A DNA stretch of 32,000 bases from Methanolobus psychrotolerans. Lineage in GTDB: Archaea; Halobacteriota; Methanosarcinia; Methanosarcinales; Methanosarcinaceae. A model generated the notes under the pieces. The model was not told the origin of the DNA. It saw only the letters and a program-made list of their open reading frames with translations, and ran no database searches. The stretch lies in contig NZ_MBKP01000045.1 in the NCBI RefSeq assembly GCF_002243045.1, forward strand, positions 10,740-42,739. The letters run 5' to 3'. A program made the translations under genes and the position numbers. Positions 1-32,000 of this stretch are shown here, piece after piece. The number at the start of each line of letters is the position of its first letter. Position 1 is the stretch's first letter.

Positions 1-144
1 TTCAGAATTGAAAGTGGCAATTATGCTTCTGCTGGCAACAACCTCAACACGCCCACCCACACTGACAAGAGTTTTGAGAATTAACTCTATCTGTGAAGGA
101 GTTGCATTATCTGCAACCCTTACAATATGCGTTTCAACAGGCAT
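1..144 (-). CDS. Partial CDS: the first 48 codons, continuing off the left edge. Hypothetical protein and probable fourth gene of the operon.
   Basis: ATG at 144..142 lies 5 nt after the TAG stop (150-152) of the upstream gene. The frame stays open to position 1 (MPVETHIVRVADNATPSQIELILKTLVSVGGRVEVVASRSIIATFNSE...). This ORF is missing from the supplied track because it is truncated. It has a faint resemblance to subtilase-propeptide-like alpha/beta units, which is not verifiable here. Confidence 0.4.
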   Translation of the reverse strand, partial: MPVETHIVRVADNATPSQIELILKTLVSVGGRVEVVASRSIIATFNSE

Positions 145-149
145 TCAAT

Positions 150-1241
150 CTATACCTTCCCGGAAATTGATTTTCTTGTAGATATTACTTTACTCGACGG
201 GTTATTGGAAGATACTGTTTTGACATCCTTTACAGCCCCTGCAATTACAGGCCTGGTACCTGCTGCTTCCTTCCCTGAAACTGCAGCAAACACTACCATA
301 GAACTGGCAACCACAATATCAATCACTGCACCTACGCCCACATACTCACCAGAAGGTACAGACTGTCTGAGAACAGTCCCCGACTTTGAAGAGTCAGCCT
401 GTTCAGTCACTTTTCCGAGAGTAAGTTTTCCTGTTTCCAGAGTCTTCTTGGCAGCTTCCTGAGTCATTCCGACAACATTGGGAACTGCAACGGACATTAT
501 TTTAGACATAACCATATCCACGGCATCCCCGGGTTTTGCAACCGAGCTACCCGAAGGTATCTGGGACAGAACCGTTCCCTGAACAAGACTGCTGTCCTTT
601 TCAATAACCTCACCCTGCACAAAACCTGCATCCTTTAATATAGATACAGCGGCATCAATATCCAGCCCAAGCACATCAGGTACATCCACATAACCGGAGA
701 ACACAGGTTCTTTAAATGACGGTTTTATAGTGAATTCAACCTGGCTAAGGTTATCAGCAGGAATAACATCATCCGCTTTTGGAAGCTGGAAGCGTAATTC
801 ATTATCCTGAACAGCGATATTCGTCCTTAGTTTGATGTTCATGGAACTTACACTATAACTTACCCTTGATGACCCAGTATTCATACTTTCATCCATCTGC
901 TCAAGGGAGTCACGGAATGCCTTCACAAGATTTGCAGAAGACAGGTGTGGCCTTGTACGTGAAAGTTGTTCCAGTTTCTTCTCAACCTCAGCCTTCTCTT
1001 TCAATAGCTCCCGTACCCTGACATTAAGAATGGAATAATCCTGTTCCAAAATAAGATTTTGCCTTTTTACCTGCTCCAGTACCTCATTCTTAGATGAGAG
1101 TTCTTTCCGGGCAGCCTCAAATTCAGATTCTATCGTCACAATGTTCTTCTGGATCAGTTCATAGCTCTGATTTTTCAATGCAACTGTAGTTGACTTGTTT
1201 AAACGTTCAATATTCTGCCTGAGTTCTTTAATGTCGCTCAT
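150..1241 (-). CDS. Coiled-coil protein with two C-terminal PASTA-like domains and no visible signal peptide or TM helix
   Basis: I chose ATG at 1241 (MSDIKELRQNIERL...) because it is preceded by GGAGGGGTGG. The N-terminal ~100 aa are heptad-like and rich in E/K/L. Two ~65-aa units match the PASTA pattern: VDVPDVLGLDIDAAVSILKDAGF..GTVLSQIPSGSSVAKPGDAVDMVMS and VAVPNVVGMTQEAAKKTLETGKL..GTVLRQSVPSGEYVGVGAVIDIVVA. Confidence 0.7.
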   Translation of the reverse strand: MSDIKELRQNIERLNKSTTVALKNQSYELIQKNIVTIESEFEAARKELSSKNEVLEQVKRQNLILEQDYSILNVRVRELLKEKAEVEKKLEQLSRTRPHLSSANLVKAFRDSLEQMDESMNTGSSRVSYSVSSMNIKLRTNIAVQDNELRFQLPKADDVIPADNLSQVEFTIKPSFKEPVFSGYVDVPDVLGLDIDAAVSILKDAGFVQGEVIEKDSSLVQGTVLSQIPSGSSVAKPGDAVDMVMSKIMSVAVPNVVGMTQEAAKKTLETGKLTLGKVTEQADSSKSGTVLRQSVPSGEYVGVGAVIDIVVASSMVVFAAVSGKEAAGTRPVIAGAVKDVKTVSSNNPSSKVISTRKSISGKV

Positions 1242-1257
1242 TCCACCCCTCCATAGA

Positions 1258-1665
1258 TCATTCTTCCACATTCCTGGAAGACGGAGGAACTGATACTATT
1301 TTGGCCTTAAGAACACTTGAACCCTCTACAGCATATGAATTAAGTGAATTATAGGAAGCATTCAAAGGTGCTGCATTAAGGACTGGTCTGTATCCCCTTA
1401 CACGATTCTTTGAATCCCTTTCTTCCTCATATTTCATTGACAGGGCCATTTTAAGCTCAATATCCACTTCCGGTATATGATACCATGTGGCTTCCAGATT
1501 ATATTCATTAAGTACTTCATCAGTGGAAAGTTCAATCTGGGTATCAATGGAATTGCGGTCAAGTGCTCTTTGTGTCTGTGCAATGGACTTACCCATTTCA
1601 CTCAATATGGTTGAAAGCGGACTGACAAGAACCTCTTCAATATTCTCGCTACCAATAGATGGCAA
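1258..1665 (-). CDS. Hypothetical protein, the short paralog of the 203-aa protein encoded upstream
   Basis: TTG start at 1665 lies 6 nt after a GGAGGT Shine-Dalgarno-like site. It shares motifs with ORF 1742..2353: EM..IA..Q.ALD.NSI, IE[LV]KM..SMK, NA.Y.S.Y and a VPP tail. Confidence 0.7.
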   Translation of the reverse strand: MPSIGSENIEEVLVSPLSTILSEMGKSIAQTQRALDRNSIDTQIELSTDEVLNEYNLEATWYHIPEVDIELKMALSMKYEEERDSKNRVRGYRPVLNAAPLNASYNSLNSYAVEGSSVLKAKIVSVPPSSRNVEE

Positions 1666-1741
1666 AGTATTACCTCCTTCAATAATCTATGAAAAATTAA
1701 TCAATGCAGACATTCCTGCATTGATCCATATTATACCTGCC

Positions 1742-2353
1742 TTATTGAGAAGAACTCTCTTTGACCCTGACGGTTGGAATAGCTCTCTCCGGTGGTGGCA
1801 CTGGTTTTAAGGTTGTGCGCAGCAAGCTTGTACCTTCTTCACTGAAAGTATACTTTGATTTATATGTTGCATTGTAGGTTGAAGTATATGCAACATTGGT
1901 AGTGTTCTCGGCACTGACCTTAGCTTTGCCGAAAAGAAGACCTGCAAGTCCACTAGATTTGTAACTTCCACTTATCTTTGACTGGTTAGTGAACTTGAAC
2001 TCCCTGCCATATTTCTTTTCTGTTGAATACTCCATCTTCATTGAAATGGTCATTTTGACCTCAATGATAGACTCGGTGAATTCATAGAAACGTGGTTCCA
2101 GCCCATAAGTTAACAATGACATGGGTTTATCGTTAGTTACCACATTAGTGGCAGTCACATTCCCATCCTCGTCAACTGTTTCCTCTATATAGAGAATAAC
2201 ACTTCCAGCCTCAAGTTCTGTTCCTGCAAGGGCCTGCGCGACATTAATAGAATTTATGTCAAGAGCGGTCTGCCCCTCTGCAATGGCAAAAGCCATTTCT
2301 TTTATCATGTCCCCAAAAGGAACATCTAACAGTTTCTGACCAACAGATACCAT
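1742..2353 (-). CDS. Hypothetical protein, the long paralog and first gene of the operon
   Basis: ATG at 2353 is preceded by GGGAGG. The 203-aa ORF carries the same motif set as the 135-aa ORF plus inserted segments. I do not recognise the family. Confidence 0.7.
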   Translation of the reverse strand: MVSVGQKLLDVPFGDMIKEMAFAIAEGQTALDINSINVAQALAGTELEAGSVILYIEETVDEDGNVTATNVVTNDKPMSLLTYGLEPRFYEFTESIIEVKMTISMKMEYSTEKKYGREFKFTNQSKISGSYKSSGLAGLLFGKAKVSAENTTNVAYTSTYNATYKSKYTFSEEGTSLLRTTLKPVPPPERAIPTVRVKESSSQ

Positions 2354-2566
2354 AAAAAGCCTCCCAAATTTTCGGTACTATATGATACGAAACAATATAA
2401 TTTAAAGACTTTGGTAAAAATAAGATGCATAATATAAAAAAGAGATTTGAGTGTGTCTGCACACATTAAAAATGCACATAATTAATCTAAAAAAATATGT
2501 GATTTTACAGCTTATGCTCTATACCCTGACTTTTGCTTAATGCTACAAGAAAACAATCAGATCCAT

Positions 2567-3769
2567 TCAAAAAGCACATGCCTGGACCATTGCCAATCTA
2601 TTAACTGCCTCGAATATCCGACAGATAACAAGAGTTGCATATGCTCCACGAGGTAGCTCGAAAGACATGACCACTTTCATCATACCCCCTTCTCTGCTAA
2701 GCTCATCCGGGCTGACCTCAAGTATCCGGAGATGTTCCGGGAACACGAGTAAAGGACGATGTTCTTCTTTTAAGTAAAAACCATGAGTCTTCAAACCTAA
2801 CTGAGAAACAGAAATACCTTCTGACCTCAGAACAGACTCATAAGCTTCTCTCTGTTCCGGATGCAGTAGTTTTTTTAAGTTATGACCGGGAAGGGGGAAA
2901 CTCAGGTTTTTGAACTCCTCAAGTTTCAGTTTATCGAGCCTGTCGTAGAATAACAGTTCCCCTGCGACATAATCTATAGATACTAACCTGTCCATTGTAA
3001 TATTCTTTTCCAGAAAACGTGAAACTGCAGAATTCCATAAATAACTCTGGTAAGCAAAAAGAGGGAGGGTCCGTTCAAACTCCGGAAGAAGAGAGAGCGC
3101 ACCTTTGAAGTCCCAGGGACGCCTGGAAAGATGAGCCATACTCCTGCCATAATGATGCATACGCAACACCCTGGCAAGATAGGTCCAGTTACCCCAGTTA
3201 TCCTGGATTGTTCGTTTAACCCGGGACTCCTCCCCCTCTGCTGAAAATGAAGCGACTATCATCCTGAACGCAATCTCATAGTGTCCAAGGAGTATGTAAC
3301 GCATAGCAAAACCTTGCCCGTTACGAAGGCACCCGAATCGCTGTGAATCAAAATAATTGATGATTCCAAACCTGGAAACACTCTCACAACTCCCTTCAAA
3401 TGCCTTTAACTGCGATTGCGGAACCTTACGTATAACTATACGAAAACGATTTCCTTTGACATCTTTCCCGGATAATGGATGGTCCATCCTGCCAAGATAC
3501 TGCAGGGTCAGACCTGCTTTATCGTAGGATATGTCACTACCTTCCACTGCTATAAGCTGCCGGGTTATGGCTTGCCTGTCCTTAAGCCCTGCATAGGAGA
3601 ATTTATCCAGCGGGACCCCGCTGTTCTTTGCCAGCATCCGAAGAGCATCCATAGTATTATACTTCTGCTTCATCAACAGATACACACGCCATGTACCCTC
3701 TTCGGAGAATATCTGCGGAATGTATACCTCATCAACCTGAAAATCGGAAGGAATCGCCTTTAACTGCAT
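2567..3769 (-). CDS. truD: tRNA pseudouridine synthase D (TruD family)
   Basis: 400-aa ORF with GGAGGT upstream of the ATG. TruD hallmarks are present: the GLKDRQA catalytic-Asp motif and NYFDSQRFG. Confidence 0.85.
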   Translation of the reverse strand: MQLKAIPSDFQVDEVYIPQIFSEEGTWRVYLLMKQKYNTMDALRMLAKNSGVPLDKFSYAGLKDRQAITRQLIAVEGSDISYDKAGLTLQYLGRMDHPLSGKDVKGNRFRIVIRKVPQSQLKAFEGSCESVSRFGIINYFDSQRFGCLRNGQGFAMRYILLGHYEIAFRMIVASFSAEGEESRVKRTIQDNWGNWTYLARVLRMHHYGRSMAHLSRRPWDFKGALSLLPEFERTLPLFAYQSYLWNSAVSRFLEKNITMDRLVSIDYVAGELLFYDRLDKLKLEEFKNLSFPLPGHNLKKLLHPEQREAYESVLRSEGISVSQLGLKTHGFYLKEEHRPLLVFPEHLRILEVSPDELSREGGMMKVVMSFELPRGAYATLVICRIFEAVNRLAMVQACAF

Positions 3770-4126
3770 ATGCTACCTCCGGTATCCGAAAAGAGCGACT
3801 TTAGAGAGAACATCATCCATTATTTGCATATATTATATGCACCTGCCATACGCAACTGCCCCGGAATGGCATTGGAGGTCACGGACAATGAGAACAGGAC
3901 CTGGCTAGTAAGGAAAAAGACGTACAGTAGAAGAAGAGAAATAATACACAAACCAAAAGGTATGCCCATCATGCGCTCCATTTTTAAGATACCTGCACAA
4001 TGCGCCATATATTGTGCTTGTATTTAGATGTATGCTAAGGAAACATAGCATAAAATATATCTGAAAATATAAGAAATAGCTAACATCAAACAGCATATCA
4101 AAAAAGATGAAGGATGACCGGCAAGA

Positions 4127-4723
4127 TCATCCCTGTACCTGGGACCTGCCCAGTTCAAATGCTTTTATATTAATATCGATCGTTTTTTGAGGGACCAGTT
4201 CCCTGACACATTCAAGCAGGGTTTCAACAGGTATTGGCAGGTAATTTGAGACAGCACCCACCATGACAACATTCATGGACTGTGCATGTCCTGCCTCTTT
4301 TGCAAGCTCAGTGGCGTTGAAAGCTTTAACTTCATGGGTCTCTTTGAGTTTTAAAATAATAGTAGCAACATCCGGATAAGTGCATAAACCTGAAGTTACA
4401 GTTACCGGAAGTATTGGATCAGTATTCACTATTATGACACCATCATCGGAAAGATACTCAAGATACCTCAATGCCTCACTCGGTTCAAGGGCAAACAGTA
4501 CATCTGCACCTTTCAGAGGGATCATGGAACCAAGTTCACAACCAAGTCTTATGTGATTAACTACAGAACCGCCACGCTGTGCCATTCCGTGAGTTTCTGC
4601 TGCACGCACAGGCATGTTTTCCTTCACAGCTGCCTTTCCTATGATATCGGATGCAAGTATAGCACCCTGTCCACCAACGCCGGCGATGACAAGGTCAAAT
4701 TGGGATATTCCGGGCGCACTCAT
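4127..4723 (-). CDS. iorB: Indolepyruvate:ferredoxin oxidoreductase, beta subunit
   Basis: I chose ATG at 4723 (MSAPGISQFDLVIAGVGGQGA...). It overlaps the iorA TGA in an ATGA arrangement. The sequence shows a pyruvate/ketoisovalerate oxidoreductase gamma-type fold pattern (GVGGQG, AETHGMAQRGG). Confidence 0.85.
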   Translation of the reverse strand: MSAPGISQFDLVIAGVGGQGAILASDIIGKAAVKENMPVRAAETHGMAQRGGSVVNHIRLGCELGSMIPLKGADVLFALEPSEALRYLEYLSDDGVIIVNTDPILPVTVTSGLCTYPDVATIILKLKETHEVKAFNATELAKEAGHAQSMNVVMVGAVSNYLPIPVETLLECVRELVPQKTIDINIKAFELGRSQVQG

Positions 4724-6549
4724 TTCTTCACCTCCGAGATAGCATCGAACTTGCACATGCGGGAACATACTCCACAGCCAGTGCACATGTTATTGATAGA
4801 TGCCTTTTTGGACTTTCCATCAAATTCAATTGCAGGGCAACCTAGATTTACACATATCCTACAGCCCGTACATTTGTCAGCATCGATAGTAAATGGCTTC
4901 CTTCGAACACCGGCACGTTTTGCATCGATGACACAATACTGTCTGGTAATGACAACAGACGTACCTTTATAACTTTTTGCCCTTTTGAAGACCTCTTCAG
5001 TCTGCTGAAGGTCATAAGGATCTACAACTTCCACAAACTCCGCACCAAGTCCTCTGCATAGGGCTTCAAGAGATACTTCCACTGTTTGCTCACCTGTTGC
5101 AGTCATACCCATTCCTGGATTTGGCTGATGACCGGTCATTGCGGTTATACGGTTGTCCACGATGGTTACGGTGATGTCAGCTTTATTATAGATTGCATTG
5201 AGCAGGCCGTTCATACCTGTGTGGAAGAATGTGGAGTCACCAATTGAACAGCATATAGGTTTTTTCTCCCCGGCCTGGTACATCCCACTTGCAACAGTTA
5301 TACTTCCACCCATACAAAGCGTGGTATCAACTGTACCACTCTGGATCCCTAGAGTGTAACAACCGATATCGCTCGGGAAGATGGCATCCTTACCATACAC
5401 TTTTTTCATGACGTGGAAAGTTGCCCTGTGAGAGCATCCCGGACACATGACAGGAGGACGCATAGGAAGGTCGATCCTGCATGCATTGTAATCAAAATCT
5501 TCTCCTACATCAGCCGGAACATCAGTCCTTTCAAGTCCGAGGACTTCTGCAAGGACATCTGCACATATATCGGTGTTCAGCTCGAACACTCTTGGAACAG
5601 GACCCTGCATCTTGCCGGTTATTTCCACTCCTGAACCTGCCTGCTGTGCTATTATCCTGACCTGCTCTTCAACGACAGGCTCCATTTCCTCGAAAACAAG
5701 AACGCGATCTGAATTCTCAATGATGGTCCGGATCTTGTGCTCAGGAACAGGATAGGTGCCTATCTTGAGGAATGAGGCGTTTATACCCAGTTTAATGAGT
5801 GCTTCTTTAGCATAGACAGAAGCAATTCCTGATGCTATGACACCGAGCTTTGCACCTTCCCGGATTTCCAGCTCGTTCCAGGGAGAATCCTCGAGTTCCC
5901 TGAGGATGTCCTTTTGCAGTTCAAGCAGGTGAACATGCTGCACCCTGGCATTCTTAGGGACCATTACCCATCTTTCGAGTTCCTTCCGGAAGTCTGCCAC
6001 AGGCTTTGTTTCATTTACAGGTCCAAGTTCCACATCGGATTTCCCATGAGAGATACGTGTTGTGGGCCTGAAAATAACAGGCATCTGAACCTTATTCGAT
6101 AACTCGAATGCATAGGTTATCATGTCCTTTGCTTCCTGTGGTGTTGACGGGTCCAGACATGGAATAAGTGAAAATTGTGAGTACCTGCGGGTGTCCTGCT
6201 CATTCTGCGATGAATGGCATGAAGGGTCATCTGCAACAATTATTATCATACTACCCTTGACACCCGTGTATGCGAGAGTCATTAACGGGTCTGCTGCAAC
6301 GTTAAGCCCGACATGCTTCATGGTGACTACGGAACGCACACCAGCCATCGCAGCACCGGCTGCCACTTCAAAGGCAACCTTCTCATTGACCGACCACTCT
6401 ACGTAAAAATCCCTTTCCTTCATTGCTGCCAGTGTACCGATAATCTCAGATGACGGTGTCCCAGGATACCCGGATATGACCTGTCCGCCACCTTCCACGA
6501 TACCGCGTGCAATTGCAACGTTTCCCAGCATGTACTCGCGTGTGCTCAT
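4720..6549 (-). CDS. iorA: Indolepyruvate:ferredoxin oxidoreductase, alpha subunit
   Basis: 609-aa ORF with AGGAG upstream of the ATG. It has a TPP-binding GDSTFFHTG motif and two C-terminal 4Fe-4S motifs (CTGCRICVNLGCP, CTGCGVCSRMC). Confidence 0.9.
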   Translation of the reverse strand: MSTREYMLGNVAIARGIVEGGGQVISGYPGTPSSEIIGTLAAMKERDFYVEWSVNEKVAFEVAAGAAMAGVRSVVTMKHVGLNVAADPLMTLAYTGVKGSMIIIVADDPSCHSSQNEQDTRRYSQFSLIPCLDPSTPQEAKDMITYAFELSNKVQMPVIFRPTTRISHGKSDVELGPVNETKPVADFRKELERWVMVPKNARVQHVHLLELQKDILRELEDSPWNELEIREGAKLGVIASGIASVYAKEALIKLGINASFLKIGTYPVPEHKIRTIIENSDRVLVFEEMEPVVEEQVRIIAQQAGSGVEITGKMQGPVPRVFELNTDICADVLAEVLGLERTDVPADVGEDFDYNACRIDLPMRPPVMCPGCSHRATFHVMKKVYGKDAIFPSDIGCYTLGIQSGTVDTTLCMGGSITVASGMYQAGEKKPICCSIGDSTFFHTGMNGLLNAIYNKADITVTIVDNRITAMTGHQPNPGMGMTATGEQTVEVSLEALCRGLGAEFVEVVDPYDLQQTEEVFKRAKSYKGTSVVITRQYCVIDAKRAGVRRKPFTIDADKCTGCRICVNLGCPAIEFDGKSKKASINNMCTGCGVCSRMCKFDAISEVKK

Positions 6550-6665
6550 GATAATCTCCTGCTAGCCCTTACTTAATAATTAGTGATAAAGATATCTAAG
6601 AAAAACAGAATCGTGTTACTGTGTGACAGAGGAAGAGGATTTGATGTTTTTAAAGAAAAGTGATT
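6513..6665. repeat. Direct repeat copy 1: the functional iorA 5' end (first ~12 codons), RBS, 5' leader and a TTTAAAAA TATA-like box
   Basis: Aligns with 7146-7295. The core 6531-6575 is identical to 7167-7211 (45 bp). The flanks are diverged, with a 7-bp indel and scattered substitutions. Confidence 0.85.
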
Positions 6666-6886
6666 GGTTTCATATACCCTTGTGAATTATCAAAACAGTC
6701 CTGTTTAATTTACATGTTATGTAAAGCCACCTTTACTTAGAAGTCTGCTCAACATTCTAAGTAAAGGATTCTTTGCTTAGAACAAAGAATAGCACTGAAA
6801 AATCAGAAAAAATAAATATGATATTCTCATGATTGACCCGCAAAAGAAACATTACATTTATACAGAATCAAAACGGATTAAATAAT

Positions 6887-7132
6887 ATGAGTTCATCAGC
6901 GGACATTGAGAACATGCTTCACAATATTGATAATGAACTGCACACAATCCTCAGCATGCTCAGGAAAAAGAGTACAACAGACCCAAAAGAAATTGTAGAA
7001 TCATCTCTGGGAGCATGGGATTTTGATATTGATAGCGAAGAGTTTGTAGATAAACTCAGGAAATCCTCATGCACCGTTCATGGAAGAGGGAAAACGAGTA
7101 ATCGCTTTTCCTTATTCACCGATAGGGACTAG
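6887..7132 (+). CDS. Small hypothetical protein (81 aa), possibly an orphan antitoxin-like protein
   Basis: This is the ATG-initiated part of track ORF 6833..7132. The segment SLGAWDFDIDSEEFVDKLRKS resembles the G.WK...D.EEF...LR tail common in small archaeal PIN-associated antitoxins. There is no partner gene. The ORF ends 14 bp before the repeat junction. Confidence 0.35.
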   Translation: MSSSADIENMLHNIDNELHTILSMLRKKSTTDPKEIVESSLGAWDFDIDSEEFVDKLRKSSCTVHGRGKTSNRFSLFTDRD

Positions 7133-7185
7133 GCATTTGTATTCATTTGCAACGTTTTCCAGCGCCTGTACTCGCGTGTGCTCAT
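7129..7185 (-). pseudogene. Truncated duplicate of the iorA 5' end (18-codon remnant)
   Basis: It reads MSTREY, identical to the iorA start, then shifts frame through an indel and stops at TAG (7129-7131). It is preceded by the duplicated RBS, leader and TATA-like box. Confidence 0.75.
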
Positions 7186-7295
7186 GATAATCTCCTGCTA
7201 GCCCTTACTTATTGATAAAAACATCTAAGAAATACAGAATCGTGTTACTGTGTGATAGAAGAGGAGGAATTTGGTTGCATTTTTAAAAAATAGAA
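7146..7295. repeat. Direct repeat copy 2: diverged duplicate of the iorA 5' end and promoter region
   Basis: See the entry for 6513-6665. The 45-bp perfect core is 7167-7211. The copy lies immediately downstream (minus-strand sense) of the DGR terminator region. Confidence 0.85.
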
Positions 7296-7329
7296 AGTGA
7301 GGTTGGAATCAATTAGTTGATACTATACT

Positions 7330-7382
7330 TTAAAACAAATTCCACCGCCGCTTTCGAAGATTTAGCCTACTTGAAGCAGTGG
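7330..7382 (-). terminator. Putative terminator of the DGR transcript (hairpin plus T-tract)
   Basis: The minus-strand RNA reads CCACUGCU...(loop)...GGCGGUGG, giving an ~8-bp stem with two G-U pairs. It is followed by AAUUUGUUUUAAAG. Oligo-T tracts are archaeal termination signals. Confidence 0.35.
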
Positions 7383-7486
7383 AGTCTTGCTTTTTGTCCA
7401 ATTAACTGGCACTGGGTCGTGGTCTGGTCATTATCATTGCTCTGGAACATTATCCCTGAACAACGTTCTTCCGGCAAGATACTGAG

Positions 7487-7614
7487 CTGAGAAGACGGAA
7501 ACCGATGTTGTTGTTGCTGTTGTCCGGGTTGTTGTTGTTGCGATTTGCTGACCGACAGTTCCTGGCGTTGTTGTTCCAGCTACCGCCACGTTTGACCCGG
7601 TTGGAGCTACTTCC
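7487..7614 (-). repeat. DGR template repeat (TR), non-coding, 128 bp
   Basis: It aligns without gaps to 9626-9753. On the minus strand it holds 13 AAC and 1 AAT codons in the VR frame. All 17 differences from the VR fall on TR adenines. It begins 5 nt after the RT stop codon. Confidence 0.95.
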
Positions 7615-7619
7615 GATCA

Positions 7620-8630
7620 CTAACCCTGAAAGTACATCCTGTTGAAGATGTCTTTCCTTAGATGATAGGTATTCCCGATTTTTAAGTGTTCCGTGATGCT
7701 CATGATAGATCGTGTGTACGTCTCTTCGGAAATTAGACCTTCCAAAAACTCATTATGTCTCAATTTCAACTTTTTCAGCGCCCTTCTTTTGTTTTCCTGC
7801 TTTATACGAAGGAGGTGCGGAAATATCCTGCATCCGAGGAACGACAATCCCTGGGAAACCGGAGCAATGACCGTTGCTGTTGCCTTGAGTTCCAGTTTAA
7901 GTTCCGTTCTCAGGAAATCATTGATGAAGGAGTGAAGAAGGTGCAATTCCTCTTTTTCGTCTGCGAAGAGGATGAAATCGTCCATATACCTGAGGTAATA
8001 CCTGACCCTGAGAGTATCTTTCACATAGTGATCGAGACTGTTGAGATAAAAATTAGCGAAATGCTGGCTTGTAAGATTGCCTATGGGGATGCCCTTTCCG
8101 GGGATATCGGACTGCGGGGAGTCAATAATAGTGTGCAGAAGCCATAGAAGATCAGGGTCCTTGAACTTTGTAGAGAACATTGCTTTTAAGATGCTTTGGT
8201 CAATGGTTTCGAAGAACTTCCTGATATCACATTTAAGAAAATACTTATTCTTGCGGGAATAAGTCTGAGCCTGTTTTATGGCGCGATGCGTCCCTTTACC
8301 TGTCCTGCAGGCATAGCTGTGATAAATGTAGCTCTTTTCCAGCAGGGGTTCGATGATCCGGCACAGAGCATGATGCACTACCCTGTCCCTGATGTCCGAC
8401 GCAGCTATTTCCCTGAGTTTAGGCTCCCTAATCTGGAATCTTCTCAATGGACGTGGTGCGTATGTCCGGTTAAGGAGTTCTTCCTGCAGGCACAAAAGCT
8501 CGGTTTCCATGTTGAAATAAAACTGTGATACCCTTGCCCTGTCTTTCTTGCCCTTGATAGCCGTTTTTGCAGCGGCGTGGAGGTTATCGAAAGATGTTAT
8601 TTCCGGGTACAGGTTGCCATAGCGCTTCAA
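7620..8630 (-). CDS. DGR-type reverse transcriptase
   Basis: 336-aa ORF with RT motifs: [13 protein letters not shown], the catalytic YMDDF, and the DGR-diagnostic IGNLTSQ ([ILV]G...SQ where group II intron RTs have QG...SP). The N-terminus [26 protein letters not shown] is typical of DGR RTs. The start is TTG, overlapping the avd TGA as TTGA. The gene ends with the tandem stops TAG TGA. Confidence 0.92.
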
Positions 8631-8971
8631 GCCTGTGCACTTCCCCTGAGCCAGGCACCAGTCATCCTGCCCACCTCGTTGATGTGTATCATTGCATATT
8701 CGAACTGTTTGTTGGAGAGATAATGTTGTTCATGGCAGATGCGCAGGAGTATCCTGAGCTTCTCGAACTTGATATTGATCATCTTAAAGCCGGTTTTCCT
8801 TGCATATGTATCGTATCTGAACTCGATGATGTCTTCAAGTATGTCAAGAGCAAGGTTGTCTATTCGTGTGGTAAAAGTGAACCTCACTTTTTTAGGGAAT
8901 TTCTCAGTAGTATTGAGCAGCCATTTCAGAAAATCCGTCCACTTGACAAATAACTGCAGTTCGTCATCCAT
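8627..8971 (-). CDS. avd: Accessory variability determinant (Avd), four-helix-bundle family
   Basis: I chose ATG at 8971 (MDDELQLFVKWTDFLKWLL..EKFPKKVRFTF..RID..ALDILEDII....LRILLRICHEQHYLS...EVGRMTGAWLR). The pattern matches Avd / 23S-IVS four-helix-bundle proteins. The gene overlaps the HRDC gene end by 8 nt. Confidence 0.8.
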   Translation of the reverse strand: MDDELQLFVKWTDFLKWLLNTTEKFPKKVRFTFTTRIDNLALDILEDIIEFRYDTYARKTGFKMINIKFEKLRILLRICHEQHYLSNKQFEYAMIHINEVGRMTGAWLRGSAQA

Positions 8972-9470
8972 CCTCCGGCTCCTCCTCCTTCGTTTCCTCT
9001 GCAACCTGCTGACCGTGCGATGCGATTATCCCGAGGATGTCCCTGCCGTATTTTTCCGTCTTCCCCTTGCCGATGCCCTCGATGGCCTGCAGGGCATTGA
9101 GCGACAAGGGCCGCGTCACCGCGACCTTGGCAAGCTGCATATTGTTGCATATTATGTAAGGCGGCACTCCCTCCTCCTTGCTCCTTTCAGCTCTCCACTC
9201 CCGGAGCACCTTGAACAGCGGCCAGTCATTTTCGCTCAGTATCTTCTTGTACCCTTCGTCTTTGTTTTCCTGCTGCTTCCGGGCATTGCCACCTTCCGAA
9301 GGTACAAGCTGCGTATATTCAACAAGCACGGTCCAGAAGTACTCATTCTTGCGCTCAAAAAAGTTGCTTTCCCATCTCAGAATATCCTTGTCCGCAAGAA
9401 AGTTGCACATCGCAGCGTCCGGGAAACTCTCGGACTTTTCCTCATACTTGATGGTGAATATTTTGAGCAT
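8964..9470 (-). CDS. HRDC-domain DGR accessory protein
   Basis: 168-aa ORF. The C-terminal half matches the HRDC pattern (LFKVLREWRAERSKEEGVPPYIICNNMQLAKVAVTRPLSLNALQAIEGIGKGKTEKYGRDIL). I do not recognise the N-terminal ~70 aa. Confidence 0.8.
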   Translation of the reverse strand: MLKIFTIKYEEKSESFPDAAMCNFLADKDILRWESNFFERKNEYFWTVLVEYTQLVPSEGGNARKQQENKDEGYKKILSENDWPLFKVLREWRAERSKEEGVPPYIICNNMQLAKVAVTRPLSLNALQAIEGIGKGKTEKYGRDILGIIASHGQQVAEETKEEEPEDG

Positions 9471-9495
9471 GCTTTTTTTCTCACAATAGATTTTT

Positions 9496-9556
9496 GGCGC
9501 GGCTTGCGCACCTCGCCTGTGCGGCTACGCACGCACCTGCTCGGGCTTCAGCCGCA
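9496..9556 (-). other. GC-rich structured island between the VR/target stop and the HRDC gene
   Basis: This ~60-bp stretch is very GC-rich within an AT-rich spacer. GCGGCT occurs twice (9499-9504, 9521-9526) and its complement AGCCGC occurs at 9550-9555, giving a 7-bp stem TGCGGCT/AGCCGCA. GCACCT.GC is also directly repeated. Confidence 0.4.
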
Positions 9557-9615
9557 TTTTTTCTTTTGTAAAGTAATTTTTCAATAAAGTTGTAAAGTGG
9601 TAAAGCAGTAAGTGG

Positions 9616-11829
9616 CTACACTGCCCTGAGAAGACGGAAACCGATGCTGTCGCTGCTGCAGTCCGGGTTGCTGCCGTTGCGACTTGCTGACCGACAGTAC
9701 CTGGCGTCGCTGACCCAGCTACCGCCACGTCTGACCCGGCCGGAGCTACTTCCATCTTCCCAGGCACTACCATCAGTAGGTGCATTCTCATAAGAATCAT
9801 GCCACCTGTCCTGGCACCATTCCCAGACATTGCCGTGCATATCATACAAACCCCAGGGATTCGGCTTCTTCTGACCAACAGGATGTGTCTTATCTCCTGA
9901 ATTACCACCATACCAGGCATAATCTCCAAGTTTTGATTCACTATCCCCAAATGAATACCTCGTGGTCGTGCCTGCCCTTGCAGCATACTCCCACTCAGCT
10001 TCAGATGGAAGGCGGTACTTGTCCGTGCCTTCCTTTGCGTTCAGCTTCTTGACGAACTCCTGTACATCATTCCATGAAACCTGTTCAACAGGATTATTGT
10101 CACCTTTAAAACGCGATGGATTGTTACCCATTATCTCAACCCACTGCTCCTGAGTCACTTCATACTTGCCAAGATAGTAGGCCTTCCCGATGGTCACTTC
10201 GTGAACGGGTCTTTCATCGGAATCTCCATCATCTGAACCCATCTCAAACTCGCCCGCCGGAATCAGCACGAACTCCATGCCAATGGAGTTGGTGTAGGTC
10301 TTGGGGGTGGTCTGCTTACTGGCAGTTGAGGTAGCTTTCTCCTCGGTGACCGCGGGTGTGGTTTGAGTAACGGCTGGTGAAGGATTGGCGGCCGCAAGCT
10401 CAGCCTCAGTAGCAGCCGGTGAAGGATCAACGACCTCGGTCTTCTGGGGAACAACAGCATTCTGATTCCCTGAATTGTCCGCCAGCAGCGGCGAGAACAT
10501 CCAGTAGCCTGCAATAACGATAATGATCAATACGGGAATAAAAAGCAATTTACGGCCTGCATTTCTCTCCTTGGGAGGCGCAACAGGCCGCCTCACGGGA
10601 GCGGGGGCTGGCTTTGAGGGCACCGATACCGGCGGGACAACTGTCGGCTTCGGGGCCTGTTGCTCCCTTTCCAGCGATCTTTTTGCTGAATCCTGCCACT
10701 TGCGGAACTCTTCTTCTTCTTTTCTCTTTTTCTCAGCTTCCAGGACTTTTCTTTGCTCCTCCTCTTTTCTGCGCCGCGCTCTTTCTTCCTCTTCTCTGGC
10801 AGCTTTCAGGCGGGCGGCTTCCTGAGCCTTGCGTTCTTCCTCTCTCCTGCGCCGCTCCACTTCCTCCTTCTCACGGCGCTCCTGCTCTTCCCGTTCCCTG
10901 TGCAGGCGCTCTTCTTCTTTTCTAGCGGCGTCTGCTTTTATGGTAGTGTGCTGCACGACACTGTCCTGCACATTGACAGATGCAGAGGAAGACTCCATTC
11001 CGCTTCTCTGCACGACGCTGTCCCTTACGTTCATTGAGGACGGACCGCCGTCCATGGAAAAGTTGCTGCGCTGGACCACGGAATCTATGATATTGATGAC
11101 CTGTTCGTGCCGGATGACGCCGATCTCCCTTGCGGACCTTACAGTGCTCACAAGGTGCTTGAGTTCGGAGACGATCTCATTGAGAAAACCCTGCAGGCCG
11201 TGAGTTTTATCGGATACTGCACGCAGCATCACCTGGGTCTGTCCTTCCTTTCCTTTTATCAGGACAGTAAGCAAGTAATACGCCTTCTCACCGATGGATT
11301 CACTGGACAGATACAGAATTCTGCCGCCATCCACAGAGCGCTCTTCAACTTTGTACAGGCGATTGGTGCAGGTCTGCATCAGGAATGACAGCACCTGATC
11401 CACACTTACACCCTCAAAATTCATGCCGGCTTCCGCCGAGTGACCACCGGAGGAAAGTTCCAGGAACCTGCCTGTGCCCATGGACATTGCACGCAGGAAA
11501 GGACAAACACAGTGAATTTCCTTACGGCGCATGCTGAGCAGATGCTTTTCATACTCATGATCGTTATACTTGACAGTGGCTTCGATGTATTCTTTATGAA
11601 CACAGCCCAGAGGTTTGAGTACGAATTTAGCAGTACGTTCCTTTGCAGGCGGAATATTGCCAAGTTTCTGTATCCTGTCATCCTGTAAGCTGAAAAGAGA
11701 TTCGGGGTAATCCAGGATGATCTCAACTTCCAAAATGGCAGCAGTGCTATTGTTGATCACTCTTATTCCAAACCTCACACTATTGTCAGGCAGGACTTCA
11801 TAACCCCGTTTGATCTCAATATCTGCCAT
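9616..11829 (-). CDS. DGR target protein. Domain order: cytoplasmic N-terminal domain, charged coiled coil, TM helix, T/P/A linker, FGE-sulfatase (C-type-lectin fold) domain.
   Basis: 737-aa ORF.
- The C-terminal ~230 aa match the FGE-sulfatase/SUMF1 pattern (RPVHEVTI..YEVTQEQW..VSWNDVQEFVKKLN..YRLPSEAEWEYAARAG..NPWGLYDMHGNVWEWCQD..RGGSW).
- There is one hydrophobic helix (LLFIPVLIIIVIAGYWMF) preceded by KERNAGRK.
- An E/R/K-rich segment covers ~10690-10930.
- A triple repeat of DSVVQRS is present. Confidence 0.9.
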   Translation of the reverse strand: MADIEIKRGYEVLPDNSVRFGIRVINNSTAAILEVEIILDYPESLFSLQDDRIQKLGNIPPAKERTAKFVLKPLGCVHKEYIEATVKYNDHEYEKHLLSMRRKEIHCVCPFLRAMSMGTGRFLELSSGGHSAEAGMNFEGVSVDQVLSFLMQTCTNRLYKVEERSVDGGRILYLSSESIGEKAYYLLTVLIKGKEGQTQVMLRAVSDKTHGLQGFLNEIVSELKHLVSTVRSAREIGVIRHEQVINIIDSVVQRSNFSMDGGPSSMNVRDSVVQRSGMESSSASVNVQDSVVQHTTIKADAARKEEERLHREREEQERREKEEVERRRREEERKAQEAARLKAAREEEERARRRKEEEQRKVLEAEKKRKEEEEFRKWQDSAKRSLEREQQAPKPTVVPPVSVPSKPAPAPVRRPVAPPKERNAGRKLLFIPVLIIIVIAGYWMFSPLLADNSGNQNAVVPQKTEVVDPSPAATEAELAAANPSPAVTQTTPAVTEEKATSTASKQTTPKTYTNSIGMEFVLIPAGEFEMGSDDGDSDERPVHEVTIGKAYYLGKYEVTQEQWVEIMGNNPSRFKGDNNPVEQVSWNDVQEFVKKLNAKEGTDKYRLPSEAEWEYAARAGTTTRYSFGDSESKLGDYAWYGGNSGDKTHPVGQKKPNPWGLYDMHGNVWEWCQDRWHDSYENAPTDGSAWEDGSSSGRVRRGGSWVSDARYCRSASRNGSNPDCSSDSIGFRLLRAV
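9626..9753 (-). repeat. DGR variable repeat (VR), the last 43 codons of the target gene
   Basis: 128 bp, 111/128 identical to the TR. All 17 differences are at TR adenines (14 A->G, 3 A->T on the coding strand). It encodes GSSSGRVRRGGSWVSDARYCRSASRNGSNPDCSSDSIGFRLL. Confidence 0.95.
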
Positions 11830-11985
11830 CTATCCAACCATAATTAATATTCGAATGAGTTCAAAGTTTTCATAGAGAGTATAATTAGTCTCATATTTAT
11901 GTGCTTTCTTTTGATTGCATTGAATTTTGCTGTGCAACATCACTAGTCAAATAATATAATAATCCAAAATAAGATAATTTTTGAA

Positions 11986-12053
11986 CCACAGATAAACACA
12001 GATGCACGCAGATGACGTTATTCACATCTGTGTTTATCTGCGTGCATCTGCGG
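11986..12053. repeat. Imperfect palindrome with two mutually exclusive perfect stems
   Basis: 11989-12004 (CAGATAAACACAGATG) is the exact reverse complement of 12025-12040. Alternatively, CAGATGCACGCAGAT (about 11999-12013) is the exact reverse complement of ATCTGCGTGCATCTG (about 12036-12050). The element is built from 10-nt GAT..AC.CA units. Confidence 0.7.
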
Positions 12054-12180
12054 TTAATGAGATCGAAGATTTCGACAGAACTCATAATCGATAAGTATAA
12101 AACCAAAGAACTATGTGCAATATCACTATATTATATAGTACATACATCCCTCTTTTAAGAAACCCAGGGTGGTTTATTTC

Positions 12181-13536
12181 ATGGTTATGGAAATTGAAGA
12201 AAAGGTCATTGAAGCAAAGAAGGCATCCATTATCCTTGCAAGTGTCAGCACTGACACAAAGAATGCCGCTCTTGAAGCAATGGCAAAGGCACTTGACGAT
12301 AATCGCGATCAGATACTTGCAGCAAACCAGAAGGACATTGAAGCTGCTGAGAAGCTGAGAAGGAAAGGTGAACTGTCACAGGCTCTTGTGGACAGGCTTA
12401 AGGTAAGCGACAGCAAGATCAGCGGAATGATAGACGGTATCCGTGATGTGATCAACCTAAAGGACCCTGTGGGTCAAACCATGGATGCCCTTGAGCTTGA
12501 TGAAGGGCTTGAGCTCTACAAGGTAAGCTGTCCTATCGGACTTATCGGAGTTATATTTGAAGCACGTCCTGATGTCGTGCCACAGGTCATGGCACTGTGC
12601 CTGAAAAGCGGGAATGCCACCATATTCAAAGGTGGAAGCGAGGCACTCAACTCCAACCGTGTCATTTTCGACCTCTTGAACCAGGCCGCAGAATCCGTAA
12701 AAGGAATGACAAAAGGCGCATTCCAGCTAATGGAAACAAGGGAAGAGGTCAACGACATCCTCAGCATGGATGCATACATCGACCTTCTCATCCCAAGAGG
12801 CTCCAATGCATTTGTAAAGTACATGCAGAACAACACAAAGATACCGGTCCTCGGCCACGCAGACGGCATATGTCATGTATATGTCGATGACGAGGCAGAC
12901 CTCAAAAAAGCATATGATGTCTGTTTTGACTCTAAAGCCCAGTACCCTGCAGTCTGTAACGCAATGGAGACCCTGCTTATCAACGCAAAGATAGCAGAAA
13001 AATTCCTTCCAAAAATGGCAAGGATGTACGATGAAGCCTGTGTTGAAATGCGCTGTGACGACGCATCTTTTAAGATACTGGAAGAAATAGACTTCATTAA
13101 AAGCGCAGGCAGGGCCACAGAAGATGACTGGAGGACAGAGTACAACGACCTGATACTCTCCATAAAGATAGTAAACTCAATGGAAGAAGCCATTGAACAC
13201 ATCAACAACTATGGCTCCCATCACACCGATGCTATAATAACCGAAAACGACCTCCGGAAGAAGAGATTCACTGATCTGGTCGACTCGTCAAGCGTCATGA
13301 TCAACGCATCCACCAGATTTGCAGATGGTTTTCGTTATGGAAAAGGTGCAGAAGTCGGCATCAGTACCAACAAGATACATGCACGCGGACCTGTTGGTAT
13401 GGAAGGACTGCTCATTTACAAGTACATCCTTGTAGGCAACGGTGACAAGGTTGCAGACTACGTAGGACCAGAGGCAAAGAAATACACACACCGCAGGCTC
13501 AACAAAATAGCTTGCGATGCCCTTTCCAGAAAGTAA
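12181..13536 (+). CDS. proA: Gamma-glutamyl phosphate reductase
   Basis: I chose ATG at 12181, 8 nt after AGGGTGG. The sequence shows an aldehyde-dehydrogenase-like ProA pattern, including the catalytic-Cys context VCNAMETLLI. Confidence 0.88.
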   Translation: MVMEIEEKVIEAKKASIILASVSTDTKNAALEAMAKALDDNRDQILAANQKDIEAAEKLRRKGELSQALVDRLKVSDSKISGMIDGIRDVINLKDPVGQTMDALELDEGLELYKVSCPIGLIGVIFEARPDVVPQVMALCLKSGNATIFKGGSEALNSNRVIFDLLNQAAESVKGMTKGAFQLMETREEVNDILSMDAYIDLLIPRGSNAFVKYMQNNTKIPVLGHADGICHVYVDDEADLKKAYDVCFDSKAQYPAVCNAMETLLINAKIAEKFLPKMARMYDEACVEMRCDDASFKILEEIDFIKSAGRATEDDWRTEYNDLILSIKIVNSMEEAIEHINNYGSHHTDAIITENDLRKKRFTDLVDSSSVMINASTRFADGFRYGKGAEVGISTNKIHARGPVGMEGLLIYKYILVGNGDKVADYVGPEAKKYTHRRLNKIACDALSRK

Positions 13537-13583
13537 CTGATAACAACAAACAAAAAACAGGACAAGACACAGGGGCATCACTT

Positions 13584-14708
13584 TTGAATGACAGGAAAGA
13601 GCTCTTTAAAGATGTGAACCGGATAGTCGTAAAAATAGGCACATCATCCATCAACACCGAAGACGGCAAGCTCAACCGCCAGTTCATGGACAACATGGCT
13701 GCACAGGTTGCAAGACTCCACGAAGCAGGAAAAAAGGTAATCCTTGTAAGCTCCGGCGCCATCGGTATCGGAATAGACATACTGGACTTTGACAGCAGGC
13801 CAAAGGAAATACCGGTCAGACAGGCATGTGCCGCCGTTGGTCAGGGTGTACTCATGCAGGAATGGAGCAATTCCTTTGCAAAGCACAACCTCAAAGTAGC
13901 CCAGATACTCCTTACCTACGAATCATTCTCCAACAGGCTTACATACCTTAACCTCAGGAACAGTATATCCACCCTCCTGAGCTACGGAGTCATACCGATC
14001 ATCAATGAGAACGACAGCACCTGTGTTAACGAAATTGAAGCAACGTTCGGTGACAATGACAAACTGTCCGCAATGGTTGCCAGCAAGACAGAAGCTGACC
14101 TGCTCATCATTCTTTCTGACATTGACGGCCTTTACGACAAGAACCCCAAACGCAACAACGATGCAACACTCCTGAGCCTTGTAGAAGAGATCACTCCCGA
14201 GATCGAAAGCTATGGCGGCAATCCTACAAGCATGAAAGGAGTCGGTGGTATGAGAACAAAACTTGAGGCTGCAAAGATATGCCATATGTCAGGATGCTAC
14301 CTTGTGATCACTAACAGCGCCACCGAGAACGTTGTCACAAAAGTTCTTGACGGGGAAAACATAGGAACACTTTTCCTGGCAAACCGGGAAGTCTACAAGA
14401 ACAGGATACGCTGGATACTACTCTCTAAATCATGTGGCTCCATTGAAGTCGATACCGGTGCCAAAGATGCAATACTTAACAGCATGAGCCTTCTTCCATC
14501 CGGTGTGGTGTCCGTTCACGGTGATTTTAGTAGGGGAGAAATAGTTGAAATTGTCTGTGAAGGACACGTCTTTGCAAAAGGTATCACAGACTACACTTCC
14601 GAAGAACTGGAAAAGGTCAAAGGCCAGCACACCGATATGATAGTTGACATACTAGGTTACAAGAACTACAACCATGTCATAAAGAAAGAAAATATAGGGA
14701 TTTGCTAA
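13584..14708 (+). CDS. proB: Glutamate 5-kinase with a C-terminal PUA domain
   Basis: Motifs VVKIGTSS and SSGAIGIG and a PUA-like C-terminus are present. The start is uncertain: there is no in-frame ATG before the kinase core. I prefer TTG at 13584, 8 nt after AGGGG, over the track start 13512, which would overlap proA by 25 nt. Confidence 0.8.
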   Translation: MNDRKELFKDVNRIVVKIGTSSINTEDGKLNRQFMDNMAAQVARLHEAGKKVILVSSGAIGIGIDILDFDSRPKEIPVRQACAAVGQGVLMQEWSNSFAKHNLKVAQILLTYESFSNRLTYLNLRNSISTLLSYGVIPIINENDSTCVNEIEATFGDNDKLSAMVASKTEADLLIILSDIDGLYDKNPKRNNDATLLSLVEEITPEIESYGGNPTSMKGVGGMRTKLEAAKICHMSGCYLVITNSATENVVTKVLDGENIGTLFLANREVYKNRIRWILLSKSCGSIEVDTGAKDAILNSMSLLPSGVVSVHGDFSRGEIVEIVCEGHVFAKGITDYTSEELEKVKGQHTDMIVDILGYKNYNHVIKKENIGIC

Positions 14709-14827
14709 CCCTTTTTCCGGCCTTATGAAAGAGAGCACATATTTGCTTTTTCAGTAACTTGCATCATGTTTCAAACTAATCCTCAACAATTAATTGTTAA
14801 TACTGACATTCGTATTCAATATTTAAA

Positions 14828-16174
14828 ATGACACTGGAAGAACAGGTACTTGACAGGATTAAACCCATTCCTGAAGAAAAGAAGGAACTAGAAGGAATAG
14901 CTGCAGAACTGCTTGCAAAGGTCAGTGCAGCAGCAAGACATCTGGAAATATCCGGAGTCATACCTAAATTAGTAGGCTCTGCAGCAAGGAACACCTGGAT
15001 ATCCGGTACGCACGACCTAGACGTTTTCATCTCCTTTCCTGCAACCACCAGCCGTGAAGAACTGGAAACTAACGGTCTTCTCATTGCCAGGGAAGTTGCA
15101 AAGGACGGGCAAAACGTAGAGGAACGCTATGCAGAACATCCCTATCTGAACATTGAGTACAAAGGATTCGATGTTGACCTTGTGCCCTGTTTTGCAGTGG
15201 ACTCTGCATCATGTATCATATCTGCGGTTGACAGGACACCTTTCCACAATGAATTCATCAAGATGTGCATCCCTGGTCGTGAAGATGACGTCCTGATTAT
15301 GAAACAGTTCATGAAAGGCACCGGAACCTATGGTTCGGAACTTCGGACCCAGGGATTCTCAGGTTACCTTACAGAACTTCTTATAGTAAATTATGGTTCT
15401 TTCCGCAATACGATCAGAAACGCCTGTAACTGGAAGCCGGGTCTGACAATCGACATAATGGAACATGGAACCATTAAACACGAAGAACCTCTTGTTGTCA
15501 TCGATCCCACTGACCCAAAGAGGAATGTGGCCGCTGCTCTTTCCCTGAACCGTTTCGCACAATTCATCGATGCCTGCAGGACATATACAGAAAAACCTTC
15601 CGAAGATTTCTTTTTCCCGAAAACACCTGAGCCTATGCAGGAAATTGAGATCACCGACATGATGAACTCAAGAGGAAGCTCTTTTATTGCTATTGTTTTC
15701 AAAACCCCGGACCTTGTGGATGACATACTCTACCCACAACTTGACAAAATGCAACACTCTGTCCGTGCATTGTTTGAAGACTACGATTTCCAGGTATTGA
15801 ACTCCGGATACTGGGCAAAAGAAGATGCCATTGTCCTTATAGAGCTAGTTTCATCCAGACTCCCCCTTGTCAAAAAACATATGGGACCACCGGTATGGGT
15901 CAGTGAACATTCCCTTGGATTTAAGGCAAAATATGAGAATTCAGATGAACTCTTTTCCCTGTACATCGAAGACGGATTCTATGTTGCCGATATCAAAAGG
16001 AAGTTCACAACTGCAAAGGAACTCCTCATAGAGAGAATCAAAAACTGCTCACTTGGGAAACACATCGGAAAAGCAGTAACGGAAGGCTTTACTATTCTTG
16101 AAGGTACCGATATAGCAAAAATAGAGGAACCTGATTTCAGGAGATTCCTGCGCAAATGGGAACAAGGTAAATAA
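14828..16174 (+). CDS. cca: CCA-adding enzyme (archaeal class I tRNA nucleotidyltransferase)
   Basis: 448-aa ORF with the class I signature GSAARNTWISGTHDLDVF and an archaeal CCA tail-domain layout. Confidence 0.88.
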   Translation: MTLEEQVLDRIKPIPEEKKELEGIAAELLAKVSAAARHLEISGVIPKLVGSAARNTWISGTHDLDVFISFPATTSREELETNGLLIAREVAKDGQNVEERYAEHPYLNIEYKGFDVDLVPCFAVDSASCIISAVDRTPFHNEFIKMCIPGREDDVLIMKQFMKGTGTYGSELRTQGFSGYLTELLIVNYGSFRNTIRNACNWKPGLTIDIMEHGTIKHEEPLVVIDPTDPKRNVAAALSLNRFAQFIDACRTYTEKPSEDFFFPKTPEPMQEIEITDMMNSRGSSFIAIVFKTPDLVDDILYPQLDKMQHSVRALFEDYDFQVLNSGYWAKEDAIVLIELVSSRLPLVKKHMGPPVWVSEHSLGFKAKYENSDELFSLYIEDGFYVADIKRKFTTAKELLIERIKNCSLGKHIGKAVTEGFTILEGTDIAKIEEPDFRRFLRKWEQGK

Positions 16175-16201
16175 TACCCTCACACTACCCCTCCCTGAGA
16201 C

Positions 16202-17038
16202 TCAAATTCCTTCAAGCCTTTTCTGATAGAAGAAATACTGCTGTGCATAACCACAGTATCGTCCGAAATACATGCGACCCCAGTTACCGATCTTACTTTT
16301 TGTGGCGTTCCCGTTGAAGAAATCATCATGACCGTAGACTGTCCTTACAACTTTTTCCACATGTGTATCCACAGGAAAGGCTTCCATTTTATCAAATGCA
16401 AAAAGAAGTATGCAATCTGCGACTTTCTCCCCTATTCCTTCAAGGAACATCAGCCTCTGTTTTGCAGCATCGTAATCCAATCCAAAAATATCGTCAAGTA
16501 CCAGATTCCCATCTTCCACATGTCTTGCAGCCTTGATAACACGGCCTCCCCTGAAACCAAGTTTGCAGGCTCGCATGTCATCATCACATGCATGGATAAG
16601 TGAACGAGGCTCAGGAAAACTGTAGTAACCTTCCACTATTTCCTCCCCATAGTTTTTGCACATCATGGAAATCCCCCTTTTGATGTTCGGGATGCTCCAG
16701 GCAGTTGCAAGCATATAGGATATGAGACATTCCCATGGTTCCTGCCTGATAAGACGAAGTCCCATATACTTTCTTATGGCTTCATCCATAAAATCATCCT
16801 TATTGACCTCCTGTATTATAGCATCGAGGTCATCGTCAAAACGGAAATAATTCTCAAAGAAGCTCTTTGGAAGCTTTGAATCCACCAGTACCTCACCGCT
16901 TTTACTGTCCTGCTGAAGTCGTGCAACATGACCATTCACAACCCCGGTCCACCAGTCATCGATGTAGTCCCATCGGAATACCTGACCACAATCAAGAGTG
17001 TAGTTAAGGTTGAAGTTCTCGGAGAAAAGAGTGTACAT
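16202..17038 (-). CDS. ogg: 8-oxoguanine DNA glycosylase/AP lyase (HhH-GPD superfamily)
   Basis: It has an OGG N-domain motif LDCGQVFRW, a helix-hairpin-helix LEGIGEKVADCILLFAF, plus FPVDTHV and GYAQQYFF. Confidence 0.8.
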   Translation of the reverse strand: MYTLFSENFNLNYTLDCGQVFRWDYIDDWWTGVVNGHVARLQQDSKSGEVLVDSKLPKSFFENYFRFDDDLDAIIQEVNKDDFMDEAIRKYMGLRLIRQEPWECLISYMLATAWSIPNIKRGISMMCKNYGEEIVEGYYSFPEPRSLIHACDDDMRACKLGFRGGRVIKAARHVEDGNLVLDDIFGLDYDAAKQRLMFLEGIGEKVADCILLFAFDKMEAFPVDTHVEKVVRTVYGHDDFFNGNATKSKIGNWGRMYFGRYCGYAQQYFFYQKRLEGI

Positions 17039-17039
17039 G

Positions 17040-18404
17040 TCAAGAGTTGAGTTCGAGCTCCCTTAAAAAAATGGCGGCTGATATAGTGTCCCCAAGTCCC
17101 ACGGTTGAAACAGGCTCATCACATATACGTGTCGGAACTATGGCCACCAGATAAGACATGTGTATCCCGCATACAGCGCTACACTTACACTCATGGTCTA
17201 TGCGTTTTGCAAGTCTGGAAGATTCTGCTTTTCCATACTCACTTTCCCGTATATTGGAGGCTATAGCCAGCATGGTCTGCCTGTCACCAAGCTTGCCGGA
17301 GCAGGCAAAAGCGGCAGCACATGAAGCTCCGAAATTCATTACAGCAATCATTTTTTCAGGATCGTCTTCTTTCCTGCATGACACGGAAATCACGAATTCC
17401 CTCGTATGCACAAGCATCCGGCACAACCCGAAGTCACTGCAGAGCTTAATGGAAGATTCTGCAATTGCTACCGAATCCATTGAAAGTATGGGTTTTGGAT
17501 CTATCCCGTTTACCTGGGCAAGCATGGCAAGTTCATCTTCGTTCATTCCTATACGGTCAACGATTGGAGCTAGAATAGAGAACGCATAGGTTGCTATCTT
17601 TGCGGATGAGAAATGTCCGAACTCTACGTGGATATGAAGGCCCTTCCTTACATTTTTCCAGCTTTGAAGTTGCCCGAGGGTCATATCCAGCCTGTTCTTA
17701 TAATCGGATTTACCCGGACCTTCTTCACTTTCCTGTAACATGTGAAAACCGGAAACTATTGCCCCATCCATCTCTCCTGCATGTTTCAGAGAATAATCCC
17801 GGAAGTGCTCATCAATGTAAATCTGGAAGTTTAAAGGGTCATAGGTTGCTATGAACCTATTCTCCCTTGGGACCAGGATGCTTTCACCTAAAAGCGTAAT
17901 CATATCACCTTTTTTGAAATCGAACACGAAATGAATGAGTTCAGGCCTGCTGGCATCGACTGGCAGGACACTGGCTATTTCCTTGCTGCTGTACAGTCTT
18001 CCATTATAAGGATGAAAGATAGCCTTGTGAGAAAAAAAAGATGCCTGCAACTTTGAGAGACTGGCAACGTTCGGTATCACCTTTGAAGCGCCAAGTTCTG
18101 AGAGGACGTTGGCCATTATACCCATATTGCCCCCCATCCTCATGAAAGAGTCATTGAGAAAAGTCTGCCTGAGCCATTCAAATACGTCCCTTTCATGGAT
18201 AAGCCATTCTGCACCCGTGCCATCTCGCATGCATAGAACCAGGCCTGTGAGGAAATCCGACTTTGAGGATATGGAACCCGGAGGATTTGCCAATTTTTCC
18301 TTAACTTCAGTTCCTGTCTGGTCTGAAAGCATCCGGGAAAGTTCCTGGCTGTCAATGTGACATATGGAATCTATATTGGCATTGTAGGCACAGAGAATGT
18401 TCAT
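17040..18404 (-). CDS. ADP-dependent sugar kinase (glucokinase/phosphofructokinase family), paralog 2
   Basis: 454-aa ORF with family motifs GGNMGIMAN, IGMNEDELAML and the C-terminal TVGLGDTISAAIF. Substrate specificity cannot be read from the sequence. Confidence 0.8.
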   Translation of the reverse strand: MNILCAYNANIDSICHIDSQELSRMLSDQTGTEVKEKLANPPGSISSKSDFLTGLVLCMRDGTGAEWLIHERDVFEWLRQTFLNDSFMRMGGNMGIMANVLSELGASKVIPNVASLSKLQASFFSHKAIFHPYNGRLYSSKEIASVLPVDASRPELIHFVFDFKKGDMITLLGESILVPRENRFIATYDPLNFQIYIDEHFRDYSLKHAGEMDGAIVSGFHMLQESEEGPGKSDYKNRLDMTLGQLQSWKNVRKGLHIHVEFGHFSSAKIATYAFSILAPIVDRIGMNEDELAMLAQVNGIDPKPILSMDSVAIAESSIKLCSDFGLCRMLVHTREFVISVSCRKEDDPEKMIAVMNFGASCAAAFACSGKLGDRQTMLAIASNIRESEYGKAESSRLAKRIDHECKCSAVCGIHMSYLVAIVPTRICDEPVSTVGLGDTISAAIFLRELELNS

Positions 18405-18408
18405 CCGG

Positions 18409-19896
18409 TTACTCCGTTATTTTGCATATGTTTATTTTTGGCATTTTTGCAAGCAATGCAACAAAGGCTCCGGCTGAAATAGCATCACCAATTCCTACAG
18501 TTGCAACCGGGTCTTTTACAACCTTTGAAGGAACGATTATAAGGTTGTGGCCATCGGCACTGATGCACCCGTCTTCGAAATCCTCGGCTGTGCAGATACC
18601 TCTTCTCACAAGGTACTTTTCGAGTTCTATGAGGTCATCGTATCCCTGATCGTAAACAGGTACTCCCAGGCCAACAGAAATATCATCAAGGTCTTTGATC
18701 GAGCCAAGTGTTGCCTGTGTTGCTGCAAGTGCTGAGGCGAAAAGCAGGGCCTGTCTCTGATCATCTGCACCAAGAGGATGGTCCTTTGATACCACGCATA
18801 TATAGAACCCCAATGAGTGGATGTGCACCCTTTGCAGTTCAAGTTCCTTGAGAAGCCTGACAGCACCTTCATAGAGAGAAACAATACTGTTCTCACCTTT
18901 ATTTATTACAGAATATGCCAGTTCCTCATACCCAAGTACGTTGAGGGCATTTGCAACTTCCACGGTGTCAAGACCAAGGGAAGTTACATGTTTTTTAACA
19001 ATATCCGTAAGCAGGGCCTTGCGGATAACCTTGTTCTGTATGGACGTGAATTCCACATGTATACGCATCTGGGGATTGCAACCTTTCAGACGTTCTATGA
19101 CACTAACTGCCCGCTGGACATAATCACGATATGTTGTACCATCCTCGTATTCTTCTTTGATCATCTGGTAGCCTGCAAGTATTGCACCGTCTATGCTTTC
19201 CCTGATGTCCGGGAGTTGTTCATACATCTCAGGACTCATGTCGATGCGTAACCAATTGGGCCGGGATGAGATTATCAGGCGATTGTCCCTCGGAACTTCG
19301 AACTCTTCGCCTGCACAGCGGAATTTCATGCCTTTGGAGAATTCAATAATCCAGTTGATCTTGGGTTTTTGCTGTGGATCGTATGCTTCCTTCGGATGCT
19401 TCAGGATGAGTTTACCATTCTCAATAACAGGATGTTTCAGGTTGGGAGAGTCCACAAAGTATTCTGCCTGCTCCCTTGAGAGCCAGGGTACATAGGTGAT
19501 GACGTTCTTCACGCCAAGGGTTACCAGTAGATTGGACATGATACCTGCCTGCCCGCCCATCCGGGCAGAATCAAACACAAGGTTGTCCATTAACCATTCA
19601 TGAATGTCGGTGGTATAAGTGGGCACTTCCGCCGCTTTTCCGTCCCGCATGGCTATGATAAGACGGGCCATAAAATCTACAGGGTCCTTAATCTCCCGGG
19701 GATATTCAACTATCCTTTCCCGTAATTTGTCCTGTCCGATTATACCAATGAGCTTTTTGAGCTCTTCTTCCCTGATATGTTTCATGGCATCAACATTGCT
19801 GTTATAAGCCACAAACACACCCTGCACATTCCCAAGCTGCTCCCTCACATTAGAAACAGCTTCTAAATACCGTGTCTCCCAATCGGCAATCTCCAT
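18409..19896 (-). CDS. ADP-dependent sugar kinase (glucokinase/phosphofructokinase family), paralog 1
   Basis: I chose ATG at 19896 (MEIADWETRY), which follows GGGTGA. Motifs GGQAGIMSN and the C-terminal TVGIGDAISAGAF are present. The family NE.E position reads LDTVEV. Confidence 0.8.
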   Translation of the reverse strand: MEIADWETRYLEAVSNVREQLGNVQGVFVAYNSNVDAMKHIREEELKKLIGIIGQDKLRERIVEYPREIKDPVDFMARLIIAMRDGKAAEVPTYTTDIHEWLMDNLVFDSARMGGQAGIMSNLLVTLGVKNVITYVPWLSREQAEYFVDSPNLKHPVIENGKLILKHPKEAYDPQQKPKINWIIEFSKGMKFRCAGEEFEVPRDNRLIISSRPNWLRIDMSPEMYEQLPDIRESIDGAILAGYQMIKEEYEDGTTYRDYVQRAVSVIERLKGCNPQMRIHVEFTSIQNKVIRKALLTDIVKKHVTSLGLDTVEVANALNVLGYEELAYSVINKGENSIVSLYEGAVRLLKELELQRVHIHSLGFYICVVSKDHPLGADDQRQALLFASALAATQATLGSIKDLDDISVGLGVPVYDQGYDDLIELEKYLVRRGICTAEDFEDGCISADGHNLIIVPSKVVKDPVATVGIGDAISAGAFVALLAKMPKINICKITE

Positions 19897-20024
19897 TATT
19901 TCACCCAATTGATATAAATTATGTTTATACTGTATATATAAACGATGGATGGGGTTTAGATAGCCGATATTTGAATATCCAGATGGTTATAAGATAGCAA
20001 AAAAGCAGTATTTCTGCATTAGAA

Positions 20025-20064
20025 TGAAAAATAGAATTATGATTCAAACAGAATCATAAAATTC
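20025..20064 (-). terminator. Putative argJ terminator hairpin plus T-tract
   Basis: The minus-strand RNA reads GAAUU(UU)AUGAUUC-UGUUU-GAAUCAUAAUUC, a 12-bp stem with a 2-nt bulge. It is followed by UAUUUUUC and overlaps the argJ stop codon. Confidence 0.4.
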
Positions 20065-21247
20065 ATGTCGTATAATCTGCATTGATCCTGACATAATCAT
20101 ACGTCAGGTCACAGCCCCATGCGGTGGCATTCTTACTGCCCATGCCGAGGTCGGTGATTATAACAACCTCATCCTGGGACATGATGGACTTTAACTGAGC
20201 CAAGGATGCTTCGTCGTTTCGGACTACTTTGCCGTCTTTTACCAGCTCGATGACCTCGGTTCCTGATGAAAAGGAGAGGGATATCTTTGTCTGGTCCATA
20301 TCAGCACCGGAATAGCCTGCAGCCACCACGATACGACCCCAGTTGGGATCCTGCCCGAAGATGGCGGACTTAACCAGAGGAGAGCGGACTATTGATTTAG
20401 CTACAAGGCGGGCATCCTCTTCTGTGGGTGCGCCTGTGACCTTGGATTCTATGAGCTTGGTGGCGCCTTCACCGTCGATGGCTATCATCTTGGCAAGTTC
20501 GGTGAGCACAAGGTCAAGACCGGACTGGAAATCAGCTATATCGGGACTGATACCGGACTTGCCGGTGGCTGTCAGCAGTACCATGTCGTTGCAACTTGTA
20601 TCGCCATCCACGACTATCATATTGAAGCTCTTGTCCACGGAAGTGGTGAGGCATGATTGCAATATCTGTGCAGGGATATCTGCATCAGTGTAGACAAAAG
20701 AAAGCATGGTACCCATATTCGGCTCGATCATGCCTGAACCCTTGGCAATGCCTGCTATGCGGATACCGGAGTCCATCTCGATGGCTATCTCCTTGGGAAC
20801 GGTGTCAGTTGTCATGATGGCACGTGCTGCCCTCATGCTGGCATCTGCATCCTCGCCCATGGAATCCAGTGCTTCCTGAAGATGTGCACCTATCCAGCCG
20901 GTGTCGAGCTTGCGTCCCACGACACCTGTGGAAGACACTCCAATAAGCTCCTCGTCAACTCCCAGCTTTGATGCAAGCATGGATGCCATGATCCGCGCAT
21001 CCACCATACCCTGCTCGCCTGTGAAAGCATTTGCATTGCCACTGTTCACAATAACACCGGAAAGCCTGCCGGTTTTGGAGATACGCTCCCTTGTAACCAT
21101 CAATGGTGCTGCAATTACCTTGTTCCTGGTGTAAGCTCCGGCAGCATTGCCTTCTGCCTGTATGACTGCAATTCCCATCTTTCCGGGTTTGATGCCGCCG
21201 GCACGCACGCCCTTTACCGCACAAATACCGCCTTCAATGAACTTCAT
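20063..21247 (-). CDS. argJ: Bifunctional ornithine acetyltransferase / N-acetylglutamate synthase
   Basis: 394-aa ORF with the ArgJ pattern, including the autoprocessing-site context GTMLSFVYTDA. Confidence 0.9.
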   Translation of the reverse strand: MKFIEGGICAVKGVRAGGIKPGKMGIAVIQAEGNAAGAYTRNKVIAAPLMVTRERISKTGRLSGVIVNSGNANAFTGEQGMVDARIMASMLASKLGVDEELIGVSSTGVVGRKLDTGWIGAHLQEALDSMGEDADASMRAARAIMTTDTVPKEIAIEMDSGIRIAGIAKGSGMIEPNMGTMLSFVYTDADIPAQILQSCLTTSVDKSFNMIVVDGDTSCNDMVLLTATGKSGISPDIADFQSGLDLVLTELAKMIAIDGEGATKLIESKVTGAPTEEDARLVAKSIVRSPLVKSAIFGQDPNWGRIVVAAGYSGADMDQTKISLSFSSGTEVIELVKDGKVVRNDEASLAQLKSIMSQDEVVIITDLGMGSKNATAWGCDLTYDYVRINADYTT

Positions 21248-21273
21248 GGTATTCCTTCTTAAAATGTCCCATT

Positions 21274-21741
21274 TTACAATTGTCCAAGACCGTCAATGAT
21301 GTCACCACGTGTAACAATACCAACAAGCTGTCCGTCCTCATCCACAACAGGAAGACGGTTTATCTTGTGCCTGGTAATGACTGCGGAGGCTTCCTGTATC
21401 GAGTCCTCGGGACTTACTGTGTAAACGTGTTTTTTCATGATCTCAGTAATTGATTTTGAACCCACATCCTCAAGCATGTTCTTGGTCTCTTCCCAGTTGA
21501 GCAGCTCCCGGATAGGTACTTCAATAACCTCGAACGGGCTTGGAAGCCAGAGTCCTGTGTGTTCGGGGACTTTAAGCAACTTAAGGATATCTCCCTCAGA
21601 AACGATACCAACTACCTCGCCTTCATCCACAACCGGCAAACCACTGATACTGTTCTGCTTCAGGAGTTGCGCTACAGCCCTGATAGTATCAGCCGGAGCA
21701 CAGGTAACAACTTCTGGGTTCATTACATCTTTTACTTTCAT
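21274..21741 (-). CDS. CBS domain pair protein
   Basis: 155-aa ORF with two CBS repeats (ISGLPVVDEGEVVGIVSEGDIL and INRLPVVDEDGQLVGIVTRGDII). Confidence 0.8.
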   Translation of the reverse strand: MKVKDVMNPEVVTCAPADTIRAVAQLLKQNSISGLPVVDEGEVVGIVSEGDILKLLKVPEHTGLWLPSPFEVIEVPIRELLNWEETKNMLEDVGSKSITEIMKKHVYTVSPEDSIQEASAVITRHKINRLPVVDEDGQLVGIVTRGDIIDGLGQL

Positions 21742-21782
21742 GAGTATACCTTACTTTACCATAATATTTCAGGATTTGCACC

Positions 21783-22796
21783 TTACGGGAAGGTTGCAGC
21801 ATTCCAGAGTCCATCGGTCTCATTAAAACCACACATGAGGTTCATGTTCTGTATTGCCTGACCTGATGCACCTTTTACAAGGTTGTCAATGGCTGAGACC
21901 ACGACTATGCGGTTGTTGTTCTTATCGACTTCAAGTCCAATGTCGCAGAAATTGGAGCCACGAACAGCACCAAGTGTGGGAATGCCCTTGATGACACGCA
22001 CAAATGGCTTGCCCGCATACATCTCCTCATAAAGTGACTTCACCTCCTCCAGTTTCAGTTTCTCTTTTGTGAAAATGTGGGATGTGGTGAGTATGCCCCT
22101 GATGGACGGAACTACATGAGGAGTGAAACTGATATTTGTCAGGGAATTGTCCAGGCGGTGGAGCTCCTGCACGAATTCTGCAACGTGCCTGTGGGTGGTA
22201 AGTTTGTATGCCTGTACGTTCTCAGCCATGTTCGGATAGTGAGATGTCTGCGAAGGCTCAACTCCCGCACCTGTGATGCCTGATTTAGAGTCAAATACTA
22301 CGGAGCTGATAAGTCCTGCTTTTGCCAGTGGTGCAGCAGCCAGCACCGCACCTGTTGGGAAGCATCCCGGATTTGCAACAAATGTCTCGCTGGCAACCTC
22401 AGGATGCAGCTCCGGCAGACCAAATACAGCATCTCGGGGATCCTTGTGTTTGAGCCTGTAAACTGATTCGAACACATCGGTCTTAAGCCTGTAATCTGCA
22501 CTGAGATCTATGACCTTCGTCTTCCCGTCAATGAGCTGTGGCACTATATCCATTGCAGTACCATGTGGCACAGCCACAAATACCACATCGCAGCGTGACC
22601 TTACCTCTTCAGGAGTGGCATTCTGGAACTCAAGGTCCAAAAGCCCCCTCAGATGCGGGTGGCTGTCACAAACATCGTTACCTGCAAGCTTCCTTGAAGT
22701 AGCCACTGTAATATTGACCTCGGGATGGTTCAGGAGCAAACGCATAAGCTCTCCGCCAGTATACCCCGATGCACCGATAATTCCTGCGCTTATCAT
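21783..22796 (-). CDS. argC: N-acetyl-gamma-glutamyl-phosphate reductase
   Basis: I chose ATG at 22796 (MISAGIIGASGYTGGEL). The active-site context PGCFPTG is present. Confidence 0.88.
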   Translation of the reverse strand: MISAGIIGASGYTGGELMRLLLNHPEVNITVATSRKLAGNDVCDSHPHLRGLLDLEFQNATPEEVRSRCDVVFVAVPHGTAMDIVPQLIDGKTKVIDLSADYRLKTDVFESVYRLKHKDPRDAVFGLPELHPEVASETFVANPGCFPTGAVLAAAPLAKAGLISSVVFDSKSGITGAGVEPSQTSHYPNMAENVQAYKLTTHRHVAEFVQELHRLDNSLTNISFTPHVVPSIRGILTTSHIFTKEKLKLEEVKSLYEEMYAGKPFVRVIKGIPTLGAVRGSNFCDIGLEVDKNNNRIVVVSAIDNLVKGASGQAIQNMNLMCGFNETDGLWNAATFP

Positions 22797-23030
22797 AGTT
22801 ATCACTACAAAGTTGTTATCAAATATATGATAGAGAAGTGATTGTAGTGCTATAATGGTTGCGCTTTGGTTGTTGGAAGAGAGGATACTGATTTGTTGAG
22901 AAAGGAGATTCTTGCTATTGACTATACCGAATGGAAGGAAATAGGAGTCTCAAAAGGACTCTCCATTAGATGAAGAAGAATACTGAAGCTGATAACCCGG
23001 TTACTCCAAGTGCTCATGTTAGAAGAAGGT

Positions 23031-23282
23031 CTATTTATAGATCAGTAAACGGAAAAGCCCTTTCGATGGCTTGTAAATCCTATCTGGGAAGTTTTTGACA
23101 AGTTTCCAGATGCACCCGTTGACCGTTTTCGGATGAAAAGTTGGATCTGATGCCTTGATCTTTGAGAGCAGTTCTGACCAATGCAGACCTTCTGGATGCA
23201 TCTCGAGTAATTCAAATGCTTTTGCGTTTATACGTTCAGTGACTTTGGATGATTGCATACTTGGTTTTGGTGTTTCTTCCAT
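23031..23282 (-). CDS. Small winged-helix-like protein (83 aa)
   Basis: I chose ATG at 23282 (MEETPKPS...). The segment AFELLEMHPEGLHWSELLSKIKA...TVNGCIWKLVKNFPDRIYKPSKGLFRL resembles Mrr-N/winged-helix modules. The longer track ORF N-terminus is AT-rich and looks like nonsense. Confidence 0.45.
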   Translation of the reverse strand: MEETPKPSMQSSKVTERINAKAFELLEMHPEGLHWSELLSKIKASDPTFHPKTVNGCIWKLVKNFPDRIYKPSKGLFRLLIYK

Positions 23283-23483
23283 GCAAAAGTTATTCACTTT
23301 TATATCAATAAATATTTTGTTGAAAGCCAGCACAAATCTAAATTTAATGGGGAAGCAGGAATACTGGAAAGAAAACATGTTAAAGCTGAATCTATTGTTT
23401 ACATCGGCAAAGAAGCCAATAACATTGATGAGCAGGTTCTTGATGTGAAGAAAGCTCAGGAGTTTATCAACAAGCAAGAGATT

Positions 23484-23645
23484 ATGGATAGTATTCTCAA
23501 CCTATCGGTATCTGAAGCTAAGGAGTTAGGAGTTTCTAAGACTACATTGTGGGATATGCATAGAATAATAAGGGAAACTGGGGAATTGAATTTGAATACT
23601 CAGGCAGTGAAAAAATTAACATATAGTTCTATTTCTGAATCTTAA
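23484..23645 (+). CDS. Short HTH-like ORF or gene fragment (53 aa)
   Basis: MDSILNLSVSEAKELGVSKTTLWDMHRIIRE has a generic helix-turn-helix pattern. No ATG lies further upstream in this frame. A related fragment (EILAIDYTEWKEIGVSKGLSIR*) lies at about 22903-22971 on the plus strand. Confidence 0.3.
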   Translation: MDSILNLSVSEAKELGVSKTTLWDMHRIIRETGELNLNTQAVKKLTYSSISES

Positions 23646-23732
23646 AGAAATTAATTTCATTGATATTTATTTTAATGCTTTCAAGAACCTTTTCTATGAA
23701 GGTTTTTTCATTGGCTATTTCATCAACCATAT

Positions 23733-23951
23733 TTAAAAAGTAATCTCGATCCGCATTTTAACTTTTTCAAAGTCTCCAAGTATTATATCTGACTTAGAAG
23801 CCGATAAACGACATTTTGCAGATTCAAGTTCAAAAGATACTTTTACTTTTCGTGCATGCTGTTTTGAAATTTTTCCCCTTACTACAAAAAAGGTATCTAT
23901 TAGATCATAAAATGCTTCTTTTGAATATCCTGTAAGGTTTGCTTCACCCAC
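23733..23951 (-). CDS. Hypothetical small ORF, possibly a C-terminal gene fragment
   Basis: 72-aa ORF with a non-ATG start and no recognisable family, in an AT-rich, gene-poor context. Confidence 0.2.
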   Translation of the reverse strand: MGEANLTGYSKEAFYDLIDTFFVVRGKISKQHARKVKVSFELESAKCRLSASKSDIILGDFEKVKMRIEITF

Positions 23952-24361
23952 TACATTATGGAGAGTTTTACGTGCCTCAATATGTCAGTACACTGTTGTA
24001 ATATATTTACCTTGATATTATATCTAACTTTCCATTTTGAAAGCCATTATAAAATAAAAAAGAGTTCCATTTTTCTGATTTTTTTGATGTCTGTGAATAG
24101 TGTATATTATAGTTTAAAGTTCCGTTTTTTACAGTTACCTATATCCCAAGCCTATTGTGCGACAATGCTAATTTGAACAAAATAATGTGCTTTTATCATC
24201 ATCTAGAAAATCTGTTTTACCACAATCATCAAAACGTGAAGAAATATATTTTCTATTTTAGTCGGATTTCTCTAAAAACAAAGCTTTCCTAATTATCCCA
24301 AAAATAAATCCTGGATGGTCACTTAACCATCCCCAGAACATTCCCAATTCAAACCAAATCA

Positions 24362-24820
24362 TCAAAAACCGAACAATGATGATACTTTCATGACCACATT
24401 GGCAACGGTGTACTTCACAGAATTTACAAAACCTACAGGCTCAATTACGATTTCGCCATTGTCCTTTGCAGCAATGAACTCCTTCAATGGGTCTGACGAT
24501 CTAATGATTGATCTTACCGTAGCTTCATTTGCTCCTACGATCATCGTTGCATCAAAATCCGTGTCCTCGTCAACTTCTTCAAAATAAGTGATGTATGCGT
24601 CTTCTGTAATCGCCTTAATGTATTTCTCTTCACCATCGTCGGTAACAATTACCAGTTTGATAACCTCATTCCCTAAGAGAGATTCAAGGTAAGAAGGCAC
24701 ATATTCGGCATTCGCATTATATTCATTGACCTTGATATCGAGATCATAAACTATATCAGCACTTGCAACCGGTATAAGTATCGTTAACAATAACATTAAT
24801 ATGACTTGTATTTTTTTCAT
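24362..24820 (-). CDS. Secreted/exported hypothetical protein
   Basis: AAGGAGTGA lies upstream of the ATG. The N-terminal signal-peptide-like segment MKKIQVILMLLLTILIPVASA is followed by an acidic, beta-rich sequence. Confidence 0.65.
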   Translation of the reverse strand: MKKIQVILMLLLTILIPVASADIVYDLDIKVNEYNANAEYVPSYLESLLGNEVIKLVIVTDDGEEKYIKAITEDAYITYFEEVDEDTDFDATMIVGANEATVRSIIRSSDPLKEFIAAKDNGEIVIEPVGFVNSVKYTVANVVMKVSSLFGF

Positions 24821-25008
24821 TCACTCACTCCTTTTTTAATTTTTTTTCAAATACATATCTCTGTGAAAAAGAGATACAGAACAATTGCATAATTTCCAGA
24901 ACACCCTTACTCACAATATGCTATAATTCTAGTTATACATTTTTGTATAATCTCAAAATATTAAGAATAAGTAATAATAAAAAGTACAATAATCTTCATT
25001 CTGGGCTT

Positions 25009-25260
25009 TCAATTATTAAGCAGAAGTAAAATCAATGAGTATGTTCCTGGGATACTTTCAAGTCTGCCAATAATGCCAAAAACAAAACAGAATTGTAGAC
25101 ATGACGATACACCTCGAAGTGGTTCGATGCTCCGATCATTGAAGAGGGAGCTGCGTCCTGATAGCTCAGTTTCAGGAACTTTGCAAGAACATATCCAAGC
25201 GTAAAGATGGACGCGGATAAAGGCAGATGGTGGTGTGCCATTAGCATTTGCTTGCATTAC
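25009..25260 (-). pseudogene. acr3: Truncated, frameshifted remnant of an ACR3-type arsenite efflux permease (last ~2 TM helices)
   Basis: Track ORF 25032..25247 reads ...[29 protein letters not shown], which matches the conserved ACR3 C-terminal motif (...LGL.Y..A....F.A.SNNFELAIAVA). The continuation ([15 protein letters not shown]..) appears only in a different frame (track ORF 25009..25308). The N-terminal ~270 aa of a normal ACR3 are absent. Confidence 0.5.
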
Positions 25261-25283
25261 CTGAGAAACTGTTGGTAGAACCA

Positions 25284-25760
25284 TTACCCGAATGTAAGGG
25301 AAATCCACCCCTTTATATCATCCCTGATCTGCCGGAATACATTGAGCTGGTCCTCATCTGACCCCGTGGCTCTGGCAGGATCCTCAAAACTTTTGTGAAT
25401 TACTTTTTTTGCCCATGGCTGTTCGTTCAAGATCCCGGGACCAGCCACCTCTGGTGTGCTGCAGATAGGGCAGGCCTGTTTAGCACGATCACAGACCGTA
25501 ACCACAAGGTCAAACACCATATCCTGATATTCATGGAACGTTTTTGAACGCTGAGCAGAGATATCGATACCAATTTCCCTCATGACAAACACAGCACGGG
25601 GATCAACATCCTTTGCTTCTATACCAGCACTATAAACCTCGTAGAGATATCCATAAATAGCCCTCAAGAGTCCTTCAGCCATCTGGGATCTGGCAGAATT
25701 ATGATAGCATAAAAAGAGAATCTGTTTCTTATTCTGCTCCTGTGAGCTTATTTTTGTCAT
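25284..25760 (-). CDS. arsC: Arsenate reductase, LMW-PTP (thioredoxin-coupled) family
   Basis: I chose ATG at 25760 (MTKISS...). It has the C-X5-R P-loop LFLCYHNSARSQ plus downstream Cys residues in TVCD and CPIC, as in the pI258-type ArsC catalytic triad. Confidence 0.75.
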   Translation of the reverse strand: MTKISSQEQNKKQILFLCYHNSARSQMAEGLLRAIYGYLYEVYSAGIEAKDVDPRAVFVMREIGIDISAQRSKTFHEYQDMVFDLVVTVCDRAKQACPICSTPEVAGPGILNEQPWAKKVIHKSFEDPARATGSDEDQLNVFRQIRDDIKGWISLTFG

Positions 25761-25815
25761 TTTATTAGTAGTGATAATCTTCACATCCCGATTATGATCA
25801 TTGATGTATCAGGCT

Positions 25816-26262
25816 TTACGCACTGGTCATTTCCCCAACGAACTGTTCTACCTTCTCTTTAATAGAATCCCTCAGCATCCGGGCTTGTTCCAGTTTTTCC
25901 GCTTCACTACCTGTAAAGGATTCCGGGTCAGGGTAAGGCCAGTTCAACTGGACAAATGGTTTGGGAAATAGTGGACACTCTTCCTCATTTGCCCTGTCAC
26001 ACACCGTAATTACATATTTGAATAATCTCCCTTCTTTAAAAAGATCCCAGGATGATTGAGTTTTCTTTCCACTTAGATCAAAACCATCCTCCCCCATAAC
26101 TCTAAGAATTAAGGGATGCAGACTTGTAGGCTTATATCCGGCACTTTCAACTTCAAATCTATCTCCGCCAATCCTTTTCAAATATTCTTCAGCCATCTGA
26201 CTTCTTCCACTGTTATGTACACAAATAAACAGCACTTTTATTTTTCCACTACTAGATGTCAT
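25816..26262 (-). CDS. arsC: Arsenate reductase / LMW-PTP family paralog
   Basis: I chose ATG at 26262 (MTSSSGKIKVLFICVHNSGRSQMAEE). Downstream TVCD...EECP cysteines are present. Confidence 0.72.
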   Translation of the reverse strand: MTSSSGKIKVLFICVHNSGRSQMAEEYLKRIGGDRFEVESAGYKPTSLHPLILRVMGEDGFDLSGKKTQSSWDLFKEGRLFKYVITVCDRANEEECPLFPKPFVQLNWPYPDPESFTGSEAEKLEQARMLRDSIKEKVEQFVGEMTSA

Positions 26263-26408
26263 ATAGCCTATTTCCAGATGCAGCAAAGATAAAGTTAACC
26301 TATAGAGACTATATAATCTATTGTTTGTTCCAGCGGTACAAGTGTAGTCCAAAACAAGATGCATTCAGCTGGCCTCCGCACATCATCAGTATCAAGAGCA
26401 TACCGCAT

Positions 26409-26996
26409 CTAACGTGTGGATAGCCTGTCAAAGAAGATGTTCTTCCCCTTCACACTCAAAGGAATAGCCATTGCAACATCTGCATCGACCATGTCAAAGT
26501 AACATGCAGCAGCACCTGCCGAATATAGCACTCTGTTATCGATGCACATATCTTTTGCCTTCGCCACCGCAGAGCCAACAGCAATGCCAAGATCCATGTA
26601 TTTTATCATACAATGCGGACCAGTGAACTCAACTTTGATCTTTTTTTGCTCAACCATTTCCTTGCATGTCTTAAATCCACATGCTCCGCAGTTAAGTGAA
26701 CTCACGCCAGAAGACTTCAGACCGATGAGGATCAGTGAATCGGCATCCCTTATATTCTTTGCATCACGTATCAGGAATTTCATATCCTTGATATCACTGA
26801 GCTCTTCCATTTTATCAGCAAGTTGCATCCTGTCGGAATCATCCAGCAGGAAGGTCACAATGTCATCAACACCTTTGCCCTTCGGTGCAGTTCTTGCAGC
26901 TACAAGAATGGTCTTTGAAAGCGATTCCATTACTTCAAGTTCAGGATTCTGTTTCATAAAAGAGAAGACGTTCCAATGATATTTATTCATTGACAT
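26409..26996 (-). CDS. DUF2148-type ferredoxin-domain protein
   Basis: Motifs AARTAPKGKG and LNCGACGFKTC are typical of DUF2148. The start is ambiguous, with in-frame ATGs at 26996, 26990 and 26957. Confidence 0.7.
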   Translation of the reverse strand: MSMNKYHWNVFSFMKQNPELEVMESLSKTILVAARTAPKGKGVDDIVTFLLDDSDRMQLADKMEELSDIKDMKFLIRDAKNIRDADSLILIGLKSSGVSSLNCGACGFKTCKEMVEQKKIKVEFTGPHCMIKYMDLGIAVGSAVAKAKDMCIDNRVLYSAGAAACYFDMVDADVAMAIPLSVKGKNIFFDRLSTR

Positions 26997-26997
26997 G

Positions 26998-27024
26998 AAA
27001 AAAGCAGGAACAATTATTCCTGCT
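26998..27024 (-). terminator. Hairpin plus T-tract after the COG0523 gene
   Basis: The minus-strand RNA reads AGCAGGAA-UAAUUG-UUCCUGCU (8-bp stem) followed by UUUUUC, just upstream of the DUF2148 ATG. Confidence 0.4.
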
Positions 27025-27038
27025 GTAAAGCATGTAAA

Positions 27039-28091
27039 TCAGACATGCAGACATATCAAATTTGGTTCATCATGGACCTGGAAACTAATCTTCTCAAATG
27101 AAATACCTTCCTTTACCAGAATTTTCTGGATGCATTCATCAACGATCTCCACAAGTTCCTCCTTCCGGACTTTCGTTACCGCACTGAGGAACTTGAGATG
27201 CTCCTCACCATCTCCCTTCTCATCAAGTATCTCAACAACCGGTTCACCATCAGAAGATGTCAGGCTGCCCTTGACAAGACCTTCCATGAACTTGAAACTT
27301 ATCTTAACATGGCCTATGAACTCGGGATTTATCTGTTTCACCTTATCCCTTATATCCATTAAAATATGGACTAGCATTGTTGTGACAGTATCCGGGTGCA
27401 TAGCTTCCGACTTGATGGAATACTCTCCTGCATAGGCACCCACACCTGAAACCTCCATGGAGTTCAGGTCCTCGCGTTCCTGCCTTATTTCACTTTCACC
27501 AGTCAGCAAGTCCATGAATCTCTCAAATTTTTCATCTGAGTTCTTTGCTGAGAATTCCACAACTATCGCATCAGGATTTATTCCAAGGACCATCTGGGTT
27601 GAAGTTGCAATCGCTTCACTGTCCACAAGGTCTATCTTATTGATACAAACAATCTCAGATTCCTTAATCTGGTTCTCAATAAACTTCGGGATCTGTTTCC
27701 ATTCCATGCCAAATCTGCTGGCATCAACGATGGAAACCACCGGAGCAAATGAAACCTCACCCAGATCCATAAGTTCGATATGTTCCTTGATCTGAAGAGG
27801 GAAAGCGATTCCCGTTGGTTCAATAATAACCACATCCGGTTCATAATCCTCAATGATGGTCTGCAAAGTGAACTCCATACTGATCTTAAGGGAACAGCAA
27901 ATACAACCGCTTGTCAGCTCTTTTGTTACAAGTCCGCTGCTTGAGATGGTATCACCGTCTATACCGACCTCACCCACCTCATTGACAATTATGGCTATCT
28001 TGTGCCCTTTGTCAATCAAATGTTTACCAAGGTTCCTCAGAGTCGTTGTTTTTCCGCTTCCAAGAAAACCACCTATTATTATCACTTTCAT
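27039..28091 (-). CDS. G3E-family metallochaperone GTPase (COG0523/CobW-like)
   Basis: It has the P-loop GGFLGSGKTT, the COG0523 metal-binding motif GCICCS and a CobW_C-like C-terminal domain. Confidence 0.82.
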   Translation of the reverse strand: MKVIIIGGFLGSGKTTTLRNLGKHLIDKGHKIAIIVNEVGEVGIDGDTISSSGLVTKELTSGCICCSLKISMEFTLQTIIEDYEPDVVIIEPTGIAFPLQIKEHIELMDLGEVSFAPVVSIVDASRFGMEWKQIPKFIENQIKESEIVCINKIDLVDSEAIATSTQMVLGINPDAIVVEFSAKNSDEKFERFMDLLTGESEIRQEREDLNSMEVSGVGAYAGEYSIKSEAMHPDTVTTMLVHILMDIRDKVKQINPEFIGHVKISFKFMEGLVKGSLTSSDGEPVVEILDEKGDGEEHLKFLSAVTKVRKEELVEIVDECIQKILVKEGISFEKISFQVHDEPNLICLHV

Positions 28092-28232
28092 TTTTTCACC
28101 ATGGATTAGCAGATATGAGTATTATTGCCTGATCAAAGATACGATCCAGAGTAATGATCCAACCTTAATTTATACATCTATACTAAAAGGACTTACAAAT
28201 AAATAGCCATCGACATTCAGCCTACTGAATGA

Positions 28233-31200
28233 TTACTGATGCAAAGGAAGACGCATATGCATTGTTGTCCCTTTTCCCTCTTCACTTGTGACATGGATAT
28301 CACCCTTGTGATCCTCAATTATCTTTTTACAGATGTATAGACCAAGACCCGTACCCCCATATCGTCTCCTCACAGACGAATCAACCTGATAGAAGCGTTC
28401 GAAAAGTTTAGGGATCTTGTCTGCAGGAATACCGATGCCAGTATCCTGCACAGTCACATACATGGAATCCTCTGTGGCGTGTGCAGAAATAGTGACCTTT
28501 CCATCTTGCGGTGTGAATTTTATAGCATTGTCTATCAGATTGACAAAGACATCCATCATCTTATCACGGTCAGCAGTTACAGTGGGAAGATCTGTGGGAA
28601 TATCCCTCACAAGTTTGATACCCTTCCCATCTGCCTGAAGTGCAAGGTCCTGAATCGAATTATCAATAACATCTGCAAGATTTATGTTCTCAAATGAATA
28701 ATTCAGCTTTCCAGACTGTGCCCTGCTGAGATATAACAAGGAATCCACAAGTCGGCGTAGACGTTCTGAATTCCTTATAACGGTATCCTCCGCCTTTTTC
28801 TGCTGCTCGTTAACAGAACCCAGAGTCTCATCCGCTATCAACTGGCTGTATCCCTGTATCGAGGTAAGAGGTGTCTTAAACTCATGGCTTACATTGGAAA
28901 GGAAATCATCCTTCATCCTGTCAAGTGATTTCAATTCCTCGTTGGCCAAGGAAAGTTCGGCATTTGCCATTGATAGCTCGGCATTGACCCTGGATAGCTC
29001 ATCAGCATATTCCCGCAGCGTATCCTCAGCTTTTTTACGTTGTATAAGTCTCCACATGCCTTCCATGAACAATGTCAGTTGCCTTAGATCAGATTTATTA
29101 TACTCTTCTTCTTTATTTCCAACACCTGCCGCACCAACTATTTTCTTGCCATCAAATATTGGGATATTCATGTAGCGTTTCAAAGGAATATGACCTTCCG
29201 GATAACCATGCTTCATTGGATTGGGAGCATCAAAATCATTGATTATGATAGCTTTTTTCTGCCTAATGGATTCACCCCACAAGCCGGTGCTATCGAGAGG
29301 ATATTCAAGCTTCATTCCCTTTACCTTGCATTCCTTCATTATATTCTGTGACCAGGAATACACAGTAAGAACTGTACCTTCCTCATTTAGGAAAGCAAGA
29401 TAACCTATCTTACTCTGAGTAAGCCTGACAGCTTCTTCCTGCACAAAATCAGCAATCTCCTTAAGAGAAGTGTCAGTCAGCTGGTTGATCTTCAAAAGTG
29501 CTTCAAGTCTTGATTCATCAAGACGCAAAGCCTCTTCCGCTTTTTTACGTACCGATATATCCCCAAAAATACCAATACCACCAAGGAAAGTACCATCTTC
29601 TGCAACATTTGGACTGTAATCAGCCTTGAGGTAGACATCCTTTCCGCTGATAACCGTATGATATTTACCTTCAAAATGTCCTGTTTTCCTGGAAAGAACA
29701 TCTTCAATCGCCTGTTTCATCATCGTATCCTTTATCCTTCGGACCATGTTAAAACCGATGATGTCTTCTTTTTTCTCCAGGCCTATTATCTGCAGGAATT
29801 TCTCGTTGCAATGAGTAACAATGCCTTCAGCATTAAAATGGAATATTCCAAGGGGAGAATTCTCAAAGATAAGACGGTATTTCTTCTCAGCTTCAAAGAA
29901 GGCTTCTTCTGTCTTTTTGCGTTCCGAGATATCCTCAAATACCCCTATACCACAATGTAAAGTTCCATCAGCTGAGATATTAGGACTAAAATATGCCTTA
30001 ATGATGATTGTAACATCACTCAAAACTGTATGGTATTTACCTTCAAAATAACCCTGCTTTCCTGAGAGGACTTGATCTACCGCCTCTTTCATTCTTATGT
30101 CTACGATGGAATCTATAATGTTGAAGCCAATAACATCCTCTTTCCTTCTGAGATGCATTATTTCCAGGAACTTCTCATTGCAGTGAGTGATGATGCCTTT
30201 TTCATTGAAGTGGAAAAGGCCCAGGGGAGAGTTCTCAAAGATAAGGCGGTATTTCATCTCAGACTCAAGGGCGGCCTCTTCGGCCTTTTTCCTTTCGGTT
30301 ATGTCAATTATAATACCTTGATAATATGCAGGATTTCCTTTTTCATCCCTGATAAGATACGACCTCTCAGTGACCCATCTGACTTCACCTGATTTCGTTA
30401 TCAAACGGTACTCTTTTGAAAAGAACATCTTACCCTGAACTTCAAGCTGAGAAACATCTGTTCGGACATAATTCAGATCATCCGGATGAATGATGTCACC
30501 ATATTTTATTTCACCAGATATCAGATCATCAGCACTGTAACCGAACTGAGAAATATTCTCGGAAACAAAAACTACTGGCCAATCATCTTCAGAAATCCAG
30601 AGGAAAGCAACAACCGGACTTTTTCGGTAAATATCCTCCAGCTTTTGGATCGATTTGAACTTATCTTGCATGGTCTTATGGTCGATCTTTTGTTCCACAA
30701 GCTTACCAATGGTCCCGAGCATACCGCCATAATTGCCTTCATCATCTGTCAGAGGAAGCAGAAAACCGCTGTGATATATGAACTGGCCGTCGGGTTTGAT
30801 GAAAGGGAAAATATCATAACTTCTTGATTCAAGACTCTCCTTTACCATCTGAAAAACATCAATAAAAGCTAATTCGCCCTCGCCGGCGTGGTGAGGTATG
30901 AAACTGACAAGCTTTTTCCCGAACACGTCACCTTTTGACAGACCAGAAATGGATTCCATGCCTTTGTTAAAGTAAACGATATTGTCATGCTTATCCACAG
31001 CCCAGACGCCGGTCCATACATTCTCAAGCATATCATCGGGAAAATGGGTCTCTTTTTGAATGGTTTTACAGGAGGAGGAACTTTGGAGCAGTGTCCACCT
31101 GTCGTTCTGCTTAATGATAGTCCCATCGTGCATGCCGATAATCTCAAGTATCTCAGACCTTGTGCGAGCTTCTAGCAAAAAAGCGAACAACCCGACTATA

Positions 31201-31616
31201 CCCTTCATTTTGATGAGTTCTGTGGCTTTTTTTTCGTATTCAACGAACTGTTGCCAGGCATCTTCTCCGACAATGGTGAACTTATCGACGATCCTCAGAC
31301 CTGCATAACCTTCAGCTATTGCAATACTATGCATTTCTTCCCATTTTTTAAGGTCCATTTCAGAGACAGCATCCTCTCCGGCAATATAACACTCATTGCA
31401 GGATGCAAGCATAAGCTGCCCGCTTTCAAGATACGTATCTACATCCAGACCAGCTTCTTTTAGCAAGGTCTTCGCATCATTAGTATCAAGCTGTCCTGAA
31501 ACTCCCCAGATGCAACACTCGTTGTTCCTGAAACCCGCATCAAAGAAAGAGGCTACTATATCGACAAACTCTTCAGTGCTCTTGTAGAGCAGGGAAAAAT
31601 AACTCCCTTGTGTCAT
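28233..31616 (-). CDS. Multi-sensor histidine kinase: MEDS domain, several PAS domains, GAF, HisKA, HATPase_c
   Basis: 1127-aa ORF.
- N-terminus is MEDS-like (YFSLLYKSTEEFVDIVASFFDAGFRNNECCIWGV).
- Repeated PAS units each end in I..ITERKKAEE-type linkers.
- A GAF-like segment is present.
- The H-box is FLSNVSHEFKTPLTSI.
- The N and G boxes are NLIDNAIKFT and DTGIGI..GGTGLGL. Confidence 0.88.
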   Translation of the reverse strand: MTQGSYFSLLYKSTEEFVDIVASFFDAGFRNNECCIWGVSGQLDTNDAKTLLKEAGLDVDTYLESGQLMLASCNECYIAGEDAVSEMDLKKWEEMHSIAIAEGYAGLRIVDKFTIVGEDAWQQFVEYEKKATELIKMKGIVGLFAFLLEARTRSEILEIIGMHDGTIIKQNDRWTLLQSSSSCKTIQKETHFPDDMLENVWTGVWAVDKHDNIVYFNKGMESISGLSKGDVFGKKLVSFIPHHAGEGELAFIDVFQMVKESLESRSYDIFPFIKPDGQFIYHSGFLLPLTDDEGNYGGMLGTIGKLVEQKIDHKTMQDKFKSIQKLEDIYRKSPVVAFLWISEDDWPVVFVSENISQFGYSADDLISGEIKYGDIIHPDDLNYVRTDVSQLEVQGKMFFSKEYRLITKSGEVRWVTERSYLIRDEKGNPAYYQGIIIDITERKKAEEAALESEMKYRLIFENSPLGLFHFNEKGIITHCNEKFLEIMHLRRKEDVIGFNIIDSIVDIRMKEAVDQVLSGKQGYFEGKYHTVLSDVTIIIKAYFSPNISADGTLHCGIGVFEDISERKKTEEAFFEAEKKYRLIFENSPLGIFHFNAEGIVTHCNEKFLQIIGLEKKEDIIGFNMVRRIKDTMMKQAIEDVLSRKTGHFEGKYHTVISGKDVYLKADYSPNVAEDGTFLGGIGIFGDISVRKKAEEALRLDESRLEALLKINQLTDTSLKEIADFVQEEAVRLTQSKIGYLAFLNEEGTVLTVYSWSQNIMKECKVKGMKLEYPLDSTGLWGESIRQKKAIIINDFDAPNPMKHGYPEGHIPLKRYMNIPIFDGKKIVGAAGVGNKEEEYNKSDLRQLTLFMEGMWRLIQRKKAEDTLREYADELSRVNAELSMANAELSLANEELKSLDRMKDDFLSNVSHEFKTPLTSIQGYSQLIADETLGSVNEQQKKAEDTVIRNSERLRRLVDSLLYLSRAQSGKLNYSFENINLADVIDNSIQDLALQADGKGIKLVRDIPTDLPTVTADRDKMMDVFVNLIDNAIKFTPQDGKVTISAHATEDSMYVTVQDTGIGIPADKIPKLFERFYQVDSSVRRRYGGTGLGLYICKKIIEDHKGDIHVTSEEGKGTTMHMRLPLHQ

Positions 31617-31716
31617 GTCCCCTATAAAATCAATGTCCGATTTGATTGTCTGGATGCTGATATTATAACCCCGTATATGTGATAATTACGAGCGAGTAAC
31701 AATCCTACTAACGATC

Positions 31717-31848
31717 CTACTCAATAGATACTCAATAGATACTCAATAGATACTCAATAGATACTCAATAGATACTCAATAGATACTCAATAGATACTCA
31801 ATAGATACTCAATAGATACTCAATAGATACTCAATAGATACTTAATAA
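31717..31848. repeat. Tandem repeat of an 11-bp unit ATACTCAATAG: 10 perfect copies plus one degenerate copy at each end
   Basis: 31728-31837 is 10 exact consecutive units. 31717-31727 (CTACTCAATAG) and 31838-31848 (ATACTTAATAA) are imperfect. The array is non-coding and lies ~100 bp upstream of the kinase ATG. Confidence 0.95.
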
Positions 31849-31893
31849 TAAGAGTATTAAACTCTTATACTTAATTAATTACTTTGATAGCGG

Positions 31894-32000
31894 CTAACCC
31901 GTATAGTATATCCGGTATATTTTTCCAGAATTGTCATCGCTTACAAAAAGTGAGCCATCATCCGCAACAATCACATCAACTGGCCTGCCGCTGATCGTCG
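31894..32000 (-). CDS. Partial CDS (C-terminal 34 codons plus stop), possibly a beta-propeller sugar-dehydrogenase-like protein
   Basis: The minus frame is open from the right edge to TAG at 31894-31896: TISGRPVDVIVADDGSLFVSDDNSGKIYRIYYTG*. This resembles the C-terminal blade of PQQ-dependent glucose/sorbosone dehydrogenase or NHL-type propellers. It is not in the supplied track. Confidence 0.4.
   Translation of the reverse strand, partial: TISGRPVDVIVADDGSLFVSDDNSGKIYRIYYTG

Follow-up and report, generated by a model that had tools for sequence, protein, structure and literature searches.

The 32,000-nucleotide stretch analysed here (the window) carries on its minus strand, at positions 7332-11829, a complete DGR whose parts are all intact and co-oriented in the order target, HRDC, Avd, RT, TR. 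The open reading frames lie where the initial annotation had placed them, with the target at 11829-9616, HRDC at 9470-8964, Avd at 8971-8627 and the reverse transcriptase (RT) at 8630-7620. The HRDC and Avd genes overlap by 8 nt (ATGGATGA), with GGAGGA slightly upstream, and the Avd stop codon TGA overlaps the RT start codon TTG as TTGA. The earlier guess of a Methanosarcinales-type host was right, as IorA, the RT, the target and a PAS protein are exact RefSeq matches to Methanolobus psychrotolerans (Methanosarcinaceae). The locus had been described as a cellular DGR of a Methanosarcinales chromosome that combines Avd with HRDC and has its TR behind the RT, and each of these points holds.

The RT (336 aa, TTG start; 7620..8630, minus strand) has Bordetella bRT as its best PDB match (8ub7, E 8.4e-54) and contains both the IGNLTSQ and the YMDDF motif previously read from it. 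It groups with DGR RTs: bRT (8ub7) scores 187 bits, the best-matching group II intron RT 83 bits. Its match to phrog_1423 has E 5.5e-116. Identity to BPP-1 bRT is 38%, and the key bRT residues K29, F66, R74, I76, D138, I181, G182, Q187, D215 and D216 are conserved without exception (10/10). Group II, retron, Abi and DRT identities were rejected, the RT falling under every curated cut-off of those families: TIGR04416 for group II intron RTs gave 142 against a cut-off of 300, Retron St85 gave 64 against 235, and the scores for Drt2-5 and AbiA were all far below theirs. A search of Rfam found no intron or retron RNA. All close relatives have TR/VR pairs too.

The two small genes encode the accessory proteins that had been proposed for them. 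Avd (8627..8971, minus strand) has 114 aa from its ATG and a pI of 9.1; the mechanically called ORF is longer and reaches a TTG at 9004. It scored 101.9 bits with NF033474 DivGenRetAVD, the NCBI curated equivalog model with a DGR-Avd cut-off of 80 bits, and also matched PF22296 bAvd (E 1.9e-19) and phrog_3206 'Avd protein of DGR' (E 3e-26). The HRDC accessory protein (168 aa, pI 5.1; 8964..9470, minus strand) has its HRDC domain at aa 85-149 (PF00570, E 5.5e-21, 74.7 bits against a cut-off of 23.8) and matches the RecQ HRDC structures 2ma1 and 1wud; no domain was assigned to the N-terminal 80 aa. Its gene is kept at the equivalent position in ~45 related loci.

The target (737 aa; 9616..11829, minus strand), the only one found in the 32-kb window, bears the VR in its C-terminal FGE/C-type-lectin domain. 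It is a chimera of a Methanosarcinales-specific N-module, one transmembrane helix and a variable ectodomain. The N-module (aa 1-255, 11829-11065) combines a beta-sandwich with a platform in an uncharacterised fold, and nearly all of its 167 homologs come from Methanosarcinales/ANME. It is followed by three DSVVQRS repeats (aa 249-296), a Glu/Lys/Arg-rich helix (aa 300-392, 10932-10654), a Pro-rich part (aa 393-420) and a transmembrane helix recognised by hydropathy (aa ~427-449, 10551-10483), which is preceded by RNAGRK and followed by a Pro/Thr/Ala linker. The FGE-sulfatase/C-type-lectin domain occupies aa 519-735 (10275-9625); the assignment made earlier was borne out by PF03781 (E 6.3e-55 over the same residues), and among solved structures the ectodomain is closest to TvpA (2y3c, E 8.3e-41), the variable protein of a Treponema DGR. 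Hydropathy and the positive-inside rule predict that the N-module is cytoplasmic and that the lectin domain lies outside.

The TR (128 nt; 7487..7614, minus strand) begins 6 nt past the RT stop, and the VR (9626..9753, minus strand) forms the final 43 codons of the target gene, aa 693-735 of 737. TR 7614-7487 aligns to VR 9753-9626 without gaps at a constant offset of 2139. The differences are adenine-specific: all 17 mismatches fall on TR adenines (14 A>G, 3 A>T), and 0/85 positions other than A differ. The hypergeometric probability of 17 mismatches all falling on the 43 A among 128 positions is 6.8e-10. VR and TR are in frame, and 38/43 TR adenines occupy a first or second codon position. 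The TR has 14 AAY codons (13 AAC and 1 AAT), 12 of which are altered in the VR. TR and VR end alike at the 3' side (...CATCGGTTTCCGTCTTCTCAG) and diverge thereafter. Because none of the non-A positions has drifted, the pair argues for recent retrohoming.

Directly 3' of the TR, covariation revealed a structured RNA of ~165 nt (7332..7497, minus strand), with four main helices and the invariant motifs GAUAAUGACCAGAC (7435-7421), GUAG and UCGAA. RNAalifold on 9 sequences gave compensation at 27/40 pairs, and pairing reached 93.8%, compared with 30-48% in slid controls and equalled by 0/500 shuffles. The covariance model R1 found matches in 49 related loci, every one just after the TR; over 43 distinct sequences, 90.1% were paired and 39/40 pairs compensated, and the M. 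psychrotolerans RNA itself scored 145 bits against the clade model. The RNA stays after the TR even in locus L060, where the TR is upstream of the RT. No Rfam family matched it. In BPP-1, cDNA synthesis is primed by a spacer RNA located downstream of the TR, and 207/278 DGRs have Avd-binding stem-loops downstream of their TR (bioRxiv 10.1101/2023.10.23.563531). By analogy, the RNA described here probably corresponds to this spacer RNA of BPP-1; since homology to the BPP-1 spacer was not detectable, the label 'spacer-like' denotes position and analogy.

Two further elements follow the VR. CTTTAC-type short repeats (CCACTTACTGCTTTACCACTTTACAACTTTATTG and one further copy; 9563..9615, minus strand) stand directly 3' of the target stop. 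Among relatives they are kept both after cassette-adjacent VRs and after second or remote VRs (L005 5860, L006 5922, L003 3069 and L016 72), and they are a candidate target-site element. Between VR and HRDC lies a GC-rich, hairpin-prone segment (9496..9555, minus strand) ending in ...GCGCC AAAAAT, at the position of the BPP-1 post-VR hairpin. The position of such a segment after VRs is conserved among relatives; a search among them found no alignable consensus structure or hairpin, and the fold of the M. psychrotolerans segment is unexceptional (z -1.2).

The DGR occupies an island of ~5.4 kb placed between iorA and proA in the M. psychrotolerans chromosome, with junctions at 6604/7312 and 12078/12079. 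Pfam and synteny with two complete Methanolobus genomes identified the flanks as iorA/iorB and proA/proB, in agreement with the initial annotation, and the synteny comparison it proposed found iorA and proA directly adjacent in Methanolobus sp. ZRKC5, an empty site. Nucleotide synteny to the two complete chromosomes is ~80-86% on both sides of the island, and the contig is archaeal, neither bacterial nor viral. No close RT was found in other Methanolobus, and the nearest RT is 70% identical. The island is horizontally acquired. Its sole scar-like feature is a second, diverged copy of the iorA 5' end and upstream region (7144..7311, no strand assigned; original at 6510-6672), which forms the left edge of the DGR part. 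A putative 99-aa ORF on the plus strand (6833..7132) lies between the two copies; searches for homologs and a family found none. At its inner right edge the island has a palindromic array of ~10-nt repeats (ATCTGYGTKY type, then GGTTAAT; 11989..12067, no strand assigned), which lies upstream of the target gene and is possibly a regulatory site. The closest relatives, L086-L088 and L062, have repeats of this type in the spacer between Avd and RT.

The initial annotation had stressed that the architecture departs from the Bordetella phage prototype. It does differ from the BPP-1 order, with the RT before the TR and an extra HRDC gene, but it is not unusual: the order target-HRDC-Avd-RT-TR recurs in ~45/79 related loci. 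Wu et al. 2018 (PMC5758913) assigned avd-RT-TR to architecture B2 and HRDC-containing cassettes to architecture C, about half of which have avd as well. The order is not new, since it characterises a large clade of mostly bacterial members and falls within classifications already published. The supposed rarity of archaeal DGRs likewise stood in part. Euryarchaeota DGRs are already listed in the catalogue of Roux et al. (PMC8144416 supplement), and relatives occur in Halobacteriota and Thermoplasmata MAGs; what is rare is therefore the cultured host and not the phylum. Two sister loci from archaeal MAGs, L084 and L085, bear on activity within the subclade. Their Avd, RT, TR and RNA are 100% identical and their flanks ~96%, and their VRs differ at 19/123 positions, 19/19 of these at TR adenines. 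With RT and TR identical and every VR change at a TR adenine, the subclade is seen to diversify in nature. Both loci have a TIR-FGE target adjoining TIR-STAND and SLATT genes.

An intact-looking DGR could nevertheless be silent or recently inactivated, a domesticated or fossil element with a frozen VR whose target is an ordinary fixed surface protein. The VR of an independently assembled Logan contig (SRR21765252) is identical to that of the RefSeq contig, the three assemblies of the closest relative (L086-L088) have one VR in common, and the element occurs once, as an island, and in a single species; metagenome contigs were searched for the VR flank, and none carried it. Assemblies give a consensus, however, in which minority variants would be hidden. 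The four intact ORFs, the conserved catalytic and fidelity residues, the high-scoring post-TR RNA, the undrifted non-A positions and the ongoing A-specific variation in L084/L085 all speak against inactivation, and we regard it as unlikely, though deserving of some weight.

Alternatively, the DGR could be part of a mobile element such as an integrated virus or plasmid and act for that element, for example in tropism switching, instead of for the cell. The island is missing from the sister species, the iorA 5' duplication at its left edge resembles an integration scar, and GC is raised to 0.52-0.56 in the HRDC gene and the 3' two-thirds of the target, compared with 0.44-0.46 in the flanks, while the RT and Avd genes are unremarkable. 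Relative L083 has an integrase nearby, L006 may be a circular unit of 8.5 kb, and a Methanosarcinales virus has a DGR RT adjoining a tail protein. Against this, and as the initial annotation had it, no integrase, capsid or other structural gene, terminase, tail or replication gene was found in the island or its flanks, which are housekeeping and syntenic. Nor is the target a tail fibre: it is a membrane protein with one transmembrane pass, and its cellular N-module is lineage-specific. RT identity is at most 45% among 50,697 phage records and at most 42% in IMG/VR, and the nearest plasmid-borne RTs (42-48% identical) belong to cellular-type DGRs of Prosthecochloris and cyanobacteria. Service to a mobile element is thus quite improbable. 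We give practically no credence to bacterial contamination or a chimeric assembly: the wider RT clade is mostly bacterial and several relatives at 60% identity come from short contigs that were binned as bacterial, but the island lies inside one isolate-genome contig with Methanolobus synteny on both sides, the Logan contig runs from the target interior through the DGR into the Methanolobus-type iorA-5' duplicate, the target N-module is specific to Methanosarcinales, and the closest RTs come from archaeal MAGs.

We consider it very probable that the locus is a complete, apparently functional DGR with HRDC and Avd and with the RT preceding the TR, which resides in a horizontally acquired island and should hypermutate the ectodomain of its target. 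How such a DGR would operate can be outlined from the Bordetella phage BPP-1 system, from which the steps of expression, RNA binding, mutagenic copying and VR replacement are inferred. HRDC, Avd and RT would be made from their overlapping genes, probably with translational coupling, and the TR would be transcribed together with the ~165-nt structured RNA. An RT-Avd complex may bind this RNA, placing the TR 3' end for cis-primed reverse transcription, with unfaithful copying at template adenines. The adenine-mutagenised cDNA would then replace the VR at the target gene 3' end, guided by the A-poor 3' end common to TR and VR and probably also by the CTTTAC repeats and the GC-rich segment; HRDC would probably aid nucleic-acid handling. 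The predicted outcome is that ~23 codons are rewritten, giving roughly 10^22 possible variants of the ligand-binding face of the FGE-type C-type-lectin ectodomain, which one transmembrane helix would tether to the conserved Methanosarcinales-specific cytoplasmic module. Such a protein would act as a hypervariable receptor or adhesin at the cell surface, or possibly as a sensor. As a DGR the element represents a known type; its main interest is the experimental handle offered by a host that can be grown and tested.

Among known systems, the BPP-1 DGR (mtd-avd-TR-brt), the mechanistic prototype, shares with the M. psychrotolerans element Avd, A-specific TR/VR differences, the conserved RT residues, a CLec-fold protein with the VR at its C-terminus, and a TR followed immediately 3' by a structured RNA. 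The M. psychrotolerans element differs in having the RT before the TR, an extra HRDC gene, a cellular context and an FGE-type target instead of Mtd. In place of a single defined hairpin, short CTTTAC repeats and a GC-rich segment come after its VR. Clade-5 cellular DGRs (Thiohalocapsa PB-PSB1, cyanobacteria; Dore et al. 2024; Kaur et al. 2020; PMC10907252, PMC7159879) diversify putative antigen sensors with a C-terminal CLec/FGE VR domain, modular N-terminal domains and sometimes transmembrane segments. In contrast, no NTPase, kinase, TIR or protease domain is recognisable in the M. psychrotolerans target, and its flanks hold no conflict-system genes. The TvpA element of Treponema denticola (Architecture C, PMC5758913) is of the same architectural group: it too is cellular and has an HRDC gene and an FGE-type C-type-lectin variable protein, and Treponema loci are among the RT relatives (~42% identity). 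Compared with it, the M. psychrotolerans element also has Avd, a TR after the RT, an archaeal host and one target in the 32-kb window, which is a membrane-anchored chimera with an archaeal N-module and not a lipoprotein. The DGRs of the ANME-1 virus ANMV-1 and of Nanoarchaeota/DPANN (Paul et al. 2015, PMC4372165; Paul et al. 2017) have archaeal hosts, and they share with the present element an Avd-like accessory protein and CLec-type targets. Their sources are a virus and nano-sized archaea that have not been cultivated, and their RTs belong to distant lineages; identity to the viral Methanosarcinales RT (BK063673) is only 36.6%. The M. psychrotolerans element, by contrast, is chromosomal, belongs to a clade shared with bacteria and resides in a cultured, free-living methanogen.

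A direct repeat of 128-134 nt joins window positions 7481-7614 and 9620-9753, and within it the template repeat (TR, 7614-7487) and the variable repeat (VR, 9753-9626, at the 3' end of the target gene) differ at 17 positions, all 17 of which are adenines in the TR, so that the TR proposed in the initial annotation was upheld. Fourteen of the changes are A>G and three are A>T, and none of the 85 non-A positions is changed (hypergeometric P = 6.8e-10). In a repeat scan of the 32-kb window, which is the part of the genome covered by our search for remote VRs, this was the sole A-biased repeat pair found. The two repeats share a reading frame in which 38 of the 43 TR adenines sit at codon positions 1 or 2. 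The TR carries 13 AAC codons and one AAT, 12 of these 14 being altered in the VR, and its ~23 variable codons encode roughly 10^22 protein variants with a single codon able to mutate into a stop. This is textbook template design for a diversity-generating retroelement (DGR).

The six-frame ORF list contains the four minus-strand genes that had been annotated around these repeats, namely the target (11829-9616, 737 aa), the HRDC protein (9470-8964, 168 aa), Avd (8971-8627, 114 aa counted from the ATG) and the reverse transcriptase (RT; 8630-7620, 336 aa, TTG start). The annotated gene overlaps are likewise visible at the junctions: HRDC and Avd overlap by 8 nt in ATGGATGA, with GGAGGA upstream, and the Avd stop and RT start overlap as TTGA. 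Profile searches recovered the expected FGE-sulfatase, HRDC, Avd and DGR-type RT identities for the four proteins. The target C-terminus (aa 519-735) matched Pfam FGE-sulfatase at E 6.3e-55, and its closest solved structure is TvpA (2y3c, E 8.3e-41). The 168-aa protein is an HRDC domain (E 5.5e-21) whose closest structures are RecQ HRDC domains, and the 114-aa protein scored 101.9 bits with the NCBIfam DGR-Avd equivalog model (cut-off 80) and also matched Pfam bAvd and the PHROG family 'Avd protein of DGR'. Avd is basic (pI 9.1) and the HRDC protein is acidic (pI 5.1); according to Wu et al., Avd proteins are basic and HRDC proteins non-basic, with a mean pI of 6.9. The HRDC protein may have a role in the DGR.

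The RT, which RefSeq labels as 'RNA-directed DNA polymerase' and nothing more specific, scored 187 bits (E 8.4e-54) against the Bordetella RT (bRT, 8ub7), compared with 83 bits for the top group II intron RT, and it lay far under the curated cut-offs for group II intron, retron, Abi and DRT models. Its placement in the DGR clade is a probable one that draws on these score gaps and on the architecture shared by its neighbours; the model libraries searched contain no DGR-specific RT model. In a global alignment the two RTs are 38% identical, and bRT residues K29, F66, R74, I76, D138, I181, G182, Q187, D215 and D216 are all kept in the Methanolobus RT. These residues touch the template, the primer and the incoming nucleotide in cryo-EM structures of bRT (bioRxiv 10.1101/2023.10.23.563531).

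The host had been assigned from gene content to a Methanosarcinales-type archaeon. This assignment was confirmed by four window proteins (IorA, RT, target and a PAS protein) that match RefSeq entries of Methanolobus psychrotolerans (Methanosarcinaceae) exactly, on a contig of 59,749 bp. The cassette was annotated as lying between iorAB and proAB, with the suggestion of a synteny comparison. The two genes proA and iorA are indeed divergent neighbours 465 bp apart in Methanolobus sp. ZRKC5, whose genome is complete, and in M. mangrovi one unrelated gene lies between them; in sister genomes a ribosomal-protein operon is found a few kb off. Nucleotide synteny at 73-86% identity (blastn) covers window positions 7-2440, 4124-6604 and 12079-19940, and ~6605-12078 has no counterpart in the compared Methanolobus genomes. 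Synteny on both sides of this segment therefore indicates that the cassette is an island within housekeeping genes whose arrangement is conserved. The HRDC gene and the 3' two-thirds of the target gene have a GC content of 0.52-0.56, versus 0.44-0.46 in the flanks. At the iorA edge, the first ~40 nt of iorA and ~120 nt upstream of it (6510-6672) are repeated at 7144-7311 with ~85-90% identity and small indels, and the two copies flank a 470-bp segment with a 99-aa orphan ORF (6833-7132). This duplication may be an insertion scar. The orphan ORF had no match in Pfam, PADLOC or PHROG and no tblastn match in the related loci. A second indel in the region is a TruD tRNA pseudouridine synthase gene (2567-3769, minus strand; PF01142, E 7e-60), which separates iorB from the conserved gene that comes next; neither M. 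mangrovi nor Methanolobus sp. ZRKC5 gave a nucleotide match to it at the corresponding place.

A viral origin of the cassette was unsupported, since the RT is at most 45% identical to phage records and at most 42% identical to IMG/VR entries. Among plasmids, the top RT matches (42-48%) come from Prosthecochloris and cyanobacteria and belong to DGRs of the cellular type. Neither the island nor its flanks contain an integrase or any other gene of viral or plasmid type, in agreement with the initial annotation. The virus Caudoviricetes sp. vir525 (L093, BK063673.1), whose host is given as Methanosarcinales, carries a viral-type DGR RT that adjoins a tail protein and is 36-37% identical to the RT studied here. 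As this viral-type RT is distinct from the cassette RT, Methanosarcinales host at least two DGR lineages.

We found no close RT in any other Methanolobus, and the nearest in a 5.8-billion-cluster database is metagenomic and 70% identical. The closest loci are archaeal: an 'uncultured archaeon' (L062; RT 68%, Avd 81%), two 'Halobacteriota' MAGs (L084 and L085; RT 66%), a 111-kb JGI contig with a Methanosarcina-type S-layer protein (L083; RT 66%) and Thermoplasmata MAGs (RT 61%). Some relatives at ~60% RT identity lie on short contigs binned to bacteria, and the wider RT clade is mostly bacterial (Bdellovibrionota, Cloacimonadota, Desulfobacterota, Lysobacteraceae). The cassette architecture had been described as unusual, a view that did not survive this comparison: searches by tblastn with the window proteins gave the order FGE target-HRDC-Avd-RT in ~45 of 79 loci, making it the norm for the lineage. 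Where a TR was detectable in related loci, it lay directly 3' of the RT with A-biased mismatches. In the scheme of Wu et al., architecture B2 is avd-RT-TR and architecture C comprises HRDC-containing DGRs, about half of which also have avd; these two classes cover the arrangement seen here. In one Thermoplasmata MAG contig (L006, CAZFVW010000006.1, positions 1-13729) a unit of 8,542 bp is directly repeated without a single mismatch over 5,187 bp. Besides the whole cassette, each unit holds an AbiEi-like gene and another FGE target. The repeat may reflect a small circular element assembled as a concatemer, a genuine tandem duplication or an error of assembly.

Hydropathy analysis of the target gave one transmembrane (TM) helix at aa ~427-449, preceded by basic residues, and no N-terminal signal sequence. 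This topology would place aa 1-426 in the cytoplasm and a Pro/Thr-rich linker with the CLec/VR domain outside the cell. Residues 1-300 have 167 homologs at 46-71% identity, nearly all in Methanosarcinales and ANME (Methanosarcinaceae, Methanoperedens, other Methanolobus, Methanosarcina, Methanophagales, Methanogaster). In these proteins the N-module (aa 1-255 of the target; 11065-11829, minus strand) is followed by a TM segment and then by varied C-termini (pilin-like, FKBP, ricin, TPR, TPM, CARDB, zinc ribbon), four of which are FGE domains. The N-module had no match in Pfam, and PADLOC recognised neither it nor any other part of the target; it defines an uncharacterised Methanosarcinales/ANME family with interchangeable ectodomains. 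A resident N-module gene at iorA-proA as the graft point was rejected, because M. sediminis and Methanolobus sp. WCC4 carry their family genes elsewhere. Since the N-module genes of other Methanolobus genomes stand at unrelated loci, the chimeric target came in whole together with the island, its probable source being some other member of the order. An AlphaFold2 model computed from a 40-sequence alignment (pLDDT >90 for aa 1-230) consists of a beta-sandwich followed by an alpha/beta platform, and the best Foldseek matches in the PDB are adaptin and COPI appendage domains with the identical two-subdomain order (top match 1e42, E 4e-9). As the TM-scores were only 0.34-0.49, this is a fold-level resemblance to the appendages and we make no claim of membership. 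Sister loci carry other N-terminal modules, namely TIR in L084 and L085, zinc ribbon plus FYVE in L006 and TPR in L086 (from the closest relative), and this variety fits the modular, sensor-like targets described for cellular DGRs. At another locus (L090, GCA_043729865.1, 6467-9470), an N-module plus FGE protein (P0245) and a 178-aa FGE fragment lie beside an MNT/HEPN pair with no RT within 8 kb; these FGE proteins may be remote DGR targets or leftovers of a lost DGR.

Activity of the Methanolobus copy is supported only indirectly, by its intact parts and by the identity of TR and VR at every non-A position. The RT recurs in a single independent assembly (L001, SRR21765252), which shows no difference over 10704-7182, VR included, and JGI metagenomes scanned for the VR 3' junction contained no exact match. 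Three assemblies of the closest relative (L086-L088) also have one common VR. Evidence of diversification came from the two Halobacteriota MAGs L084 and L085, in which identity is ~96% in the flanks and 100% in Avd, RT, TR and post-TR RNA. Their VRs (6334-6456 and 4903-5025, respectively) differ at 19 of 123 positions, all 19 of them at TR adenines. The fact that the VRs differ only at TR adenines around an identical DGR core indicates that this archaeal subclade diversifies in natural populations. In both MAGs the TIR-FGE target lies beside TIR-STAND (AAA_16/NACHT-TPR) and SLATT genes, an arrangement suggestive of an archaeal conflict system that a DGR diversifies.

Short CTTTAC-type repeats (9615-9563, minus strand) follow the VR stop codon and are in turn followed by a GC-rich segment (9555-9496, minus strand). 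Both recur after cassette-adjacent and remote VRs of relatives, and are part of the target site rather than of the HRDC gene. The CTTTAC/CTTAC repeats have a period of ~8-9 nt and 3-5 copies, and stand straight after the stop of every VR-bearing gene of the subclade (VR flanks at window 9563-9615 and in loci L002-L008, L016, L062, L084 and L086). They have a putative role, and in the literature examined we found no description of such an element as a DGR target-site feature. We do not claim a hairpin in the GC-rich segment (single-sequence fold z -1.2; RNAalifold on 8 relatives, 0 pairs). Upstream of the target gene lies a palindromic array of ~10-nt repeats (11989-12067; ATCTGCGTKC type, then GGTTAAT). 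The same repeat type occurs between Avd and RT in the closest relatives (L086 2807-2848, L062 7314-7346), followed there by an AT-rich TATA-like stretch, and may mark a shared regulator-binding site. A short hairpin of the type ACATCTTC...GAAGATGT in the 3' end of the RT coding sequence, just 5' of the TR (7625-7650, minus strand), is conserved in relatives, where one or more changes look compensatory (L008). The hairpin may be an RNA element that flanks the TR upstream, or may reflect a mere coding constraint.

Alignment of the 450 nt after the RT stop among the closest loci yielded a conserved segment of ~165 nt directly 3' of the TR (post-TR RNA, 7332-7497, minus strand). RNAalifold on nine sequences gave 40 pairs, 27 with compensatory changes; 93.8% of cells pair versus 30-48% with slid partners, and none of 500 shuffles attained the observed values. 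A covariance model derived from this structure matched 49 times among 85 loci, in each case just 3' of the TR and on the strand of the DGR. Among 43 distinct sequences, 90% of cells pair (slid controls 33-44%) and 39 of 40 pairs are compensated, in an alignment that was fitted to the model and is thus biased in favour of structure. In a Methanosarcinales MAG (L060) the order is TR, post-TR RNA, RT; as the RNA follows the TR directly even where the TR is upstream of the RT, it goes with the TR rather than with the RT gene. No Rfam family matched the window at gathering thresholds or 7200-7700 at relaxed thresholds, and a tRNA scan of the window found none. In helix 1, the last TR nucleotide and the next 9 nt pair with an invariant GAUAAUGACC, which is followed by AGAC. 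This is similar to the 140-nt spacer 3' of the TR in BPP-1, which pairs with the TR 3' end and provides the priming adenosine, and by analogy the post-TR RNA may contain a priming site. Homology to the BPP-1 spacer was not detected: the covariance model had no significant match in BPP-1 or in vir525. Avd-binding stem-loops 3' of the TR have been described in 207 of 278 DGRs (bioRxiv 10.1101/2023.10.23.563531).

The functions of cellular DGRs are largely obscure, and the practical value of this cassette is its cultured host, with the clade-specific RNA model, the VR-flank repeats and the N-module family secondary to it. Such a host would allow tests of the need for host factors and cis elements (HRDC protein, post-TR RNA, VR-flank repeats) and of the use that a methanogen makes of a hypervariable surface protein. 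We regard it as possible, albeit unlikely, that this is the first DGR available in a cultivable archaeon and that its target is a new type of archaeal TM receptor, in which a hypervariable extracellular lectin-fold tip, one TM helix, a long charged helix and a Methanosarcinales-specific cytoplasmic N-module would let the DGR tune outside-in sensing or adhesion. The N-module is predicted to have a fold resembling the adaptin/COPI appendage with its two subdomains, which acts as a platform for protein interactions. In this reading, the tuning would bear on virus, partner-cell or substrate recognition in methanogens and their ANME relatives. DGRs in archaea, the cassette architecture and a functional RNA flanking the TR are already known. 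Archaeal DGRs were described from an ANME-1 virus and Nanoarchaeota (PMC4372165), they are also known from DPANN lineages, and a 2021 catalogue lists 'various members of the Euryarchaeota'. In the literature examined we found no DGR for Methanolobus or another cultured methanogen, and nothing specific on DGRs of Methanoperedens and Halobacteriota; this locus may already be listed in a DGR catalogue. Archaeal DGRs in the literature examined are viral or come from uncultivated lineages, and Legionella is the sole case with a molecular demonstration that a cellular DGR diversifies (PMC10907252); a methanogen in pure culture that carries an intact DGR would permit a direct test of whether archaeal DGRs retrohome.

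Follow-up and report, generated by a model that had tools for sequence, protein, structure and literature searches.

A diversity-generating retroelement cassette in the genome of the cultured methanogen Methanolobus psychrotolerans

Diversity-generating retroelements (DGRs) act by a well-known mechanism and are rare in archaea. A 32,000-nt stretch of the Methanolobus psychrotolerans genome, hereafter the window, holds two closely similar repeats that an initial annotation read as the template repeat (TR) and variable repeat (VR) of a DGR. Does this locus encode such an element, and is it intact and at work? The RT, Avd, HRDC and C-type-lectin target genes that adjoin the repeat pair on one strand support the DGR reading. 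The cassette is a full, apparently intact DGR with all genes on one strand, ordered target, HRDC, avd, reverse transcriptase (RT), TR and structured RNA element of ~165 nt (Table 1). The DGR mechanism being already known, what is new here is a further DGR, in a cultured methanogenic archaeon.

Table 1 Features of the DGR cassette, in window coordinates
Feature	Position	Strand	Basis or remark
Structured RNA element 3' of TR, ~165 nt	7332..7494	-	Covariation, 10 relatives
RNA element: terminal GC-rich hairpin, then T-run	7385-7339	-	
RNA element: small hairpin	7409-7398	-	
RNA element: bracketing-duplex 3' strand	7424-7414	-	
RNA element: helix 2, 10-bp stem-loop with tetraloop	7468-7445	-	
RNA element: helix 1	7487-7474 with 7440-7427	-	
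Template repeat (TR)	7487..7614	-	Re-alignment and repeat search; VR homology fades over 7481-7486
Bracketing-duplex 5' strand GGGTTAGTGATC	7615..7626	-	Overlaps RT stop codon; pairs with 7414-7424 (RNA duplex prediction)
DGR reverse transcriptase, 336 aa, pI 9.6	7620..8630	-	RVT_1; PDB match; motifs
avd, 114 aa from ATG, pI 9.1	8627..8971 (ORF open from 9004)	-	NCBIfam and Pfam
HRDC-domain accessory gene, 168 aa, pI 5.1	8964..9470	-	Pfam HRDC, E 5.5e-21
Conserved GC-rich blocks, target-HRDC spacer	9521..9553	-	Small hairpin GGCTGAAGCC and invariant core GCGTGCGTAGCCGC
Conserved non-coding block, (C/T)ACTTTAC repeats	9585..9619	-	Directly behind VR and stop codon; candidate role inferred
DGR target gene, 737 aa	9616..11829	-	ORF list; Pfam FGE-sulfatase, E 6e-55
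Variable repeat (VR)	9626..9753	-	Encodes aa 693-735 of target (737 aa), C-terminus

Template and variable repeats

On re-alignment, the TR (7614 to 7487) and VR (9753 to 9626) match without gaps over 128 nt of the minus strand and differ at 17 positions, every one an adenine in the TR copy (14 A>G and 3 A>T). Differences thus affect 17 of 42 adenines and 0 of the 86 other positions, and all of these counts agree with those first reported. The initial annotation gave a rough chance estimate of about 6e-9 for such a bias; the hypergeometric probability of 17 of 17 mismatches falling on adenines is 4.1e-10. Both ends are identical, adenines included: the first 12 nt, as annotated, and the last 21 nt rather than the 20 originally given. 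Past these 21 nt the copies diverge, and the repeat search adds 6 nt on the 3' side (to 7481 and 9620) with two non-adenine mismatches. The pair is the only long repeat of its kind in the window, and the 20-nt 3' end of the TR is found just twice there, in the TR and the VR, so the window contains no second VR. The lack of any difference at non-adenine positions points to a recent last round of homing.

Translated in the VR frame, the TR has 13 AAC codons and one AAT codon, and 13 codons are altered in the VR (12 AAY and one AAA), again matching the earlier translations. AAY codons alone permit 15^14 = 2.9e16 theoretical variants, the figure proposed at the outset; with all adenine-containing codons counted, the theoretical diversity of the VR protein rises to ~7e21. 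The accompanying claim of stop-free variation is true of AAY codons but does not extend to the AAA codon of the TR (K700 position), which is able to mutate to a stop.

An ordinary partial duplication, in which a pseudogenised 3' end of the target diverged by normal mutation, would account for two copies lying 2.1 kb apart on the same strand with one of them non-coding. It would leave unexplained why 17 of 17 differences involve the same base of the same copy (P = 4e-10) and why the same adenine pattern recurs in every relative, beside RT and Avd genes; TR/VR differences in close relatives are adenine-only or nearly so, and substitutions in this lineage rank A>G, then A>T, then A>C. We rejected duplication on the adenine-only bias and its recurrence in relatives, and regard it as very improbable.

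Cassette genes and the RNA scaffold

The TR starts 6 nt past the stop codon of the RT gene, whose product is 100% identical to an NCBI protein from M. psychrotolerans. It carries IGNLTSQ at residue 183 and YMDD at residue 215, both intact and of the DGR forms [LIV]GxxxSQ and YxDD. Its top-ranking PDB match (E 8e-54) is to the 328-aa RT in entry 8ub7, which we take to be the Bordetella phage bRT, and identity to BPP-1 Brt is 35.8%. Could the enzyme instead belong to a group II intron, a retron or a defence system (DRT/Abi), with the repeat unrelated to it? NCBIfam does return matches to group II RT/maturase (142 bits), Drt3a (72 bits) and retron St85 (64 bits), all far beneath the curated cut-offs of 300, 200 and 235 bits, respectively. 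The 336-aa protein has no maturase or endonuclease domain, Rfam models of group II introns and retron ncRNAs find no match in the window, and the 8ub7 RT leads group II intron RTs (2e-22) in the PDB by 30 orders of magnitude. The DGR-type IGxxxSQ motif and the adjacent Avd likewise speak against another RT class, to which we assign almost no probability; NCBIfam cut-offs, PDB ranking and the Rfam null led us to reject it.

Avd was recognized by the NCBIfam equivalog NF033474 DivGenRetAVD (101.9 bits, curated cut-off 80) and by Pfam bAvd (E 1.9e-19), and an identical contig, L001, carries a 114-aa avd gene call. The HRDC gene stands between the target and avd, as it does in all close relatives. 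All four cassette ORFs are open. Their neighbours are the housekeeping genes truD, iorAB, proAB, cca and argJ, so the cassette is not part of a provirus.

The initial annotation missed both the cassette genes and the RNA scaffold that surrounds the TR. An alignment of 10 relatives gives the RNA element 43 pairs that are 96.5% paired, of which 15 show compensatory changes, compared with 6.1 +/- 1.7 after shuffling (0 of 500 shuffles reach 15) and 1-6 in slid controls. A covariance model, R1, scores 146 bits at the M. psychrotolerans element, the highest of all loci, and picks out a TR-adjacent copy of the element at about 25 DGR loci of bacteria; the element has no Rfam family match in the window. 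Across 22 loci, the duplex that brackets the TR is more stable with its own partner strand (mean -20.0 kcal/mol) than with foreign partners (-14.4), and in divergent loci its strands are unrelated in sequence yet complementary. Archaeal and bacterial relatives alike preserve both the element and the bracketing duplex through compensatory changes. A study of 207 DGRs described a tetraloop stem-loop directly after the TR and a duplex formed by TR-upstream and TR-downstream sequences (bioRxiv 10.1101/2023.10.23.563531); here too the TR sits within a structured RNA that has a bracketing duplex and a post-TR stem-loop. Run with filters off against the Bordetella Sp region (BPP-1, L155 1651-1794), R1 found nothing, its best hits elsewhere having E > 0.1, so the analogy to the Bordetella mechanism is one of position and architecture.

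We conclude that the locus is very probably a chromosomal DGR of M. psychrotolerans, its homing steps being modelled on the Bordetella phage system. A transcript of about 7626..7332, which takes in the end of the RT gene, the TR and the terminal hairpin, would fold so that the duplex brackets the TR, and the basic RT-Avd complex would bind this scaffold. cDNA synthesis would start at the 3' edge of the TR, beside helix 1, with misincorporation opposite adenines, and the cDNA would then take the place of the VR, at the target gene's 3' end. Nucleic-acid handling during homing is the probable role of the acidic HRDC protein.

Candidate target site, target protein and activity

IGFRLL, the last beta-strand of the lectin fold, is encoded by the final, invariant 21 nt, which would mark the target site, and it is plausible that this shared 3' terminus is an IMH-like end. 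Behind the VR we found no GC-rich IMH or strong hairpin, the only stem being of 5 bp (z = 0.16 against shuffles). Lineage-specific conserved blocks stand behind every VR where the Bordetella type has a hairpin or cruciform. The (C/T)ACTTTAC block follows every VR of close relatives and is about 90% identical behind an orphan target of Methanolobus sp. ZRKC4. The core GCGTGCGTAGCCGC shows no change in any close relative, nor behind the two downstream VRs of L150 or the ZRKC4 orphan target, and is missing from distant bacterial loci; base pairing in the GC-rich blocks is weakly supported. These blocks behind the stop codon could be further marks of the target site.

The target has a conserved N-terminal domain (aa 1-257), followed by a segment rich in Glu, Arg and Lys (aa ~296-400) and by one predicted TM helix (aa 428-445) whose N-side flank is positive. 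Beyond the helix come a linker rich in Pro, Thr and Ala and the FGE-type C-type-lectin domain (aa 519-735; FGE-sulfatase/CLec in Pfam). The NCBI annotation apparently covers just its last 220 aa (P0241). The closest solved structure to the lectin domain is the Treponema DGR variable protein TvpA (PDB 2y3c, E 9e-40), and the two align over the entire VR without a gap; on this alignment the variable residues would be surface-exposed. The AlphaFold model of the domain is poor over the VR (pLDDT 34-50). Among 40 homologues, columns at TR AAY codons are the most variable (3.25 bits, against 0.88 bits elsewhere). The single predicted helix and the positive-inside rule suggest a single-pass membrane protein with its N-terminus inside and its lectin tip outside the cell, where the tip would have room for roughly 1e16 to 1e21 sequences. 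Most likely, the target serves as a ligand-binding receptor or adhesin with a variable surface role at the cell exterior.

The nearest other RTs, at <=70% identity, come from uncultured Methanosarcinales-type archaea. The order target-HRDC-avd-RT-TR is constant in close relatives with enough flanking DNA, except for L148, whose contig begins just upstream of the RT and has a CLec target downstream of the TR. Comparing the VR between sister MAGs, as the initial annotation had proposed, was informative: the MAG contigs L082 and L083 have identical TR and RT but different VRs, and 19 of their about 28 differences over 3.1 kb lie within the 121-nt VR, all at TR adenines. As the two share a TR and their VRs differ solely at its adenines, this DGR lineage is active in nature.

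Activity in M. psychrotolerans itself is a separate matter, and the element may be a formerly active DGR that is now a silent relic, its parts readable and its VR frozen in the strain. Just one further copy was found, in L001, an independent Logan assembly (SRR21765252); it is 100% identical, VR included, and one VR is common to three assemblies with a related RT (P0002). Decay has occurred in the lineage: L086-L088 keep the element 3' of the TR without avd, RT or TR, and ZRKC4 keeps a target and its 3' flank with no RT or TR within 6 kb. Against a relic stand the four open ORFs, the intact catalytic motifs and the intact, top-scoring RNA scaffold, and the absence of non-adenine mismatches even though the homologous ZRKC4 domain has diverged by 21% (DNA); low-frequency variants, moreover, are invisible in a consensus assembly. 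We consider silencing possible but somewhat unlikely.

A more specific proposal, which we put forward as speculative and improbable as a whole, is that the DGR is currently active; that the Methanosarcinales-type lineage picks its targets by post-VR blocks (CTTTAC repeats and GCGTGCGnAGCCGC), which the HRDC protein might read, rather than by a Bordetella-type GC-rich IMH and hairpin; and that it varies the outer tip of a membrane protein particular to this lineage, with an adaptin-appendage-like, two-lobed fold in its cytoplasmic domain. Were the DGR active now in this cultivable methanogen, it would be, as far as we found, the first archaeal DGR open to laboratory experiments.

Comparison with known DGRs

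The M. psychrotolerans cassette shares with the prototype DGR of Bordetella phage BPP-1 (mtd-avd-TR-brt) adenine-specific transfer from TR to VR, an RT of the same family, an Avd partner, and a TR inside a structured RNA with an upstream/downstream duplex and a stem-loop after the TR. In both, an FGE-type C-type-lectin fold carries the VR at its very C-terminal end, and the last beta-strand of the fold is encoded by the invariant VR end (PMC5006420). BPP-1 is a phage, whereas this DGR is cellular and archaeal, has an extra HRDC gene and diversifies a membrane protein instead of a tail fibre. The gene order here is avd-RT-TR, with the structured element in non-coding DNA after the TR and not between TR and RT; this element is not detectably homologous to Sp, and the GC-rich IMH and strong hairpin of BPP-1 have no equivalent behind the VR.

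The Treponema denticola DGR supplies TvpA, the closest solved relative of the target domain. HRDC genes are rare, accompanying 4% of DGRs, about half of which also have avd, and cluster in the RT clade of the Treponema DGR (Wu et al. 2018, PMC5758913); with an HRDC gene within its cassette, the present locus belongs to the HRDC-bearing 'Architecture C' of that study. It differs from the Treponema system in its archaeal host, in having only one target in the window and in what its lectin domain is fused to: an N-terminal domain specific to Methanosarcinales, a charged segment and a TM helix.

Among bacteria, the nearest RTs (38-49% identity) are from Desulfobacterota, Cyanobacteria, Chloroflexota and Acidobacteria, and many of their loci have the same RNA element 3' of the TR, a likeness to the cellular DGRs of multicellular bacteria (Roux et al. 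clade 5; Dore et al. 2024, PMC10907252). Membership of the M. psychrotolerans DGR in clade 5 is only a lead. The DGRs of Dore et al. 2024, an account with no mention of methanogens, diversify TIR-, caspase- or NTPase-linked lectin proteins, as do the closest archaeal relatives of our locus; the window target, in contrast, has no TIR, NACHT/STAND, caspase or vWA domain.

Earlier archaeal DGRs, of the Nanoarchaeota/DPANN AvpA type and the ANME-1 virus ANMV-1 (Paul et al. 2015, 2017; PMC5006420), likewise combine an archaeal host, adenine mutagenesis and a C-type-lectin scaffold. They come from uncultivated organisms, whereas the present host is a methanogen in culture. AvpA stands for a divergent subclass of lectins in which the VR is internal, whereas the proteins here are of the bacterial FGE/TvpA type. 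Bacterial-type proteins in a methanogen suggest that the system passed between Bacteria and Methanosarcinales instead of being an ancient archaeal inheritance.

The repeat pair and its cassette

Re-alignment returned the pair described in the initial annotation, a template repeat (TR) and a variable repeat (VR), as 128 nt without gaps and with 17 mismatches. These had been claimed to fall only at template adenines, and all 17 indeed correspond to an A in the TR (14 A>G, 3 A>T); 17 of its 42 adenines differ, against none of the 86 other bases (hypergeometric p = 4.1e-10). The translations and codon counts were also right, with 14 AAY codons and 13 changed codons (12 AAY, 1 AAA). The statement that no stop codons can arise applies to the AAY codons and fails for the AAA codon, which is mutable to stop, and the diversity estimate of 2.9e16 covers AAY codons only, rising to ~7e21 theoretical proteins when all adenine-bearing codons are counted. 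A repeat finder detected the same pair, reaching 6 nt further 3′ with two non-adenine mismatches there. The 20-nt 3′ end of the repeat has two sites only in the window, in the TR and the VR.

The minus strand carries every part, in the order target, HRDC-domain gene, avd, reverse transcriptase (RT) and TR, and we hold it very probable that this cassette is a diversity-generating retroelement (DGR). Avd exceeds the curated threshold of the NCBIfam model 'diversity-generating retroelement protein Avd', and the RT carries the motifs IGNLTSQ and YMDD. The best solved-structure match of the RT is the 328-aa RT of 8ub7 (E 8e-54), which we take to be the Bordetella phage bRT, with group II intron RTs at 2e-22; its identity to Brt of BPP-1, the Bordetella phage with the prototype DGR, is 35.8%. 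A group II, retron or DRT type was rejected for this RT, every such NCBIfam model scoring far under its cut-off.

Features of the cassette and its surroundings in window positions
Feature	Position	Strand	Remarks
Target gene	11829..9616	minus	737 aa, VR at extreme end
Target N-terminal domain	11059-11829		aa 1-257
Target C-terminal end (NCBI protein P0241)	9616-10275		last 220 aa
VR	9753..9626	minus	128 nt
(C/T)ACTTTAC repeats	9619..9585	minus	conserved behind VRs of close relatives
Invariant GCGTGCGnAGCCGC	9534..9521	minus	~80 nt beyond (C/T)ACTTTAC repeats
HRDC-domain gene	9470..8964	minus	168 aa
avd	8971..8627	minus	114 aa
RT gene	8630..7620	minus	336 aa
Upstream arm of TR-bracketing duplex	7626..7615		12 nt, overlapping RT stop codon
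TR	7614..7487	minus	128 nt, starts 6 nt past RT stop
Conserved element 3′ of TR	7494..7332		~165 nt
Stem-loop with tetraloop	7468..7445		10 bp
Downstream arm of TR-bracketing duplex	7424..7414		
iorA duplication	6528-6642, 7164-7271		86-94% identity
ORF between iorA copies	6833-7132	plus	99 aa
Histidine kinase gene	28233-31616	minus	1127 aa, MEDS-PAS-GAF
Direct repeat in histidine kinase gene	29647-30305		372 nt, 72-77% identity
Tandem array of TACTCAATAGA	31685-31880		11-nt unit, ~13 copies, mostly perfect

We regard the cassette as chromosomal rather than part of a provirus because it is flanked by housekeeping genes (truD, iorAB, proA, proB, CCA-adding enzyme, ADP-PFK, argJ and argC). Its G+C content is only slightly above that of the flanks and therefore gives no clear island signal. 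Searches of the window found no Rfam match and no tRNA genes, and a sigma-70 promoter and terminator scan was set aside because the host is an archaeon. Public annotation conceals the DGR, presenting the system as an 'RNA-directed DNA polymerase' and a 220-aa 'formylglycine-generating enzyme family protein'.

Other repeat features were also seen in the window. The iorA upstream region and the first ~45 nt of the gene are duplicated ~630 bp upstream, where the copy ends as a 17-codon stub; the ORF between the copies has no Pfam or NCBIfam match. This duplication may be an insertion scar beside the DGR cassette. The 11-nt tandem array lies just upstream of the histidine kinase gene, within which the direct repeat corresponds to tandem PAS domains.

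Relatives and possible present activity

The RT matches 'RNA-directed DNA polymerase [Methanolobus psychrotolerans]' with 100% identity, followed by a second-ranked RT at 70%. The closest other RTs (61–70% identity) belong to uncultured archaea, including two Halobacteriota MAGs. Gene order is FGE-sulfatase target-HRDC-bAvd-RT-TR in every close relative with sufficient flanking DNA except contig L148, which begins just upstream of the RT and has a target downstream of the TR. The TR/VR pairs of relatives span 120–125 nt and differ solely or nearly solely at adenines: TR-adenine mismatches account for 16/16 differences in L082, 13/13 in L083, 27/27 in L085, 25/25 in L143, 25/26 in L147, 18/19 and 24/24 in L150, 14/17 in L084 and 18/22 in L148. 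Contig scanning with an RT alignment yielded distant RTs that, among the matches listed (38–49% identity, none above 49% and none from the Methanolobus genome itself), belong to Desulfobacterota, Cyanobacteria, Chloroflexota, Acidobacteria and some DPANN archaea.

Comparison of VRs among related genomes was a check put forward in the initial annotation. L082 and L083 have the same RT, identical TRs and different VRs, and 19 of the ~28 differences between them over 3.1 kb lie within the 121-nt VR, all at TR-adenine positions; we take this as natural evidence for an active lineage. The one further same-species copy, Logan contig L001 (SRR21765252), which came from an exact search with the RT protein, matches at 100% identity, also in the VR, and is therefore uninformative on variation within the species. 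The DGR is perhaps active today in the strain studied, a reading we hold rather more likely than not.

Three metagenome contigs (L086, L087 and L088) join the RNA element that otherwise follows the TR straight to the 5′ end of an HRDC gene; avd, the RT and the TR are missing from them, and they look like deletion derivatives of the cassette. Targets in the closest relatives (L082 1590-6467; L150 1-3960 and 7181-8911; L148 1830-4423) combine TIR and lectin domains beside TIR-NACHT-TPR and SLATT genes, are caspase (Peptidase_C14)–lectin proteins present in three copies, or are found near a KAP/NB-ARC NTPase. These TIR-, caspase- and NTPase-linked targets of the closest archaeal relatives are conflict-system-like.

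RNA element and candidate target-site signals

A conserved element immediately 3′ of the TR emerged when the relatives were compared. A ten-sequence alignment supports 43 base pairs in four main helices, with 96.5% of cells paired and compensatory changes in 15 pairs; shuffles gave 6.1 ± 1.7 (0/500 reaching 15) and slid partners 1–6. Folding of the TR region alone was not significant (z = −0.6), the structure being detectable only by comparing relatives. R1, the covariance model of this element, scores 146 bits in the window and finds the element in ~25 distant bacterial DGR loci, every time on the RT strand and mostly just after the RT and TR. Three of these loci (L011, L027 and L070) have the element immediately upstream of the RT, where the Bordetella spacer sits. 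The 51 matches in viral contigs to an 18-nt core of the element (14 specified bases) were set aside, being about the estimated chance number.

A tetraloop stem-loop of 9–10 bp and a TR-flanking duplex have been described in the RNA of the Bordetella DGR, and both are predicted for 207 further DGRs (bioRxiv 10.1101/2023.10.23.563531); the window resembles these in both respects, with a stem-loop just after the TR and a duplex between sequences upstream and downstream of it. The 12 nt directly upstream of the TR are able to pair with a segment inside the element; across 22 loci, the duplex averages −20.0 kcal/mol with the locus's own partner versus −14.4 with foreign partners, and in divergent loci its sequences are unrelated yet mutually complementary. 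Helix 1 begins at the end of TR/VR homology, a position from which cDNA synthesis would start at the TR edge, as in Bordetella; we predict a priming nucleotide beside helix 1, around 7425-7427. A T-run follows the terminal GC-rich hairpin in the window and most relatives, so this hairpin may also end the transcript. R1 matched neither BPP-1, including the Bordetella Sp region, nor a Methanosarcinales virus DGR. Since the Sp region goes undetected by R1, we propose that the element is a functional analogue of Sp RNA and claim no RNA homology.

Behind the VR, we found no GC-rich IMH, and the sole hairpin stem was weak and no better than shuffles. Two conserved non-coding blocks, the (C/T)ACTTTAC repeats and the invariant GCGTGCGnAGCCGC, instead lie behind every VR of close relatives. 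They also occur behind the downstream targets of L150, which have no HRDC gene after them, and, at L157 6966-7140, behind an orphan FGE-type lectin gene of Methanolobus sp. ZRKC4 that lacks an RT and a TR in the surrounding 6 kb. Between the VR of this gene and the window TR there are 28 differences, 22 of them at adenines; conservation of its 3′ flank (~81–90%) exceeds that of the coding domain (79%). Distant bacterial loci lack both blocks. RNAalifold proposed a 6-pair hairpin with one covarying pair in this flank, and because base pairing is barely supported we treat the blocks as sequence conservation only. We hypothesize that they act in target recognition.

The target protein and comparison with known systems

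Residues 519–735 of the target form an FGE-sulfatase/CLec domain, whose closest solved relative is TvpA, a Treponema DGR variable protein (E 9e-40), in an alignment gapless across the VR. Across 40 aligned homologues, entropy averages 3.25 bits at the 14 residues specified by TR AAY codons and 0.88 bits at the other positions; with the AAA position included, these residues supply 13 of the 16 most variable columns. The invariant VR end encodes IGFRLL, which corresponds to the last beta-strand; in Mtd and TvpA the non-variable IMH codes for this strand (PMC5006420). The AlphaFold model of the lectin domain is poor over the VR (pLDDT 34–50) and was set aside. Upstream, the protein has a Pro/Thr/Ala-rich linker, a Glu/Arg/Lys-rich segment, a conserved N-terminal domain and a single predicted transmembrane helix (aa 428–445); the N-side flank of this helix is strongly positive, so by the positive-inside rule the lectin domain is predicted to face outward.

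No Pfam family matches the N-terminal domain, which belongs to an uncharacterised family nearly confined to Methanosarcinales, Methanoperedens and ANME archaea, whose diverse C-terminal modules include pilin-like, FKBP, ricin, TPM, zinc-ribbon, TPR and FGE-sulfatase. Its AlphaFold model is confident (pLDDT 82), showing a beta-sandwich and an alpha/beta platform, with best PDB fold matches to adaptin and COPI appendage ('ear') domains (E 1e-9 to 1e-6, TM 0.32–0.47 only). Orthology of the target to family members in other Methanolobus was rejected, those occupying a different conserved locus beside a PIN+T2SSE ATPase. The NCBI annotation appears to cover no more than the final 220 aa, entered as a distinct protein, and neither the 737-aa form nor its N-terminal domain is in the protein database. 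We take the long form as real because the 737-codon frame is open and its N-terminal part is 60–70% identical to the family; the target thus seems under-annotated publicly.

No natural system other than DGRs is known for targeted protein hypermutation in prokaryotes. Archaeal DGRs are rare (20/3,038 archaeal MAGs in one survey; PMC11661182), the cases in the literature consulted belonging to uncultivated DPANN archaea and to an ANME virus, and cellular DGR diversification is molecularly confirmed in Legionella only (PMC10907252). Global surveys mention Euryarchaeota DGRs and do not name Methanolobus, methanogens go unmentioned in work on the related cellular DGRs that multicellular bacteria carry (PMC10907252), and our literature search found no paper joining 'diversity-generating retroelement' with Methanolobus. 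The value of the locus is an intact cassette in a cultured archaeon, which would permit direct archaeal tests of adenine mutagenesis, the HRDC protein and target recognition.

The mechanism is that of a classical DGR. The avd-RT-TR order is already among catalogued cassettes, and HRDC accessory genes accompany 4% of catalogued DGRs, about half of these also with avd (PMC5758913). Our analysis documents a bacterial-type (TvpA/FGE) DGR lineage in Methanosarcinales-type archaea, linked to conflict-system proteins (TIR, caspase, NTPase) and, in the genome studied here, to a lineage-specific membrane protein. The DGR described here is of the bacterial TvpA type, unlike the divergent nanoarchaeal type.

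Follow-up and report, generated by a model that had tools for sequence, protein, structure and literature searches.

The stretch of Methanolobus psychrotolerans DNA analysed here (32,000 nt, hereafter the window) carries on the minus strand a gene encoding a 737-aa membrane protein, along with the genes and repeats of a diversity-generating retroelement (DGR). The reading frame of the target, 9616..11829 (-), was confirmed as the longest at the site in the ORF list. The features are the following, with the evidence in brackets.

9616..11829 (-), DGR target gene, predicted type II membrane protein, 737 aa (ORF list, domain and topology analysis)
11485..11829 (-), aa 1–115, beta-sandwich (Ig-like) subdomain of the predicted appendage-like module (AF2, Foldseek, conservation)
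11110..11484 (-), aa 116–240, predicted TBP-like/helix-grip platform subdomain with the invariant C154 (AF2, TM-score)
10930..11109 (-), aa 241–300, helix and three DSVVQ(R/H)(S/T) motifs (motif positions, AF2)
10654..10929 (-), aa 301–392, ER/K-rich segment, probable single alpha-helix spacer (composition)
10549..10653 (-), aa 393–427, Pro-rich segment ending in the basic juxtamembrane KERNAGRK (sequence)
10495..10548 (-), aa 428–445, sole transmembrane helix LLFIPVLIIIVIAGYWMF (Kyte-Doolittle, flanking charges)
10276..10494 (-), aa 446–518, T/P/A/S-rich stalk, predicted extracellular (composition)
9619..10275 (-), aa 519–737, FGE-sulfatase-type C-lectin-fold domain (PF03781; PDB relative TvpA 2y3c)
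9620..9753 (-), variable region (VR), 134 nt, aa 693–737 of the target (TR/VR comparison)
8964..9470 (-), HRDC-domain accessory protein, 168 aa (PF00570, E 5.5e-21)
8627..9004 (-), accessory variability determinant Avd, 125 aa (PF22296; NF033474, E 2e-29)
7620..8630 (-), DGR reverse transcriptase (RT), 336 aa, with LTSQHFAN and YMDD motifs (PF00078)
7481..7614 (-), template region (TR), 134 nt, 6 nt downstream of the RT stop codon (TR/VR comparison)

The target is served by a complete cis-encoded DGR, made of target, HRDC, Avd, RT and TR. The Avd protein scores 101.9 bits against NF033474 (cut-off 80), and the RT motifs were taken from its translation. RTs 60–70% identical to this one occur in other DGR cassettes, and the HRDC gene is found at the same position in the related DGRs L074-L076, L080 and L081. 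No Rfam match was obtained. PADLOC returned generic RT, AAA and HRDC matches only, and the target protein itself matches no PADLOC model.

In the body of the repeats, 17 of 17 substitutions between TR and VR fall on TR adenines (14 A>G, 3 A>T, no A>C). The probability that the adenine-only pattern arises by chance is about 4e-10, counting all 19 TR/VR mismatches; the two which do not involve adenines are confined to the 3' boundary, and no non-adenine drift is seen across 107 nt. The VR ends 4 nt short of the stop codon. Its final ~27 nt do not vary, and beyond them TR and VR diverge, as in an IMH-like end; a search for a hairpin downstream of the VR found none. The TR carries 13 AAC, 1 AAT and 1 AAA, and the lectin domain is accordingly diversifiable by the adjacent DGR at up to 15 AAY/AAA codons. 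Changed codons number 13, as in the initial annotation (697, 700, 706–708, 711, 716, 719, 720, 724, 726–728), and the 13 codons derived from AAC all end in C. The locus has only one other copy (L004), in which the VR is identical; this says little, because the L004 sequencing run may come from the same strain. A pattern scan of metagenomes for VR variants gave 0 matches.

The assignment of the C-terminal domain to the FGE-sulfatase/C-lectin fold is substantiated by Pfam (PF03781, aa 519–735, E 6e-55). Its closest solved relative in a PDB sequence search is the Treponema DGR protein TvpA (2y3c, E 1.5e-41), a single-domain bacterial lipoprotein. The target and TvpA (Treponema denticola, PDB 2Y3C) share the FGE-subtype C-lectin fold and a VR at the extreme C-terminus, which align in register, residue for residue. 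In contrast to the target, TvpA is not known to have a transmembrane helix, cytoplasmic module or ER/K spacer. Variable residues of TvpA are solvent-exposed (PMC6328139), and homology suggests that individual VR residues of the target are exposed as well. The VR would provide a programmable face, predicted to bind ligands, on top of the T/P/A-rich stalk. The cysteine pair of catalytic FGEs is incomplete: when the domain is aligned to FGE 6muj, S707, a diversified position, takes the place of the first Cys of the C..C pair, and only the second is retained, as C712. NCBIfam enzyme models score far under their cut-offs for the domain.

The N-terminal part of the protein had been described as uncharacterised, with some 300 residues assignable to no family. 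No family can indeed be named, as aa 1–300 have no Pfam or NCBIfam match, even at E ≤ 10, but the region contains a conserved module of ~260 aa with a predicted appendage-like fold. Pfam, NCBIfam and PDB-sequence searches, run with the sequence alone as well as with profiles, yielded no more than low-complexity or chance matches for the module. The AF2 model of aa 1–300 is confident (pLDDT 85). Residues 1–115, the start of which had been viewed as beta-sandwich-like, are modelled as a beta-sandwich, with pLDDT >85 in each 10-residue block; the subdomain carries conserved C76, H78, H106, C107 and C109. Residues 116–240, modelled alone, reach a pLDDT of 91.5. The top 14 Foldseek matches are the appendages ('ears') of alpha- and beta2-adaptin and of beta- and gamma-COP, then BBS9; appendage matches have E values of 1e-9 to 1e-5, and extend over ~235 columns across both subdomains. 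Matches to TRAP, complement MG and GH20 were set aside, being limited to the beta-sandwich. The platform alone has its best TM-score to the beta2-adaptin appendage 1e42_A (TM 0.63, rmsd 3.2 Å, 111 columns), and matches the AP-4 beta ear as well; the helix-grip platform fold is widespread.

According to the models, the module (beta-sandwich plus TBP-like platform) would fold like the AP2/COPI appendage, at the fold level only. It is called appendage-like, and not filed as a member of the appendages, because no Pfam match to Alpha_adaptinC2, B2-adapt-app_C or the COP-gamma platform was found at E ≤ 10, and a PDB sequence search with a family profile gave none either. The order of the subdomains, beta-sandwich then alpha/beta platform, is the same in the module and in the adaptin, COP and BBS9 ears. 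Module and ears are each carried on the tip of a long linker, which makes a role as interaction hub likely for both. Adaptin ears differ from the module as they have no detectable sequence similarity to it, are located C-terminal to a HEAT trunk, rather than N-terminal in a membrane protein, and have subdomains in a different relative orientation (whole-module TM 0.41–0.49). The module features a conserved Cys/His cluster (C76, H78, C107, C154); we know of no such cluster in adaptin ears.

Three DSVVQRS repeats had been reported in the N-terminal part. They lie downstream of the platform; two are exact (aa 249 and 270), the third reads DSVVQHT (aa 289). In other membrane proteins, too, DSVVQRS motifs are found beside zinc ribbons. 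Across the family the first motif is almost unchanged, the second and third lie in a low-confidence AF2 stretch, probably disordered. Conserved DSVVQRS motifs are, speculatively, candidate ligands of the module.

The adjacent segment (aa 301–392) is as rich in E/R/K as described (68%). It had been labelled a coiled coil, and this is the sole correction to be made to the earlier description: as 41 opposite-charge pairs are spaced i/i+4 and hydrophobic residues number only 8, the segment more likely forms an ER/K single alpha-helix, preferred on composition, and the coiled coil was dropped. The ~90-residue helix and the Pro-rich segment would keep the module at a distance from the membrane. Only one segment, aa 428–445, exceeds a Kyte-Doolittle value of 1.4 (peak 2.45), in agreement with the single transmembrane helix first recognized, and the 60 aa C-terminal to it are rich in T/P/A/S, as expected of the linker noted there. 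The 15 residues flanking the helix include 6 K/R and 1 acidic residue at the N-side, no K/R and 1 acidic residue at the C-side. No signal peptide was found in the 737-aa protein. In some homologues the order is reversed: a signal peptide is followed by an ectodomain (TPM, PQQ, S-layer or LamG), a transmembrane helix and the same module, often with a terminal zinc ribbon. In these proteins too the module would be cytoplasmic, because it comes after the transmembrane helix, frequently with a zinc ribbon at its end. The N-in/C-out topology, proposed at the outset from the positive-inside rule, is thus supported by the absence of a signal peptide, the single transmembrane helix, the charge bias and the reverse-order homologues; the lectin is predicted to lie outside, the module in the cytoplasm.

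The module family includes 167 homologues, 46–71% identical across genera, and 825 cluster representatives, all from Methanosarcinales. Family members are marked by the motifs IKRGYEVLP, KPLGCxHK, KEVHCVCPF, GEKAYYLLT and INIIDSVVQR, and all the invariant columns are present in the target protein. Throughout the family, whose ectodomains are diverse, the module is found on the predicted cytoplasmic side. It recurs in combination with more than 10 kinds of ectodomain, and fusions with zinc ribbons, TPR and propellers occur as well. At least 23 further full-length module-TM-lectin proteins were identified in other genomes, with no DGR within 10 kb.

Some of the module-lectin genes reside next to genes encoding Vps4-like ATPases, in which AAA and Vps4_C score above the gathering threshold. 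In Methanoperedens and ANME-2 the module-lectin genes are directly downstream of the ATPases. Vps4-like genes lie 8–63 nt upstream of module-lectin genes at three loci (L018, L046, L053), and within 10 kb at three more (L012, L040, L061); a Vps4-like gene within 10 kb is found in only 6 of 32 lectin-bearing loci. Vps4-like ATPases encoded beside the relatives carry a fused diadenylate cyclase (DAC) domain, and a Vps4-like-DAC gene is also found at 4 kb from a sister DGR (L076). A conserved gene for a 200-aa helical protein, upstream of the Vps4-like genes, and a SPFH-double-zinc-ribbon (SPFH-DZR) gene accompany the latter in the loci of the relatives (L012, L018, L040, L046, L053, L061). The 200-aa family was found in uncultured ANME, Methanoperedens and Methanosarcinales only, not in Methanolobus; searches with Pfam and with a PDB profile gave no match that would tie it to Snf7/ESCRT-III. 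MIT matches in 7 of 66 module proteins were discarded as possible TPR cross-matches. The window contains no Vps4-like, ESCRT-III-like or SPFH-zinc-ribbon gene, extension of the contig through its edge genes gave nothing new toward ESCRT genes, and no ESCRT-type genes were found near two Methanolobus paralogues (L001, L002).

PMC11188069 reports adaptin-appendage regions (IG+TBP), one of them TM-linked to an ectodomain, from Methanosalsum loci with Vps4, ESCRT-III and SPFH genes. In these 'Meth_adaptin' loci of Methanosalsum zhilinae (Makarova et al. 2024, PMC11188069) resides, for example, the appendage-TM-GOLD protein WP_013898578.1. The target resembles it in having a cytoplasmic IG+TBP region, a TM linker and an ectodomain, the likeness being one of layout. 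Both proteins come from Methanosarcinaceae, and the relatives of the target share the neighbours, a Vps4-like ATPase and a SPFH-zinc-ribbon protein. In contrast, the ectodomain of the target is a DGR-diversified lectin, not GOLD, and its gene lies, as far as the 32-kb window extends, outside any such locus; PMC11188069 mentions neither a sulfatase/lectin domain nor a retroelement.

Marks of DGR activity were looked for in 30 homologues (orthologues and paralogues), none with a DGR within 10 kb. Entropy measures 3.0 bits at the diversifiable columns vs 0.94 elsewhere (p 1e-10). VR-equivalent codons end in C in 72% of cases, against a background of 25%; of 389 codons, 282 have C in third position, vs 125 expected from same-amino-acid codon usage. 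K, E, Q, M and W make up 6.7% of the residues at diversifiable columns, 23.5% elsewhere. VR-equivalent codons of homologues with no nearby DGR thus bear an AAC-to-NNC footprint. In Methanosarcina orthologues the VR sequences are near-fixed, and the footprint is decayed. No other DGR targeting the module was found among 86 related RT loci. The module-TM-lectin protein seems to be an old family, of which members elsewhere are also marked by DGR mutagenesis, and the present locus represents the form with the DGR encoded in cis. Since the footprint occurs with no DGR nearby, archaeal DGRs with remote targets may be much more frequent than cis-based surveys suggest.

We propose, with a probability of roughly 0.55, that the protein is a surface receptor programmable by the DGR, with an adaptor-like hub in the cytoplasm, in which binding of a ligand would be coupled to cytoplasmic partners. 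By analogy with adaptin ears, the module would act as a protein-protein interaction hub, connecting the ligand held by the variable ectodomain to the partners. In related genera the latter would most plausibly be the Vps4-like AAA ATPase system, the 200-aa helical protein and the SPFH-zinc-ribbon protein; receptor and ligand might then be sorted, clustered or shed through membrane remodelling. The ESCRT-like link is inferred from relatives, as it is their loci, not the 32-kb window, which hold the partners. A hypervariable surface receptor with an intracellular module had been suggested in the initial annotation. The hypervariable lectin, predicted outside, and the conserved module, predicted inside, agree with this; the coupling inward is a possible trait. 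That the cytoplasmic part is a functional module, not a mere anchor, is supported by its conserved, independent fold, by the many ectodomain fusions and by the Vps4-like neighbours in other genera.

Tentatively, the protein may instead serve a conflict (defence) system as its sensor of antigens or threats: the ectodomain would detect viruses or foreign cells and the module would relay the signal to an effector, such as a Vps4-like-DAC ATPase making c-di-AMP. The closest DGR cassettes (RT 61–66% identical, same HRDC-Avd-RT order) diversify other architectures: a TIR-lectin adjoining TIR-STAND-TPR and SLATT genes, caspase-like-lectin proteins with or without a transmembrane helix, a lectin protein near a KAP NTPase. 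Their lectin domains are 65–70% identical to that of the target. As the same DGR clade diversifies TIR-, caspase-like and STAND-linked lectins, the cassettes point as much to a role in defence, and the DAC domain of the Vps4-like ATPases found beside relatives fits this reading. DGR-diversified TIR, caspase, STAND and kinase sensors have been described in multicellular bacteria (PMC7159879, PMC10907252). Bacterial conflict sensors (Kaur et al. 2020; Dore et al. 2024; Vallota-Eastman et al. 2020) share with the target the N-terminal signalling or effector part and the C-terminal DGR lectin, which a transmembrane helix sometimes places outside; the archaeal DGR clade of the target also serves TIR-, caspase- and kinase-lectin proteins. 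The target differs in its archaeal host, in having as N-terminal part an adaptor-like module with no enzymatic signature, found in Methanosarcinales only, and in the lack of a MoxR/vWA or STAND partner nearby. The protein escapes all PADLOC models, and no effector gene is present in the 32-kb window. A defence sensor could, moreover, be the same thing as a sorting receptor, and is compatible with the explanation preferred here.

That the protein is a plain variable adhesin is improbable. Most cellular DGR targets are membrane-anchored binders interpreted as adhesins (PMC8144416), and the lectin might simply attach to particles, partner cells or polymers, the inner part anchoring or oligomerising the protein and carrying no information; the lack of a signalling partner in the window would fit. 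However, a 260-aa module conserved at the identity levels reported above across genera is too much for an anchor, and its occurrence behind so many ectodomains and in zinc-ribbon, TPR and propeller fusions, as the repeated vicinity of its genes to Vps4-like ATPases, argues against this role. Quite unlikely is that the DGR is a relic and the protein a fixed member of the module-TM-lectin family: the VR identity in L004 (an independent assembly), the lack of metagenomic variants and of a hairpin, the skewed substitutions and the near-fixed VRs of Methanosarcina would fit an inactive cassette, but every cassette ORF is intact, the RT features the catalytic YMDD and a DGR-type SQ motif, the TR keeps its AAY/AAA codons, non-adenine drift is absent and the AAC-derived codons of the VR still end in C.

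Receptor-like DGR targets (kinase-, caspase- and TIR-lectin) were previously described, and the concept itself is not new. The protein ties together two questions, the role of cellular DGR targets and the cargo of euryarchaeal Vps4/ESCRT-type loci, as it pairs a hypervariable binder, predicted to be extracellular, with an adaptor-ear-like hub, predicted to be cytoplasmic, and its relatives follow Vps4-like ATPases in an operon-like fashion. The ear-like IG+TBP module, a widespread tag on the presumed cytoplasmic side of archaeal membrane proteins, is also relevant, at the fold level, to how eukaryotic coat adaptors arose. As the methanogen M. psychrotolerans has been cultivated, VR dynamics, localisation, module partners and vesicle content are directly testable. 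It is conceivable, though doubtful, that Methanosarcinales run a receptor-adaptor-membrane-remodelling pathway analogous to eukaryotic cargo sorting, in which an ear-like hub feeds Vps4-like machinery of the ESCRT type, partly linked to c-di-AMP. DGRs, mostly remote ones acting in trans, would continually rewrite the ligand specificity of the surface receptors, and the family-wide AAC-to-NNC footprint would denote a lineage-wide system of receptors so serviced; an open-ended range of ligands (viruses, partner cells or particles, for instance) might in this way be captured, clustered or shed into vesicles.

The diversity-generating retroelement (DGR) of the window is complete. Its target gene (ORF 9616-11829, minus strand, 737 aa) is the first of a compact minus-strand cassette, each part of which was confirmed by Pfam and NCBIfam.

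Components of the DGR cassette (coordinates, strand, feature)
8964-9470, minus, HRDC protein (Pfam/NCBIfam)
8627-9004, minus, Avd (Pfam/NCBIfam)
7620-8630, minus, reverse transcriptase, RT (Pfam/NCBIfam)
7481-7614, minus, template region, TR (134 nt)
9620-9753, minus, variable region, VR (134 nt)

All 17 substitutions in the TR/VR body (14 A>G, 3 A>T) fall on TR adenines, and the two non-adenine mismatches are confined to the 3' boundary, the point at which the two sequences diverge. The TR carries 13 AAC, one AAT and one AAA codons; the 13 changed codons counted in the initial annotation were found again by TR/VR comparison. For housekeeping proteins of the window, identical proteins exist in Methanolobus psychrotolerans; the DGR is therefore chromosomal and belongs to a methanogen of the Methanosarcinaceae. 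The target gene region (9001-11000) measures 52-54% G+C versus 40-46% in flanking housekeeping genes, reflecting either horizontal acquisition of the cassette or the composition of the E/R/K- and T/P/A-rich segments. A ~115-nt direct repeat (6528-6642 and 7164-7271, copies 86-94% identical), possibly the scar of an insertion or duplication, encloses a 99-aa ORF that matches no family (6833-7132, plus strand), just past the TR end; the first repeat copy covers the start codon of a pyruvate/indolepyruvate-oxidoreductase-type gene (4720-6549, minus strand) and the region before it. Elsewhere in the window, a 32-35% G+C stretch (22806-24361 and 23001-25000) in a 40-50% background contains no ORF of at least 150 aa and no Rfam or tRNA match, and a 373-aa protein (150-1271, minus strand) features two PASTA domains (E 7e-22), mainly bacterial peptidoglycan-sensing domains unusual in a methanogen.

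The target protein ends with a C-lectin domain, with the VR in the canonical place. The FGE-sulfatase/CLec fold initially proposed is borne out by a Pfam match to aa 519-735 (E 6e-55) and by TvpA, a Treponema DGR variable protein, as best solved relative by sequence (E 1.5e-41). The VRs of the two proteins align in register, and variable residues of TvpA are solvent-exposed (PMC6328139). In the alignment, a diversified serine takes the place of one of the two catalytic FGE cysteines; the domain is accordingly a binder rather than an enzyme. A T/P/A/S-rich stalk directly follows the only transmembrane (TM) helix (aa 428-445), which has a strong charge bias (6 K/R and 1 acidic residue at the N-side, 0 K/R and 1 acidic at the C-side).

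The N-terminal region (aa 1-300) could not be assigned to any family from its translation, and has indeed no match in Pfam, NCBIfam or PDB sequences. It has 167 homologues (46-71% identity), all Methanosarcinales, from Methanolobus, Methanosarcina, Methanoperedens, ANME-2, Ethanoperedens and one Methanophagales; an exhaustive profile search yielded 825 cluster representatives. This conserved, independently folding module is common to many membrane proteins of Methanosarcinales. In some homologues it precedes a linker, a TM helix and an ectodomain (FGE-sulfatase, ricin, CARDB, FKBP, cupredoxin, pilin-like and others). Other homologues start with a signal peptide and an ectodomain (TPM, PQQ/WD40 propeller, S-layer or LamG), followed by TM helix and module, and often finish with DSVVQRS and a zinc ribbon. 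Soluble fusions to zinc ribbons or TPR were also seen. Both membrane layouts place the module in the cytoplasm, which supports, independently of the charge bias, the topology suggested at first: the lectin domain is very likely extracellular, the module cytoplasmic.

The motif (V/I)xDSVVQRSxIG recurs beyond the window protein (L003:7707-9830, L003:11235-12923, L048:1548-4451, L019:5450-7378, and others, loci outside the window). Many exported or membrane proteins carry it between a divergent module copy and a C-terminal zinc ribbon; in L061:9434-10507 it comes after an N-terminal one. It may act as a linear motif or belong to the zinc-ribbon unit. Several module proteins (P0032, P0044, P0058, P0103, P0109, P0110, P0117) are labelled in JGI/UniRef as 'glycine betaine/proline transport system substrate-binding protein'. 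No domain of that type could be detected in them, and the label looks like a propagated mis-annotation, which may relate to the 'ProX' gene of Meth_adaptin loci (PMC11188069).

Modelling of aa 1-300 and Foldseek comparison, as initially proposed, gave a confident fold with appendage-type top matches. In the AlphaFold2 model (homologue alignment as input, pLDDT 85), a beta-sandwich (aa 1-115) is followed by an alpha/beta domain (aa 119-228) and then a helix; this helix bears DSVVQRS motif 1, and motifs 2 and 3 fall in the disordered stretch after it. Top PDB matches are the COPI beta/gamma, alpha-adaptin and beta2-adaptin appendage domains and BBS9; the appendage matches (E down to 1e-9) span ~235 columns and both subdomains. 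For the whole module, TM-scores reach only 0.41-0.49, hence subdomain orientation differs from that of appendages. Modelled alone (pLDDT 91.5), the second subdomain best matches in geometry the beta2-adaptin platform (TM 0.63, rmsd 3.2 A, 20% identity), and also the AP-4 beta ear, among generic helix-grip/TBP-like folds. As modelled, the module is adaptin-appendage-like at the fold level, and homology is plausible. C76/H78/C107/C154, conserved across the family, suggest a putative structural metal site; we know of no such Cys/His site in adaptin ears. The segment following the module (aa 301-392), initially called a charged coiled coil, is 68% E/R/K and nearly devoid of hydrophobic residues, and therefore better fits an ER/K single alpha-helix spacer. 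The module is likely an interaction hub, which this helix would keep ~10 nm or more off the membrane (estimated at about 1.5 A per residue).

At least 23 further full-length proteins of species-representative genomes share the exact module-TM-lectin architecture, with lectin domains 60-76% identical to that of the window. No RT, Avd, HRDC or TR copy lies within 10 kb of any of these genes. In 30 lectin domains of relatives lacking a DGR within 10 kb, columns matching the AAY/AAA codons of the window TR are hypervariable (mean entropy 3.0 bits, versus 0.94 in the rest of the domain, p 1e-10, and 1.19 at interleaved VR positions, p 4e-8). At these columns 282 of 389 codons have C as their third base (background 25%; 125 expected from same-amino-acid usage), and K, E, Q, M and W, which cannot be reached from AAC, are underrepresented (6.7% vs 23.5%). 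Such a pattern is the footprint of adenine mutagenesis. In several relatives all 13 VR-equivalent codons end in C; strong AAC-to-NNC examples among the L005-L073 lectin genes are L012:5983-7602, L017:10001-12070, L042:1-2382 and L064:9941-11887. Methanosarcina orthologues have decayed footprints and near-identical VRs. One Methanoperedens MAG encodes two proteins on separate contigs whose VR tails are identical at 128/150 positions and differ mainly at codon positions 1-2. Footprints in genes that lack a DGR within 10 kb imply elements that are remote or were lost recently; the whole family apparently is, or until recently was, serviced by DGRs elsewhere.

Meth_adaptin ESCRT loci, modelled on Methanosalsum zhilinae, were described by Makarova et al. 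2024 (PMC11188069). They encode Vps4, ESCRT-III, an SPFH-zinc-ribbon protein and adaptin appendage region (IG+TBP) proteins, one joined via a TM linker to a GOLD ectodomain; lectin/sulfatase domains and retroelements are not mentioned there (PMC11188069). Vps4-like ATPases (AAA and Vps4_C above Pfam threshold, weak MIT match) are encoded upstream of the module-lectin gene in L018, L046 and L053, at a distance of 8-63 nt, and within 10 kb of such a gene in L012, L040 and L061. They are always preceded by a conserved gene for a ~203-aa helical protein, of a family found only in uncultured Methanosarcinales, ANME and Methanoperedens, whose ESCRT-III identity was not confirmed by Pfam or PDB profile; an SPFH-double-zinc-ribbon gene is nearby. 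Several are fused C-terminally to a DisA-type diadenylate cyclase (DAC) domain, and one such gene lies 4 kb from a DGR cassette. No description of archaeal Vps4-DAC fusions was found in the literature searched.

Vps4-like AAA-DAC fusions, some with Vps4_C
L018:8253-9938
L053:14485-16167
L046:11831-13630
L012:932-2725
L076:13356-15059

The hub might tie the window receptor to a Vps4-type membrane-remodelling system, tentatively for this organism. Against this step count the lack of ESCRT-type genes within the 32-kb window and the Vps4-like adjacency in only 6/32 lectin-bearing loci. As membrane budding by ESCRT-type machineries is directed away from the cytoplasm, the prediction is that ligand-bound receptor would be sorted into shed vesicles, or serve local membrane repair or abscission.

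The company of the DGR clade is equally compatible with a defence sensor, as the clade also diversifies TIR-, caspase-like- and kinase-linked lectins. Close relatives (RT 61-70% identical, HRDC-Avd-RT order kept) have target lectin domains 65-70% identical to that of the window and different N-termini: TIR-lectin, adjoining TIR-STAND and SLATT genes; caspase-like-lectin, with or without TM helix; and an unknown domain with ER/K helix and lectin, 4 kb from a Vps4-like-DAC gene. The more distant L126 (RT ~43% identical) has a kinase-TM-lectin target (lectin domain ~49% identical). The module is a DGR target in none of 86 related RT loci. The L081 cassette (RT 61% identical) has two caspase-like-lectin targets, L081:2646-4589 and L081:5182-6960; the one with a TM helix would expose its lectin outside, the other would be cytoplasmic, and the pair could sample both compartments. 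A defence role does not exclude ESCRT sorting of the receptor.

Lectin-type and receptor-like targets of DGRs have each been described before, as have adaptin-like proteins of archaea. Their combination, a family-wide DGR footprint where local DGRs are missing, and lectin proteins behind Vps4-like(-DAC) genes are not reported in the literature searched. The interest of the system is that the receptor is testable in a cultivated archaeon.
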